Shown here piece after piece: positions 1 through 64,000 of a stretch of DNA of 64,000 nucleotides. Made by a program: the position numbers and the translations under genes. The notes beneath the pieces were generated by a model. That model ran no database searches and was not told where the DNA came from. It worked only from the letters and a program-made list of their open reading frames with translations. Position 1 is the stretch's first letter. The number at the start of each line of letters is the position of its first letter. Location of the stretch: positions 4,588,001 to 4,652,000 of the forward strand of contig JAWMAR010000104.1 of the NCBI GenBank assembly GCA_036785375.1. The letters are read 5' to 3'. The stretch is from Leucoraja ocellata. Its lineage: Eukaryota.

Positions 1-76
1 CGCAGATAAGACCAGGTCGACATATCGCAAATATGCAAGCAAACACAGTGAAAGCAAACCTCGGTAGATACGCCAT
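1..76 (-). CDS. Clustered protocadherin variable exon, 5' end only (runs off the window)
   Basis: Reverse complement of 1-76 reads MAYLPRFAFTVFACIFAICRPGLIC, matching the signal peptides of the intact paralogues. Same GGAACAATGGCG start context; CSE ~250 bp upstream. Confidence 0.9.
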   Translation of the reverse strand, partial: MAYLPRFAFTVFACIFAICRPGLIC

Positions 77-322
77 TGTTCCGCGCCCCGTCAAATTCCA
101 AGACTAGGCCTCTCTTCGGTTAATCCGTGCAGATGGTCCACGCACCAGATAAAAAAATCTTATATATTTCCAATCCCCCATCTAAACAGACGGGAAATGT
201 ATCCTCCTCAGCTTGTTTCGGCAATGGAAACGCAGGCACAGCTCGTCTCTGTCGTCGGGTCTGGCGTTTTTATTCTGGAGATGTGGGAGGGGCAATGGAT
301 CCATCTGCGTACTCGAGCTTTT

Positions 323-366
323 CATTGGTAGACAGCGACACGACCAGTTCTTTTCAACAACTGCAG
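323..366 (-). promoter_or_regulatory. Protocadherin promoter conserved sequence element (CSE; CGCT box, putative CTCF site, CCAAT)
   Basis: Minus strand CTGCAGTTG-N10-CTGGTCGTGTCGCTGTCTACCAATG. The same motif recurs at the same position before every exon whose 5' end is visible. Confidence 0.85.
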
Positions 367-934
367 CTACAATTCTTAAAGCTGTACCGCTCTCCTGCAC
401 ATTTAATTGTGTGCAACCATAAAATGCCCTAAATAAATAAATGTTTGAAGAAGGAGCTTTGTTTTACGTTTAACTTCGAATATCACATCAGGCACATCCG
501 GATAGGGTTATTACTAAAACATTCTGTCCGTCTGTTAGAATGCACAGCGATATTCCCAACAAATGTTCCTTGCTTCATAAATAGATTATCGGATATAACG
601 TCTTTGTTTACAGTTGTTGGAACTCTTATAATCGCTCATCCGGGCAGTAAGAAAATATATTCATATAACGACTGCATAATTTCCTTTGATATGATTATGC
701 CCATTCCAACGAAAATAATTTTAAAGCAAAGTTGACCTCTTTAGCGATCATAGGACATAATCATAATTTAATTATCACTTTCCAGATAGCGGAGAAGATG
801 TTCGTGAACACAATGCTTTCGATTGGCTAATTGCTGAACCAAATACCTCTATAAAGGGAATGATTGTTGGTGAAATGCATCGTCACGTCCAATCAAGCCG
901 GGTTTATTGACACGTGCATGCATAAACATTGTGA

Positions 935-1085
935 GGTGTAAGGATGAACAGCAGATGCCGGTTTAATCCGAAGATAGACACAAAAAGCTGGAGAAACTCA
1001 GCGGGACAGCCAACATCTCTGGAGAGAAGGAATGTATGACGTTTCGGATCGAGACTCTTCTCCAGTCTCGACCCAACACGTCACG
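935..1085 (-). mobile_element. Penelope-like-element-derived short repeat with degenerate minimal hammerhead motif
   Basis: Minus strand CTGGAGAAGAGTCTCGATCCGAAACGTCA resembles the CUGANGA-stem-GAAA core with one core mismatch. Arranged as an imperfect palindrome at ~1037-1083. Confidence 0.5.
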
Positions 1086-1849
1086 CAGGGTATTGTAAGG
1101 TAATGGTAAAATGTAAATCTTCCCTGCATCAGTTTCACAAGCACAAAACCCGACAGATATTGTGGGAAGCATGGAAAATAGTTATCGTTATGTGTATCAC
1201 CGCAGGATATATATATTTTTTAAATTCTTATTTCAATTCTGCTGCTGGAGTTTGCAGTGGACGATCAACATCGTGCATGATCCGAGCAACGTTTGAGAGG
1301 GACAAGTTCTTAATGTCGTGGAAAGAATCTTAATCAAAATGAATGCTTTGGTCATGTTCACCACTCATTGAACATTTTCTGAAGATTTCTGATGACACAA
1401 TAGACTAATTGGGTGTCAATTATACGTCTTTCTTCAGTTAGCTGGGTTTCACGTTTTATATTCCATAACCACACGATCTATTTCCATTGACTGAACCATG
1501 CGAAACTAGCAAAAATCAAATTGTAATCAAATCAATATCAACCGAGTAATTGTAATAAAACTTACAAACATTCCGAATGAACACGAAAAACTAGAGGTGA
1601 CAACAAGAATGGAAATAGACTGTTTTTCAGTAGGTGTGAGGATGGGGAAGTAAAGGAGAGAAAATAGGAATCTCTCAAAGGCCACCACCAGATAAATATA
1701 TAAACTCGTCGGAGCGGATCTTAGGACACAAAATGCTTCACTGCTTCTGTGGTACATGATTAATAACAAGGGAAATTGATATGTTCATGGTAATAAACGG
1801 ACAGCGAATTGGGGTAAACTAGATTTGGTCTTTAAACATGGGAGCATAA

Positions 1850-2080
1850 ATAGACAGGGTTGCAAAGAAGGTAATGGACATGGTCGGCTTCATCGGCAGC
1901 GGTACTTGATGAAAGAGCTGAGAAGTGTTACTGATGCACAAAGCATAGATTTGGCTGGATTTGAATTATTGTTTACAGAGCTAGTCATCATCTTACAGAA
2001 ATAGTTTGGTCACGCCTGAGAGGGAGCAGGCCAGACACCCAAAAACGTTGCCAGGTTATGCGGGTTTACGTTATCGAGGG
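1850..2080 (+). mobile_element. Old, degenerate CR1-type LINE ORF2 fragment
   Basis: Diverged nucleotide similarity to the RVVKKA...LEYxVQFWSP...ERVQRRFT segment of the younger CR1 at 5750-5980. Similar remnants at ~6525-6730, ~13850-13995 and ~18950-19175. Confidence 0.55.
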
Positions 2081-2094
2081 GAAAACTAGAAGAT

Positions 2095-2349
2095 CAGAGT
2101 ATTGCGCGTTGTTTGGCTTTTACCGGAATTTTGCCCAACGTTGAAAAAAACTGGGATCGATAGATTTCACCTTCTGATAAAAAAAAAGATCCGAAATGTC
2201 TGACCAGAATCGGCATCTATGCGATTATTTTGGTGATCAGGTAACCCTGAACCCGCTGACTGGGTTACGACCTCCAGTGCTGCTGATCCACCCTGGTCCG
2301 AGGGTGAAACTATTACAGGCGCGTTGTTATTTTGTCCAGAATGTTTCAC
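2095..2349 (-). pseudogene. Relic protocadherin fragment (EC5/EC6 boundary)
   Basis: Translates to QNNNAPVIVSPSDQGGSAALEVVTQSAG...DADSGQ with frameshifts; colinear with ~10160-10410 of the intact exon. Confidence 0.85.
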
Positions 2350-2356
2350 CCAACTG

Positions 2357-2891
2357 CATAGAAACATACAACATAGGTGCAGGACGAGGCCATTCGGCCC
2401 TTTGAGCCAGCATCGCCATTTATTGTTATCAGGGCTGATCGTCCCCTATCAATAACCCGTGCTGCCTTCTCCCCATATCCCTTGACTCCACTAGCCCCTA
2501 GAGCTCTATCTAGCTCTCTCTTAAATCCATCCAGTGATTTGGCCTCCACTGCCCTCTGTGGTAGGGAATTCCATAAATTCACAACTCTCTGGGTGAAAAT
2601 GTTTTTTCTCACCTCAGTCTTAAATGACCTCCCCTTAATTATAAGACTGTGGCCCCTAGTTGTGGACTCGCCCAACATTGGGAACATTTTTCCTGCATCC
2701 AGCTTTCCCAGTCCTTTTATAATTTTATATGTTTCTATAAGGTTACCCCCTCATCCTTCTAAACTCCAGTGAATACAAGCCTAGTCTTTTCAATCTTTCC
2801 TCATATTCCATTAGGTCTCTTCATTGCCTGTTGTACCTGTAAGCCAACTTTCAGTGACCGGTGTACAAGGACGCCCAGGTCTCGCTGCACC
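2357..2891 (-). mobile_element. CR1-type LINE, 3' end
   Basis: ORF 2346-2687 gives TRGHSL..KGRSFKTEVRKNIFTQRVVNLWNSLP (CR1 ORF2 C-terminus), followed by a 3' UTR with a TATGTTTC-type tandem tail. Confidence 0.85.
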
Positions 2892-4761
2892 TAACCTAAC
2901 TTAATTGCAGTAGTTGGAATCTAGAACTAAACACAAAGTGCAAGAGGATGCGAGCTGACCGGCTGAATTCCATTAACACTTTGTGGTCTATTGCAGTCCA
3001 GTGTTCCCATACCAACAAATTAAGCAAGAGAGACCTTGTTTAAGTAGATATTCTTTATCATTTTTGTGTTAATTTTAGGAGATTAAAGCGAGTTAGTGAT
3101 TTTTTTAACGCTTTCAATGTCACCAGCTGATTAAGCGATTTTGCCTTTCAAGTAAAGAGTTCGCGCATAAGAGAATCGAGAACTCGAAATCAAGAAGTTA
3201 TTATCAGGTGCTTTTCCTACCGTCACATAAAATTTAGAAAAATTGTATATTTGGATTGCTTCTGTCAGATGTGTCTGCATTACTGCGCGCATTATAATCC
3301 AGGAAATCAGACCGATATTATGGGAAGCAACGAATTTAGGTATCGGTGCGTGCTGGGACGCGGAAGAGTTGGTGAATTTCTGAAGTCCTCTTTAATTTGT
3401 GAATCGCTGTTTCATTGTGCTTTCCTTCCACACATTCACCGTGCAATCACCACATAAGGGACTCAATGACGCATTGATCCATGGAGCTTTCTTTATTAAT
3501 CTTTCTTTATCCTTCGAGAAAAAATATTTCTAGTTACCAAACCTGTCGCCTAAATTTAAGCTTTACAATAAACGCCATTCGTAATTTCGTAGCTGGGATT
3601 TTACATGTCATTATCGACAGAAGCATTAGAATTGATATCCCAGGAAGGGAGCAATTAATGTCAAAATAAATTAATTGCAAATCGAAACGCAGCAAGATTT
3701 TATCCTTTGGCATAAAATTGAAGGCCTTCAATGCGTTAGGCCAGACGCGAGCTGCTTCCGTTATTCTACTATTTTAATTCCCGCAATAATACTGATGCGC
3801 CTAGCTCATTTTACGCACTTCACCTTTGATGCTGTTTCACAGCTCTTTCCTGCTATATCTTATTTGTGCTTTACTCCATCGTCTCTTGTACTATATCGTC
3901 GACAAGACTGCCTGGTCTACGTCTGATCTGTTAAAATATCCGCACAATCATTCTACGGAAGATTATAGTGGTGAAGTGGGCAAGATTTTTACATCCTGGC
4001 AGATAGCATGTTCAGCGTAAAGCACCCATTCGTCAGGAACTCCACTGAATGAAAATTTACGGAGGATTTCCGAAGCCACAGTGGTCACATACTGATTGGA
4101 TACCAATTTTCTTGCTACTTTGAATTTGGGATTTTTTATTTCCTATCTGCAGATATGGTTATTAATGATTGTGTCACGCGAACCTAGCAAATATCAAATT
4201 CTAAGACAAGGAATATTAATTGTAACAATACGTGCGAAATCAGTACAAGTAAACATGAACAATTAGGAAATAATATAAGGAATAAAATCAAAGCAAAGTG
4301 TGATTCGGAAATCTTTGTATTAACATAATTCTGGAGATGGGCCAGTTAGCTTTTAAATGCCGAATTATTATTTTTTAATGGTATGTTATATTGCCAAATG
4401 TGGCTTCTTTTTTTTCTTAATAATTTCGGCTGCAGAGCGATATACAATTACGTCAACTCATTTGACCCAACTATGAAATCTCGTCTCTATAAACCACTAA
4501 CATAAAAGGCATCAAAGCCTCATTTGGCCGTTAATTAACTGAGGAAAGCTAAACGATTAACGTAACAGCTTTGGGACGCTTCATCAGAGCTAGGAAAGTT
4601 GAAGGTAAGTTTGTTTACGTCGGGGAGCGGAGGATAGAAAATATGAATATCTCTCAAAGGTTAAGATCAAATACCTATGTGCAGCGGCAGAGGTAGCACT
4701 GAGGATAGGTTTATGTTTCATTGGTTCTTAGGTGCATCGCAAAATGTTTCTCATTTATGAG

Positions 4762-6416
4762 AATGGAAACTAGTAGGGTAGCTATGGATACTATGAGTTT
4801 CAAAGTAAAACAAGTACTGACACTTTTGAAAAATATAAAAATGGATAAATCTCCAGGTCCTGACAGGATATTCCCTAGGACATTGAGGGAAGTTAGTGTA
4901 GAAATAGCCGGGGCTATGACAGAAATATTTCAAATGTCATTAGAAACGCAAATAGTCCCCGAGGATTGGCGTACTGCGCATGTTGTTCCATTGTTTAAAA
5001 AGGGTTCTAAGAGTAAACCTAGCAATTATAGGCTTTGACTTCAGTGGTGGGCAAATTAATGGAAAAGATACTTAGAGATAATATATATAAGCATCTGGAT
5101 AAACAGGGTCTGATTAGGAACAGTCAGCATGGATTTGTGCCTGGAAGGTCATGTTTGACTAATCTTGTTGAATTTTTTGAAATGGTTACTAGGGAAATTG
5201 ACGAGGGTAAAGCAGTGAATGTTGTCTATATGGACTTTACATGACTTTGACAAGGTTCCTCATGGAATGTTGGTTAAGAAGGTTCAACTGTTGGGTATAA
5301 ATGCAGGAGTAGCAAGATGGGTAGCAACAGTGGCTGAATGGGAAAAGCCAGAGGGCAATGGTGGATGGTTGTTTGTCGGGTTGGAGGCAGGTGACTAGTG
5401 GGGTGCCTCAGGGATCGGTGTTGGGTCCTTTGTTGTTTGTCATGTACATCAGTGATCTGGATGAAGGTGTGGTAAATTGGATTAGTAAGTATGCAGATGA
5501 TACCAAGATAGGGGGTGTTGTGGATAATGAGGAGGATTTCCAAAGTCTACAGAGTGATTTAGGCCATTTGGAAGAATGGGCTGAAAGTTGGCAGATGGAG
5601 TTTAATGCTGATAAATGTGAGGTGCTACACCTTGGCAGGACAAATCAAAATAGGACGTACATGGTAAATGGTAGGGAATTGAAGAATACAGTTGAACAGA
5701 GGGATCTGGGAATAACCGTCCCTAGTTCCTTGAAGGTGGAATCTCATATAGATAGGGTGGTAAAGAAAGCTTTTGGTATGCTAGCCTTTATAAATCAGAG
5801 CATTGAGTACAGAAGCTGAGATGTAATGTTAATATTGTACAAGGCATTGGTGAGACCAAATCTGGAGTATGGTGTACAATTTTGGTCGCCCAATTATAGT
5901 AAGGATGTCAACAAAATAGAGAGAGTACAGAGGAGATTTACTAGAATGTTGTCTGGGTTTCAACAACTAAGTTATAGAGAAAGGTTGAATAAGTTAGGTC
6001 TCTTTATTCCCTGGAGCGCAGAAGGTTAAGGGGGGACTTGATAGAGGTATTTAAAATGATGAGAGGGATAGACAGAGTTGACGTGGATCAGCTTTTCCAT
6101 TTGAGAATAGGGAAGATTCAAACAAGAGGACATGACTTCAGAATTAAGGGACAGAAGTTTAGGGGTAACATGAGGGGGAACTTCTTTACTTAGAGAGTGA
6201 TAGCGGTGTGGAATGAGCTTCCAGTGGAAGTGGTGGAGGCAGGTTCGTTGGTGTCATTTAAAAATAAATTGGATAGGCATATGGATGAGAAGGGAATGGA
6301 GGGTTATGGTATGAGTGCAGGCAGGTGGGACTAAGGGAAAAAAGTTGTTCGGCACGGACTTGTAGGGCCGAGATGGCCTGTTTCCGTGCTGTAATTGTTA
6401 TATGGTTATATGGTTA
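4762..6416 (+). mobile_element. 5'-truncated CR1-type LINE with reverse transcriptase remnant
   Basis: ORF pieces KSPGPD..., QHGF, GVPQGSVLGPLLF and YADDTK. (TATGGTTA)n tail. TSD TATGAG at 4756-4761 and 6417-6422; the empty paralogous site TTCTCATTTGTGAGCCCTG is at ~18832. Confidence 0.93.
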
Positions 6417-7430
6417 TATGAGCCCTGCGGGATAGGCCACATCCAGTGAACGTAAATGACTTTGAGTTTGATGGTCAGAGAGATATTATGGCTACTGGAA
6501 AGTAGTTCTTTGAAAATGGGATCACAGGGAAACAGGGTGGTAAAGAAGTCAAATGATTGCATTCAATAACTTATGGACTGAGTAAAAGTAATGAGATGTA
6601 TTACCGTTGAACAAAAGATTGCTTCGGCCACATTTGAAGTATTGTGCACAGTTCTGGTCAACAGGCCATAGGAAGGGTGTGATGAAGCCAGGGAGGGAGC
6701 AGGGACAATTCCATGGAATATGGTCACAAATGGAGGACGGAAAGCAAACGGGCGCAACGTTATCCTAACAGGTAAACCGACTGCAACGTTCACTCGTTTT
6801 GGCCTCATAGCATCAGAGGTTCAGTTCTTTCAGAGCTAACTCGTTTTCTCGTCTATCGGTACTTATGAATGGACCCGCATTGGAAACAAAAACTGTATAA
6901 TGTGTCCACATGTGCTGCCCGAGATGCCGAGTGGCTCCAGGAATTCAGCAATCGGTGCTCTAAGGGACTTGAGAGCACCAACACTAAAAGCTTCCCTAAA
7001 AGTTAATTTGCAAGTCGAATTGGTAGTAAGGAAGGTGAATGCGATGTTTGCATTTATTGATAGGTCTAGAATACAAAGATAGGGATGTAATGCTGTGGCT
7101 TTATAAGGCACTGGTCAGACCGTATTTGGAATAATGTGTGCAATTGTTGGCCCCATATCCGAGGAATGACGTGATGGCGTTCGAGGTGATAGGGACGAGG
7201 TTTACGAGAATGATCCACAAATGATTGGGTTAACATACGATGAGCGTTTGGCGGCACTGGGCTTGTACACACTAGAGTTTAGAAAGGCGAGGGGGAAATT
7301 TACCGAATAGTGAATGGTCTGGATAGAGTGGTTACTTCCACTAGTGAGAGAGGCAAGTGCCAGAGGCCATAGCCTCAGAATAAAAGGAGAAACGGAGGAA
7401 TTCCTTTAGTCAGAGCGTTCATTGTGGAAT

Positions 7431-7567
7431 ACTTCTTCGTTGGTGTGGCGTGCACAGCCTAAAGTTGTTGGACAACTTGTTCTATTTGATCTTCGGTTTG
7501 TGCACGCCGAGTTGATTGCATTAGTCGAAACAGGGCGGACGACGTGAAGGTTGCAATCTACCACCCC
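7431..7567 (-). mobile_element. 137-bp non-autonomous retroelement with ribozyme head, 3' stem-loop and GAAGAAG tail
   Basis: Perfect 10-bp TSD ATTGTGGAAT at 7421-7430 and 7568-7577, interrupting a CR1. Perfect 10-bp stem GGCGTGCACA/TGTGCACGCC (7447-7456, 7499-7508). Short (GAA)n tail at the minus-strand 3' end. Confidence 0.9.
7514..7567 (-). ncRNA. Minimal HDV-like (CPEB3-type) self-cleaving ribozyme, one mismatch in P3
   Basis: GGGGUGG(P1) UA GAUUGCA(P2) ACC(P3) UUCACGU(L3) CGU(P3') CCGCCCU(P1') GU UUCGA C UAA UGCAAUC(P2'). G1-U wobble; L3 identical to the CPEB3 ribozyme; candidate catalytic C at 7524. Confidence 0.85.
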
Positions 7568-7784
7568 ATTGTGGAATTCATTGCCACTGACGGCAGTGGA
7601 GGCCAAATCAATGGATATTCTTAAGGTGGAGATTGATAAGTTCTTGATTAGTAAGGGTGTCATAGGGAGAAGGGTGGAGAATGGGTTTGAGAGGGAAATA
7701 TAGATCAGTCATGTTTGAATGACGCCGTAGACTTGATAGGCCGAATGGCCTAATTATGCTCCAACATCGTATCAACATAAAGGT

Positions 7785-9255
7785 TTTTTCCTACTCAAGA
7801 TATACAAACAGGAGACCCCGGCTAGGCCCATTCTCTTTTTATATTCGTGTGTTAGTGAGCTCATATTTATCTACTTCGACTCCATCTTGCCCATGATTCT
7901 TGTCCCTCATCATCAACATTTTAAGACATCTGAGATGCATTTCAGCATTTTTGGCCCCACGGTCCAAATCATATCATGGACGTCCAGTCTGTTGTCACTT
8001 CCATTCCCCATTAAGAAAGCCTCAGAGCTCCCATTTTCTTCCTGGAACAGAGGCTCTAAAGAGGTCACCTCAACTGTGCCCCTCCTCTGCCTGGACGGCC
8101 AACAGCTTTTCATTTGAGTTTTCTCAAGTAATTTTCAATCCAATATATTATTCACAAATATTTTTGCCAACTCCAAATCAATCAAGCCACCAGCCACATC
8201 TTCTTTTCTCCACCCGATTTTGCTTTCTGCAGAAGGTCAGTACCTCCGCGACTCGCTGCAGAAGGTCAGTCCCTCCACGACACATCTCTGAAAACCTACA
8301 CCACCCTTCATCAGGCAGTTTCCCGTGCAAATTCGAGATGTACACCACCTGCTCCTGTACTTCTCCTTCAAATCCAGAGGGGTCTAAACAGCCATTCAAA
8401 GTCAGGTAGAGGGTTGCATACACCTCTTACAGCTTCGTGAATACATTTAGTGCTCCTCACGTGGCCTAATCTACACCGGGAGACGAATTGTAGTTGAAAC
8501 GACCACTTCGGCAAGTACTTGCACTTTGTTCACCAGGGTCAGTTGGGGTTTCCGAATACAACTTCAATTATAGGCCCATTGTAATACATAACTCCCTGTC
8601 CTCAGCTTTCTCCATTATCAGAAGGGGGGGGGGGGGGGGGCGGTATTCAAACTGAAATACAAGCATCCCATATTCCGATTTCATAGCTCCAAGCCAACGG
8701 AATAGACATCCCATTTTCCATTTACATGTTACCTCAAATCCACCCTCTCTACTGCTGATCTACATGGCCTCCAACGCACATCACTTTTTCCACTCTCCAC
8801 CGATCCGTCACAGCTCCTTTCTGATCCTCCGTCTCATCCTTCTGCTTCTCACCCCCCCCCCCCTTCACCCTTTGGGATCATTATCTCCCACCCTTTCAAT
8901 TGTCCCTTCCTCTCCTTCTGCATTTCATTCCTCAATTTCCTTTCTTATTAGATTCCACCTGATTCCTTTTTCCACCTCATTCTAGTCTAAGTCGCCATTC
9001 CCACCCGTCGTTCTGCGCCTTCCCCATCTGACAATCAACCCTTCCTTACCTGGCATCAACTTGCCAACTCTTAGCACGCCACTTCAATGCACCTATTTAT
9101 TTCTACCAGCTACACCTTCTGTACTTCACGCTTGAGACATTGCCCCAACCCAATGCGTTAACCGTTCATATCCTTCCGCAGATTTCTACTGACCCCAGAA
9201 GCTTGTTCCTTTTTTTGCACAAGATATTAGCATCCACACTCTCGTCTGTTTCACG
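7785..9255 (+). mobile_element. Decayed Penelope-like element (GIY-YIG endonuclease region and pyrimidine-rich 3' part)
   Basis: Around 8460-8485 the sequence reads GLIYTG-ET (with a frameshift), like the GIY-YIG CGxxYIGET motif. Shorter homologous pieces recur in later intergenic regions (~14000-14600, ~19180-20190, ~26700-27220). Confidence 0.6.
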
Positions 9256-9671
9256 TGCATCATATATTGAAATTATTGTCATCTCCATTATTTATTTAGT
9301 TCTTTTCTACATTGGACATGATATGGAATATGCGCACGACAAATATTTTGGTCGTAATTTTAAAATGTTATTACTTTAACCATATGAATGGATTCAAGAT
9401 CCTGAACGTAATTGATCTAGTAGCAATGAATTTATATACGTGGTTGAATGAAAGGTAAGAGGAATCCCGTCGTAATTAACAGTTCCCACTCAGACGAGTG
9501 CATTTTATTTGCTAAACATTATGTTTTACAATTACAACAAATGCACAATATAAACGAAAGCGAAATTGCACCAAATAATATAATCTTAAATATTTAATTC
9601 ACGAATGAAATCACATTCCTTAAGATTAAATGGCCCCAAATAAGATGCGTCTTACTTGAGGTTACGCATCT

Positions 9672-12050
9672 TTAGGCCTGAGACGTGGGAGCGCCGCATG
9701 GCTTCAAGAAGAGGAAATCACTTTTCGCTGACTCTGGAGACAGGCAGACCGAATATTGATGCGGTTCCGGCACGCGGACCACCCGGCCCGTCCCGGGATA
9801 GCGTAAAGTTTCCTCCATGATAGGTCTTCCATTAAGCGTGCCGTGCAAGTCTCCACGATTGTAACAATAATTGGGGGTGTTGTACCCTTGGATAATACTT
9901 CTGTCCTGTTTACACTTGATGCCAATCAACAGAACTATGATCAGAAGAAAGACAACGGAAGTGCAACTGAAAATGATGATTAAGTAAACATTTGGATCAG
10001 CGAAATATTCTGGATTTTTCATCAAGGTGCTGCTTTCGGTGATTCCTTCAGTACTGTTCTCCAAAACTCGAATGTTCATTGTAACTGTACTGGACAGGCT
10101 TGGCTGCCCATTGTCCTTCACCAAGATGACCAGAGTTTGTAAAGGATTATCGGACTGCAAAATATTCCGCTCTGTTCTGATTTCTCCGGAATTTTGCCCA
10201 ACGTTGAACAAAGTGGCATCGGTAGATTTCGTCATCTGGTAAAAGAGCCGCGAGTTCTGACCAGAATCTGCATCGGTTGCCATTATTGTGGTAACCAAGT
10301 ATCCTTGACGCGCTGACTGGGGCACGACCTCCGCTGCTGCTGATCCACTCTCTTCTGAAGGTGAAACAATTACCGGCGCATTGTCATTTTGATCCAGGAT
10401 TATCACATTCACTGTGGCGCTGCTGCTTAATGGAGGCACCCCGGCGTCACGGGCTTGTACTTTGATTTGGAAGTTTTTGAAATTCTCATAATCAAAGGAA
10501 CGCAGCGCGTAAATCGTTCCGTTTACGGGGTTGATGGTCAGGTAAGTGGATACCGGCAGGTTTTGGATGTGATTGTTCACAAAAGAGTAAGAAATATAGG
10601 CATTCTGCTCCTGATCATCATCTAGTGCAGTTAATGCGAAAATGGATGCAACTGGAGCGTTATTCTCCATCACATAGACATTGTAGGAGGATGCAGCAAA
10701 CCGCGGGGCGTTGTCGTTTACATCGGTGATAGCAATTCGGATGGTTTTATTAGATGTCAGTGAAGGCGACCCCAAGTCCCATGCCGTAATTACTAATATA
10801 TATTCAGAAATCACTTCACGGTCCAACGTTTCACTGGTAACCAATTTCGATGGTGTTTCTATTCTAAATGGGACGTTCTTGGGTATCTCGCAGTGGAATT
10901 GGCCGTTCTCGCCAGAATCACGGTCAATAATATCAATGAACGTTATGAATGTTCCTGGTGGAGCATTTTCCGGAATTTTGTTGGAAGCTGATGTCACCTT
11001 AATCTCGGGTGCGTTATCGTTCACGTCAATGACTTTGATCAGCACATTTGCGTGTCCAGTAATTGCAGGTGAACCGTGGTCCACAGCTTGAATATCTAGA
11101 GAATAACTAGTTGCTTTTTCAAAATCCAGCGGTCCTTCTACACGGATCTCCCCACTATCTGGGTCTAAACTGAACAAATTACGCGCTCTTCGCAAAGCAA
11201 CATCACTAAAAGTGTACGTTAGCTCCGCATTCATTCCTTCGTCCGCGTCATTTGCATTGACTTTCATCACTATGGCACCTTGCCGAGCGTTCTCACTTAA
11301 GCTGCTCCTGTAAATATCATGATCGAACACTGGTGGATTATCATTAATGTCCAATACAGTAATGAGAACCTGAGCTGTGCCTGATCTCTGAGGTATCCCA
11401 CCGTCAACCGCTGTAAGCAAGAGTTGATATGATGATTGGACTTCGCGGTCTAAATATTTCTCTAACAGTAACTCGGCTACCATAATACCATCTTCTGTTG
11501 TATGCGTTTTTAGACTAAAGTGCTCATTGGAACTGATTGTGTAGGCGGTGACGGTATTTATTCCAATATCGGGATCTTCCGCGCTCTCAAGACGGAAACG
11601 TACTCCGGGTGCAATCGCTTCAGATATCTGCAAGGCGATGTTTCCGTCTCCGAAATTCGGAGGATTATCATTGATATCGATAATCTCTACTTCCCCGCGG
11701 TACACCTCCAAAGGATTTTCTAGTGTTGTTTTAAAATATATGGTACACACGTCTGCATGCCTACAAATACGTTCCCTGTCGATTCTTTCACGAATAGATA
11801 ATACCCCATTGTCTGAACCAACCTTCATGTACCGTCCTCCATCATCAGAGCTGAGTCGCAACTTGCGAGCCGACAATTGCCGTACGTTCAGACCCAGATC
11901 TAGAGCGATATTTCCAACAATAGCGCCTTCTTCCATTTCTTCGTGAATAGAATAGCGAAGTTGCCCAGTAATTAGATCCGGTGCACATACCAGTAACATA
12001 CACGCAAACACATTGCAGGCAAACCTCGTTTTTTGGCTTTTGTACGCCAT
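9672..12050 (-). CDS. Clustered protocadherin, 792 aa, intact
   Basis: Signal peptide, six cadherin repeats (DxNDNxP, LDRE/LDFE, DxD), TM segment VYLIIIFSCTSVVFLLIIVLLIGI, tail ending YSVCLSPESAKSDFLFLKPCGAPTSQA*. Confidence 0.97.
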   Translation of the reverse strand: MAYKSQKTRFACNVFACMLLVCAPDLITGQLRYSIHEEMEEGAIVGNIALDLGLNVRQLSARKLRLSSDDGGRYMKVGSDNGVLSIRERIDRERICRHADVCTIYFKTTLENPLEVYRGEVEIIDINDNPPNFGDGNIALQISEAIAPGVRFRLESAEDPDIGINTVTAYTISSNEHFSLKTHTTEDGIMVAELLLEKYLDREVQSSYQLLLTAVDGGIPQRSGTAQVLITVLDINDNPPVFDHDIYRSSLSENARQGAIVMKVNANDADEGMNAELTYTFSDVALRRARNLFSLDPDSGEIRVEGPLDFEKATSYSLDIQAVDHGSPAITGHANVLIKVIDVNDNAPEIKVTSASNKIPENAPPGTFITFIDIIDRDSGENGQFHCEIPKNVPFRIETPSKLVTSETLDREVISEYILVITAWDLGSPSLTSNKTIRIAITDVNDNAPRFAASSYNVYVMENNAPVASIFALTALDDDQEQNAYISYSFVNNHIQNLPVSTYLTINPVNGTIYALRSFDYENFKNFQIKVQARDAGVPPLSSSATVNVIILDQNDNAPVIVSPSEESGSAAAEVVPQSARQGYLVTTIMATDADSGQNSRLFYQMTKSTDATLFNVGQNSGEIRTERNILQSDNPLQTLVILVKDNGQPSLSSTVTMNIRVLENSTEGITESSTLMKNPEYFADPNVYLIIIFSCTSVVFLLIIVLLIGIKCKQDRSIIQGYNTPNYCYNRGDLHGTLNGRPIMEETLRYPGTGRVVRVPEPHQYSVCLSPESAKSDFLFLKPCGAPTSQA

Positions 12051-12295
12051 TGTTCCGCAGTCAGCTAATGTCCAAAACCACGCCTCTCCTCGGGTGATCC
12101 GTAAAAAATGTTCTTACCACAAGATAAAGAAAATCACATATCCTGAAAGCCGTAAAGAAACACACGGTAAATCTATCCTTCTCTGCTTTATTCTGCCACC
12201 AAAACACGGCCACTGCTCGCCTTTCTCGTCGCGTCTGACGTTTTTATTCTGGGCAGTGGGAGGGGCAATGGATCCATCTGTGCACTGGAGCTTCT

Positions 12296-12339
12296 TATTG
12301 GTAGACAGCGACACGACCAGTTCGTTTCAATAACTACAG
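12296..12339 (-). promoter_or_regulatory. Protocadherin CSE
   Basis: CTGTAGTTA-N10-CTGGTCGTGTCGCTGTCTACCAATA, ~246 bp upstream of ATG 12050. Confidence 0.85.
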
Positions 12340-15020
12340 TTGTAATTCTTAAAGCTGGACTGATCCCCTAAATATTTAACGGTCTACAACCATAACCCCC
12401 AATTCCTGCAAATAACGGTTCGATTTGTTTTCAGCATTTAACTTTGGTAGTCAAAGCAGACACGCACGGAGTGCATTGTGACCTGAAAATCCTTGATACT
12501 ATCTGAAAGGATCCATTCACTCAAAACATGAACAACTTTTTTCTGTGCTTCTGAGAATGAATACATAATATTTGATTAAAATATTATGTGGAAACACTCT
12601 CTACATCATATGTTGGCCTCTGGCAATTGCAATTAAGATTTGAAACGAAATATATTTATTTTGAAACTTCGTACAATTTTGTTCTTCACTGCTGGGGTCC
12701 ATTAATGAAAGTTGCTGCAATCTAAAACTAAATACACGGTGCTACAGGAAGGCAGTGGGGGACGCAGCACCTGCAATCAATCGAATAAGGGGCCTGTACC
12801 GGATCGTTGACTGTCCATTTCCCCGACCCATTGCGTTCCTCCAATACTTTGTTTTGAGAGAGCTTTTTATTGCTTTATTGTAAGTATTTGAGGAGATTCT
12901 TTGTAGTGTCACATTTCTTAAAGAATTGTAGTGCCACTTTTCTTAAAGCTGGATTTAGTGAACATGTCGCTTTCAACGGTACCAACTGGTGAAGGAATTT
13001 TGTCTTTCAAGTAAGGTGTTCATGGGGAAAGATTAGTCAGCTCCAAATCAAATAGAGTTGATTGTCGGGTGCATTTTTTACCATCACAAATCAGAAAGTA
13101 AATTTGGATTGATTCTGTCAGGAGTGTCTGCATTTGTGTGCGCGTTTTAATTCAGAGAATCAGGCTGATAGAATGGGAAGACTCGTACAAAGGTGTCAGT
13201 GGGAGGTTGAGCACAGGAAAATTGGACAATTTGTGTATTCCTATTTACTTTGTGCCCCTTTGTTTCATTGTGCACTTCTTCCAAACATCCCCTTCGTGCA
13301 ATTTACATATAAGCGGCTCATTGCCGCATTGATCCTCAGAGGTTGTGTATTGTATTAGTTATACCACTAGATGTGGGCGTTCTATCGAAATCACTTCGGT
13401 TGCAGAACGGCACAGAATATGATTCAAGACTCTATTGACCCATGTATGAAATCTCATCTACGAAGAAAAAAAAACACAAATGGCTTCAAACAATCACCAG
13501 GTCACAGATTATATGAGGAAAGAGAACAATTAAATGGTCAGTCTGGGCCCTTCTTCAGAATTGCAAACCAATGAATATGTTTTAGTTTTCAATAGCAGTG
13601 TGAATGGGGAATTAAGGATAGAACATACTAATATCTTTCAGAAATTTAAACTAAATGGCATTCGCAGCGGCAAGGATAGCAGTTGGGACAAGATTATACT
13701 AAATTGCTTCTACTGTAGGTTGCATGACGTTTCTGATTTGTGAGCTCTACAGACACACGATAATGAGTGAGAGGCAAGGTATTGCTGAGAGTTGAAGGAA
13801 ATAAGGATATTTTGGGGCTATATGAAAATAGTTCTTTAAAAATGGGAGCTAGTGGTGACATTTGCATATGGCACGTTTGCGCTCATCAGCGAAGGTTGGG
13901 AATAAAATAGTTGAGATATCCTGTTATGGCTGAACAAATCACTGCTTTGGCCGCATTTGAAGTATTGTGCACAGTTCTGGTCTGAACGTCATTGGTAGGC
14001 GAGCTGGAACTCCTAATTACAATATTTTCAGTTACATTCCCATTCCAATGCAGTCTCTCTGTCCTCAGTTTACTCCATACGCAGAGGGAGGTCATATACA
14101 AACTGAAATACCGGCACCCTATATTCCGCTTGTGTGGCCTACAATCCAAAGGCCTGAACATGCATTGTTCCAACTGTTACCGTCTGCCCACCTCCTTCTC
14201 CTGCTGATCCACACGGGTCCTCACATTCACATCCTCTTCTACCCGTCGTACTGTTTCGCATGAGCCCTGCCTGCCCATACTTCTATAGTTTCTTTCGTAC
14301 ATTCCCTTCTTATCGGATTCCACCATCTCTTTCTCCTTTTTCATATCTTAACTCCCGCCTATGTGACCATCTCCATCCGTTGTTTTCCATCTGCCAGCCA
14401 AGTTTTCCTTTCCTGTATTCAACTTGCCGGCACTTGCCTCGCCATTTTCATTTACCGCTTTCTTCCAGCTAATACTTCCCTAGTCCAGATTGGAGGCATG
14501 GGGCAACCTGAAACGTTAGCTATCCATATCCCAGCTCACTTCGGGGCCCACCTGATGAGTTTCCCGCCTGATCATTTTATCTTTCAGCTTTCGCATCTTG
14601 TGTTTCTCATTCACTTTATATTTTCATTTCCGTCTTCTAAGTTTGTTATTTAGTTATTTGCTCTGTACCTATCAGCATTTCATATGGAATATGCTGACGT
14701 CGAATTCTTTATCGTATATTTTACTTTAGGCAAGTAAATGTATTTAGCATCCTTAATGTGATTGATCCAGCAGCAATGTATATATGTGTGTCGTTCCATA
14801 ATAAGCAATATCATTTGATCAGAGTTGACAGATACCTCTCAGACGATGGGCTTTATTTGCTAAAAGTTATATATTCGTTACCATGACAACAAATGCTCAC
14901 TTTAAATGAAATAGAAAACATGCACAACATTTTCTTAAATATTTCACTCACGAATTATTCATATGCCTCGAGAGTAAAATGACCACAAATAAGATGCGCC
15001 TTCCTTGAGCATACGCATCA

Positions 15021-17399
15021 TTAGGCCTGAGACGTGGGAGCGCCGCATGGCTTCAAGAAGAGGAAATCACTTTTCGCTGACTCTGGAGACAGGCAGACCG
15101 AGTATTGATGCGGCTCCGGCACGCGGACAACCCGGCCTGTCCCGGGATAGCGTAAAGTTTCCTCTATAGCAGGTCTTCCATTAAACGTGCCGTGCAACTC
15201 TCCACGATTGTAACAATAACTGGGGGTGTTATACCCTTGGATAATACTTCTGTCCTGTTTGCACTTGATGCCAATCAACAGAACGATAATCAGAAGAAAC
15301 ACAACGGAAGTGCAACTGAAAATTATGATAAAGTAAACATTTGGATCAGAGAAATATTCTGGATTCTTCACCAAAGCGCTGCTTTCGGTGATTCCTTCAG
15401 TGCTGTTCTCCAAAACTCGAATGTTCATTGTAACTGTACTGGACAGGCTTGGCTGCCCATTGTCCTTGACCAAGATGACCAGAGTCTGTAAACCATTATC
15501 GGACTGCAAAATGTTGCGACTAGTTCTGATTTCACCGGAAATCTTCCCAACGTTGAACAAAGTGGGATCGGTAGATTTCACCATCTGATGAAAGAGTCGT
15601 GAGTTCTGACCAGAATCTGCATCTGTAGCTATTATTTTGGTGACCAAATAACCTTGACCCGCTGATTGGGGCACGATCTCCGTTGCCACTGATCCACTCT
15701 GTTCTAAAGGCGAAACAATTACCGGCGCGTTGTCATTTTGATCCAGGATGATGACATTCACCGTGGCGCTGCTGCTTAACGGAGGCATCCCACCATCACG
15801 GGCTTGTACATTGATCTGGAAGTTCTTGAGTTCCTCATAGTCGAAAGAACGCAGCGCGTAAATAGTACCGTTCATTGGGTTAATAGACAGGTAAGTGGAT
15901 ACTGGCAGGTTTTGGATCCGATTGTCCCCAAAAGAGTAAGATATATAGGAATTCTGCTCCTGATCAGGATCTAGTGCAGTTAGTGCGAAAATTGATGTAC
16001 CCGGAGCACTATTCTCCGTCACATATACGTTGTAGGATGATTCAGAAAACCGCGGGGCGTTATCGTTTACATCGATTATTGCAATATGGATAGTTTTATT
16101 TGACGACAGTGAAGGCGATCCCAAGTCCCATGCTGAAATTGGTAATGTGTACTCAGAAATTACTTCACGGTCCAACGTTTCACTGGTAACCAATTTATAA
16201 TGGTTCGATGATGTTTGTAGTCTAAAGGGAACATTCTGAGGCAACTCGCAGCGGACTTGACCATTCACTCCAGAATCGCGATCAATAACATCAATGAACA
16301 TTATGAATGTTCCTGGTGGAGCATTTTCCGGGATTTTTGTGGAGGCTGATGTCAGCTTTATCTCGGGTGCATTATCATTCACGTCAGTTATTTTGATAAG
16401 CACATTTGCGTGTCCAGTAATTGGAGGTGAACCATTATCCATAGCTTGAATATCTAGAGAATAGCTAGTTGCTTCTTCAAAATCCAGCGGTCCTTCTACA
16501 CTGATCTCCCCACTATGTGGGTCTAATCTGAATAAATTACCCACTCTTCGCAAAGTAACATCACTAAAAGAGTACGTCAGCTCCGCGTTCAGACCTTCGT
16601 CCGCGTCATTTGCATTGACTTTCATCACAATGGCACCTTGCCGAGCGTTCTCACTTAAGCTGCCCCTGTAATTATCTCGATCGAACACTGGTGGATTATC
16701 ATTATTGTCCAATACAGTAATGAGAACTTGAGCTGTGCCTGATCTCTGAGGTATCCCACCGTCAGTCGCCGTAAGCAAGAGTTGATATGATGATTGGACT
16801 TCTCGGTCTAAATATTTCTCTAACAGTAACTCAGCTACCATAATACCATCTTCTTTTGTATGCGTTTTTAGACTAAAGTGCTCATTGGAACTGATTGTGT
16901 AGGCGGTGACGGTATTTATTCCAATATCGGGATCGTCCGCGCTCTCAAGGCGGAAACGTACTCCGGGTGCAATCGCTTCAGATATCTGCAAGACGATGCT
17001 TCCGTCATCGAAATTGGGAGGATTGTCATTTACATCGAGAATCTCTACTTCCCCGCGGTACACCTCCGGGGGATTTTCTAGTGTTGTTTTAAAATATATG
17101 GTACACATTTCGGTGTGCCTACAAATACCCTCCCTGTCGATTCTTTCACGAATAGATAATACCCCATTGTCTAAACCAACCTTCATGTACCGTCCACCGT
17201 CATCAGAGCCGAGTCGCAATTTGCGAGCTGATAATTGCCGCACGTTCAGACCCAGATCTTGTGCGATATTTCCAACAAAAGCGCCTTCTTCCATTTCCTC
17301 GGGAATAGAATAACGAAGTTGCCCGGTGATTAGATCCGGTGCACATACCAGTAACATACACGTAAACACATTGCAGGCAAACCTCGGTAGGTACGCCAT
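15021..17399 (-). CDS. Clustered protocadherin, 792 aa, intact
   Basis: Start set at the conserved ACAATGGCG (MAYLPRF) rather than the upstream non-ATG start in the ORF track. Six EC repeats, TM and tail. Confidence 0.97.
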   Translation of the reverse strand: MAYLPRFACNVFTCMLLVCAPDLITGQLRYSIPEEMEEGAFVGNIAQDLGLNVRQLSARKLRLGSDDGGRYMKVGLDNGVLSIRERIDREGICRHTEMCTIYFKTTLENPPEVYRGEVEILDVNDNPPNFDDGSIVLQISEAIAPGVRFRLESADDPDIGINTVTAYTISSNEHFSLKTHTKEDGIMVAELLLEKYLDREVQSSYQLLLTATDGGIPQRSGTAQVLITVLDNNDNPPVFDRDNYRGSLSENARQGAIVMKVNANDADEGLNAELTYSFSDVTLRRVGNLFRLDPHSGEISVEGPLDFEEATSYSLDIQAMDNGSPPITGHANVLIKITDVNDNAPEIKLTSASTKIPENAPPGTFIMFIDVIDRDSGVNGQVRCELPQNVPFRLQTSSNHYKLVTSETLDREVISEYTLPISAWDLGSPSLSSNKTIHIAIIDVNDNAPRFSESSYNVYVTENSAPGTSIFALTALDPDQEQNSYISYSFGDNRIQNLPVSTYLSINPMNGTIYALRSFDYEELKNFQINVQARDGGMPPLSSSATVNVIILDQNDNAPVIVSPLEQSGSVATEIVPQSAGQGYLVTKIIATDADSGQNSRLFHQMVKSTDPTLFNVGKISGEIRTSRNILQSDNGLQTLVILVKDNGQPSLSSTVTMNIRVLENSTEGITESSALVKNPEYFSDPNVYFIIIFSCTSVVFLLIIVLLIGIKCKQDRSIIQGYNTPSYCYNRGELHGTFNGRPAIEETLRYPGTGRVVRVPEPHQYSVCLSPESAKSDFLFLKPCGAPTSQA

Positions 17400-17645
17400 T
17401 GTTCCGTAGTCAGCGAATGTCCAAAACCAAGCCTCTCTTCGGGTAATCCGTAAAAAAATTCTTATTACAAGATAATGTAAGTCATATATATTCTGAAAGC
17501 CGTAAGGAAACACACTGTAAATCTATCTTCCCCAGCTTGATCCCACCATCAAAACGCAGGCACTGCTCGCCTTTCTCGTCGCGTCTGACGTTTTTGTTCT
17601 GGGCAGTGGGAGGGGCAATGGATCCATCTGTGCACTTGAGCTTCT

Positions 17646-17689
17646 CATTGGTAGACAGCGACACGACCAGTTCTTTTTAATAACTACAG
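17646..17689 (-). promoter_or_regulatory. Protocadherin CSE
   Basis: GTGTCGCTGTCTACCAATG core with upstream TGTAG module, 10-nt spacer. Confidence 0.85.
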
Positions 17690-19530
17690 TTGCAATTCTT
17701 AAAGCTGGACTGTTCCCCAAAATATTTAACTGTGAAAAACCATAAACGCTAATTCCTGCAAATAACGGGTTGATTTGTTTTCCGCGTTGAACCTAGAAAG
17801 TCAAAGCAGACATGTTTTGGTGGCATTGTGACCTGAAAATGCTTCATACCATCTGAATAGATCCATTCACTCAAAAAATGTACAGATAGGTTGCATCATT
17901 ACATCTGGGATCCAATATACCAGACGGAAAAATACTCCCTACAACATGAGCCAGAGTCTGGCAATTGCCGTTAAGAATTGAATCAAAATATATTTATTTG
18001 GAAACTTCGTAAGTTTTTGTTCTTCGCTGCTGGGGTCTATTAATGGAAACATAAGAAATTGCCGTCGCATTAATCTTAAGCAAAATACACAGTGCTGGAG
18101 GAAAGCATGGTGCGCAGCATCTGCAATATATCGGAAAAGCGTCCTGGACACGATACGTTGACTGTCCATTTCTCCGACAGATGCTGCCAGATCCGTTGCG
18201 TTCCTCCAATACTTTGTGCTTTGTTAGAGTTCCATATTGTTCTTGCACTACTAAACAGGCAGCAATGCATATTTGAGGAGATATTATTATAAAGCTACGA
18301 ATTCATTACAAGCGAACACGAAGAACTAGATGACGGTATTAGAAATAGAATGCAAGCAAAGAAGTATAATCCTTTTTTGGGGGGTGATTGACTGATAATC
18401 CTGGACATGAGCCCCAGCAAGTTTTTAGTTGCTGAATTAAGTTTAAACTTAGTATTAGTTATACCACAAGATGTGGATGCTCTTTCGAAATCACTTCGGT
18501 TGCAGAAAGACACAGAACCAGCTTCAAGCCTCAATTGACCCAAGTATTAAATATCATCAATAAGGGAAAACAACACAAAAAGCTGCAAACATTCATCAGG
18601 TCAACGATTATCTAAGGAAAGAGATCAATTAAATAATCAGGCCTGGGCCCCTTCGTCGGAATTGCCAACCATTGAAAATAAGTTTGTTTTCATTAGTAGT
18701 GTGAATGGGAAGTGGGGGATAGAAAATACTAATATCTTTCAGAAGTTTAAACCAAATGCGTATTCGCAGCGGCAGGGTGGCATTTACGATAAGATTATAC
18801 TTCGTCGTTTCTGATGTACTTTGCACGACAATTCTCATTTGTGAGCCCTGTAGACATACGACAATCAGTGTGTGGCAAAGTCTTGCACGGAATTCGAGGA
18901 CCTAAGGATATTTTCGGGGTATAAAAATTAGTTATTTATAAATGGGGAGCACGGGTAAGCAGGGTGGTCACGTTCGCATGTGGCACCCTTGCCCTCATTG
19001 GCCTAGGTGCGCAGCAAAATAGTTCAGATATCGTGCAACGGCTGAACAAAATATTGCTTCGGCCTCATTTGAATGATTGTGCACAATTCTGGTCTGAGCG
19101 ACATAGGAATTATGTGATTAAGCAAGGGAAGGTGCAGGAAAGATTACAAGGTATGTGGCCTCAATTGGATGGCTGATGAAACGATCACTTCGCCAAACAG
19201 TTGTAGTTAGACCACCAGAGCCAACTGGAACTCCTGATTACAACATCTTCAATTCACATTCCAATGCAGATCTCTCTGTCCTCATTTTTTCTCCATACTC
19301 AGAGAGGCCACATACAAACTGAAATACAAGCACCCATATCTTGAGCTTGCGTGGTCTACAACCCAAAGGCATGAACGTTGAATTTTTCAAGTATAGATTA
19401 CCGTCCATCCACCACCTTCTCCTGTGGATCTACACGGCTGCTCTCGCATACATATTTTATTTCCTCTCCTCGTCTACTCGTCTTTCAGATCTTCCAGATC
19501 TTCCTTCTGCTCGTCATCCACCACTGCATC

Positions 19531-19820
19531 CCGGCAAGAGGGCCTGAAAACATCGGACTGGCTGAGGAGGCCACAAATAGGCCCCGACCTCGGTTGGACT
19601 ATGAGGAAGAGGAGAACTGGACTTTTTGGTGCCTCCCCTCACTGTGGTTTCTGCTGTGGGGAGACGTTTCATTTTAAATCCTATAGTTTGCTGTGTCTTT
19701 TTTCTTTTTTCTTTCATATGGATGTATGGAAATATAATTTATTCTCTGAAAAGCACTTTGACTTCAACGTGATTTGATTTAAAAGTGCTATATAAATAAA
19801 AAATACTTACTTACTTACTT
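19531..19820 (+). mobile_element. LINE 3' end (L2-like) with (TTAC)n tail
   Basis: AAAGCACTTTG...AAAAGTGCTATATAAATAAA followed by TACTTACTTACTTACT. Absent from paralogous positions. Family assignment is by resemblance only. Confidence 0.55.
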
Positions 19821-20610
19821 ACTATAACAACCCCCAGCCTCTGCATACAACCACCCAGGAACCCTGCTTGCCTATACTTCTATATATATGTTTCTAATTT
19901 CCCCCTTCTTATCGGATTCCATCATCTCATTCTTTTTCACCTATTAACTCCCGCAATCCGTTGTTTTGCATCTGCCAACCAACGCTTTCCTTTGCTGGAT
20001 TCCACTTGCCTCACCACTTACGTTCACCTCTTTCTAACAGTTAATACTCCATTAGTCCAGATTGGAGGAAGAGTGTTTACCAGAAACGTTATCTGTCCAT
20101 ATCCAAGCTCAATTGGTGGCCCATTTGACGAGTTTCCAAACACTTCGTTTTATTTGGACAATATTTTAGGATCCGCAGTCTCTCGTAATTCTGGTTCATT
20201 TTATATTTTAATTCTCGTCATCTAAATTTGTTATTTAGTTACGTGCTCTGTTCATATCAGCGCTCCGCCTGGAATATGCTGTGGACGAACTTTTTTCGCG
20301 TGTATTTTAGTTTAAGCAAGTAAATGGATTCAGCATCCTTAATGTAATTGATCTTATAGCAGTGTATATTTGTCCGTCGTTCAATGATAGGCAATAAGAC
20401 ATTTTAGATTTGACAGATCCAACCCTCATTCGATTGGACTTTATTTACTGAAAGTTATATATTTTAACCATAACAACAAATGCACTATTTAAACGAAAGC
20501 GTAAAATTGGACCAAAATAATATTTTCCTAAATATTTCACTCACGAATGATTCACATTCCTTGATATTATAATGACCCCAAATAAGATACCCCTTCCAAG
20601 GGGTTACGCA

Positions 20611-22986
20611 TCATTGCGCCTGAGACGTGGGAGCGCCGCATGGCTTCAAGAAGAGAAAATCACTTTTCGCTGACTCTGGAGACAGGCAGACCGAGTATTG
20701 ATGCGGTTCCGGCACGCGGACAACCCGTCCCGTCCCGGGATAGCGTAAAGTTTCCTCCATGGCAGGCCTTCCATTAAACGTGCCCTGCGAATCTCCGCGA
20801 TTGTAACAATAACTGGGGGTGTTATACCCTTGGATGATACTTCTATCCTGTTTACACTTGATCCCAATTAACAGAACGATGATCAGAAGAAAGACAACGG
20901 AGGTGCAACTGAAAATGATGATTAAGTAAACATTTGGATCAGATAAATATCCCGGATTTTTCACCAATGTACTGCTTTCCGTGATTCCTTCAGTACTGTT
21001 CTCCAATACGCTAATGTTCATTGTAACTGTACTGGACAGGCTTGGCTGCCCATTGTCCTTCACCAAGATGACGAGAGTATGTACAGGAGTATCTGTCTGC
21101 AAAATACTGCGCGCTGTTCTGATTTCACCTGAATTTTTCGTAACGGTGAACAAAGTGGGATCGGTAGATTTCACCATCTGATAAAAGATCCGAGCATTCT
21201 GACCAGAATCTTCATCAGTTGCCATTATCTTGGTGACCAAATACCCTTCACCCGCTGACCGGGGCAAAACCTCTGCTGATCCACTTTGTTCTGAAGGTGA
21301 AACAATTACGGGCACGTTGTCATTTTGATCCAGGATGATCACATTCACCGTGGCGCTGCTGCTCAATGGAGGCACCCCAGCGTCTCGGGCTTGTACGTTA
21401 ATCTGGAAGTTTTTGAGTTCCTCATAGTCAAATGACCGCAACGCATAAATGGTACCGTTCATGGAGTTAATGGCCAGGTAAGTGGACACTGGTAGATTTT
21501 GGATGAAATTGTCCACCAAAGAGTAAGAAACATAGGAATTCTGCTCCAGATCAGGATCTAGAGCAGTTAGAACGAAAATCGATGCGCCGGGTGCATTGTT
21601 CTCCATCACATATACGTTATAGGATGATTCAGCAAACCGCGGGGCGTTATCGTTTACATCGGTTATTGTAATATGGATGGTTTTATTTGACGTCAGTGAT
21701 GGCGATCCCAGGTCCCGTGCTAGAATTGGTAATTTAAACTCAGAAATTGTTTCACGGTCCAACGTTGCACTGGTAATTAATTTATAATGGTTCGATGATG
21801 TCTGTAGTCTAAATGGGATATTCTTGGGTAACTCGCAGCTGATTTGACCGTTCTCTCCAGAATCCCGGTCAATAACATCAATGAACGTTATGAATGTCCC
21901 TGGCGGAGCATTTTCCGGGATTTTGCTGGAAGCTGATGTCACCTTAATCTCAGGCGCGTTATCGTTCACGTCAATGACCTTGATCAGCACGTTAGAATGT
22001 CCGGCCATTGCGGGTGAACCGCGGTCCACAGCTTGAACAGCAAGAGAATAGCTGTTTGCTTCTTCAAAATCCAGCGGTCCTTCAACTCGAACCTCCCCAC
22101 TATCTGGGTCTAAACTGAATAAATGACGCGCTTTTCGCAAATCAACATCACTGAAAGAATATGCTATCTCAGCATTCAGCCCTTCGTCCAAATCATTTGC
22201 TTTGACTTTCAGCACCAAGGTACCATGTGGTGCATCCTCGCTTACGCTGACCCTGTAAATGTCATCATCAAACACAGGCGCATTATCATTGAAGTCCAAA
22301 ACAGTAACAAGAATCTGAGCTGTCCCTGTTCTCTGAGGAGTGCCACCGTCTGTCGCAGTGAGCAAGAGCTGAAAAGAAGATAGCAGCTCTCGGTCCAGTG
22401 ACTTATCTAACAGCAACTCTGGTATAAGAACATCGCTCTCGGTTCTGTGTGTTTTGATACTAAAATACTCGGTGAAATTGATTGTGTAGGCGACGACAGT
22501 ATTTATTCCAATATCAGGATCGTCTGCCCTCTCGAGACGGAAACGTACCCCGGGTGCACTCGCTTCCGATGTCTGTAATACGATGCTGCCGTTTCCGAAA
22601 GTAGGTGGATTATCATTGACATCAAGAATCTCTACTACACCGCGGTACACCTCTAACGGATTTTCCAGTGTTGTTTTAAAAGACACGGTACACATTTCCG
22701 CTTGCCTACAGATACGTTCTCTGTCGATTCTTTCACGAATAGATAATATTCCATTGTCCAAACTAACCTTCATGTATCGCCCTCCGTCATCGGAGCTCAG
22801 TCGGAATTTGCGAGCTGACAATTGCCGTACGTTCAGGCCCAGATCTTGAGCGATATTTCCAACAAATGCCCCTTCTTCTTTTTCTTCGAGTATAGAATAA
22901 CGCAATTGCCCGGAAATTAGATCCGGTGCACATATCAGAAGCATGAATGCAAGCACGTTAAAAGGAAACCTCGGTCCGTACGCCAT
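20611..22986 (-). CDS. Clustered protocadherin, 791 aa, intact
   Basis: ATG at 22986 (MAYGPRF); six EC repeats, TM, tail ending SQAQ*. Confidence 0.97.
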   Translation of the reverse strand: MAYGPRFPFNVLAFMLLICAPDLISGQLRYSILEEKEEGAFVGNIAQDLGLNVRQLSARKFRLSSDDGGRYMKVSLDNGILSIRERIDRERICRQAEMCTVSFKTTLENPLEVYRGVVEILDVNDNPPTFGNGSIVLQTSEASAPGVRFRLERADDPDIGINTVVAYTINFTEYFSIKTHRTESDVLIPELLLDKSLDRELLSSFQLLLTATDGGTPQRTGTAQILVTVLDFNDNAPVFDDDIYRVSVSEDAPHGTLVLKVKANDLDEGLNAEIAYSFSDVDLRKARHLFSLDPDSGEVRVEGPLDFEEANSYSLAVQAVDRGSPAMAGHSNVLIKVIDVNDNAPEIKVTSASSKIPENAPPGTFITFIDVIDRDSGENGQISCELPKNIPFRLQTSSNHYKLITSATLDRETISEFKLPILARDLGSPSLTSNKTIHITITDVNDNAPRFAESSYNVYVMENNAPGASIFVLTALDPDLEQNSYVSYSLVDNFIQNLPVSTYLAINSMNGTIYALRSFDYEELKNFQINVQARDAGVPPLSSSATVNVIILDQNDNVPVIVSPSEQSGSAEVLPRSAGEGYLVTKIMATDEDSGQNARIFYQMVKSTDPTLFTVTKNSGEIRTARSILQTDTPVHTLVILVKDNGQPSLSSTVTMNISVLENSTEGITESSTLVKNPGYLSDPNVYLIIIFSCTSVVFLLIIVLLIGIKCKQDRSIIQGYNTPSYCYNRGDSQGTFNGRPAMEETLRYPGTGRVVRVPEPHQYSVCLSPESAKSDFLFLKPCGAPTSQAQ

Positions 22987-23224
22987 TGTTCCGCACTCAA
23001 ATAATGTTGAAAAACAGGCCTCTCCTCGATTAATCGGTAAAACTGTTCTTAATACGAAGTAGAATATATCTTCTAATTGCCTAGTCAAAACAGGCAGGGA
23101 ATTATATCCTCCGCAGCTTTATAATACGATAAAACGCAGAGACTGCTCGCCTTTCTGTCGGGTCTGGCGTTTTTATTCTGGGATGTAGGAGGGGCAATGG
23201 ATCCATCTGTGTACTTCAGCTTCT

Positions 23225-23268
23225 CATTGGTAGACAGCGACACAGCCAGTTTTTTTAGACAACTGCAG
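23225..23268 (-). promoter_or_regulatory. Protocadherin CSE
   Basis: CTGCAGTTG-N10-CTGGCTGTGTCGCTGTCTACCAATG. Confidence 0.85.
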
Positions 23269-23854
23269 CTACGGTTCTTAAAGCTGTATGGTAGACTTTA
23301 AATTGTGGCATACAACCAGAACATGTATCAGTCAACGCTTCATTTTTGTTTTCAGCATATATCTTCGAAAGTCATAGTAGGCGTTTTGAGGCATTTTGAC
23401 ATAAACTATCAAAGTTTCACTCAGATTGTTTGAATTGTTATTATTGCTCCGTAAATACCTTCTAGTTTGATAAAGCATGTTATAGAGGTAAATCTTCATT
23501 GTTGTTCCATCAGCACACTTGCAGTCAACCGTGAAATTAATGGTTTCAGGGAATGAAAGGGTGTAATGGTTAAAATATATTCAGTTCAAGATAATAAAAA
23601 GGGGTATACAGTTCTACAGACTATTTTAACGGGGCTGAAGTAAACGATAAATAAATGCGTAAAGCAGGACCCTAGAAAACATTGAAGACTGTGCGTTTTT
23701 GTTCGTTCATGGAGAAGGCACGCGGAGCCAACAATGGAGTGCTACATTGGTCTACCTTAGATTCTTCAATATCCATTTGGGAACATCAAAATGGTGAATT
23801 TTGGTGAATTGTGAATTTGGAAAATGGTGAATTGCTTAACGTTTCGTCGACTCG

Positions 23855-24037
23855 GACTATCCTTGCTGACTTTACTTTCAACTGAACGTTATTCCCTTAT
23901 CATGTATCTATGCACGGTAAATCGATTGATTGCAATCTTGTATTGCCCTTTTGCTGACTGGTTAGCATGCAACAAAAACGTTTCACTCTATCTCAGTACA
24001 CGTAACAATAAATTAAACTGATCTGACTAAACTGAAC
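23855..24037 (+). mobile_element. Non-LTR retroelement 3' end (possibly Rex1/Babar-like)
   Basis: Ends in ACAATAAATTAAACTGATCTGACTAAACTGAAC (polyA signal plus microsatellite-like tail). Not present in the paralogous intergenic regions. Confidence 0.4.
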
Positions 24038-24144
24038 GAAACAAATAGTGAATTGCTAATATCTTTTCTCGGCATCAGTTGATTTCTTGGTTGGAATTAA
24101 ATTAGAGGCGAAGAAATGCCAAAGTATCCAAGATATATTCAAAT

Positions 24145-25366
24145 AAAGTGAGTTCGGTATTCCGACTGTGCATGCCCGGTCATAGGTCACCAGCTATAAA
24201 CAGTCTCGGCAACGGTGGTGCTGCATTGTGTGCAGGCTTGCGTTTCGGCCGTGGTCGGGGTCGGGCCCGGCTCTCCGTCGCTGCGGGCGCTGTTGAATTG
24301 CTGCTGGACAGTCCCCATCTGAACCCCGGTGTCCCGTCCCTGTCCGGGGTGGCCCTGAGCTGGCTGGGCAGCCCCGGACTTGCAGCCGGTGCTGCAGCTG
24401 CTGGCTCCAGCTCGGCTCTGCCTGTCCCGCCCGGTTGGCCTGCAGCACTCTACCTCCAACCCCCTCCCCTCAGTCCGACACCGAGGTCCTACTGAAGATG
24501 GGCATGCGCCAGCCGTGCTCGAAGGGGCGACTCGGAGCCTGGTCGGAGAGTCTGCGGACGGGCTCCTGCCGGCCATGGGCAGACCGGGCGCCCGCTGGAA
24601 CTGCTGGTCCTGCTGGTGGTGCTGGCGGTAGCAGGAAATTCCGCCCCCCTCACTTGCCCAGCCCCAAACCCAGACTCCGGGCCAGCTCTAACTCCAGGTC
24701 GAGGCTGAAAGCCGCCCGCAGCGCAGCCCAGGAGGCCGAGCCCAGGCTGGCGCTGACGCAGGCGAGGCCCTTGCTCCTCCTCTGGGTTGTGGATGAAGTG
24801 GCAGCGGTTACCGTAGGGGCTGAAGCCGGTAGTGTGCACGTATGGTGGCTTGTACTTGCGGTGGCTTGTAATTGAGGAGCGCAGCTCGGCCAGGCCATGG
24901 GGGAACTGGCACTTGTCGCCGTAACGGCCCATCGGGGAGCGGGTTCCCTTGTTGTTGGAGCGGGATTGAGCTGGAATTGCCGCTAGCTGTGCGCTGTTTC
25001 ACCGTGCTGGCTGTGGGTCTGGGGCTCCTGGTGTCGTTGGTCCGGGCTGTCAGTTGACCCGGCGGGAGAGACGGTGAGCTGGGTTTGGCGCTTCTGTGCG
25101 CTGGCGGGGCCTAGGAGCCGGCGTCCCGTGGGCCTGGACGTCTCCGGCCGACCCCCGGGCGGTCGATCCTGTCTGCGGATGAGGCGGATGAAGCGGATCC
25201 CCCCCCCCCCCCCCCCCCCCCCCCCGTCTCCTCACCCCCTCACCCCGTCTCCCACTCGCATCTGCCCTCTCTATCTGCCCCCTGACAAATACAAACTTGA
25301 AAAAGCTACACTCACTGAATCTACAGCACTTCGATCGATGTTTATTCGGAGTACCGAACTCGCTTG
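24145..25366. mobile_element. Non-autonomous TIR DNA element carrying captured host gene sequence (Pack-TIR-like)
   Basis: Left end AAAGTGAGTTCGGTATTCCGA (24145-24165) and the reverse complement of the right end, CAAGCGAGTTCGGTACTCCGA (25346-25366), match 18/21. Four paralogous units show the empty site ...TTCAAA|TTACTCTGA... (~39220, ~47468, ~54186, ~60803). Confidence 0.85.
24470..25000 (-). pseudogene. ZFP36/TIS11-family (tandem CCCH zinc finger) pseudogene fragment
   Basis: RYGDKCQFPHGLAELRS..HRKYK..HTTGFSPYGNRCHFIHN (decayed tandem zinc finger). After a frameshift, WRMPIFSRTSVSD* (stop at 24470-24472) matches the family C-terminal RLPIFSRLSISD motif. GC-rich island in an AT-rich context. 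5' boundary approximate. Confidence 0.9.
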
Positions 25367-25564
25367 TTACTCTGACTAAAATGAGCGCAACTTGGAATGG
25401 AAGCATACGTTTGTGGTGGTGAAGTAGGCTAATATTCTTCCAAAGACATCTTGCAGAGATGAAAGTGATAAAAGATTCTGAAAATCGATTTTATTTTTTT
25501 CGGCACGTCATTTAGGGTCTGTCTGATCTACTCAGATTCCCATATCCAACAACCTATGTCCTAT

Positions 25565-25639
25565 GATAGGTGAGGTTTCGGGTCGGGACCTTTCTTTAGA
25601 CAGTATGAAGAAGAGTCCCGACCCCAAACGTCACCTATC
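25565..25639. repeat. Imperfect palindrome of two back-to-back degenerate Penelope-type hammerhead motifs
   Basis: GATAGGTGAGGTTTCGGGTCGGGACCTTTCTTTAGAC versus GTATGAAGAAGAGTCCCGACCCCAAACGTCACCTATC. More decayed copies at ~39420, ~47665, ~54383 and ~60984. Confidence 0.65.
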
Positions 25640-25980
25640 GAAGGTGGGCAAAAATGCTGGGGAAACCTTTCTTCGGGCCGAAACCTTTCTTCATTTAATC
25701 CAGCATTTTGTGTCTTTCCTTGGTAAACCTGCATCCGCATTTCCTTGGTTCTAACTTTTGCCATTATTCTGTGTATGCTAGAGATGCTTCTTGTGTTCTG
25801 ACTGTAATCTGCTCCTTTGACATTGTTGATGGAGCCACTGAGGATATCCGCTGCTGTCCATCGAACATTTCTCGTGAATTTGAAAGCACGGGTGCACTAG
25901 GGAATCAGATAAAGGCTTCAAAATATTCCAGTGTTGTTTCTACTACCATCACTCAGCAATGTTTATATTCGGATTGATTT

Positions 25981-26605
25981 GGTCAGGCGCAGCGGTAGAG
26001 TTGCTGCGGAGCAACACCAGCCATCAGGGTTTGATCCTGACTACGGGTGCTGTCTACACGGAGTGTATACATTCTCCCTGTTACCATGTGGGCTTTCTCG
26101 TTGTGCTATGGATATCTCCCACATCCTAAAAAAACGGTCTAAATAGACAATAGACAATAGGTGCAGCAGTAGGCCATTCGGCCCTTCGAGCCAGCTCCGC
26201 CATTCAATGTGATCATGGTTGAGAATCCCCAATCAGTACCCCGTACCTGCCTTCTCCCCATATACCCTAACTCCGCTATCTTTAAGAGCCCTATCCAGCT
26301 CTCTCTTGAAAGTATCCAGAGAACTGGCCTCCACCGCCCTCTGAGGTAGAGAATTCCACAGACTCACAACTCTCTGTGTGAAAAAGTGTTTCCTCATCTC
26401 CGGTCTAAATGGCTTACCCCTTATTCAGGAACTGTGGCTCCTGGTTCTGGACTCCGCCAACATCGGGAATCGTTTATTGGCTTCTGTAAATTATGTAAAT
26501 TGTCCCTTGTGTGTAGGATAGTGCTGGTGTACGGGGTGAACAATGGTTGTCGTGGACTCCGTGGACTGAATAGCCTGTTTCCACGCTGTATCTCTAAATT
26601 AAATC
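25981..26605 (+). mobile_element. tRNA-derived V-SINE (HE1-like), split by a CR1 insertion
   Basis: A-box-like GGCGCAGCGG, B-box-like GGTTTGATCC, V-domain-like core ending CTCCCACATCC. The SINE resumes after 26470. Confidence 0.75.
26141..26470 (-). mobile_element. CR1-type LINE 3' end nested in the SINE
   Basis: Same 3' UTR motif as 2357-2891 (GGCCATTCGGCCCTTCGAGCC on plus) with an (AATAGAC)n tail. Confidence 0.85.
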
Positions 26606-27657
26606 AAAAGTATGTGCGCACATTCGAATCCAGTGGACGCTGACGTTTATTGTGGAAGGTCACGATCTACACGGGTCATCAGGTACACGCACATATTATA
26701 TTTCCACCTCTCCTCTACCAGTCATACAATTCATTTTCACTCACGCAGCTCCTCCTTCTGCTCATCATCCACCACTACCTCCTCTCTAATCTCCAAACCC
26801 TCCCCCCACCCCCCCCCCCCCCCCAACACCCCCCCCCCCCCCACCCTCAACCCTCAATTGCCAACACCCTCCCACGAACCCTGCTTGCCTATACTTTTAT
26901 TTTATCTTTCCCATTTTACCTTCTTATCGGTTTCCATCATCTCATTCTTTTTCACCTGTTAACTCCCGCTCTGTGACCATCCCCATCCTTTGGTTTGCAT
27001 CTGCCAACCAACACTTCCTTTCCTGGATTCCACTTGCTGACACTTGCCTCGCCACTTTCATTCACTTCTTTCTACCAGCATAGTCCAGTTTGGAGGAAGG
27101 TTACCGACCCGAAAGATTATCTGTCCACATCCCTGCACAGTTGTTTCCCCACCTGATGAGTCTCCCGCCAGCTCATTTTATATTGTACTATATATCAGCA
27201 TCCGCATCGTGTGTTTCTGGTTCGTTTTATATGTTAATTCCCGTCATCTATGTTTGTTATTTAGCTATATCCTCTGTATCTATCAGCGCTTCAAATGGTA
27301 TATGCTAAGGACGAACTTTGTTCCAGTATTTTCTTTAAACTAGAAAATTTACGGTAACAAGCAAATTGATTCAGCATCCTTAATGTGATTCATCCTATAG
27401 CAGTGTATATTTGTCCGTCGTTTAATGATAGGCAATAACACGTATTTCTCAGTTGACTGATCCGACTATCATGCGATGCTACTTTATTTGCTAAAAGTTA
27501 TATATTTTTTAATCATAATAACAAATGCACTATTTAAACGAAAGAGAACAAAATGCATAAAATGAATATTTTCTTAAATATTTTACTTACGAATGATACA
27601 CATCCCTCGAGATAAAAATGACACCCAAATAACATGCCCCTTCCTTGCGGTTACTCG

Positions 27658-30048
27658 TCATTGCGCCTGAGACGTTAGGCCTGAGTCGGGATCGCCGCGT
27701 GGCTTCAAGAAGAGAAAATCACTTTTCGCTGACTCTGGTGAGAGGCAGACAGAGTATTGAAGCGGTTCCGGCACGCGGACAACCCGGCCTGTCCCAGGAT
27801 AGCGTAAAGTTTCCTCCATCGCATGTCTTCCATTAAACGTACCGTGCGCATCTCCACGATTGTAACAATAACTGGGGGTGTTATACCCTTGGATAATACT
27901 TCTGTCCTGCTTACACTTGATCCCAATCAGCAGAACGATGATGAGAAGAAAGGCAACGGAAGTGCAACTGAAAATGATGATTAAATAAACATTTGGATCT
28001 GAGAAATATCCCGGATTTTTCACCAAGGTGCTGCTTTCCGTGATTCCTTCAGTACTGTTCTCCAAAACTCTAATGTTCATTGTAACTGTACTGGACAGGC
28101 TTGGCTGCCCATTGTCCTTCACCAAGATGACCAGAGTGTGTACAGGAGTATCTGTCTGCAAAATACTACGCGCTGTTCTGATTTCACCGGAGTTTCTCGT
28201 AACTGCGAACAAGGTGGGATCGGTAGATTTCACCATCTGATAAAAGATCCGTGCATTCTGACCAGAATCTGCATCAGTTGCCATTATCTTGGTGACCAAA
28301 TACCCTTGACCCGCTGAGCGGGGCAGGCCCTCCTCTGCTGCTGATCCACTCTGATATGAAGGTGAAACAATTACCGGAGCGTTGTCATTTTGATCCAGGA
28401 TGATCAGATTCACCGTGGCGCTGCTACTCAGCGGTGGCACCCCAGCGTCCCGGGCTTGTACATGGATCTGGAAGTTTTTGAGTTCCTCATAGTCAAAGGA
28501 TCGCAACCCATAAATGGTACCGTTCGTGGGGTTAATTGCCAGGTAAGTGGACACCGGTAGATTTTGGATGAAATTGTCCACCAAAGAATAAGAAACATAG
28601 GAATTCTGCTCCAGATCAGGATCTACAGCAGTTAGAACGAAAATCGATGCGCCGGGTGCATTGTTTTCCATCACATACACGTTGTAGGTTGATTCAGCAA
28701 ACCGCGGGGCGTTATCATTTACATCGGTTATTGTAATATGGATGGTTTTATTTGAGGACAGTGAAGGCGACCCCAGGTCCCATGCTGAAATTGGTAATCG
28801 ATATTCAGAAATCCCTTCACGGTCCAATGTTTCACTAGTAACCAATTTATAAAGGTTCGATGATGTCTGTAGTCTAAAGGGGATATTCTTGGGTAAATCA
28901 CAGCGAACTTGACCGTTCTCCCCAGAATCACGATCGATAACATCAATGAAGGTTATGAATGTACCTGGCGGTGCATTTTCCGGAATTTGTTTGGGAGTTG
29001 ATGTCACCTTAATCTCGGGTGCGTTATCGTTCACGTCAATGACCTTGATCAGCACGTTAGAATGTCCTGTCATTGCGGGTGAACCGTGGTCCACAGCTTG
29101 AACATCAAGAGAATAGCTGTTTGTTTCTTCAAAATCCAAGGGCCCTTCAACTAGAATCTTCCCACTATTTGGATCTAAACTGAATACATTACGCGCTCTT
29201 CGCAAATCAACATCACTAAAATAATATGTTATCTCAGCATTCAGCCCTTCGTCCAAATCATTTGCTTTGACTTTCATCACCAAGGTACCATGTGGCGCGT
29301 CCTCACTTACGCTGACCTTGTAAATATCACGATCAAACACCGGCTCGTTGTCATTAATGTCGAACACAGTTACAAGAATCTGAGCTGTTCCTGTTCTCTG
29401 AGGAGTGCCACCGTCTGTCGCAGTAAGCAAGAGCTGAAAAGAAGATTGCAGCTCTCGGTCCAAAGGTTTATCTAACAGCAACTCTGGTATGAGAACATCG
29501 CTCTCTGTTCTGCGTGTTTTTATACTAAAGTACTCGGTGAAACTGATCGTGTAGGCGGCGATGGTATTGATTCCATTGTCGGGATCTTCCGCCCTCTCGA
29601 GACGGAAGCGTACCCCGGGTGCACTCAGTTCCGATATCTGTAAGGCGATGCTGCGGTCTCCGAATGCGGGGGAATTATCATTGACATCAAGAATCTCAAC
29701 CACACCGCGGTACACCTCCGAGGGATTTTCCAGTGTTGTTTTAAAAGACACGGTACAGATGTCTGCTTGCCTACAGATACGTTCCCTATCGATTCTTTCA
29801 CGAATAGATAATATTCCATTGTCCAAACTAACCTTCAAGTAGCGCCCCCCGTCATCGGAGCTCAGTCGGAATTTGCGAGCTGACAATTGCCGTACATTCA
29901 GGCCCAGATCTTGAGCAATATTCCCAACAAATGCCCCTTGCTCCATTTCCTCGGGAATAGAGTAACGAATTTGCCCGCAAATTAGATCCTGTTCACATAT
30001 CAGAAGCATGAATGCAAACACGTTGAAAGGAAACCGTAGGTACGCCAT
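27658..30048 (-). CDS. Clustered protocadherin, 796 aa, intact
   Basis: ATG at 30048 (MAYLRF); six EC repeats, TM; tail has a 4-aa insertion. Confidence 0.97.
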   Translation of the reverse strand: MAYLRFPFNVFAFMLLICEQDLICGQIRYSIPEEMEQGAFVGNIAQDLGLNVRQLSARKFRLSSDDGGRYLKVSLDNGILSIRERIDRERICRQADICTVSFKTTLENPSEVYRGVVEILDVNDNSPAFGDRSIALQISELSAPGVRFRLERAEDPDNGINTIAAYTISFTEYFSIKTRRTESDVLIPELLLDKPLDRELQSSFQLLLTATDGGTPQRTGTAQILVTVFDINDNEPVFDRDIYKVSVSEDAPHGTLVMKVKANDLDEGLNAEITYYFSDVDLRRARNVFSLDPNSGKILVEGPLDFEETNSYSLDVQAVDHGSPAMTGHSNVLIKVIDVNDNAPEIKVTSTPKQIPENAPPGTFITFIDVIDRDSGENGQVRCDLPKNIPFRLQTSSNLYKLVTSETLDREGISEYRLPISAWDLGSPSLSSNKTIHITITDVNDNAPRFAESTYNVYVMENNAPGASIFVLTAVDPDLEQNSYVSYSLVDNFIQNLPVSTYLAINPTNGTIYGLRSFDYEELKNFQIHVQARDAGVPPLSSSATVNLIILDQNDNAPVIVSPSYQSGSAAEEGLPRSAGQGYLVTKIMATDADSGQNARIFYQMVKSTDPTLFAVTRNSGEIRTARSILQTDTPVHTLVILVKDNGQPSLSSTVTMNIRVLENSTEGITESSTLVKNPGYFSDPNVYLIIIFSCTSVAFLLIIVLLIGIKCKQDRSIIQGYNTPSYCYNRGDAHGTFNGRHAMEETLRYPGTGRVVRVPEPLQYSVCLSPESAKSDFLFLKPRGDPDSGLTSQAQ

Positions 30049-30289
30049 TGTTCCGCATTCAATTAATATCGAAAACCAGGCCTTTCCTCGATTAAACGGT
30101 AAAACTGTTCTTTCCACGAAATAGAAACATATATATTCTAATTGCCTAGTCGAAACAGACAGGGGATGTATCCTTTGTAGCTTGATAACACGATAAAACG
30201 CAGAGACTGCCCGCCTTTCTCTTCGGGTCTGCCGTTTTTATTCTGGGATGTAGGAGGGGCAATGGATCCATCTGTGGACTTCAGCTTCT

Positions 30290-30333
30290 CATTGGTAGAC
30301 AGCGACACAGCCAGTTTTTTTCGGCAACTGCAG
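30290..30333 (-). promoter_or_regulatory. Protocadherin CSE
   Basis: CTGCAGTTG-N10-CTGGCTGTGTCGCTGTCTACCAATG. Confidence 0.85.
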
Positions 30334-30917
30334 CTACAATTCTTAAAGCTGTGCAGTAGTCCTAAATACAGCGCCATGGAATGTATAATTGAACGCTACA
30401 ATTTTGTTTTGAGGATAAATCCTCAAAAGTCCTAGTATGTGCGTTTACGGGGCAGTTTGACCTGATATGTTACAATGTTGCTTCACACAGAGTTTATGAA
30501 TTTTTTCCTTGATTCGTATATGACTATATAGGTAAATCTTCAGTGGTCCTACATCACCATTCTTGCTGTTGTTCGTGGAATTAATGGTTTCAGGAACAAC
30601 GTGTAATGGCTTAAAATAAATTAGTTCGAGATACTAAAAAAGGATGTACAGTTACGGGACGGTGTAAACGATAATTGCGTAAAGAAGGGCCCCAGGAAAG
30701 ACCAAACATTGAAGACTATGTGCGCGTTTGTTCATTCATGGGGAAAGCAAGGCGGAGACTACAATGGAGTGCTATATTAGTCTAACTTAGATACTTCAAA
30801 CTTCATTTGGGAACATCGAAATGTGGAATTGCCTGTGGAATTCAAATGATCGCTTCAAAATATCCCAGTGTTGTTTACACCGCCACCATTCAGCAATGTT
30901 TAGATTTTGATTGATTC

Positions 30918-31808
30918 GGTCAAGGTGGCACAGAGGCAGAGTTGGTGCCTAACCGCGCCAGAGACCCGGGTTCAATCCTGACTACGGGTGCTGTCTGCAT
31001 GGAGTGTGTACATTCTCCCTGTGACCACGTAGGTTTTCTCCGCTGCTCCGGTTTCCTCCCACATCCCAAAGACTTACAGGTTTAAAATCTAAATGGCTTC
31101 TGCATAAATTGAATATTTTCCCCCGTGTGTAGGATAATACCGGTGTACGGGGTGATCGGTGCTCGGGTGAGCTCGCTGGACCGAAGAGCCTGTTTCCACG
31201 CTGTATCTCGAAGCTAAAACTAAAGTCAGAATTGCGACTTTTATGCACATTCGAACCCAGTAGACGACGAAATGTGGAATTGCTTAACCTCTTGTCGACT
31301 CTTTTGTTTCGCGATTTGTCAGTTTGACAGTGTAAATAAGTGAATCTGACAGACTTGTAACTTTACTTAACTCTTTAATAAACACACATGATCCAGCACT
31401 AACTGCACGCAGTCCGTCACTGTGCTGGATAGAGAGAGAGATAGGGAGAGAGAGTGTTATTATACTTGATAACTAAGGCGTGGTTAGTGGTACTGAGGTA
31501 GCTACATTATTAGTTGCATGCATAAACCATCAACAGACAGTTTACTTTAGTTTCGCAACACCGCGTTGACCTGAGATCTCTGCACACTAACTTTATCCTA
31601 CACACACATTGGGGACAATGTACAATTTTACCAAGGCAATTTGCCTACAAACCATTACGTCTTTTGAGTATGTAAGGAAAACGGAGCGCCCGGAGAAAAC
31701 CTGCACAGGTCACGGCAAGTACGTTCAAACTCTGTACAGAGAGCACCCGTAGTCAAGATCGAACTCGGGTCTCTGGCGCTGTAAGGCAGCAACTCTGCCG
31801 GTGTGCCC
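30918..31808. mobile_element. Two V-SINEs (plus ~30918-31225, minus ~31540-31808) in rearranged order
   Basis: Same two SINE copies as in the later units, but in swapped order. Confidence 0.75.
31317..31539 (-). mobile_element. Possible solo LTR
   Basis: Unit-specific insertion with TGTC.GTT...AAC.GACA inverted termini; minus-strand TATAA then ATTAAA. No clean TSD. Confidence 0.35.
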
Positions 31809-31821
31809 TATATACTTGCTA

Positions 31822-31890
31822 TCTATATATTACTAAATCTCTGTTCTTGACCGCTTTTGGCCGTCTGTGCTGCGATTTCCGAGAGAACGC
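31822..31890 (+). mobile_element. Possible Helitron 5' fragment
   Basis: Begins A|TCTATATATTACTAAA, resembling Helitron 5' TC ends. Unit-specific; no 3' CTRR end seen. Confidence 0.3.
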
Positions 31891-32419
31891 TTTTTACTTC
31901 CACATCTCGTCGCCCCTTAAGATTGTTCCTTTCCGCTTCTCCAGCTCCCCCTTCTGCCCATTATCCACTACTACACTACTGTGATCTCAATGATCACCCC
32001 ACACAACAAATAACACTCACCCACGAACCCTGCTCGCCTATATTTCTATATTGTCTTTCTCATTTCACCTTCTTATCGGTTTCGATCATCTCGTTCTTCT
32101 TTTTCATCAATTACCTCCCGCCTTTGTGACCATCTCCATCCGCTGTTTTGCAAACTCCCGATTCAATTAGGAAGAATGGATCGGTGACACCTCTGCGATA
32201 GGGAATATGATTCACATTTTCAAGCTTCCATTATAAATCTTGAAATTTTGGGCGATTGCGTTGTACAGAGCTGCTTGTTGCTAGCAACGATTTGTTTTGC
32301 AAATGTTCTGTATAAAGCTCATTGGCTATCAAGGACTCCATAATCATTTGGAGCTCAGCCTCTGGATACATGTGGCGGCGGTGTCTACATAGTAAACCTC
32401 AATGACTGCGGTTGGTGTG

Positions 32420-33290
32420 ACCTAAATGGGGGGAGAATCCATAAATCGGATATGTACAAAGGGACTTGGGAGTGCTGGTGCAGGATTGCCTAAAACAATC
32501 TGCCAATTGAATTGATAATAAAGAAAGGAATCGCAATGCTGGCCTCCATTTCGAGAGGGCAAGTATACAAAAACAAGAATGTAATGCTGAGGCTCTATCA
32601 GGCGCTGATCAGGCGTATTTGGAACATTGTGCCAATTGTGGGCACCATATCTGAGGAAGAATGTTGCTGGCTCTTGTGAGGGTCCAAAGGAGGGTTTCAA
32701 GAATGATCCCAGGAATGAGAAGGTTAACAGATCTTTAAGAAAGAACTGAAGACGCTGAAAAAAATCGGTAGACACAAATGCTGAACTCAGCGGGTGAGGC
32801 AGCAGCCTTAACATATGATGAGCGTTTTACGGCACTGGGCCTATGTTCGCTGGAGTTTAGAAGAAGGGGGGGGGGGGGGTGAGGGGCTTATTGAACCGTA
32901 CAGAATAATGAAAGGCTTCGATAGAGTAGATGTGGAGAGGATGTTTGCATTAGTGGGAGCGTCTAGGACTAGATGTCATAGCTTCAGAATTAAAAGACCT
33001 ACCTTTAGAACGGAGACGAGGAGGAATTTCTTTAGTCAGAGGATGGTGAATCTGTGGATTTTCTTTGCCACAGAAGGCGGTGGAGTCAACGTCAGTGGAT
33101 ATATTTAAGGCAAAGATAGATAGATTCTTGATTAGTAAGGGTGCCAGATGTTATGAGGAGAAGGCAGGAGAATGGGGTAAGGATGGAGAGATAGATCGGC
33201 CATGATTGAATGGGGGGGGGGGGGGGGGGGGGGGGTAGACTTGATGGATCGAATGGCCGAATTCTACACCTATCACTTATGATCTTATGG
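32420..33290 (+). mobile_element. Degenerate CR1 3' part duplicated with each tandem unit (also ~40755-41590, ~48965-49810, ~55680-56455, ~62250-63105)
   Basis: Paralogous copies translate as AMLAFISRGLVYKNKDVMLRLYQALIRPYLEYCEQFWAPYLRK and FRTETRRNFFSQR. Each copy has the same internal short-repeat insertion. Confidence 0.85.
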
Positions 33291-33656
33291 TCTGCCAACC
33301 AACACTTCGTTTGCTGGTTTGCACTTCCATCGCCACTCACATTCACCTCTTTCTACAAATCCTTTCATTCACATCTTCTTCTAATATTCCCCTAGTCCAG
33401 TTTGGATGAAGGTTCACGACCCGAAATTTTATCTGTCCCTATCCCTGCACATTTGGTGGCTCAGCTGACGCGTTTCCCGCCCGCTCGTTTTCTTTTCTAC
33501 AATATTTTAGAATCCGCAATTTCTTGTGTTTCTGGTTCATTTTATATTTTAATTTGCGTCATCTAAATTTATTATTTAGGTATATGCTCTGTAGTTGTCA
33601 GCACTCCATATGGAATATGCTGATAACGAAGTTTTTGTTTCTTTACTTACTTTAAA

Positions 33657-34093
33657 CATAGAAACATAGAAACATAGAAAACAGGTGCAGGAGTAGGCCA
33701 TTCGGCACTTCGAGCCTGCACCGCCATTCAATATGATCATGGCTGATCATCCAACTCAATATCCTGTACCGGCCTTCTCTCCATACCCCCTGATCCCTTT
33801 AGCCTCAAGGGCCACGTCTAACCCTCTTAAATCTAGCCAATGAACTGGCCTCAACTACCTTATGTAGCAGATAATTCCACAGACTCTCCACCCTCTGTGT
33901 AAAAAATGATTTTCTCATCTCGGTCCTAAAAGACTTCCCTCTTATCCTTAAACTGTTGTTCTGGACTTCCCCAACATCGGGAATAATTTTCCTGCATGTG
34001 GCCTGTCCAACCCCTTAAGAATTGTATACGTTTCAAAAAGATCCCCCCCCCCCCTCCCCCCCTCTCAATATTCTAAATTCCAGCATGTACAAG
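33657..34093 (-). mobile_element. CR1-type LINE 3' end
   Basis: (CATAGAAA)n tail on plus followed by the CR1 3' UTR; same insertion site as 41792. Confidence 0.85.
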
Positions 34094-34402
34094 TACATTT
34101 ACTTGTACAAGCGTGTACAAATAAATGGATACAGCATCCTGAATGTAATTGATCCTGCAGTAATGTATATTTGCACGTCGTTCAATGACTTATTTCACAG
34201 TTGACTGATTCCGCTCTCAGAAGATGGGAATTTATTTGCTAAGAGTTATATATTTTTAACCATTACAACAAATGCATTATTTAAACAAAAGCGCAAAAAT
34301 GCACAAACTGAATATTTTCTTAAATATCTCACTCACAAATGATTCACATGCCCAGAGATTAAAATGATCCCAAATAATATGCAACTTCTTTATGGTTACG
34401 CA

Positions 34403-36784
34403 TCATTGCGCCTGAGACATGGGAGCACCGCACGGCTGCAAAAATAGAAAATCACTTTTCGCTGACTCTGGAGACAGGCAGACCGAATATTGATGCGGTT
34501 CCGGCACGCGGACAACCCGGCCTGTCCCAGGATAGCGTAAAGTTTCCTCCATCGCATGTCTTCCTTTATACGTATCTTGCGAATCTCCACGATTGTAACG
34601 ATACCTGGCAGAGTTATACCCTTGGATAATACTTCTGTCCTGTTTACACTTGATCCCAATCAACAGAACGATGATCAGAAGAAAGACAACGGAAGTGCAA
34701 CTGAAAATTATGATTAAATAAACATTTGGATCTGAGAAATATCCCGGATTCTTCACCAAGGTGCTGCTTTCCGTGATTCCTTCAGTACTGTTCTCCAAAA
34801 CTCTAATGTTCATTGTAACTGTACTGGACAGGCTTGGCTGCCCATTATCCTTCACCAAGATGACGAGAGTGTGTACAGGAGCATCTGTGTGCAAAATACT
34901 GCGAGCTGTTCTGATTTCACCTGAATTTTTCGTAACGGTGAACAAAGTGGGATCGGTAGATTTCATCATCTGATAAAAGATCCGTGCATTCTGACCAGAA
35001 TCTGCATCAGTTGCCATTATCTTGGTGACCAAATACCCTTGACCCGCTGAGCGGGGAAGGCCCTCCTCTGCTGCTGATGCACCTAGTTCTGAAGGTGAAA
35101 CTATTACCGGCGCGTTGTCATTTTGATCCAGGACGATCACATTCACCGTGGCGCTGCTACTCAGCGGAGGCACCCCAGCGTCACGGGCTTGTACATGGAT
35201 CTGGAAGTTTTTGAGTTCCTCATAGTCAAAGGATCGCAACGCATAAATGGTACCGTTCATTGAGTTAATGACCAGGTAAGTGGACACTGGTAGATTTTGG
35301 ATCAAATGGTCCACAAAAGAGTAAGAAACATAGGAATTCTGCTCCAGATCAGGATCTAGAGCAGTTAGTACGAAAATCGATGCGCCGGGTGCATTGTTCT
35401 CCATCACATACACGTTGTAGGATGATTCAGCAAACCGCGGGGCGTTATCGTTTACATCGGTTATTGTAATATGGATGGTTTTATTTGAGGATAATGAAGG
35501 CGACCCCAGGTCCCATGCTGAAATTGGTAATCGATATTCAGAAATCCCTTCACGGTCCAACGTGTCACTGGTAACTAATTTATAATGGTTCGATGATGTC
35601 TGTAGTTTAAATGGGATATTCTTGGGTAACACGCAGCGAACCTGACCGTTCTCCCCAGAATCCCGGTCAATAACATCAATGAAGGTTAGGAATGTTCCTG
35701 GCGGAGCATTTTCCGGAATTTGTTTGGAAGCTGATGTCACCTTAATCTCAGGTGCGTTATCGTTCACGTCAATGACCTTGATCAGCACGTTAGAATGTCC
35801 TGTCATTGCGGGTGAACCGTGGTCCACAGCTTGAACATCGAGCGAATAACTGTTTGTTTCTTCAAAATCCAAGGGCCCTTCAACTCGAACCTCCCCACTA
35901 TCTGGATCTAAACTGAATAAATGACGCGCTCTTCGCAAATCAACATCATCGAAAGAATATGTTATCTCAGAATTTAGCCCTTCGTCCAAATCATTTGCTT
36001 TGACTTTCATCACCAAGGTACCATGTGGTGCGTCCTCACTTACGCTGACCTTGTAAATATCACGATCAAACACCGGCGCGTTGTCATTAATGTCGAACAC
36101 AGTAATGTGAATCTGAGCTGTCCCTGTTCTCTGAGGAGTCCCACCGTCTGCCGCAGTAAGCAAGAGCTGAAAAGAAGATTGCAGCTCTCGGTCCAGTGAC
36201 TTATTCAACAGCAACTCTGGTATAAGAACATCGCTCTCGGTTCTGCGCGTTTTTATACTGAAATACTCGGTGAAACTGATCGTGTAGGCGGCGACGGTAT
36301 TGATTCCAATGTCGGGATCTTCCGCCCGCGCGAGACGGAAACGTATACCGGGTGCACTCGCTTCCGATATCTGTAAGGCGATGCTGCCGTCTCCGAACGT
36401 GGGGGAATTATCATTGACATCAAGAATCTCTAATTCCCCGCGGTACACCTCCGAGGGATTTTCCAGTGTCGTTTCAAAAGGCACGGTACAGATTTCTGCT
36501 TGTCTACAAATACGTTCCCTATCAATTCTTTCACGAATAGATAATATTCCATTGTCCAAACTAACCTTTAAGTAGCGCCCTCCGTCATCGGAGCTCAGTC
36601 GGAATTTGCGAGCTGACAGTTGCAGTTCATTCAGGCCCAGATCTTGAGCAATATTCCCAACAAATGCTCCTTGCTCCATTTCCTCGGGAATAGAGTAACG
36701 AATTTGCCCGGAAATTAGATCCTGTTCACATATCAGAAGCATGAATGCAAACACGTTGAAAGGAAACCTCGGTAAATACGCCAT
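34403..36784 (-). CDS. Clustered protocadherin, 793 aa, intact
   Basis: ATG at 36784 (MAYLPRF); six EC repeats, TM and tail. Confidence 0.97.
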   Translation of the reverse strand: MAYLPRFPFNVFAFMLLICEQDLISGQIRYSIPEEMEQGAFVGNIAQDLGLNELQLSARKFRLSSDDGGRYLKVSLDNGILSIRERIDRERICRQAEICTVPFETTLENPSEVYRGELEILDVNDNSPTFGDGSIALQISEASAPGIRFRLARAEDPDIGINTVAAYTISFTEYFSIKTRRTESDVLIPELLLNKSLDRELQSSFQLLLTAADGGTPQRTGTAQIHITVFDINDNAPVFDRDIYKVSVSEDAPHGTLVMKVKANDLDEGLNSEITYSFDDVDLRRARHLFSLDPDSGEVRVEGPLDFEETNSYSLDVQAVDHGSPAMTGHSNVLIKVIDVNDNAPEIKVTSASKQIPENAPPGTFLTFIDVIDRDSGENGQVRCVLPKNIPFKLQTSSNHYKLVTSDTLDREGISEYRLPISAWDLGSPSLSSNKTIHITITDVNDNAPRFAESSYNVYVMENNAPGASIFVLTALDPDLEQNSYVSYSFVDHLIQNLPVSTYLVINSMNGTIYALRSFDYEELKNFQIHVQARDAGVPPLSSSATVNVIVLDQNDNAPVIVSPSELGASAAEEGLPRSAGQGYLVTKIMATDADSGQNARIFYQMMKSTDPTLFTVTKNSGEIRTARSILHTDAPVHTLVILVKDNGQPSLSSTVTMNIRVLENSTEGITESSTLVKNPGYFSDPNVYLIIIFSCTSVVFLLIIVLLIGIKCKQDRSIIQGYNSARYRYNRGDSQDTYKGRHAMEETLRYPGTGRVVRVPEPHQYSVCLSPESAKSDFLFLQPCGAPMSQAQ

Positions 36785-37025
36785 TTTTCCGCATTCAATT
36801 AATATCGAAAACCAGGCCTTTCCTCGATGAAACGGTAAAACTGTTCTTTCCACGAAATAGAACCATATATATTCTAATTGCCTAGTCGAAACAGACAGGG
36901 GATGTATCCTCCGTAGCTTGATAACACGATAAAACGTAGAGACTGCCCGCCTTTCTCTTCGCGTCTGCCGTTTTTATTCTGGGATGTAGGAGGGGCAATG
37001 GATCCATCTGTGGACTTCAGCTTCT

Positions 37026-37069
37026 CATTGGTAGACAGCGACACAGCCAGTTTTTTTCGGCAACTGCAG
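37026..37069 (-). promoter_or_regulatory. Protocadherin CSE
   Basis: CTGCAGTTG-N10-CTGGCTGTGTCGCTGTCTACCAATG. Confidence 0.85.
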
Positions 37070-37422
37070 CTACAATTCTTAAAGCTGTACAGTAGTCCTA
37101 AATACAGCGCCATGGAATGTATAATTGAACGCTTCAATTTTGTTTTCAGTATAAATCCTCAAAAGTCCTAGTATGTGCGTTTACGGGGCAATTTGACCTG
37201 ATATGTTCCATACCTGATTGTTTCACACAGAGTTTATGAATTTTTATTCTTGATTCGTAAATGACTTCTAGCTTGATAAATCATGTTATAGAGGTAAATC
37301 TTCAGTGGTCCTCCATCACCATTCTTGCTGTTGACCATGGAATTAATGGTTTCTGGAACAGCGTGTAATGGCTTAAAATAAATTAGTTCGAGATACTGAA
37401 AAACGATGTACAGTTACGGGAC

Positions 37423-38465
37423 ATTTCGGGACGTTGTCAGGTTGGAGGCCGGTGACTCGTGGGGTGCCTCAGGGATCTGTGTTGGATCCACTGTTGTTTG
37501 TCATGTACATCAATGATCTGGATGATGGCGTGGTAAATTGGATTAATAAGTACGCAAATGATACTAAGATAGGTGGCGTTGTGGATAATGAAGTAGATTT
37601 TCAGTCTACAGAGAGATTTCGGCCATTTGGAAGAGTGGGCTGAAAGATGGCAGATGGAGTTTAATGCTGATAAGTGCTACATCTTGGCAGGACAAATCAA
37701 AAAAGGACGTACATGGGAAATGGTAGCGAATTTAGGTATGCAGTTGAACAGAGGGATCTAGGAATAACTGTGCATAATTCCCTGAAGGTGAAATCTCATG
37801 TAGATAGGGTGGTAAAGAAAGCTTTTGGTGTACTGGCCTTTATAAATAAGAGCATTGAATATAAAAGTCGGGATGTAATGTTAAAATTGTACAAGTCATT
37901 GATGAGGCCAATTCTGGAGTATGGTGCACAAATTTAGTCGCCTAATTATAGGAAGGATGTCAACAAAATAGAGAGAGTAAAGAGCAGATTTACTAGAATG
38001 TTGCCTGGGTTTCAACAACTAAGTTACAGAGAAAGGTTGAACAAGTTAGATCTTTATTCTTTGGAACGCAGAAGGTTAAGGGCGGACTTGATAGAGGTCT
38101 TTAAAATGATGAGAGTGGTAGACAGAGTTGACGTGGATAAGCTTTTCCTATCGAGAGTAGGGAAGATTCAAACAAGAGGACGTGACGAGAAATAAGGGAC
38201 AGATATTTAGGGGTAATATGAGGGGGAACTTCTTTACTCAGAGAGTGGTAGCTGTGTGGAATCAGCTTCCAGTGGAAGTGGTGGATGCAGGTTCGATTTT
38301 ATCATTTAAAAATAAATTGGATAGGTATATGGACGGAAAAGGAATGGAGGGTTAAGGTCTGAGTGCAGATACATGGGACTAGGGGAAAATAAGTGTTCGG
38401 CACCGACTTGAAGGGCCGAGAAGGCCTGTTTTCCATGCTGTAATTGTTATATGGTTATATGGTTC
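37423..38465 (+). mobile_element. 5'-truncated CR1 LINE, same family as 4762-6416
   Basis: GVPQGSVLDPLLF and YANDTK motifs; TATGGTTA tail. Near-perfect TSD TACGGGAC (37415-37422) / TATGGGAC (38466-38473). Empty site GTTACGGGACTGAGG at ~46756 and ~60097. Confidence 0.92.
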
Positions 38466-38693
38466 TATGGGACTGAGGTAAACGTGTTAAGTAATTGCGT
38501 AAAGAAGGGTCCTAGGAAAGACCAAACATTGAAGACGACGAGCGCTTTTGTTCATTCATGGGGAACGCAAGGCGGAGACTACAATGGATTGCTACATTGG
38601 TCTACCTTAGATACTTCAACATTCATTTGGGAACATCGAAATGGTGTATCGCGTAACCTTTTGTCGACTCTTTTGTTTCGCGATTTGAATTCG

Positions 38694-40115
38694 TTTACTT
38701 TAGTTTCGAGATATAACGCGTAAAAGGGCCCTTTGGCCCACCAACACCGCCCTGACCAGCGATCCCTGCACACTAACACTATCCTACACATACATTGAGG
38801 ACAAGGTACAATTTTACCAAGGCAATTTGCCTACAAATCATTAGGTCTTTTGAATATAGAAGGAAACACTGACAATGACAATTAAAATTGAATCTGAATC
38901 TGAATCTGAAACCGGAGCGCTCGGAGAAAACCTGCACAGGTAACGGCAGTACGTACTATCTCTGTACAGAGAGCACCCGTAGTCAAGATCGAACTCGGGT
39001 CTCTGACGCTGTAAGGCAGCAACTCTACAGGTGCGTCACCGTGCCGCCCTGTATACTTGCTATATAGATATAATGGTCCAGGCTAATGTTAACAAATCAA
39101 ATATTTAATTACTAATATCATTTTCTTTTCTCGGCAGCCGTTGATTTCTTGGATGGAATTAAGTTCGAAAAGTGAAGAAACTCCAAAGCCTGAGCACGAG
39201 TGCGCAGATATATTCTTCAAATTACTCTGATTGCAGTGAGCCCAACTTGGAATGGAAGCATGCGTTTATCGTGGTCAAATCGAAGGTTAATATTCTTCCA
39301 AAGACACCTTATAGTGATCAAAGTGATGTTACATTCTGAAATATCTTTTCGGCATGTTATTTAGGGATGGTCAGATCTCCTGAGATTGAAATACCCAACA
39401 ACTTATGCCCTTTGATTATGTGATGTTTCGGGCCGGGATCATTCATCAGACAATACGAGGAAGAGTCCATACCCGAAAGGCACCTATCCAAGTTATCTCA
39501 GGGTGCTGCCTGACCCATTGATATACTTTGGCGTTTAGTGTCTTTCCTTGGTAAACCAGCATCCGCATTGCCTTGTTTGTAACTTATGTCATTATTCCCT
39601 GTATCCTGGAGATGCTTCATGTGTTTTGACATGAATCTGCTCTATTGGTCTTGTTGGTAGAGCCACTGACAATATCCGTCGCTGTCCATCGAACATTCCT
39701 CGTGAAATTGAACGTATGAATGCACTAGGAATTCAAATGATCGCTTCAAAATATCCTAGTGCTGTTTACACCGCCACCATTCAGCAATGTTTAGATTATG
39801 ATTGACTCGGTCAATGTGGCACAGAGGCAGAGGTGGTGCCTAAAGGCGCCAGAGACCCGGGTTCAATCCTGACTACGGGTGTTATCTGCATGGAGTGTGT
39901 ACATTCTCCCTGTGACCGCGTAGGTTTTCTCCGCTGCTCCGGTTTCCTCCCACATCCCAAAGACTTACAGGTTTAAAATCTAAGTGGCTTCTGTAAAAAT
40001 TGAACATTTTCCCCCGTGTGTAGGATAGTGCCGGTGTACGGGGTGATCGATGGTCGGGTGGGCTCGCTGGACCGAAGAGCCTGTTTCCACGCTGTATCTC
40101 AAAGCTAAAACTAAA
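38694..40115. mobile_element. Divergent V-SINE pair (minus ~38694-39049, plus ~39809-40115)
   Basis: Minus copy starts GGGCGGCACGGTGACGCA with B box GAGTTCGATC; plus copy has GGTTCAATCC and the V-domain core. Confidence 0.8.
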
Positions 40116-41791
40116 GTCAGAAATGCGACTTTTGCGCACATTCGAACCCAGTAGACGATGACGTATATCGTGGAATGCCGCGATCTGCACGGGTCCTCTC
40201 ACGCACATATTTTATTACCACACCTCGTCGACTCGTCAGATTATTCCTTTCCGCCTCTTCAGCTCCTCCTTCTGCCCATTATCCGCCACTACATCCTCTG
40301 TGATCTCCATGATCATCCCCCATCACCCCCTACAATTAATAACTCTCACCCACGAACCCTGCTTGCATATACTTCTATATTTTCTTTCTCGGTTTACCTT
40401 CTTATCGGTTTCCATCATTTCATTCTTCTTTTACATCAATTAACTCCCGCCTTTGTGACCATCTCCATCCGCTGTTTTGCAAACTTCCGATTCAATTAGG
40501 AAGAATGGATCGGTGACACCTCTGCGATAGGGAATGTGATTCACATTTTCAAGCTTCCATTATAAATCTTGAAAGTTTGGGCGATTGCGTTATTCAGAGC
40601 AGTTCGTTGATAGCAACGATTTGTCTTGCAAATGTTCAGTATAAAGCTCATTCGCTACCAAGCTTCAGGGCAGGAGTCCATAATCACATGGAGTTCAGCC
40701 TCTGTATACACGTGTCGGCGTTGTCTGCATAGTAAACCCCAATAACTGCGGTTGGTGTGACCTAAATGGGGGGAGAATCCATAAATCGGATGTGTACAAT
40801 GGGACCTGTGAGTTCTGGTGCAGGATTTCCCAAAACTTAATCTGCAAGTCGAATTTATAGTAAATAAAGCAATCGTAATGCTAGCCTTCATTTCGAGAGG
40901 GCTAGTGTACAAAAACAAGGATGTAATGCTGACGCTCTATCAGGCGCTGATCAGACACGATTTGGAATATTGTGAGCAATTTTGGGCACCATATCTGAGG
41001 AAGAATGTTGCTGGCTCTTGTGAGGGCCAAAGGAGATTTACAAGAATGATCCCAGGAATGAGTAGGTTAACAGATGTTCAAGAAAGAACAGCAGACGCTG
41101 GAAAATCGAAGGTAGACAAAAATGCTGGAGAAACTAAGCGGGTGAGGCAGCAGCCTTAACATATGATGAGCATTTTATGGCACTGGGGCTATATTCGCTA
41201 GAGTTTAGAATGAGGGGGGGGGGGGGGCTTATTGAAACATACAGATAAGCGAAAGGCTTGGATAGAGTGGATGTGGAGAGGATGTTTGCACTAGTGGGTG
41301 AGTCTAGGTCATAGCCTCAGAATTAAATGACCTACATTTAGAACGGAGACGAGGGGGATATTATTTAGTCGGAGGATGGTGAATCTGTGGATTTTGTTTG
41401 CCACAGAAGACAAGGTCAGTGGATATATTTAAGGCAAATATAGATAGATTCTTGATTAGCAAGGTTGCTAGAAGTTATGAGGAGAAGCAGGAGAATGGGG
41501 TAGAGATGGAGAGATAGATCATCCATGATTGAATGACAGGGTAGATTTGATGGCCGAATTCTACACCAATCACATATGATCTTATGGTCTGCCAACCAAC
41601 ACTTCGTTTGCTGGTTTCCACTTCCATCGCCACTCTCATTCACCTCTTTCTGCGAATCCTTTAATTCACCTCTTCTTCTAATATTCTCATAGTCCATCTA
41701 AATTTATGATTTAGTTATAGGCTCTGTACTTTTCAGCACTCCATATGGAATATGCTGATGACGAAATTTTTGATTCTTTGTTTACTTTAAA

Positions 41792-42167
41792 CATAGAAAC
41801 ATAGAAAATAGGTGCAGGAGTAGGTCATTCGGCCCTTCGAGCCTGAACCGCCATTTAATATGATCATGGCTGATCACCCAAATCAATATCCCATACCTGC
41901 CTACTCTCTATACCCCCTGATCCCTTTAGCCAAAAGGGCCACATCTAACTCCCTCTTAAATCTAGCCAATGAACTGGCCTCAACTACCTTCCCTGGCAGA
42001 GAATTCCACAGATTCACCACTCCTAAAAGACTTCCCTCGAATCCTTAAACTGTGATCCCTTGTTCTGGACTTCCCCAACATCGGGAATAATCTTCCTGCA
42101 TCTCGCCTGTCCAAATCCTTAAGAATGTTGTAAGTTTCTATAAGATCCCCCTCCATCTTCTAAATTC
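41792..42167 (-). mobile_element. CR1-type LINE 3' end, same insertion as 33657
   Basis: Same left flank TTACTTTAAA|CATAGAAA and same right junction CAAGCGTGTA. Confidence 0.85.
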
Positions 42168-42463
42168 ACAAGCGTGTATAAGTAAATGGATACAGCATCC
42201 TGAATGTAATTGATCCTACAGTAATGTATATTTGCACGTCATTCAATTACATATTTCACAGTTGACAGATTCCGCTTTCAGAAGATGGGAATTTATTTGC
42301 TGAAAGTTATATATTTTTAACCATTACAACAAGAGCATTATTTAAACAAAATCGCAAAAATGCACAAACTGAAAATGTTCTTAAATATCTCACTCACAAA
42401 TGATTCACGTGCCCAGAGATTAAAATGATCCCAAATAATATGCAATTTCTTTATGGTTACGCA

Positions 42464-44057
42464 TCATTCGGCCTGAGAAATGGGAGCACCGCATGGCTGC
42501 AAAAAGAGAAAATCACTTTTCGCTGATTCTGGAGACAGGCAGACCGAATATTGATGCGGTTCCGGCACGCGGACAACCCGGCCCGTCCCAGGATAGCGTA
42601 AAGTTTCCTCCATCGCATGTCTTCCTTTATACGTATCTTGCGAATCTCCACGATTGTAACAATACCTGGGGATGTTATACCCTTGGATAATACTTCTGTC
42701 CTGTTTACACTTGATCCCAATCAACAGAACGATGATCAGAAGAAAGACAACGGAAGTGCAACTGAAAATGATGATTAAATAAACATTTGGATCAGAGAAA
42801 TATCTCGGATTTTTCACCAAGGTGCTGCTTTCCGTGATTCCTTCAGTACTGTTCTCCAAAACTCTAATGTCCATTGTAACTGTACTGGACAGGCTTGGCT
42901 GTCCATTATCCTTCACCAAGATGACCAGAGTGTGTACAGGAGTATCTGTCTGCAAAATACGGCGCGCTGTTCTGATTTCACCGGAGTTTCTCGTAACGGT
43001 GAACAAAGTAGGATCGGTAGATTTAACCACTTGATAAAAGATCCGTGCATTCTGACCAGAGTCTGCATCAGTTGCCATTATCTTGGCGACCAAATACCCT
43101 TGACCCGCTGAGTGGGGCAGGCCCTCCTCTGCTGCTGATCCACTCTGATAAAAAGGCGAAACGATTGCCGGCGCGTTGTCATTTTGATCCAGGACGATCA
43201 CATTCACCGTGACGCTGCTACTCAGCGGAGGCACCCCAGCGTCACGGGCTTGTACATGGATCTGGAAGTTTTTGAGTTCCTCATAGTCAAAGGATCGCAA
43301 CGCATAAATGGTACCGTTCATGGAATTAATGGCCAGGTAAGTGGACACTGGTAGATTTTGGATGAAATTGTCCACCAAAATGTAAGAAACATAGGAATTC
43401 TGCTCCAGATCAGGATCTATAGCAGTTAGAACGAAAATCGATGCGCCGGGTGCATTGTTCTCCATCACATATACGTTGTAGGTTGATTCAGCAAACCGCG
43501 GGGCGTTATCATTTACATCGGTTATTGTAATATGGATGGTTTTATTTGAGGACAGTGAAGGCGACCCCAGGTCCCATGCTGAAATTGGTAATCGATATTC
43601 AGAAATCCCTTCACGGTCCAATGTTTCACTGGTAACCAATTTATAAAGGTTCGAAGAATTCTGTAGTCTAAATGGGATATTCTTGGGTAAATCACAGCGA
43701 GTTTGACCGTTCTCCCCAGAATCACGATCCGCAACATCAATGAAGGTTATGAATGTTCCTGGAGGTGCATTTTCCGGGATTTTGTTGGAAGCTGATGTCA
43801 TCTTAATCTCGGGTGCGTTATCGTTCATGTCAATTACCTTGATCAGCACGTTAGAATGTCCTGTAATTGCGGGTGAACCGTGGTCCACAGCTTGAACATC
43901 AAGAGAATAGCTGTTTGTTTTTTCAAAATCCAAGGGCCCATCGACTCGAACCTCCCCACTGTCTGGATCTAAACTGAATACATTACGCGCTTTTCGCAAA
44001 ACAACATCACTAAAATAATATGTTATCTCAGCATTCAGCCCTTCGTCCAAATCATTT
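42464..44057 (-). CDS. Clustered protocadherin, 3' part (mid-EC3 to stop); 5' part lost in the assembly gap
   Basis: Open frame from the gap edge to SQAE*. Confidence 0.9.
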
Positions 44058-44257
44058 NNNNNNNNNNNNNNNNNNNNNNNNNNNNNNNNNNNNNNNNNNN
44101 NNNNNNNNNNNNNNNNNNNNNNNNNNNNNNNNNNNNNNNNNNNNNNNNNNNNNNNNNNNNNNNNNNNNNNNNNNNNNNNNNNNNNNNNNNNNNNNNNNNN
44201 NNNNNNNNNNNNNNNNNNNNNNNNNNNNNNNNNNNNNNNNNNNNNNNNNNNNNNNNN
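44058..44257. other. Assembly gap (200 N)
   Basis: Run of N. The flanks belong to different exons (EC3 on the left, EC6 on the right), so they cannot be joined into one gene. Confidence 1.
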
Positions 44258-46143
44258 GTCTGCAAAATACGGCGCGCAGTTCTGATTTCACCTGAATTTT
44301 TCGTAACGGTGAACAAAGTGGGATCGGTAGATTTCACCATCTGAAAAAAGATCCTTGCATTCTGACCAGAATCTGCATCAGTTGCCATTATCTTGGTGAC
44401 CAAGTACCCTTGACCCGCTGACCGGGGCAGAACCTCCTCTGATCCACTTTGTTCTGAAGGTGAAACAATTACGGCGCGTTGTCATTTTGATCCAGGATGA
44501 TTACATTCACTGTGGCGCTGCTGCTTAGCGGAGGCAACCCAGCGTCACGCGCTTGTACAAGGATCTGGAACTGCTTCAGTTCCTCATAGTCAACGCCACG
44601 CAACAGATAAATTGTACCATTCATTGAGTTAATAGTCAGGTAAGTGGACACTGGTAGTTTTGGATGTAATTGTCCAAAAAGAGTAAGAAATATAGGAATT
44701 CTGCTCCTGATCAGGATCCAGTGCTGTTACTGCGAAAATGGATGCACCCGGAGCGTTAATCTCCATCACATATACGTTGTAGGATGATTCAGAAAACCGC
44801 GGGGCGTTGTCATTTACATCGGTTATTGCAATATGAATGGTTTTATTTGACGACAGTGAAGGCGATCCCAAGTCCCATGCCGAAATTAGTAATTTATACT
44901 GAGAAATCACTTCACGGTCCAACGTTTCACTGGTAACCAATGTATAATGTTTCGATGCTGTTTGTAGTCTAAAGGGAACGTTCTTGGGTAACTCGCAGCG
45001 GACTTGAACCGTTCTCTCCAGAATCACGATCCATAACATCAATGAACGTTATGAATGTTCCTGGTGGAGCATTTTCCGGGATTTTGTTGGAAGTTGATGT
45101 CACCTTAATCTCGGGTGCGTTATCGTTCACGTCGATTACCTTGATCAGCACGTTAGAATGTCCGGTCATTGAGGGTGAACCGTGGTCCACAGCTTGAACA
45201 TCAAGAGAATAGCTGGTTGTTTCTTCAAAATCCAAGGGCCCATCGACTCGAACCTCCCCACTATTTGGATCTAAACTGAATACATTACGCGCTTTCGCAA
45301 ATCAACATCACTAAACGAATATGTTATCTCAGCATTCAGCCCTTCGTCCAAGTCATTTGCTTGACCCTCATCACCAAGGTACCATGTGGTGCGTCCTCAC
45401 TTACGCTGACCTTGTAAATATCACGATCAAACACCGGCGCGTTGTCATTAATGTCGAACACAGTAATGATAATCTGAGCAGTCCCTGTTCTCTGAGGAGT
45501 GCCACCGTCTGTCGCAGTAAGCAAGAGCTGAAAAGAAGATTGCTGCTCTCGGTCCAAAATTTTATCTAACAACAACTCTGGTATAAGAACATCGCTCTCG
45601 GTTCTGCGTGTTTTTATACTAAAATACTCGGTGAAACTGATCGTGTAGGCGGCGACGGTATTGATTCCAATGTCGGGATCTTCCGCCCTCGCGAGACGAA
45701 AACGTACACCGGGGTACTCGCTTCCGATATCTGTAAGGCGATGCTACCGTCTCCGAAAGTGGGGGAATTATCATTGACATCAAGAATCTCTAATTCCCCG
45801 CGGTACACCTTCAAGGGATTTTCCAGTGTTGTTTTAAAAGACAGAGTACACATTTCCGCTTGTCTACAGATACGTTCCCCTATCAATTCTTTCACGAATA
45901 GATAATATTCATTGTCCAAACTAACCTTCATGTAGCGCCCTCCGTCATCGGAGCTCAGTCGAAATTTGCGAGCTGATAATTGCCGTACATTCAGGCCCAG
46001 ATCTTGAGCAAAATTCCAATAAATGCCCCTTGCTCCATTTCCTCAGGAATAGAGTACCGAATTTGCCCGGAAATTAGACCCTGTTCACATATCAGAAGCA
46101 TGAATGCAAACACGGTGAAAGGAAACCTCCGTAGGTTCGCCAT
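44258..46143 (-). pseudogene. Clustered protocadherin exon with multiple 1-bp frameshifts (pseudogene or contig-end errors)
   Basis: ATG at 46143. Broken into ORF pieces 45614-45931, 45336-45575, 44969-45235, 44629-45042 and 44469-44651. The indels mostly fall in short homopolymers. Confidence 0.7.
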
Positions 46144-46384
46144 TGTTCCGCATTCAATTAATATCGAAAACCAGGCCTGTCCTCAATTAATCGGTAAAAA
46201 ATGTTCTTTCCACGAATAGAAACATATATATTCTAATTGCCTAGTCGAAACAGACAGGGGATGTTTCCTCTGTACCTTGATAACACGATAAAACGCAGAG
46301 ACTGCCCGCCTTTCTCTTCGGGTCTGCCGTTTTTATTCTGGGATGTAGGAGGGGCAATGGATCCATCTGTGGACTTCAGCTTCT

Positions 46385-46429
46385 CATTGGTAGACAGCGA
46401 CACAACCAGTTTTTTTTCTGCAACTGCAG
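46385..46429 (-). promoter_or_regulatory. Protocadherin CSE (11-nt spacer)
   Basis: CTGCAGTTG-N11-CTGGTTGTGTCGCTGTCTACCAATG. Confidence 0.8.
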
Positions 46430-46983
46430 CTACAATTCTTAAAGCTGTACTGTAGTCTTAAATAAAACGCCATGGACCACTTCAATTTTGTTTTCAGCAC
46501 ACAGCTTCTAAAGTCCTGGTATGTGCGTTTACGGGGCAATTTGACTTGATATGTTAAAACATGTTTCACACAGAGTTTATTAATTTTTATTCTTGATTCG
46601 TAAATGACTTCTAGCATGATAAATCATGTTATAGAGGTAAATCTTCATGTGTCCCCCATCACCAATCTTGCTGTTGACCGTGGAATTAATGGTTTCAGGA
46701 ACAGTGTGTAATGGCTTAAAATAAATTAGTTCGAGATACGAGAATAGGATGTACAGTTACGGGACTGAGGTAAACGTGTTAAGTAATTGCCTAAAGAAGG
46801 ATCCTCGGAAAGACCAAACATTGAAGATTATGTGCGCTTTTGTTCATTCATGGGGAAAGCAAGGTGGAGACTTCAATGGAGTGCTACATTGGTCTACCTT
46901 ACATACTTTAAGATTAATTTGGGAACATCGAAATGGTGAATTGCCTAAAGTTTTGTCGACTCTTTTGTTTCGCGATTTGACTT

Positions 46984-48318
46984 AGTTTACTTTAGTGTCG
47001 AGATATAACGCGTAAAAAGGCCCTTTGGCTCACCAACACCGCGCTGACCAGTGATCCCTGCACACTAACACTATCCTACCCACACATTGGGGACAATGTA
47101 CAATTTTACCAAGACAATTTGCCTACAAAACATTACGTCTTTTTAGTATGGAAGGAAACCTGAGTGTCGGAGAAAACCTGCGCAGGTCACGGCAAGTACG
47201 TACAAACTCTATACAGAGAGCACCCGTAGTGAAGATCGAACTCGGGTCTCTGACGCTGTAAGGCAGCAACTCTACCGGTGCGTCACCGTGCCGCCCTGTA
47301 TACTCGCTATATAGATATAAAGGTCCCGGCTAATGTTAACAAATTAAATATTTAATTACTAATATAATTTTCTTTTCTAGGCAGCCGTTGATTTCTTGGG
47401 TGGAATTAAGTTCGAAAAGTGAAGAAACGCCAAAGACTGAGCACGACTGCGCAGATATATTCTTCAAATTACTCTGACTGCAGTGAGCCAACTATGAATG
47501 GAAGCATGCGTTTATCGTGGTCAAATCGAAGGTTAATATTCTTCCAAAGACACCTTACAGTGATCAAAGTGATGTAACATTCTGAAATATATTTTCGGCA
47601 TATTATTTAAGGATGGTCGGAGCTCCTGAGATTGAAATACCCAACAACGTATGTCCTTTAATATGTGATGTTTCAGGTCGGGACCATTCAACAGACAATA
47701 TGAGGAAGAGTCCACACCCGAAACGGCGCCTATCCAATTTCTCTCGGCATTTAGTGTCTTTCCTTGGTAAACCAGCATCCGCATTGCCTTGTTTGTAACT
47801 TCTGTTATTATTCCCTGTATCCTGGAGATGCTTCACGTGTTCTGACAGGAATCTGCTCTATTGGCCTTGGCGGTAGAGCCACTGCTGTCCATCGAACATT
47901 CCTCGTGAAATTGAACGTATGAATGCACTAGAAATTCAAATGCTCGCTTCAAAATATCCTAGTGTTGTTTACACCGCCACCATTCAGCAATGTTTAGATT
48001 ATGATTGATTCGGTCAAGGTGGCACAGAGGCAGAGTTGGAGCCTAAAAGCGCCAGGGACCCGGGTTCAATCCTGACTACGGGTGCTGTCTGTATGGAGTG
48101 TGTACATTCTCCCGGTGACCGCGTAGGTTTTCTCCGCCTGCTCCGGTTTCCTCGCGCATCCCAAAGACTTACTGGTTTAAAATTTAAATGGCTTCTGTAA
48201 AAAATCAAAAACGTCCCCCGTGTGTAGGATAGTGCCGGTGTACGGGGTGATCGATGGTCGGTGGGCTCGCTGGTCCGAAGAGCCTGTTTCCACGCTGTAT
48301 CTCGAAGCTTAAACTAAA
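46984..48318. mobile_element. Divergent V-SINE pair (minus ~46984-47296, plus ~48012-48318)
   Basis: Paralogous to 38694-40115. Confidence 0.8.
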
Positions 48319-50476
48319 GTCAGAAATGCGACTTTTGCGCACATTCGAACCCAGTAGACGATGACGTATATCGTGGAATGCCGCGATCTGCCCGGGTCGT
48401 CTCACGCACATATTTTATTTCCACACCCCGTCGACCCGTCAGATTGTTCCTTTCCGCTTCTACAGCTCCTCCTTCTGCCCATTATCCACTACTACATCCT
48501 CTGTGATCCCCATGATCATCCCCCATCACCCCCCACAATAAATAACACCCACCCACGAAACCTGCTCGCCTAAACTTCTATATTTTCTTTCTCACTTTAC
48601 CTTCTTATCGGTTTGCATCATCTCATTCTTCTTTTTCATCAATTAACTCCCGCCTTTGTGATCATCTCCATCCGCTGTTTTGCAAACTCCCGATTCAATT
48701 AGGAAGAATGGATCGGTGACGCATCAGCGATAGGGAATGTGATTCACATTTTCAAGCTTCCATTATAAAAACTTGAAAGTTTGGGCGATTGCGTTGTTCA
48801 GAGCTGCTCGTTGCTAGCAACGATTTGTCTTACAAATGTTCTGTATAAAGCCCATTGGCTGTCAAGCTTCAGGGCAGGAGTCCATAATCATTTGGTGCTC
48901 AGCCTCCGGATGCATGTGTCGACGTTGTCTGCACAGTAAACCTCAATGACTGCGGTTGGTGTGACCTAAATGGGGGGAGAATCCATAAATCGGATATGTA
49001 CAAAGGGACTTGGAAGTGCTGGTGCAGGATTCCCTAAAACTTGTTCTGCAAATCGAATTGGTAGTAAAGAAAGCAATCGTAATGCTAGCCTTCATATCGA
49101 GAGGGCTAGTTTACAAAAACAAGGATGTAATGCTGAGGCTCTATCAGGCGCTGATCAGGCCGTATTTGGAATATTGTGAGCAATTTTGGGCACCATATCT
49201 GAGGAAGGATGTTGATGGCTCTTGTAAGGGCCCAAAGGAGGTTTACAAGAATGATCCCAGGGTAACAAATGTTTAAGAAAGAACTGCAGACGCTGGAAAA
49301 ATCGAAGGTAGACAAAAATGCCGCTCAGTCGGTGAGGCAGCAGTCTTAACATATGATGAGCGTTTTATGGCGTTTTAGAAGAATAAGGGGGCGGGGGGGG
49401 GACCTTATTGAAACGTACAGAATAGTGAAAGGCTTGGATTGTGTGGAAGTGGAGAGCATGTTTCCACTAGTGCGAGAGTCTAGGACTGGAGGTCATAGCC
49501 CCAGAATTATAAGACCTACCTTTAGAACGGAGACGAGGACGAATTTCTTTAATCAGAGGGTGGTGAATCTGTGGATTTTGTTTGCCACAGAAGACGGTTG
49601 AGTCAACGTCAGTGAATATATTTAAGGCAAAGATAGATAGATTCTTGATTAGTAAGGGTGCCAGAGGTTATGAGGAGAAGCAGGATAAATGGGTATGGAT
49701 GGAGAGATAGAACAGCCATGGTTGAATTGGGGGGGGGGGGGGGGGGGGGGGGGAGGGGGAGACCTGATGGATCGAATGGCCGAATTCTACACCAATCACT
49801 TATGATCTTATGCTCTGCCCACCAACACTTCGTTTGCTGGTTTCCACTTCTATCGCCACTCTCATGCACCTCTTTCTACTAATCATTTCATTCACCTCTT
49901 CATCTAATGTTCCCCTAGTCCAGTATGGAGGAAGGGCCACGACCCTAAACGTTATCTGTCCCTATCCCTGCACATTCGGTGGCACACCTGACGCGTTTCC
50001 CGCCCGCTCGTTTTCTTTTGTACAATATTTTTAAATCCGCAATTTCTTGTGTTTCTGGTTCATTTTACATTTTAATTTGCGCCATCTACATTTATTATTT
50101 AGTTATATGCTCTGTACTTTTCAGCACTCCATATGGAATATGCTGTTGACGAAGTTTTTGTTTCTTTATTTACGTTAAACAAGTAAATGGATTCAGCATC
50201 CTGAATGTAATTGATCCCACATCAATGTATATTTGTACGTCGTTCAATGATAGGCAATATGACTTATTTCACGGTTGACAGATTCCGCTCTCAGAAGATG
50301 GGAATTTATTTGCTAAAAGTTATATATTTTTAACCATTACAACAAATGCAAAATTTAAACAAAAGCGCAAAAATGCACAAACTGAATATTTTCTTAAATA
50401 TCTCTCTCACAAATGATTCACATGCCCAGAGATTAAAATGATCCCAAATAATATGCAACTTCTTTAAGGTTACGCA

Positions 50477-52858
50477 TCATTCGGCCTGAGACATGGGAGC
50501 ACCGCATGGCTGCAAAAAGAGAAAATCACTTTTCGCTGACTCTGGAGACAGGCAGACCGAGTATTGATGCGGTTCCGGCACGCGGACAACCCGGCCAGTC
50601 CCAGGATAGCGTAAAGTTTCCTCCATCGCAGGTCTTCCTTTATACGTATCTTGCGCATCTCCACGATTGTAACAATAACTGGGAGTGTTATACCCTTGGA
50701 TAATACTTCTGACCTGTTTACACTTGATCCCAATCAACAGAACGATGATCAGAAGAAAGACAACGGAAGTGCAACTGAAAATGATGATTAAATAAACATT
50801 TGGATCTGAGAAATATCCCGGATTTTTCACCAAGGTGCTGCTTTCCGTGATTCCTTCAGTACTGTTCTCCAACACTCTAATGTTCATTGTAAGTGTACTG
50901 GACAGGCTTGGCTGCCCATTGTCCTTCACCAAGATGATCAGAGTGTGTACAGGAACATCTGGCTGCAAAATACTACGCGCTGTTCTGATTTCACCTGAAT
51001 TTTTCGTAACGGTGAACAAAGTGGGATCGGTAGATTTCACCATCGGATAAAAGATCCGAGCATTCTGACCAGAGTCTGCATCAGTTGCCATTATCTTGGT
51101 GACCAAGTACCCTTGACCCGCTGACCGGGGCAGAACCTCCTCTGCTGCTGATCCACCTTGTTCTGAAGGTGAAACAATCACCGGCGCGTTGTCATTTTGA
51201 TCCAGGATGATCACATTCACTGTGGCGCTGCTGCTTAGCGGAGGTAACCCAGCGTCACGCGCTTGTACAAGGATCTGGAACTGCTTGAGTTCCTCATAGT
51301 CAACGCCACGCAACAGATAAATGGTTCAATTCATTGAGTTAATAGTCAGGTAAGTGGACACTGGTTGGATTTGGATGTAATTGTCCAAAAAAGAGTAAGA
51401 AATATAGGAATTCTGCTCCTGATCAGGATCCAGTGCTGTTACTGCGAAAATGGATGCACCCGGAGCGTTATTCTCCATCACATATACGTTGTAGGATGAT
51501 TCAGAAAACCGCGGGGCGTTATCATTTACATCGGTTATTGCAATATGAATGGTTTTATTTGACGACAGTGAAGGCGATCCCAAGTCCCATGCCGAAATTA
51601 GTAATTTATACTGAGAAATCACTTCACGGTCCAACGTTTCACTGGTAACCAATGTATAATGTTTCGATGTTGTTTGTAGTCTAAATGGAACGTTCTTGGG
51701 TAGCTCGCAGCGGACTTGACCGTTCTCTCCAGAATCACGATCGATAACATCGATGAACATTATGAATGTTCCTGGTGGAGCTTTTTCCGGGATTTTGTTG
51801 GAAGCTGATGTCACTTTAATCTCGGGTGCGTTATCGTTCACATCGATTACCTTGATCTGCACGTTAGAATGTCCTGTCATTGAGGGTGAACCGTGGTCCA
51901 CAGCTTGAACATCAAGAGAATAGCTGTTTGTTTCTTCAAAATCCAAGGGCCCATCGACTCGAACCTCCCCACTGTCTGGATCTAAACTGAATACATTACG
52001 CGTTTTTCGCAAATCAACATCACTAAAAGAATATGTTATCTCAGCATTCAGCCCTTCGTCCAAATCATTTGCTTTGACCTTCATCACCAAGGTACCATGC
52101 GGCGCGTCCTCACTTACGCTGACCCGATAGATGTCATTATCAAACACAGGCGAATTATCATTGAAGTCCAAAACAGTAACGATAATCTGAGCAGTCCCTG
52201 TTCTCTGAGGAGTCCCACTGTCTGTCGCAGTAAGCAAGAGCTGAAAAGAAGATTGCTGCGCTCGGTCCAAAGATTTATCTAACAGCAACTCTGGTATTAG
52301 AACATCGCTCTCGGTTCTGCGTGTTTTTATACTGAAATACTCGGTGAAACTGATCGTGTAGGCGGCGACGGTATTGATTCCAATGTCGGGATCTTCCGCC
52401 CTCTCGAGACGAAAACGTACACCGGGGGTACTCGCTTCCGATATCTGTAAGGCGATGCTGCGGTCTCCGAAAGCGGGGGAATTATCATTGACATCAAGAA
52501 TCTCTAATTCCCCGCGGTACACCTTCAAGGGATTTTCCAGTGTTGTTTTAAAAGACAGAGTACACATTTCCGCTTGTCTACAGATACGTTCCCTATCAAT
52601 TCTTTCACGAATAGATAATATTCCATTGTCCAAACTAACCTTCATGTAGCGCGCTCCGTCATCGGAGCTCAGTCGAAATTTGCGAGCTGATAATTGCCGT
52701 ACATTCAGGCCCAGATCTTGAGCAATATTCCCAATAAATGCCCCTTGCTCCATTTCCTCTGGAATAGAGTACCGAATTTGCCCGGAAATTAGATCCTGTT
52801 CACATATCAGAAGCATGAATGCAAACACGTTGAAAGGAAACCTCCGTAGGTTCGGCAT
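50477..52858 (-). pseudogene. Clustered protocadherin with a single in-frame nonsense codon in EC5
   Basis: ORFs 51326-52858 and 50477-51313 are in the same frame. AAC TCA ATG AAT TGA ACC ATT TAT has TGA (51326-51328) where paralogues encode the Gly of NGTIY. Confidence 0.88.
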
Positions 52859-53100
52859 TGTTCCGCATTCAATTAATATCGAAAACCAGGCCTGTCTTCA
52901 ATTAATCGGTAAAAAATGTTCTTTCCACGAAATAGAAACATATATATTCTAATTGCCTAGTCGAAACAGACAGGGGATGTTTCCTCTGTACCTTGATAAC
53001 ACGATAAAACGCAGAGACTGCCCTCCTTTCTCTTCGGGTCTGCCGTTTTTATTCTGGGTTGTAGGAGGGGCAATGGATCCATCTGTGGACTTCAGCTTCT

Positions 53101-53147
53101 CATTGGTAGACAGCGACACAACCAGTTTTTTTTTTCTGCAACTGCAG
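53101..53147 (-). promoter_or_regulatory. Protocadherin CSE (13-nt spacer)
   Basis: CTGCAGTTG-N13-CTGGTTGTGTCGCTGTCTACCAATG. Confidence 0.8.
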
Positions 53148-53700
53148 CTACAATTCTTAAAGCTGTACAGTAGTCCTAAATACAGCGCCATGGAACGCTT
53201 CAATTTTGTTTTCAGCGCATATCTTCTAAAGTCCTGGTATGTGCGTTTACGGGGCAATTTGACCCGATATGTTAAAACATGTTTCACACAGAGTTTATGA
53301 ATTTTTATTCTTGATTCGTAAATTACTTCTGGCTTGATAAATCATGTTATAGAGGTAAATCTTCAGTGGTCCTCCATCACCACACTTGCCGTTGACCATG
53401 GAATTAATGGTTTCAGGAACAGTGTGTAATGACTTAAAATAAATTAGTTCGATATAATAAAAATGGATGTACAGTTAGGGTACATGGGTGAACGTGTTAA
53501 GTAATTGCGTAAAGAAGGATCCTCGGAAAGACCAAACATTGAAGACTATGTGCGCTTTTGTTCATTCATGGGGAAAGCAAGGTGGAGACTACAATGGAGA
53601 GCTACATTAGTCTACATTACATACTTTAACATTAATTTGGGAACATCGAAATGGTGAATTGCCTAACGTTTCGTCGACTCTTTTGTTTCGCGATTTGACT

Positions 53701-55050
53701 TAGTTTACTTTAGTGTCGAGAAATAACGCGTAAAAAGGCCCTGTGGCTCACCAACACGGCGCTGACCAGCGATCCCTGCACACTTACACTATCCTACCCA
53801 CACATTGGGGACAATGTACAATTTTACAAAGACAATTTGCCTACAAACCATTACGTCTTTCGAGTATGGAAGAAAACCTGAGCGCCGGAGAAAACCTGCG
53901 CAGGTCACGGCAAGTACGTACAAACTCTATACAGAGAGCACCCGTAGTGAAGATCGAACTCGGGTCTCTGAAGCTGTAAGGCAGCAACTCTACCGATGCG
54001 TCACCGTGCCGCCCTGTATACTTGCTATATATATATAAAGGTCCCGGCTAATGTTAACAAATCAAATATTTAATTACAAATATAATTTTCTTTTCTAGGC
54101 AGCCGTTGATTTCTTGGATGGAATTAAGTTCGAAAAGTGAAGAAACGCCAAAGACTGAGCACGACTGCGCAGATATATTCTTCAAATTACTCTGACTGCA
54201 GTGAGCAACTTGGAATGGAAGCATGCGTTTATCGTGGTCAAATCGAAGGTTAATATTCTTCCAAAAACACCTTACAGTGATCAAAGTGATGTAACATTCT
54301 GAAATATATTTTCGGCATATTATTTAGGGATGGTCGGAGCCCCTGAGATTGAAATACCCAACAACTTATGTCCTTTAATATGTGATGTTTCAGGTCGGGA
54401 CCATTCAACAGACAATATGAGGAAGAGTCCACACCCGAAACGGCGCCTATCCAATTTCTCTCAGGATTTAGTGTCTTTCCTTGGTAAACCAGCATCCGCA
54501 TTGCCTTGTTTGTAACTTCTGTCATTATTCCCTGTATCCTGGAGATGCTTCACGTGTTCTGACAGGAATCTGCTCTATTGGCCGTGTTGGTAGAGCCACT
54601 GACGAATATCCGCTGCTGTCCATCGAACATTCCTCGTGAAATTGAACGTATGAATGCACTAGGAATTCAAATGATCGCTTCAAAATATCCTAGTGTTGTT
54701 TACACCGCCACCATTCAGCAATGTTTAGATTATGATTGACTCGGTCAAGGTTGCACAGAGACAGAGTTGGGGCCTAAAAGCGCCAGGGACCCGGGTTCAA
54801 TCCTGACTACGGGTGCTGTCTGCATGGAGTGTGTACATTCTCCCGGTGACCGCGTAGGTTTTCTCCGCCTGCTCCGGTTTCCTCGCGCATCCCAAAGACT
54901 TACTGGTTTAAAATTTAAATGGCGTCTGTAAAAAATGAAAAATGTCCCCCGTGTGTAGGATAATGCTGGTGTACGGGGAGATCGATGGTCGGGTGGGTTC
55001 GCTGGACCGAAGAGCCTGTTTCAACGCTGTATCTCGAAGCTAAAAATATA
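53701..55050. mobile_element. Divergent V-SINE pair (minus ~53701-54014, plus ~54743-55050)
   Basis: Paralogous to 38694-40115. Confidence 0.8.
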
Positions 55051-57105
55051 GTCAGAAATTTTACTTTTGCGCACATTCGAACCCAGTAGACAATGACGTA
55101 TATCGTGGAATGCCGCGACCTGCCCGGGCCCTCTCACGCACATATTTAATTGTCGACCCATCAGATTGTTCCTTTCCGCCTCTCCAGCTCCTCCTTCTGC
55201 CCATTATCCGCCACTACATCCTCTGTGATCTCCATGATCACCCCATCACCCCCACAATTAATAACACTCACCCACGAACCCTGCTCGCCTACACTTCTAT
55301 TTTTCTTTCTCACTTTACCTTGTTATCGGTTTCCATTATTTCATTCTTCTTTTACATCAATTAACTCCCGCCTTTGTGACCATCTCCATCCGCTGTTTTG
55401 CATACTCCAGATTCAATTAGGAAGAATGGATCGGTGACGCATCAGCGATAGGGAATGTGATTCACATTTTCAAGCTTCCATCATAAATCTTGAAAGTTTG
55501 GGCGATTGCGTTGTTCAGAGCTGCTCGTTGGTAGCAACGATTTGTCTTGCAAATGTTCTGTATAAAGCTCATTCGCTACCAAGCTTCAGGGCAGGAGTCC
55601 ATAATCATTTAGAGCTCAGCCTCTGTATACACGTGTCGGCGTTGTCTGCACAGTAAACCTCAATGACTGCGGATGGTGTGACCTAAATGGGGAGAGAATC
55701 CATAAATTGGATGTGTACAAAGGGACCTGGGAGTGCTAGTGCAGGATTGCATAAAACGTAATCTGCAAATCTAATTCATAGCAAAGAACGCAATCGCAAT
55801 GCTAGCCTTCATTTCGAGAGGGCTGGTATACAAAAACAAGGATGTAATGCTGAGGCTCTATCAGGCCGTATTTGGAATATTGTGAGCAATTTAGGGCACC
55901 GTATCTGAGGAAGAATGATCACAAGAATGCATAGTTTAACAGACGTTTAAGAAGGAACTGCAGACGCTGGAAAGTCGACGGTAGGCAAAACTGCTGGATA
56001 AACTCAGCGGGTGAGGCAGCAGCCTTAACATATGAGCGTTTTATGGCACTGGGCCTATATTCGCTGGAGTTTAGAAGAATGAGGGGGGGGGGGGGACCTT
56101 ATGGTAACGTACAGAATAGTGAAAGGCTTGTATAGAGTGGGTGTGGAGAGGATGTTTCCACTAGTGGGAGAGTCTAGGACTAGAGGTCATAGCCTCAGAA
56201 GCAAAAGACCTACCTTTAGAACGGAGAAGAGGAGGAATTTCTTTAGTCAGAGGGTGGTGAATCTGATGATTTTGTTTGCACCAGAAGGTGGTGGAGTCAA
56301 CGTCAGTGGATATATTTAAGGCAAAGATAGATTATTGATTAGTAAGGGTGCCAGAGGTTATGATGGTAAGGTAGGAGAGTGGGGGGGGGGGGGGGGGGGG
56401 GGGTAGCCTTGATGGATCGAATCGCCGAATTCTGCACCTATCACTTATGATCTTATGGTCTGCCAACCAACACTTCTTTTAGGGGTTTCCACTTCTATCG
56501 CCACTCTCATTCACCTCTTTCTACTAATCCTTTCATTCACCTCTTCTTCTAATATTCCCCTAGTCCAGTTTGGAGGAAGGGTCACGACCCTAAATGTTAT
56601 CAGTCCATAACCCTGCACATTTGATGGCACACCTGACGCGTTTCCCGCCCGCTCGTTTTCATTTGTACAATATTTTAGAATCCGCAATTTCTTGTGTTTC
56701 TGGTTTATTTTATATTTTAATTTGCGCCATCTACATTTATTATTTAGTTATTTGCTCTGTACTTTTCAGCACTCCATATGGAATATGCTGATAACGCAGT
56801 TTTTGATTCTTTATTTACTTTAAACATGTAAATGGATTCAGTATCCTGAATGTAATTGATCCTAAAGCGTCGTTCAATGATAGGCAATATGTCTTATTTC
56901 ACATTGACAGAATCCGCTCTCAGACGATGGGAATTTATTTGCTCAAAGTCATATATTTTTAACCATTACAACAAATGCATTATTTAAACAAAAGCGCAAA
57001 AATGCACAAACTGGGTATTTTCTTACATATCTCACTCACAAATGATTCACAAGCCCCGAGGTTAAAATAATCCCAAATAATATGCAATTTCTTTAAGATT
57101 ACGTA

Positions 57106-59487
57106 TCATTCGGCCTGAGGCGTGGGAGCACCACGTGGCTGCAAAAAGAGAAAATCACTTTTCGCTGACTCTGGAGACAGGCAGACCGAGTATTGACGCG
57201 GTTCCTGCACGCGGACAACCCGGCCTGTCCCAGGATAGCGTAAAGTTTCCTCCATCGCAGGTCTTCCTTCATACGTATCTTGCGAATCTCCACGATTGTA
57301 ACAATACCTGGGGGTGTTATACCCTTGGATAATACTTCTGTCCTGTTTACACTTGATCCCAATCAACAGAACGATGATCAGAAGAAAGACAACGGAAGTG
57401 CAACTGAAAATGATGATTAAATAAACATTTGGATCTGAGAAATATCTCGGATTTTTCACCAAGGTACTGCTTTCCGTGATTCCTTCAGTACTGTTCTCCA
57501 AAACTCTAATGTTCATTGTAACTGTACTGGACAGGCTTGGCTGCCCATTGTCCTTCACCAAGATGACCAGAGTGTGTACAGGAGTATCTGTCTGCAAAAT
57601 ACGGCGCGCTGTTCTGATTTCACCTGAATGTTTCGTAACGGTGAACAATGTGGGATCGGTAGATTTCACCACCTGATAAAAGATCCGTGCATTCTGACCA
57701 GAGTCTGCATCCGTTGCAATTATCTTGGCGACCAAGTACCCTTGACCCGCTGACCGGGGCAGGCCCTCCTCTGCTGCTGATCCACTCTGATATAAAGGCG
57801 AAACGATTAACGGCGCGTTGTCATTTTGATCCAGGACGATCACATTCACCGTGGCGCTGCTACTCAGCGGAGGCACCCCACCATCACGGGCTTGTACAAG
57901 GATCTGGAAGTTTTTGAGTTCCTCGTAGTCAAAGGATCGCAACGCATAAATGGTACCGTTCATGGAGTTAATGGCCAGGTAAGTGGACACTGGTAGATTT
58001 TGGATGAAATGGTCAACAAAAGAGTAAGAAACATAGGAATTCTGCTCCAGATCAGGATCTAGTGCTGTTAAAACGAAAATCGATGCGCCAGGTGCATTGT
58101 TCTCCATCACATACACGTTGTAGGTTGGTTCAGCAAACCGCGGGGCGTTATCGTTTACATCGGTTATTGTAATATGGATGGTTTTATTTGAGGACAGTGA
58201 AGGCGACCCCAAGTCCCGAGCTAGAATTGGTAATCGATATTCAGAAATCCCTTCACGGTCCAATGTTTCACTGGTAACCAATTTATAAAGGTTCGATGAT
58301 GTCTGTAGTCTAAAGGGGATATTCTTGGGTAACTCGTAGCGAACTTGACCGTTCTCCCCAGAATCACGATCCACAACATCAATGAAGGTTATGAATGTTC
58401 CAGGCGGTGCATTTTCCGGGATTTTGTTAGAAGCTGATGTCACCTTAATCTTCGGTGCGTTATCGTTCACGTCATTTACCTTGATCAGCAGGTTAGAATG
58501 TCCTGCCATTGCGGGTGAACCGTGGTCCACAGCTTGAATATCAAGAGAATAACTGTTTGTTTCTTCAAAATCCAAGGGCCCTTCAACTCGAACCTCCCCA
58601 CTGTCTGGATCTAAACAGAATAAATGACGCGCTTTTCGCAAATCAACATCACTAAAAGAATAAGTTATCTGAGCATTCAGTCCTTCATCCAAATCATTTG
58701 CTTTGACTTTCATCACCAAGGTACCATGTGGCGCGTCCTCGCTTACGCTGACCTTGTAAATATCACGATCAAACACCGGCGCGTTGTCATTAATGTCGAA
58801 CACAGTAACGAGAATCTGAGCTGTCCCTGTTCTCTGAGGAGTGCCACCGTCTATCGCTGTAAGCAAGAGCTGAAATGAAGATTGCAGCTCTCGGTCCAAA
58901 GGTTTATCTAACAGCAACTCTGGTATGAGAACATCGCTCTCGGTTCTGCGTGTTTTTATACTAAAATACTCGGTGAAACTGATCGTGTAGGCGGCGACGG
59001 TATTGATTCCAATGTCGGGATCTTCCGCCCTCTCGAGACGGAAATGTACCCCGGGCGCACTCGCTTCCGATATCTGTAAGGCGATGCTGCCATCTCCGAA
59101 AGTGGGGGAGTTATCGTTGACATCAAGAATCTCTAATTCCCCGCGGTACACCTCCGAGGGATTTACCACTGTTGTTTCAAAAGACACGGTACACATTTCT
59201 GCGTGTCTACAAATACGTTCCCTATCAATTATTTCACGAATAGATAATATTCCATTGTCCAAACTAACCTTCATGTACCGCCCACCGTCATCGGAGCTCA
59301 GTCTGAATTTGCGAGCTGACAATTGCCGTACATTCAGGCCCAAATCCTGAGCAATATTCCCAACAAATGCCCCTTGTTCCATTTCCTCGGGAATAGAATA
59401 ACGAATTTGCCCGGAAATTAGACCCTGTTCACATATCAGAAGCATGAATGCAAACACGTTAAAAGGAAAGCTCGGTAGGTTCGCCAT
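57106..59487 (-). CDS. Clustered protocadherin, 793 aa, intact
   Basis: MANLPSF start; six EC repeats, TM, tail ending PQAE*. Confidence 0.97.
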   Translation of the reverse strand: MANLPSFPFNVFAFMLLICEQGLISGQIRYSIPEEMEQGAFVGNIAQDLGLNVRQLSARKFRLSSDDGGRYMKVSLDNGILSIREIIDRERICRHAEMCTVSFETTVVNPSEVYRGELEILDVNDNSPTFGDGSIALQISEASAPGVHFRLERAEDPDIGINTVAAYTISFTEYFSIKTRRTESDVLIPELLLDKPLDRELQSSFQLLLTAIDGGTPQRTGTAQILVTVFDINDNAPVFDRDIYKVSVSEDAPHGTLVMKVKANDLDEGLNAQITYSFSDVDLRKARHLFCLDPDSGEVRVEGPLDFEETNSYSLDIQAVDHGSPAMAGHSNLLIKVNDVNDNAPKIKVTSASNKIPENAPPGTFITFIDVVDRDSGENGQVRYELPKNIPFRLQTSSNLYKLVTSETLDREGISEYRLPILARDLGSPSLSSNKTIHITITDVNDNAPRFAEPTYNVYVMENNAPGASIFVLTALDPDLEQNSYVSYSFVDHFIQNLPVSTYLAINSMNGTIYALRSFDYEELKNFQILVQARDGGVPPLSSSATVNVIVLDQNDNAPLIVSPLYQSGSAAEEGLPRSAGQGYLVAKIIATDADSGQNARIFYQVVKSTDPTLFTVTKHSGEIRTARRILQTDTPVHTLVILVKDNGQPSLSSTVTMNIRVLENSTEGITESSTLVKNPRYFSDPNVYLIIIFSCTSVVFLLIIVLLIGIKCKQDRSIIQGYNTPRYCYNRGDSQDTYEGRPAMEETLRYPGTGRVVRVQEPRQYSVCLSPESAKSDFLFLQPRGAPTPQAE

Positions 59488-59726
59488 TGTTCCGCATTCA
59501 ATTAATATTGAAAAGCAGGCGTCCTCGATTATTCGGTAAAACTGTTCTGTCCACGAAATAGAAACATATATATTCTAATTGCCTAGTTGAACCAGACAGG
59601 GGATGTATCCTCCGCAGCTTGATAACACGATAAAACGTAGCGACTGCCCGCCTTTCTCTTCGGGTCTGCCGTTTTTATTCTGGGATGTAGGAGGGGCAAT
59701 GGATCCATCTGTGGACTTCAGCTTCT

Positions 59727-59770
59727 CATTGGTAGACAGCGACACAGCCAGTTTTTTTCAGCAACTGCAG
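59727..59770 (-). promoter_or_regulatory. Protocadherin CSE
   Basis: CTGCAGTTG-N10-CTGGCTGTGTCGCTGTCTACCAATG. Confidence 0.85.
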
Positions 59771-60323
59771 CTACAATTCTTAAAGCTGTACAGTAGTCCT
59801 AAATACAGCGCCATGGAACGTATAATTGAACGCTGCAATTTTGTTTTCAGCATATATCTTCAAAGGTCCTAGTATGTGCGTTTACGGGGCAATTTGACCT
59901 GATATTTCACACAGAGTTTATGAATTTTTATTATTGATTCGTAAATAACTTCCAGCTTGCTAAATCATGTTATAGAGGTAAATCTTCAGGTGTTCCCCAT
60001 CACCACTCTTGCTGTTGACCGTGGAATTAATGGTTTCAGGAACAGTGTGTAATGGCTTAAAATAAATTAGTTCGAGATACTAAAAAAGGATGTACAGTTA
60101 CGGGACTGAGGTAGACGTGTTAAGTAATTGCGTAAAGAAGGATCCTCGGAAAGACCAAACATTGAAGACTATGTGCGTTTTTGTTCATTCGTGGGGAAAG
60201 CAAGGTGGAGACTAAAATGTAGTGCTACATTGGTCTACATTACATACTTTAAGATTCATTTGCGAACATCGAAATGGTGAATTGCCTAACGTTTTGTCGA
60301 CTCTTTTGTTTCGCGATTTGACT

Positions 60324-61606
60324 TAGTTTACTTTAGTGTCGAGATATAACGCGTAAAAAGGCCCTTTGGCTCACCAACACCGCGCTGACCCGTGATCCCT
60401 GCACACTAACACTATCCTACCCACACATTGGGGACAATGTACAATTTTACCAGGACAATTTGCCTACAAAACATTACGTCTTTTTAGTATGGAAGGAAAC
60501 CTGAGTGCCGGAGAAAACCTGCACAGGTCACGGCAAGTACGTACAAACTCTATACAGAGAGCACCCGTAGTGATGATCGAACTCGGGTCTCTGACGCTGT
60601 AAGGCTGCAACTCTACCGGTGCGTCACCGTGCCGCCCTGTATACTCGCTGTATAGATATAAAGGTCCCGGCTAATGTTAACAAATCAAATTTAATTACTA
60701 ATATCATTTTTTTCAGCAGTCGTTGATTTCTTGGATTGAATTAAGTTTGAAATGTGAAGAAACGCTAAAGACTGAGCACGACTGCGCAGATATATTCTTC
60801 AAATTACTCTGACTGCAGTGAGCCAACTTGGAATGGAAGCATGCGTTTATCGTGGTCAAATCGAACGTTAATATTCTTCCAAAGACACCTTACAGTGATC
60901 AAAGTGATGTAACATGCTGAAAATTTTAGGGATGGTCGGAGCTCCTGAGATTGAAATATCCAACAACTTATGTCCTTTAATATGTGATGTTTCAGGTCGG
61001 GACCATTCAACAGACAATATGAGGAAGAGTCCACACCCGAAGCGGCGCCTACCCAATTTCTTTCGGGATTTAGTGTCTTTCCTTGGTAAACCAGCATCCG
61101 CATTGCCTTGTTTACATCTTCTGTCATTATTCCCTGTATCCAGGATATGCTTAACGTGTTCTGACAGGAATCTGCTCTATTGGCCTTGTCGGTAGAGCCA
61201 CTGACGATATCCGCTGCTGTCCATCGAACATTCCTCGTGAAATTGAACGTATGAATGCACTAGAAATTCAAATGCTCGCTTCAAAATATCCTAGTGTTGT
61301 TTACACCGCCACCATTCAGCAATGTTTAGATTATGATTGATTCGGTCAAGGTTGCACAGAGGCAGAGTTGGAGCCTAACATGGAGTGTGTACATTCTCCC
61401 TGTGACCGCGTAGGTTTTCTCCGCCTGCTCCGGTTTCCTCGCGCATCCCAAAGACTTACTGGTTTAAAATTTAAATGGCTTCTGTAAAAAATGAAAAATG
61501 TCCCCCATGTGTAGGAGAGTGCCGGTGTACGGGGTGATCGATGGTCGGTGGGCTCGCTGGACCGAAGAGCCTGTTTCCACGCTGTATCTCGAAGCTTAAA
61601 CTAAAG
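60324..61606. mobile_element. Divergent V-SINE pair (minus ~60324-60637, plus ~61344-61606 with B box deleted)
   Basis: Paralogous to 38694-40115. Confidence 0.8.
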
Positions 61607-63731
61607 TCAGAAATGCGACTTTTGCGCACATTCGAACCCAGTAGACGATGACGTATATCGTGGAATGCCGCGATCTGCCCGGGTCCTCTCACGCATATAT
61701 TTTATTTCCACACCCCGTCGACCCGTCAGATTGTTCCTTTCCGTTTATACAGCCCCTCCTTCTGCCCATTATCCACTACTACATCCCCTGTGATCCCCAT
61801 GATCATCCCCCATCACCCCCACAATAAATAACACCCACTCACGAACCCTGCTCGCCTATATTTCTATATTGTCTTTCTCACTTTACCTTCGTGTCGGTTT
61901 CCATCATCTCATTCTTCTTTTTCATCAATTAACTCCCGCCTTTGTGACCATCTCCATCCGCTGTTTTGCATACTCCAGATTCAATTAGGAAGAATGGATC
62001 GGTGACGCATCTGCGATAGGGAATGTGATTCACATTTTCAAGCCTCCATTATAAATCTTGAAAGTTTGGGCGATTGCGTTGTACAGAGCTGCTCGTTGGT
62101 AGCAAAGATTTGTCTTACAAATGTTCTGTATAAAGCTCATTGGCAGTCAAGCTTCATGGCAGGAGTCCATAATCATTTGGTGCTCAGCCTCTGGATGCAT
62201 GTGTCGACGTTGTCTGCACAGTAAACCTCAATGACTGCGGTTGGTGTGACCTAAATGGGGGGGGGAGAATCCATAAATCGGATATGTACAAAGGGACTTG
62301 GAAGTGCTGGTGCAGGATTGCCTAAAACTTGATCTGCAAATCGAATTGGTAGTAAAGAAAGCAATCGCAATGCTAGCCTTCATTTCGAGAGGGCTAGTAT
62401 ACAAAAACAAGGATGTAATGCTGAGGCTCTATCAGGCGCTGATCAGGCCGTATTTGGAATATTGTGAGCAATTTTGGGCACCATATCTGAGGAAGGGTGT
62501 TGATGGCTCTTGTAAGGGCCCAAAGGAGGTTTACAAGAATGATCCCAGGAATGAGTAGGTTAACAGATCTTTAAGAAAGAACTGCAGACGCTGGAAAAAT
62601 CGAAGGCAGACAAAAATGCCGCTCAGTCGGTGAGGTAGCAGCCTTAACATATGATGAGCGTTTTATGGCGTTTTAGAAGAATAAGGGGGGGGGGGGGGGA
62701 CCTTATTGAAACGTACAGAATAGTGAAAGGCTTGGATTGTGTGGAAGTGGAGAGGATGTTTCCACTAGTGGGAGAGTCTAGGACTGGAGGTCATCGCCTC
62801 AGAATTATAAGACCTACCTTTAGAACGGAGACGAGGACGAATTGTCTTTAATCAGAGGGTGGTGAATCTGTGGATTTTGTTTGCCACAGAAGGCGGTGGA
62901 GTCATCGTCAGTGGATATATTTAAGGCAAAGATAGATAAATACTTGATTAGTAAGGGTGCCAGATGTTATGAGGAGAAGCAGGAGAAAGGGGTAAGGATG
63001 GAGAGATAGATCAGCCATGATTGAATTTGGGGGGAGGGGGGGGGGGAGGGGGGGTAGACCTGATGGATCGAATCGCCGAATTCTACACCAATCACTTATG
63101 ATCTTATGCTCTGCCAACCAACACTTCGTTTGCTGGTGTCCATTTCCATCGCCACTCTCATTCACCTCTTTCTACTAATCATTTCATTCACCTCTTCATC
63201 TAATGTTCCCCTAGTCCAGTTTGGAGGAAGGGCCACGACCCTAAACGTTATCTGTCCCTATCCCTGCACATTCGGTGGCACACCTGACGCGTTTCCCGCC
63301 CGCGTTTTAATTTTAATTTTATATTTTAATTTGCGCCATCTACATTTATTATTTAGTTATATGCTCTGTACTTTTCAGCACTCCATATGGAATATGCTGT
63401 TGACGAAGTTTTTGATTCTTTATTTACGTTAAACAAGTGAATGGATTCAGCATCTTGAATGTAATTGATCCCACAGCAATGTATATTTGTACGTCGTTCA
63501 ATGATAGGCAATATGACATATTTCACAGTTGACAGATTCTGCTCTCAGAAGATGGGAATTTATTTGCTAAAAGGTATATATTTTTTAACCATTACAACAA
63601 ATGCAAAATTTAGACAAAAGCGCAAAAATGCACAAACTGAATATTTTCTTAAATATCTCACTCACAAATGATTCACATGCCCCTAGATTAAAATGATCCC
63701 AAATAATATGCAACTTCTTTAAGGTTACGCA

Positions 63732-64000
63732 TCATTCGGCCTGAGACATGGGAGCACCGCATGGCTGCAAAAATAGAAAATCACTTTTCGCTGACTCTTT
63801 AGACAGGCAGACCGAGTATTGATGCGGTTCCGGCACGCGGACAACCCGGCCTGTCCCAGGATAGCGTAAAGTTTCCTCCATCGCAGGTCTTCCTTTATAC
63901 GTATCTTGCGAATCTCCACGATTGTAACAATAACTGGGGGTGTTATATCCTTGGATAATACTTCTGTCCTGTTTACACTTGATCCCAATCAACAGAACGA
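63732..64000 (-). CDS. Clustered protocadherin, 3' end only (TM end and tail)
   Basis: LIGIKCKQDRS...YSVCLSKESAKSDFLFLQPCGAPMSQAE*. Confidence 0.92.
   Translation of the reverse strand, partial: VLLIGIKCKQDRSIIQGYNTPSYCYNRGDSQDTYKGRPAMEETLRYPGTGRVVRVPEPHQYSVCLSKESAKSDFLFLQPCGAPMSQAE

Follow-up and report, generated by a model that had tools for sequence, protein, structure and literature searches.

A ZFP36 exon fragment in a skate protocadherin array, carried by an ISL2EU element and very probably relayed to two further transposon superfamilies

How did a GC-rich block with the remains of a ZFP36 gene come to lie between two protocadherin exons of a skate, and what became of the same fragment elsewhere in the genome? 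The window analyzed, a stretch of 64,000 nucleotides from Leucoraja ocellata (locus G000:C104; 3.44 Gb of assembly were searched), is a tandem array of units of ~6.6 kb, each with a minus-strand exon that we take, from its cadherin-repeat sequence, to be a clustered protocadherin variable exon. One spacer holds the insertion whose features are collected in Table 1. A 1.22-kb insertion bounded by terminal inverted repeats (TIRs) had been proposed from the letters of the window, and its limits proved accurate within 1 nt, with arms complementary at 18 of 20 positions. As also proposed, the insertion is GC-rich (65% versus 44% for the window), contains neither a poly(A) tract nor a transposase, and occupies a site that is empty in four paralogous protocadherin spacers. 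By contrast, the target-site duplication (TSD), previously read as TA or TTA, had to be corrected to AT, with an extra base on the left and a decayed copy on the right. Since the TSD is AT and not TA or TTA, the superfamily, earlier held to be beyond assignment, can be assigned. The window copy diverges by 9.9% from the consensus of cargo-bearing copies and has lost ~50 bp of one subterminal region. Contigs crossing a junction of this insertion were obtained from sequencing runs of three organism labels, with 0–1 differences, 3 differences, and 4 differences plus 9 gaps.

Table 1. Features of the insertion and its surroundings (positions in the window unless a contig is named)
Feature	Position	Strand	Remarks
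Clustered protocadherin variable exon	20611..23118	-	Element ~1 kb upstream of exon
AT target-site duplication, left copy	24143..24144	.	One extra A at 24145
Non-autonomous ISL2EU element with ZFP36/TTP fragment (Pack-ISL2EU copy)	24146..25365	.	
TIR, end where transposase reads inward in autonomous-type relics	24146..24165	+	
Internal arm	24166..24447	.	Also in cargo-free ISL2EU MITE members
Captured ZFP36/TTP exon-2 fragment	24448..24928	-	Parent G000:C378:34177-34739; stop codon 24470-24472
5' junction	24929..24932	-	4-bp microhomology common to precursor and gene
Internal arm	24933..25345	.	Also in cargo-free members; C run at 25199-25225
TIR, end where ORF2 reads inward in autonomous-type relics	25346..25365	-	
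TSD, right copy, decayed to GT	25366..25367	.	
Clustered protocadherin variable exon	27658..30237	-	Opposite side of element-bearing spacer
Empty paralogous target site	39221..39222	.	Further empty sites near 47468, 54186, 60803
Intact near-identical 5-kb Tigger-type elements	L248 G000:C2; L249 G000:C338; L250 G000:C109		

Other features of the window lie outside the element. To its right, a separate 85-bp hairpin (25560-25644; 42-nt arms, 81% complementary) belongs to a common repeat. Some protocadherin exons (42464-46452 and 50477-52897) are broken, through an assembly gap at 44058-44257 that a partly repeated exon adjoins and through frameshifts, possibly sequencing errors.

Read on its minus strand, the insertion retains half of CCCH finger 1 and finger 2 in damaged form, as well as GSESP and the C-terminal RMPIFSRTSVSD followed by a stop. 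The original prediction of a ZFP36-family copy with a partial CCCH domain, GSESP and the C-terminal motif was thus upheld, with the coding sequence split over two frames. Pfam detected zf-CCCH in this cargo (E=1.3e-4), and a PDB search with the C-terminal piece gave no useful match. At the 5' junction the element side supplies an ATG (24932-24930) in frame with the cargo. Alignment to the ZFP36-family genes of the genome identified the parent. Both fingers were found at four loci: ZFP36L1, ZFP36L2 and two copies of a third paralogue, one on contig C378 and a near-identical one on C2703. The C378 gene matches the cargo over its whole length; L1 and L2, which match only in the finger and the tail at ~81%, were rejected. 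Judged by these alignments, the parent is clearly the third paralogue. A TATA box, a short first exon, a single intron and a long 3' UTR were recognized in this gene; in the assembly it bears one frameshift that is absent from an independent 299-aa record. Its nearest named relatives are skate proteins, entered in databases variously as ZFP36-like, L1-like or L2-like. It is termed TTP-type here because in a tree it clusters with one lizard ZFP36 (support 95/83), a placement for which the tool warned of a long-branch join.

The parental span (34177-34739) measures 563 bp; it begins in the middle of finger 1 and ends 19 nt beyond the stop codon, wholly within exon 2, while the parental 3' UTR continues. 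Parent and cargo consensus differ at 32 of the 563 positions, with 21 synonymous and 8 non-synonymous changes (ratio 0.12); the window copy is frameshifted and differs from the parent by 12.6% substitutions. In most cargo copies the 5' junction is identical, and so is the 3' junction (parent 34177 and 34739). One copy, L077, looks basal because its cargo includes another 165 nt of the UTR and retains parental bases lost elsewhere. An alanine of the cargo consensus is present in the gene of Rhinoraja and changed in those of Amblyraja, Leucoraja and this genome, a single site that hints that the capture may predate the split of those lineages.

To what kind of element the TIRs belong was answered from copies elsewhere. 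The exact 23-nt terminus had 748 matches throughout the genome and its reversed control none, so the TIR is not a chance match. A DNA search with the element gave 54 rows from the best 40 of 2613 candidates; in 24 of 30 loci taken from this search both termini were present, and flanks were unrelated except in haplotype pairs. Among 30 loci picked by the terminus alone, only 7 showed ZFP36 sequence within 1.5 kb, indicating that most family members are cargo-free. A motif from the 3' part of the cargo, which recovers 27 of 35 independently identified copies, had 443 genomic matches with up to 3 mismatches (control, 0). Haplotype duplicates inflate such counts, 11 of 72 cargo loci being near-identical to another (2 of these a single locus), and the number of distinct ISL2EU cargo loci is estimated at a few hundred. 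The same chimera at many loci, with different flanks and TSDs, is multicopy by transposition, as the original prediction of a family spreading ZFP36 fragments had supposed.

The target site was read at 93 ends from cargo-selected loci. The TSD positions were A in 87 and T in 87, the outer base was A in 66 and T in 20, and the TIR started with AAG (A at 92 and A at 85 of the 93 ends). Comparison with empty repeat copies, for which 51 joins were tried, left seven testable; three (L020, L021, L023) showed a clean 2-bp AT duplication, a pattern that would formally also fit an element without TSD that ends T..A and sits in an A|T site, and the remaining four were decayed or unclear. A search with HTH_Tnp_4 led to a 542-aa frame with THAP, HTH_Tnp_4 and DDE_Tnp_4 domains (Pfam PF05485, PF13613 and PF13359). 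The TIR was found in 26 of 28 further loci matched by this transposase and in 0 of 41 control loci. These TIR-bearing partners are relics, all of them broken. One of their ends has the transposase reading inward and the opposite end a second ORF; none of the loci examined held an intact ISL2EU partner of full length, complete with both TIRs and both ORFs. Subterminal sequence within the right internal arm matches these relics, at 82% over 121 nt when the family consensus is compared. At C599, C155 and C28, matches to YqaJ stand next to transposase relics in convergent orientation. At L217, YqaJ and a related transposase relic occur without a TIR in the 4.5 kb examined; L218 has the TIR and no YqaJ match by tblastn. 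TIR-bounded relics keep the start of ORF2, with a weak SAP match (E=0.0037).

On its AT TSD, its A|AT|T preference and its same-TIR transposase relics, the element is classified as a non-autonomous ISL2EU (PHIS) transposon. An AT TSD within A|AT|T is the defining trait of ISL2EU elements (Han et al. 2015, PMC4482050), and the skate element resembles the group in this duplication and target, in its short TIRs and, through its relics, in a THAP-HTH-DDE transposase and a convergent second ORF. It differs in that its TIR begins AAG, whereas the ISL2EU TIR usually, though not strictly, begins GG, and in that the outer target base is T at about one fifth of ends (PMC4482050). Several other partners were rejected. 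A Crypton had been suspected from look-alike termini; PF12012 gave 29 matches, and no TIR lay near DUF3504 matches in the 25 loci and four 10-kb stretches examined. The skate element has TIRs, which Cryptons lack according to PMC3212892. A young ISL2EU family with 680-bp TIRs was dismissed as the mobiliser on account of its different ends, and a stretch of 5.8 kb between TIRs (L063) turned out to consist of nested MITEs into which a LINE had inserted.

These searches brought up further loci. The only intact 542-aa transposase frame of the TIR family (L113/L136; G000:C142:1197250-1198875, minus, with a copy on C592) has its catalytic residues in place, a family MITE in its upstream end and no TIR of its own that could be seen, other 542-aa matches having stops or being fragments; it is possibly a domesticated transposase. 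The young family just mentioned (L133-L135, L139, L140, L144) is 97–99% identical between copies; it has TIRs of ~680 bp and frames of 452 aa for a transposase and of 527 aa for YqaJ, and may be recently active. Two single-exon DUF3504 frames without TIRs, L097 (G000:C1:23129644; 459 aa), which appears to retain the tyrosine-recombinase catalytic motif, and L111 (G000:C688:243696; 387 aa), are probably Crypton-derived host genes. Cargo-free members of the ISL2EU MITE family (L034-L068) have interiors that vary greatly, from 0.3 to 1.5 kb, and hold SINE-like pieces in both orientations, which suggests that template switching is frequent in this family.

How the exon fragment entered the element can be approached from its junctions. 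Insertion of a ZFP36 retrocopy into a pre-existing element at the window locus would account for the intronless cargo. However, neither a poly(A) tract nor an inner TSD was found, the cargo ends well before the mRNA 3' end, and identical junctions recur at unrelated loci. The shared junctions refute a processed retrocopy, and this explanation is hardly credible. Comparison of cargo-free precursors with the gene revealed microhomology at both boundaries: the two share GCCG on the 5' side, and AG at the 3' junction that most copies have in common. The capture would have happened once, a non-autonomous ISL2EU MITE copying part of the TTP-type exon 2 into its middle, presumably by microhomology-guided template switching during gap repair. 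The template may instead have been spliced TTP mRNA or cDNA, with the same later history. The TTP transcript is abundant and highly inducible, and the captured piece lies in exon 2 without intron or upstream DNA; against this, it has no poly(A) and no mRNA 3' end, and microhomology at both junctions is what would be expected of DNA gap filling or fork switching, as treated in PMC8277862. An RNA or cDNA template is regarded as rather improbable. DNA-mediated capture in place of retroposition had been proposed: retroposition is ruled out, and a DNA template goes beyond what is proven, because a piece lying wholly within one exon looks the same from either source. Whichever the template, copies with common junctions between unlike flanks, their AT TSDs and the transposase relics bearing the same TIRs show transposition in trans; the ISL2EU transposase moved the chimera to several hundred A|AT|T sites, including the protocadherin spacer.

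The fragment is not confined to ISL2EU elements. DNA read depth was very high at the cargo 5' junction, and a 24-nt motif across it had 13,007 genomic matches (control, 0). A satellite was rejected as the cause, the matches being dispersed and lying within pogo elements. All 9 junction matches traced to their ends lay in elements of 1.1–2.3 kb that are bounded by 24-bp TIRs and flanked by TA at either end; every such element holds 2–4 junction matches in both orientations. Eight of these pogo MITEs were ~2–4% from their consensus over the last 430 nt, and the ninth has a deletion. The left end of the pogo family had 10,366 genomic matches. On contig C1 the exact junction was found within 2.5 kb of 16 of 50 exact pogo ends, which is a floor. 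Division of the 13,007 matches by the matches per element gives an estimate of ~4,000–6,000 pogo carriers of the ZFP36 piece. An empty-site check yielded only two weak, uninformative matches.

A search with DDE_1 led to an element of 5.0 kb (L248) with both TIRs, TA and the ZFP36 junction in its subterminals. Its 652-aa open frame has CENP-B_N, HTH_Tnp_Tc5 and DDE_1 above the Pfam cut-off and a DD32D spacing. Two further copies (L249, L250) are 99.6–99.8% identical to it, with other flanks. These three are candidates for an active transposon, and the pogo family is young. The family resembles Tigger/pogo elements in its TA TSD, its 24-bp TIRs and a single ORF with CENP-B_N, HTH and DDD; at 5.0 kb, the autonomous element exceeds the 2.1–4.5 kb listed for Tigger elements of Chondrichthyes in PMC9219625, which is explained by subterminals full of rearranged pieces of other elements, the ZFP36 junction among them. 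The subterminals of L248-L250 are a patchwork of other repeats that includes a tRNA-like stretch without an ARAGORN call; ARAGORN found no tRNA in 5 loci. Separately, intact DDE_1 frames of 570–680 aa are clustered on G000:C373 (about 58–325 kb; at least 10 frames), C207 and C258, and resemble domesticated pogo genes arrayed in tandem.

Between ISL2EU and pogo there probably stands a third kind of carrier. The pogo-borne piece shows the 11-bp deletion of the main ISL2EU subfamily together with private changes. Three loci (L204, L207, L208) combine the pogo-type private changes with the 3' ZFP36 end and a 356-bp deletion that is also present in the ISL2EU-ended copies L195, L200, L210 and L215. 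They share a Harbinger-like terminus adjoining TAA or TTA; both ends were seen in L208 only, flanked by TCA and TAA. The nesting of these shared derived changes gives the order gene, ISL2EU, Harbinger-like, pogo. Divergences of ~8% from consensus for ISL2EU, ~10% pairwise for Harbinger-like and ~2% from consensus for pogo copies agree with it. The ZFP36 fragment was thus very probably relayed from the gene to ISL2EU, then to a Harbinger-like element and then to pogo/Tigger, as a neutral passenger. Subfamilies would have lost in turn 165 bp of 3' UTR, 11 bp in finger 2 and 356 bp. For the hand-overs between carriers, whose manner we infer, a copy with the 356-bp loss would have shed its ISL2EU ends inside a Harbinger-like element, and this chimera would have been taken up by a pogo/Tigger lineage; there the ~120 bp of ZFP36 that were left would have been scrambled, inverted and recently amplified to thousands of loci. 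A shorter route would have pogo taking the fragment directly from an ISL2EU copy, with the Harbinger-like copies as a side branch or as recipients from a pogo ancestor; it gains from the Harbinger-like step resting on three distinct loci, with a superfamily read from termini and TWA flanks. But these copies hold more ZFP36 sequence than any pogo copy examined, already have pogo-specific changes and share with the pogo MITE flanking blocks that are not of ISL2EU origin (91–94% over 130–140 nt), which makes the direct transfer unlikely.

Whether the three-carrier relay moved anything of use to the host was assessed from the decay of the cargo. In 61 distinct ISL2EU cargo copies, mostly frameshifted, median divergence from the consensus was 7.9%, with 17.6% change at CpG sites. 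Their pN/pS was 0.70 (0.76 without CpG sites), compared with 0.12 between parent and consensus; that it stays below 1 may come from counting without correction and from repeated counting of subfamily changes. The cargo is most likely a neutral hitch-hiker: none of the copies codes for the two fingers together, and the majority have shifted frames. It would have travelled as neutral sequence throughout.

Retention for a function was weighed in two forms, small RNAs from pogo hairpins acting on ZFP36-family mRNAs, or a truncated competitor TTP from early copies, consisting of a single finger and the C-terminal tail. The C-terminal tail of ZFP36 binds CNOT1, and the junction supplies an in-frame ATG. 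Inverted junctions of pogo elements form a hairpin of 286 nt (-198 kcal/mol, z=-13.8), 54 of the 61 ISL2EU copies have an exact match of at least 21 nt to the parent exon, and the fragment survived two hand-overs. However, any inverted repeat folds well; Rfam returned only hairpin matches, below gathering score; and exact matches of pogo copies to TTP, L1 or L2 reach only 12–16 nt. Among 28 frames starting from the junction ATG, a single one includes finger 2 together with the C-terminal motif, its middle being out of frame, and the finger-2 linker is kept in 12 of 61 copies. RNA binding needs both fingers (PMC12710939). In the ~5% of one oligo-dT RNA run (X24) that was read, depth over the element was 0–45, equal on both strands and assignable to no locus or family, with ~45 reads at the junction region against 880 for a neighbouring common repeat. 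A retained function is thus very unlikely. Similarly far-fetched, and slightly more so, is the idea that selection kept the fragment, either by hairpin small RNAs that dampen TTP-family mRNAs or because silencing the element would strike the host gene; it is motivated by survival in three carriers, inversion into hairpins and presence in an intact autonomous pogo element. If true, transposons would have built a genome-wide regulator of a vertebrate inflammation gene.

Plant Pack-MULEs are non-autonomous TIR elements that amplify gene fragments, mostly pseudogenes. The skate elements are alike in carrying and amplifying such fragments, and differ in their animal host, in their superfamilies and in one fragment being traceable across carriers. 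In animals, Tan et al. (2021) reported 370 Pack-TIRs, of which 4 (1.4%) were multicopy, with examples of 3–5 copies; 98.6% were single-copy, 87% belonged to hAT or TcMariner, and elephant shark had none (PMC8277862). The skate case shares with these a host gene piece inside TIRs, a parent elsewhere, junction microhomology, a GC-rich cargo and, with their multicopy class, spread by later transposition. It departs from them in having hundreds of ISL2EU copies, followed by two other superfamilies and thousands of copies. Neither ZFP36 nor ISL2EU appears in the 12 supplementary files searched for that study, and neither ZFP36 nor CCCH in the text of PMC3597677. In the open literature searched, which excluded subscription journals, bioRxiv supplements, Repbase and Dfam, no report was found of host-gene capture by ISL2EU, of ZFP36 capture by a Pack-TIR or of a chondrichthyan Pack-TIR; the families may already be catalogued in Repbase or Dfam without mention of the cargo. 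The case is unusual in its superfamily, in how many copies there are and in a hand-over that can be traced; function there is probably none.

In animals, gene capture by cut-and-paste transposons is regarded as a rare event that nearly always leaves a single copy; here one fragment ends at thousands of loci. A single exon piece can be traced from its gene to ISL2EU and on to a second and a third superfamily, into an apparently intact transposon. In skates this has a practical side, as counts of CCCH-finger or ZFP36 genes will be swamped by transposon copies (all 150 of 150 matches were scored, and both fingers were present in only 4). It also makes a silencing conflict testable, in which small RNAs against the elements could touch ZFP36 mRNAs, and it provides a dated series for studying capture and transposon-to-transposon hand-over in a vertebrate.
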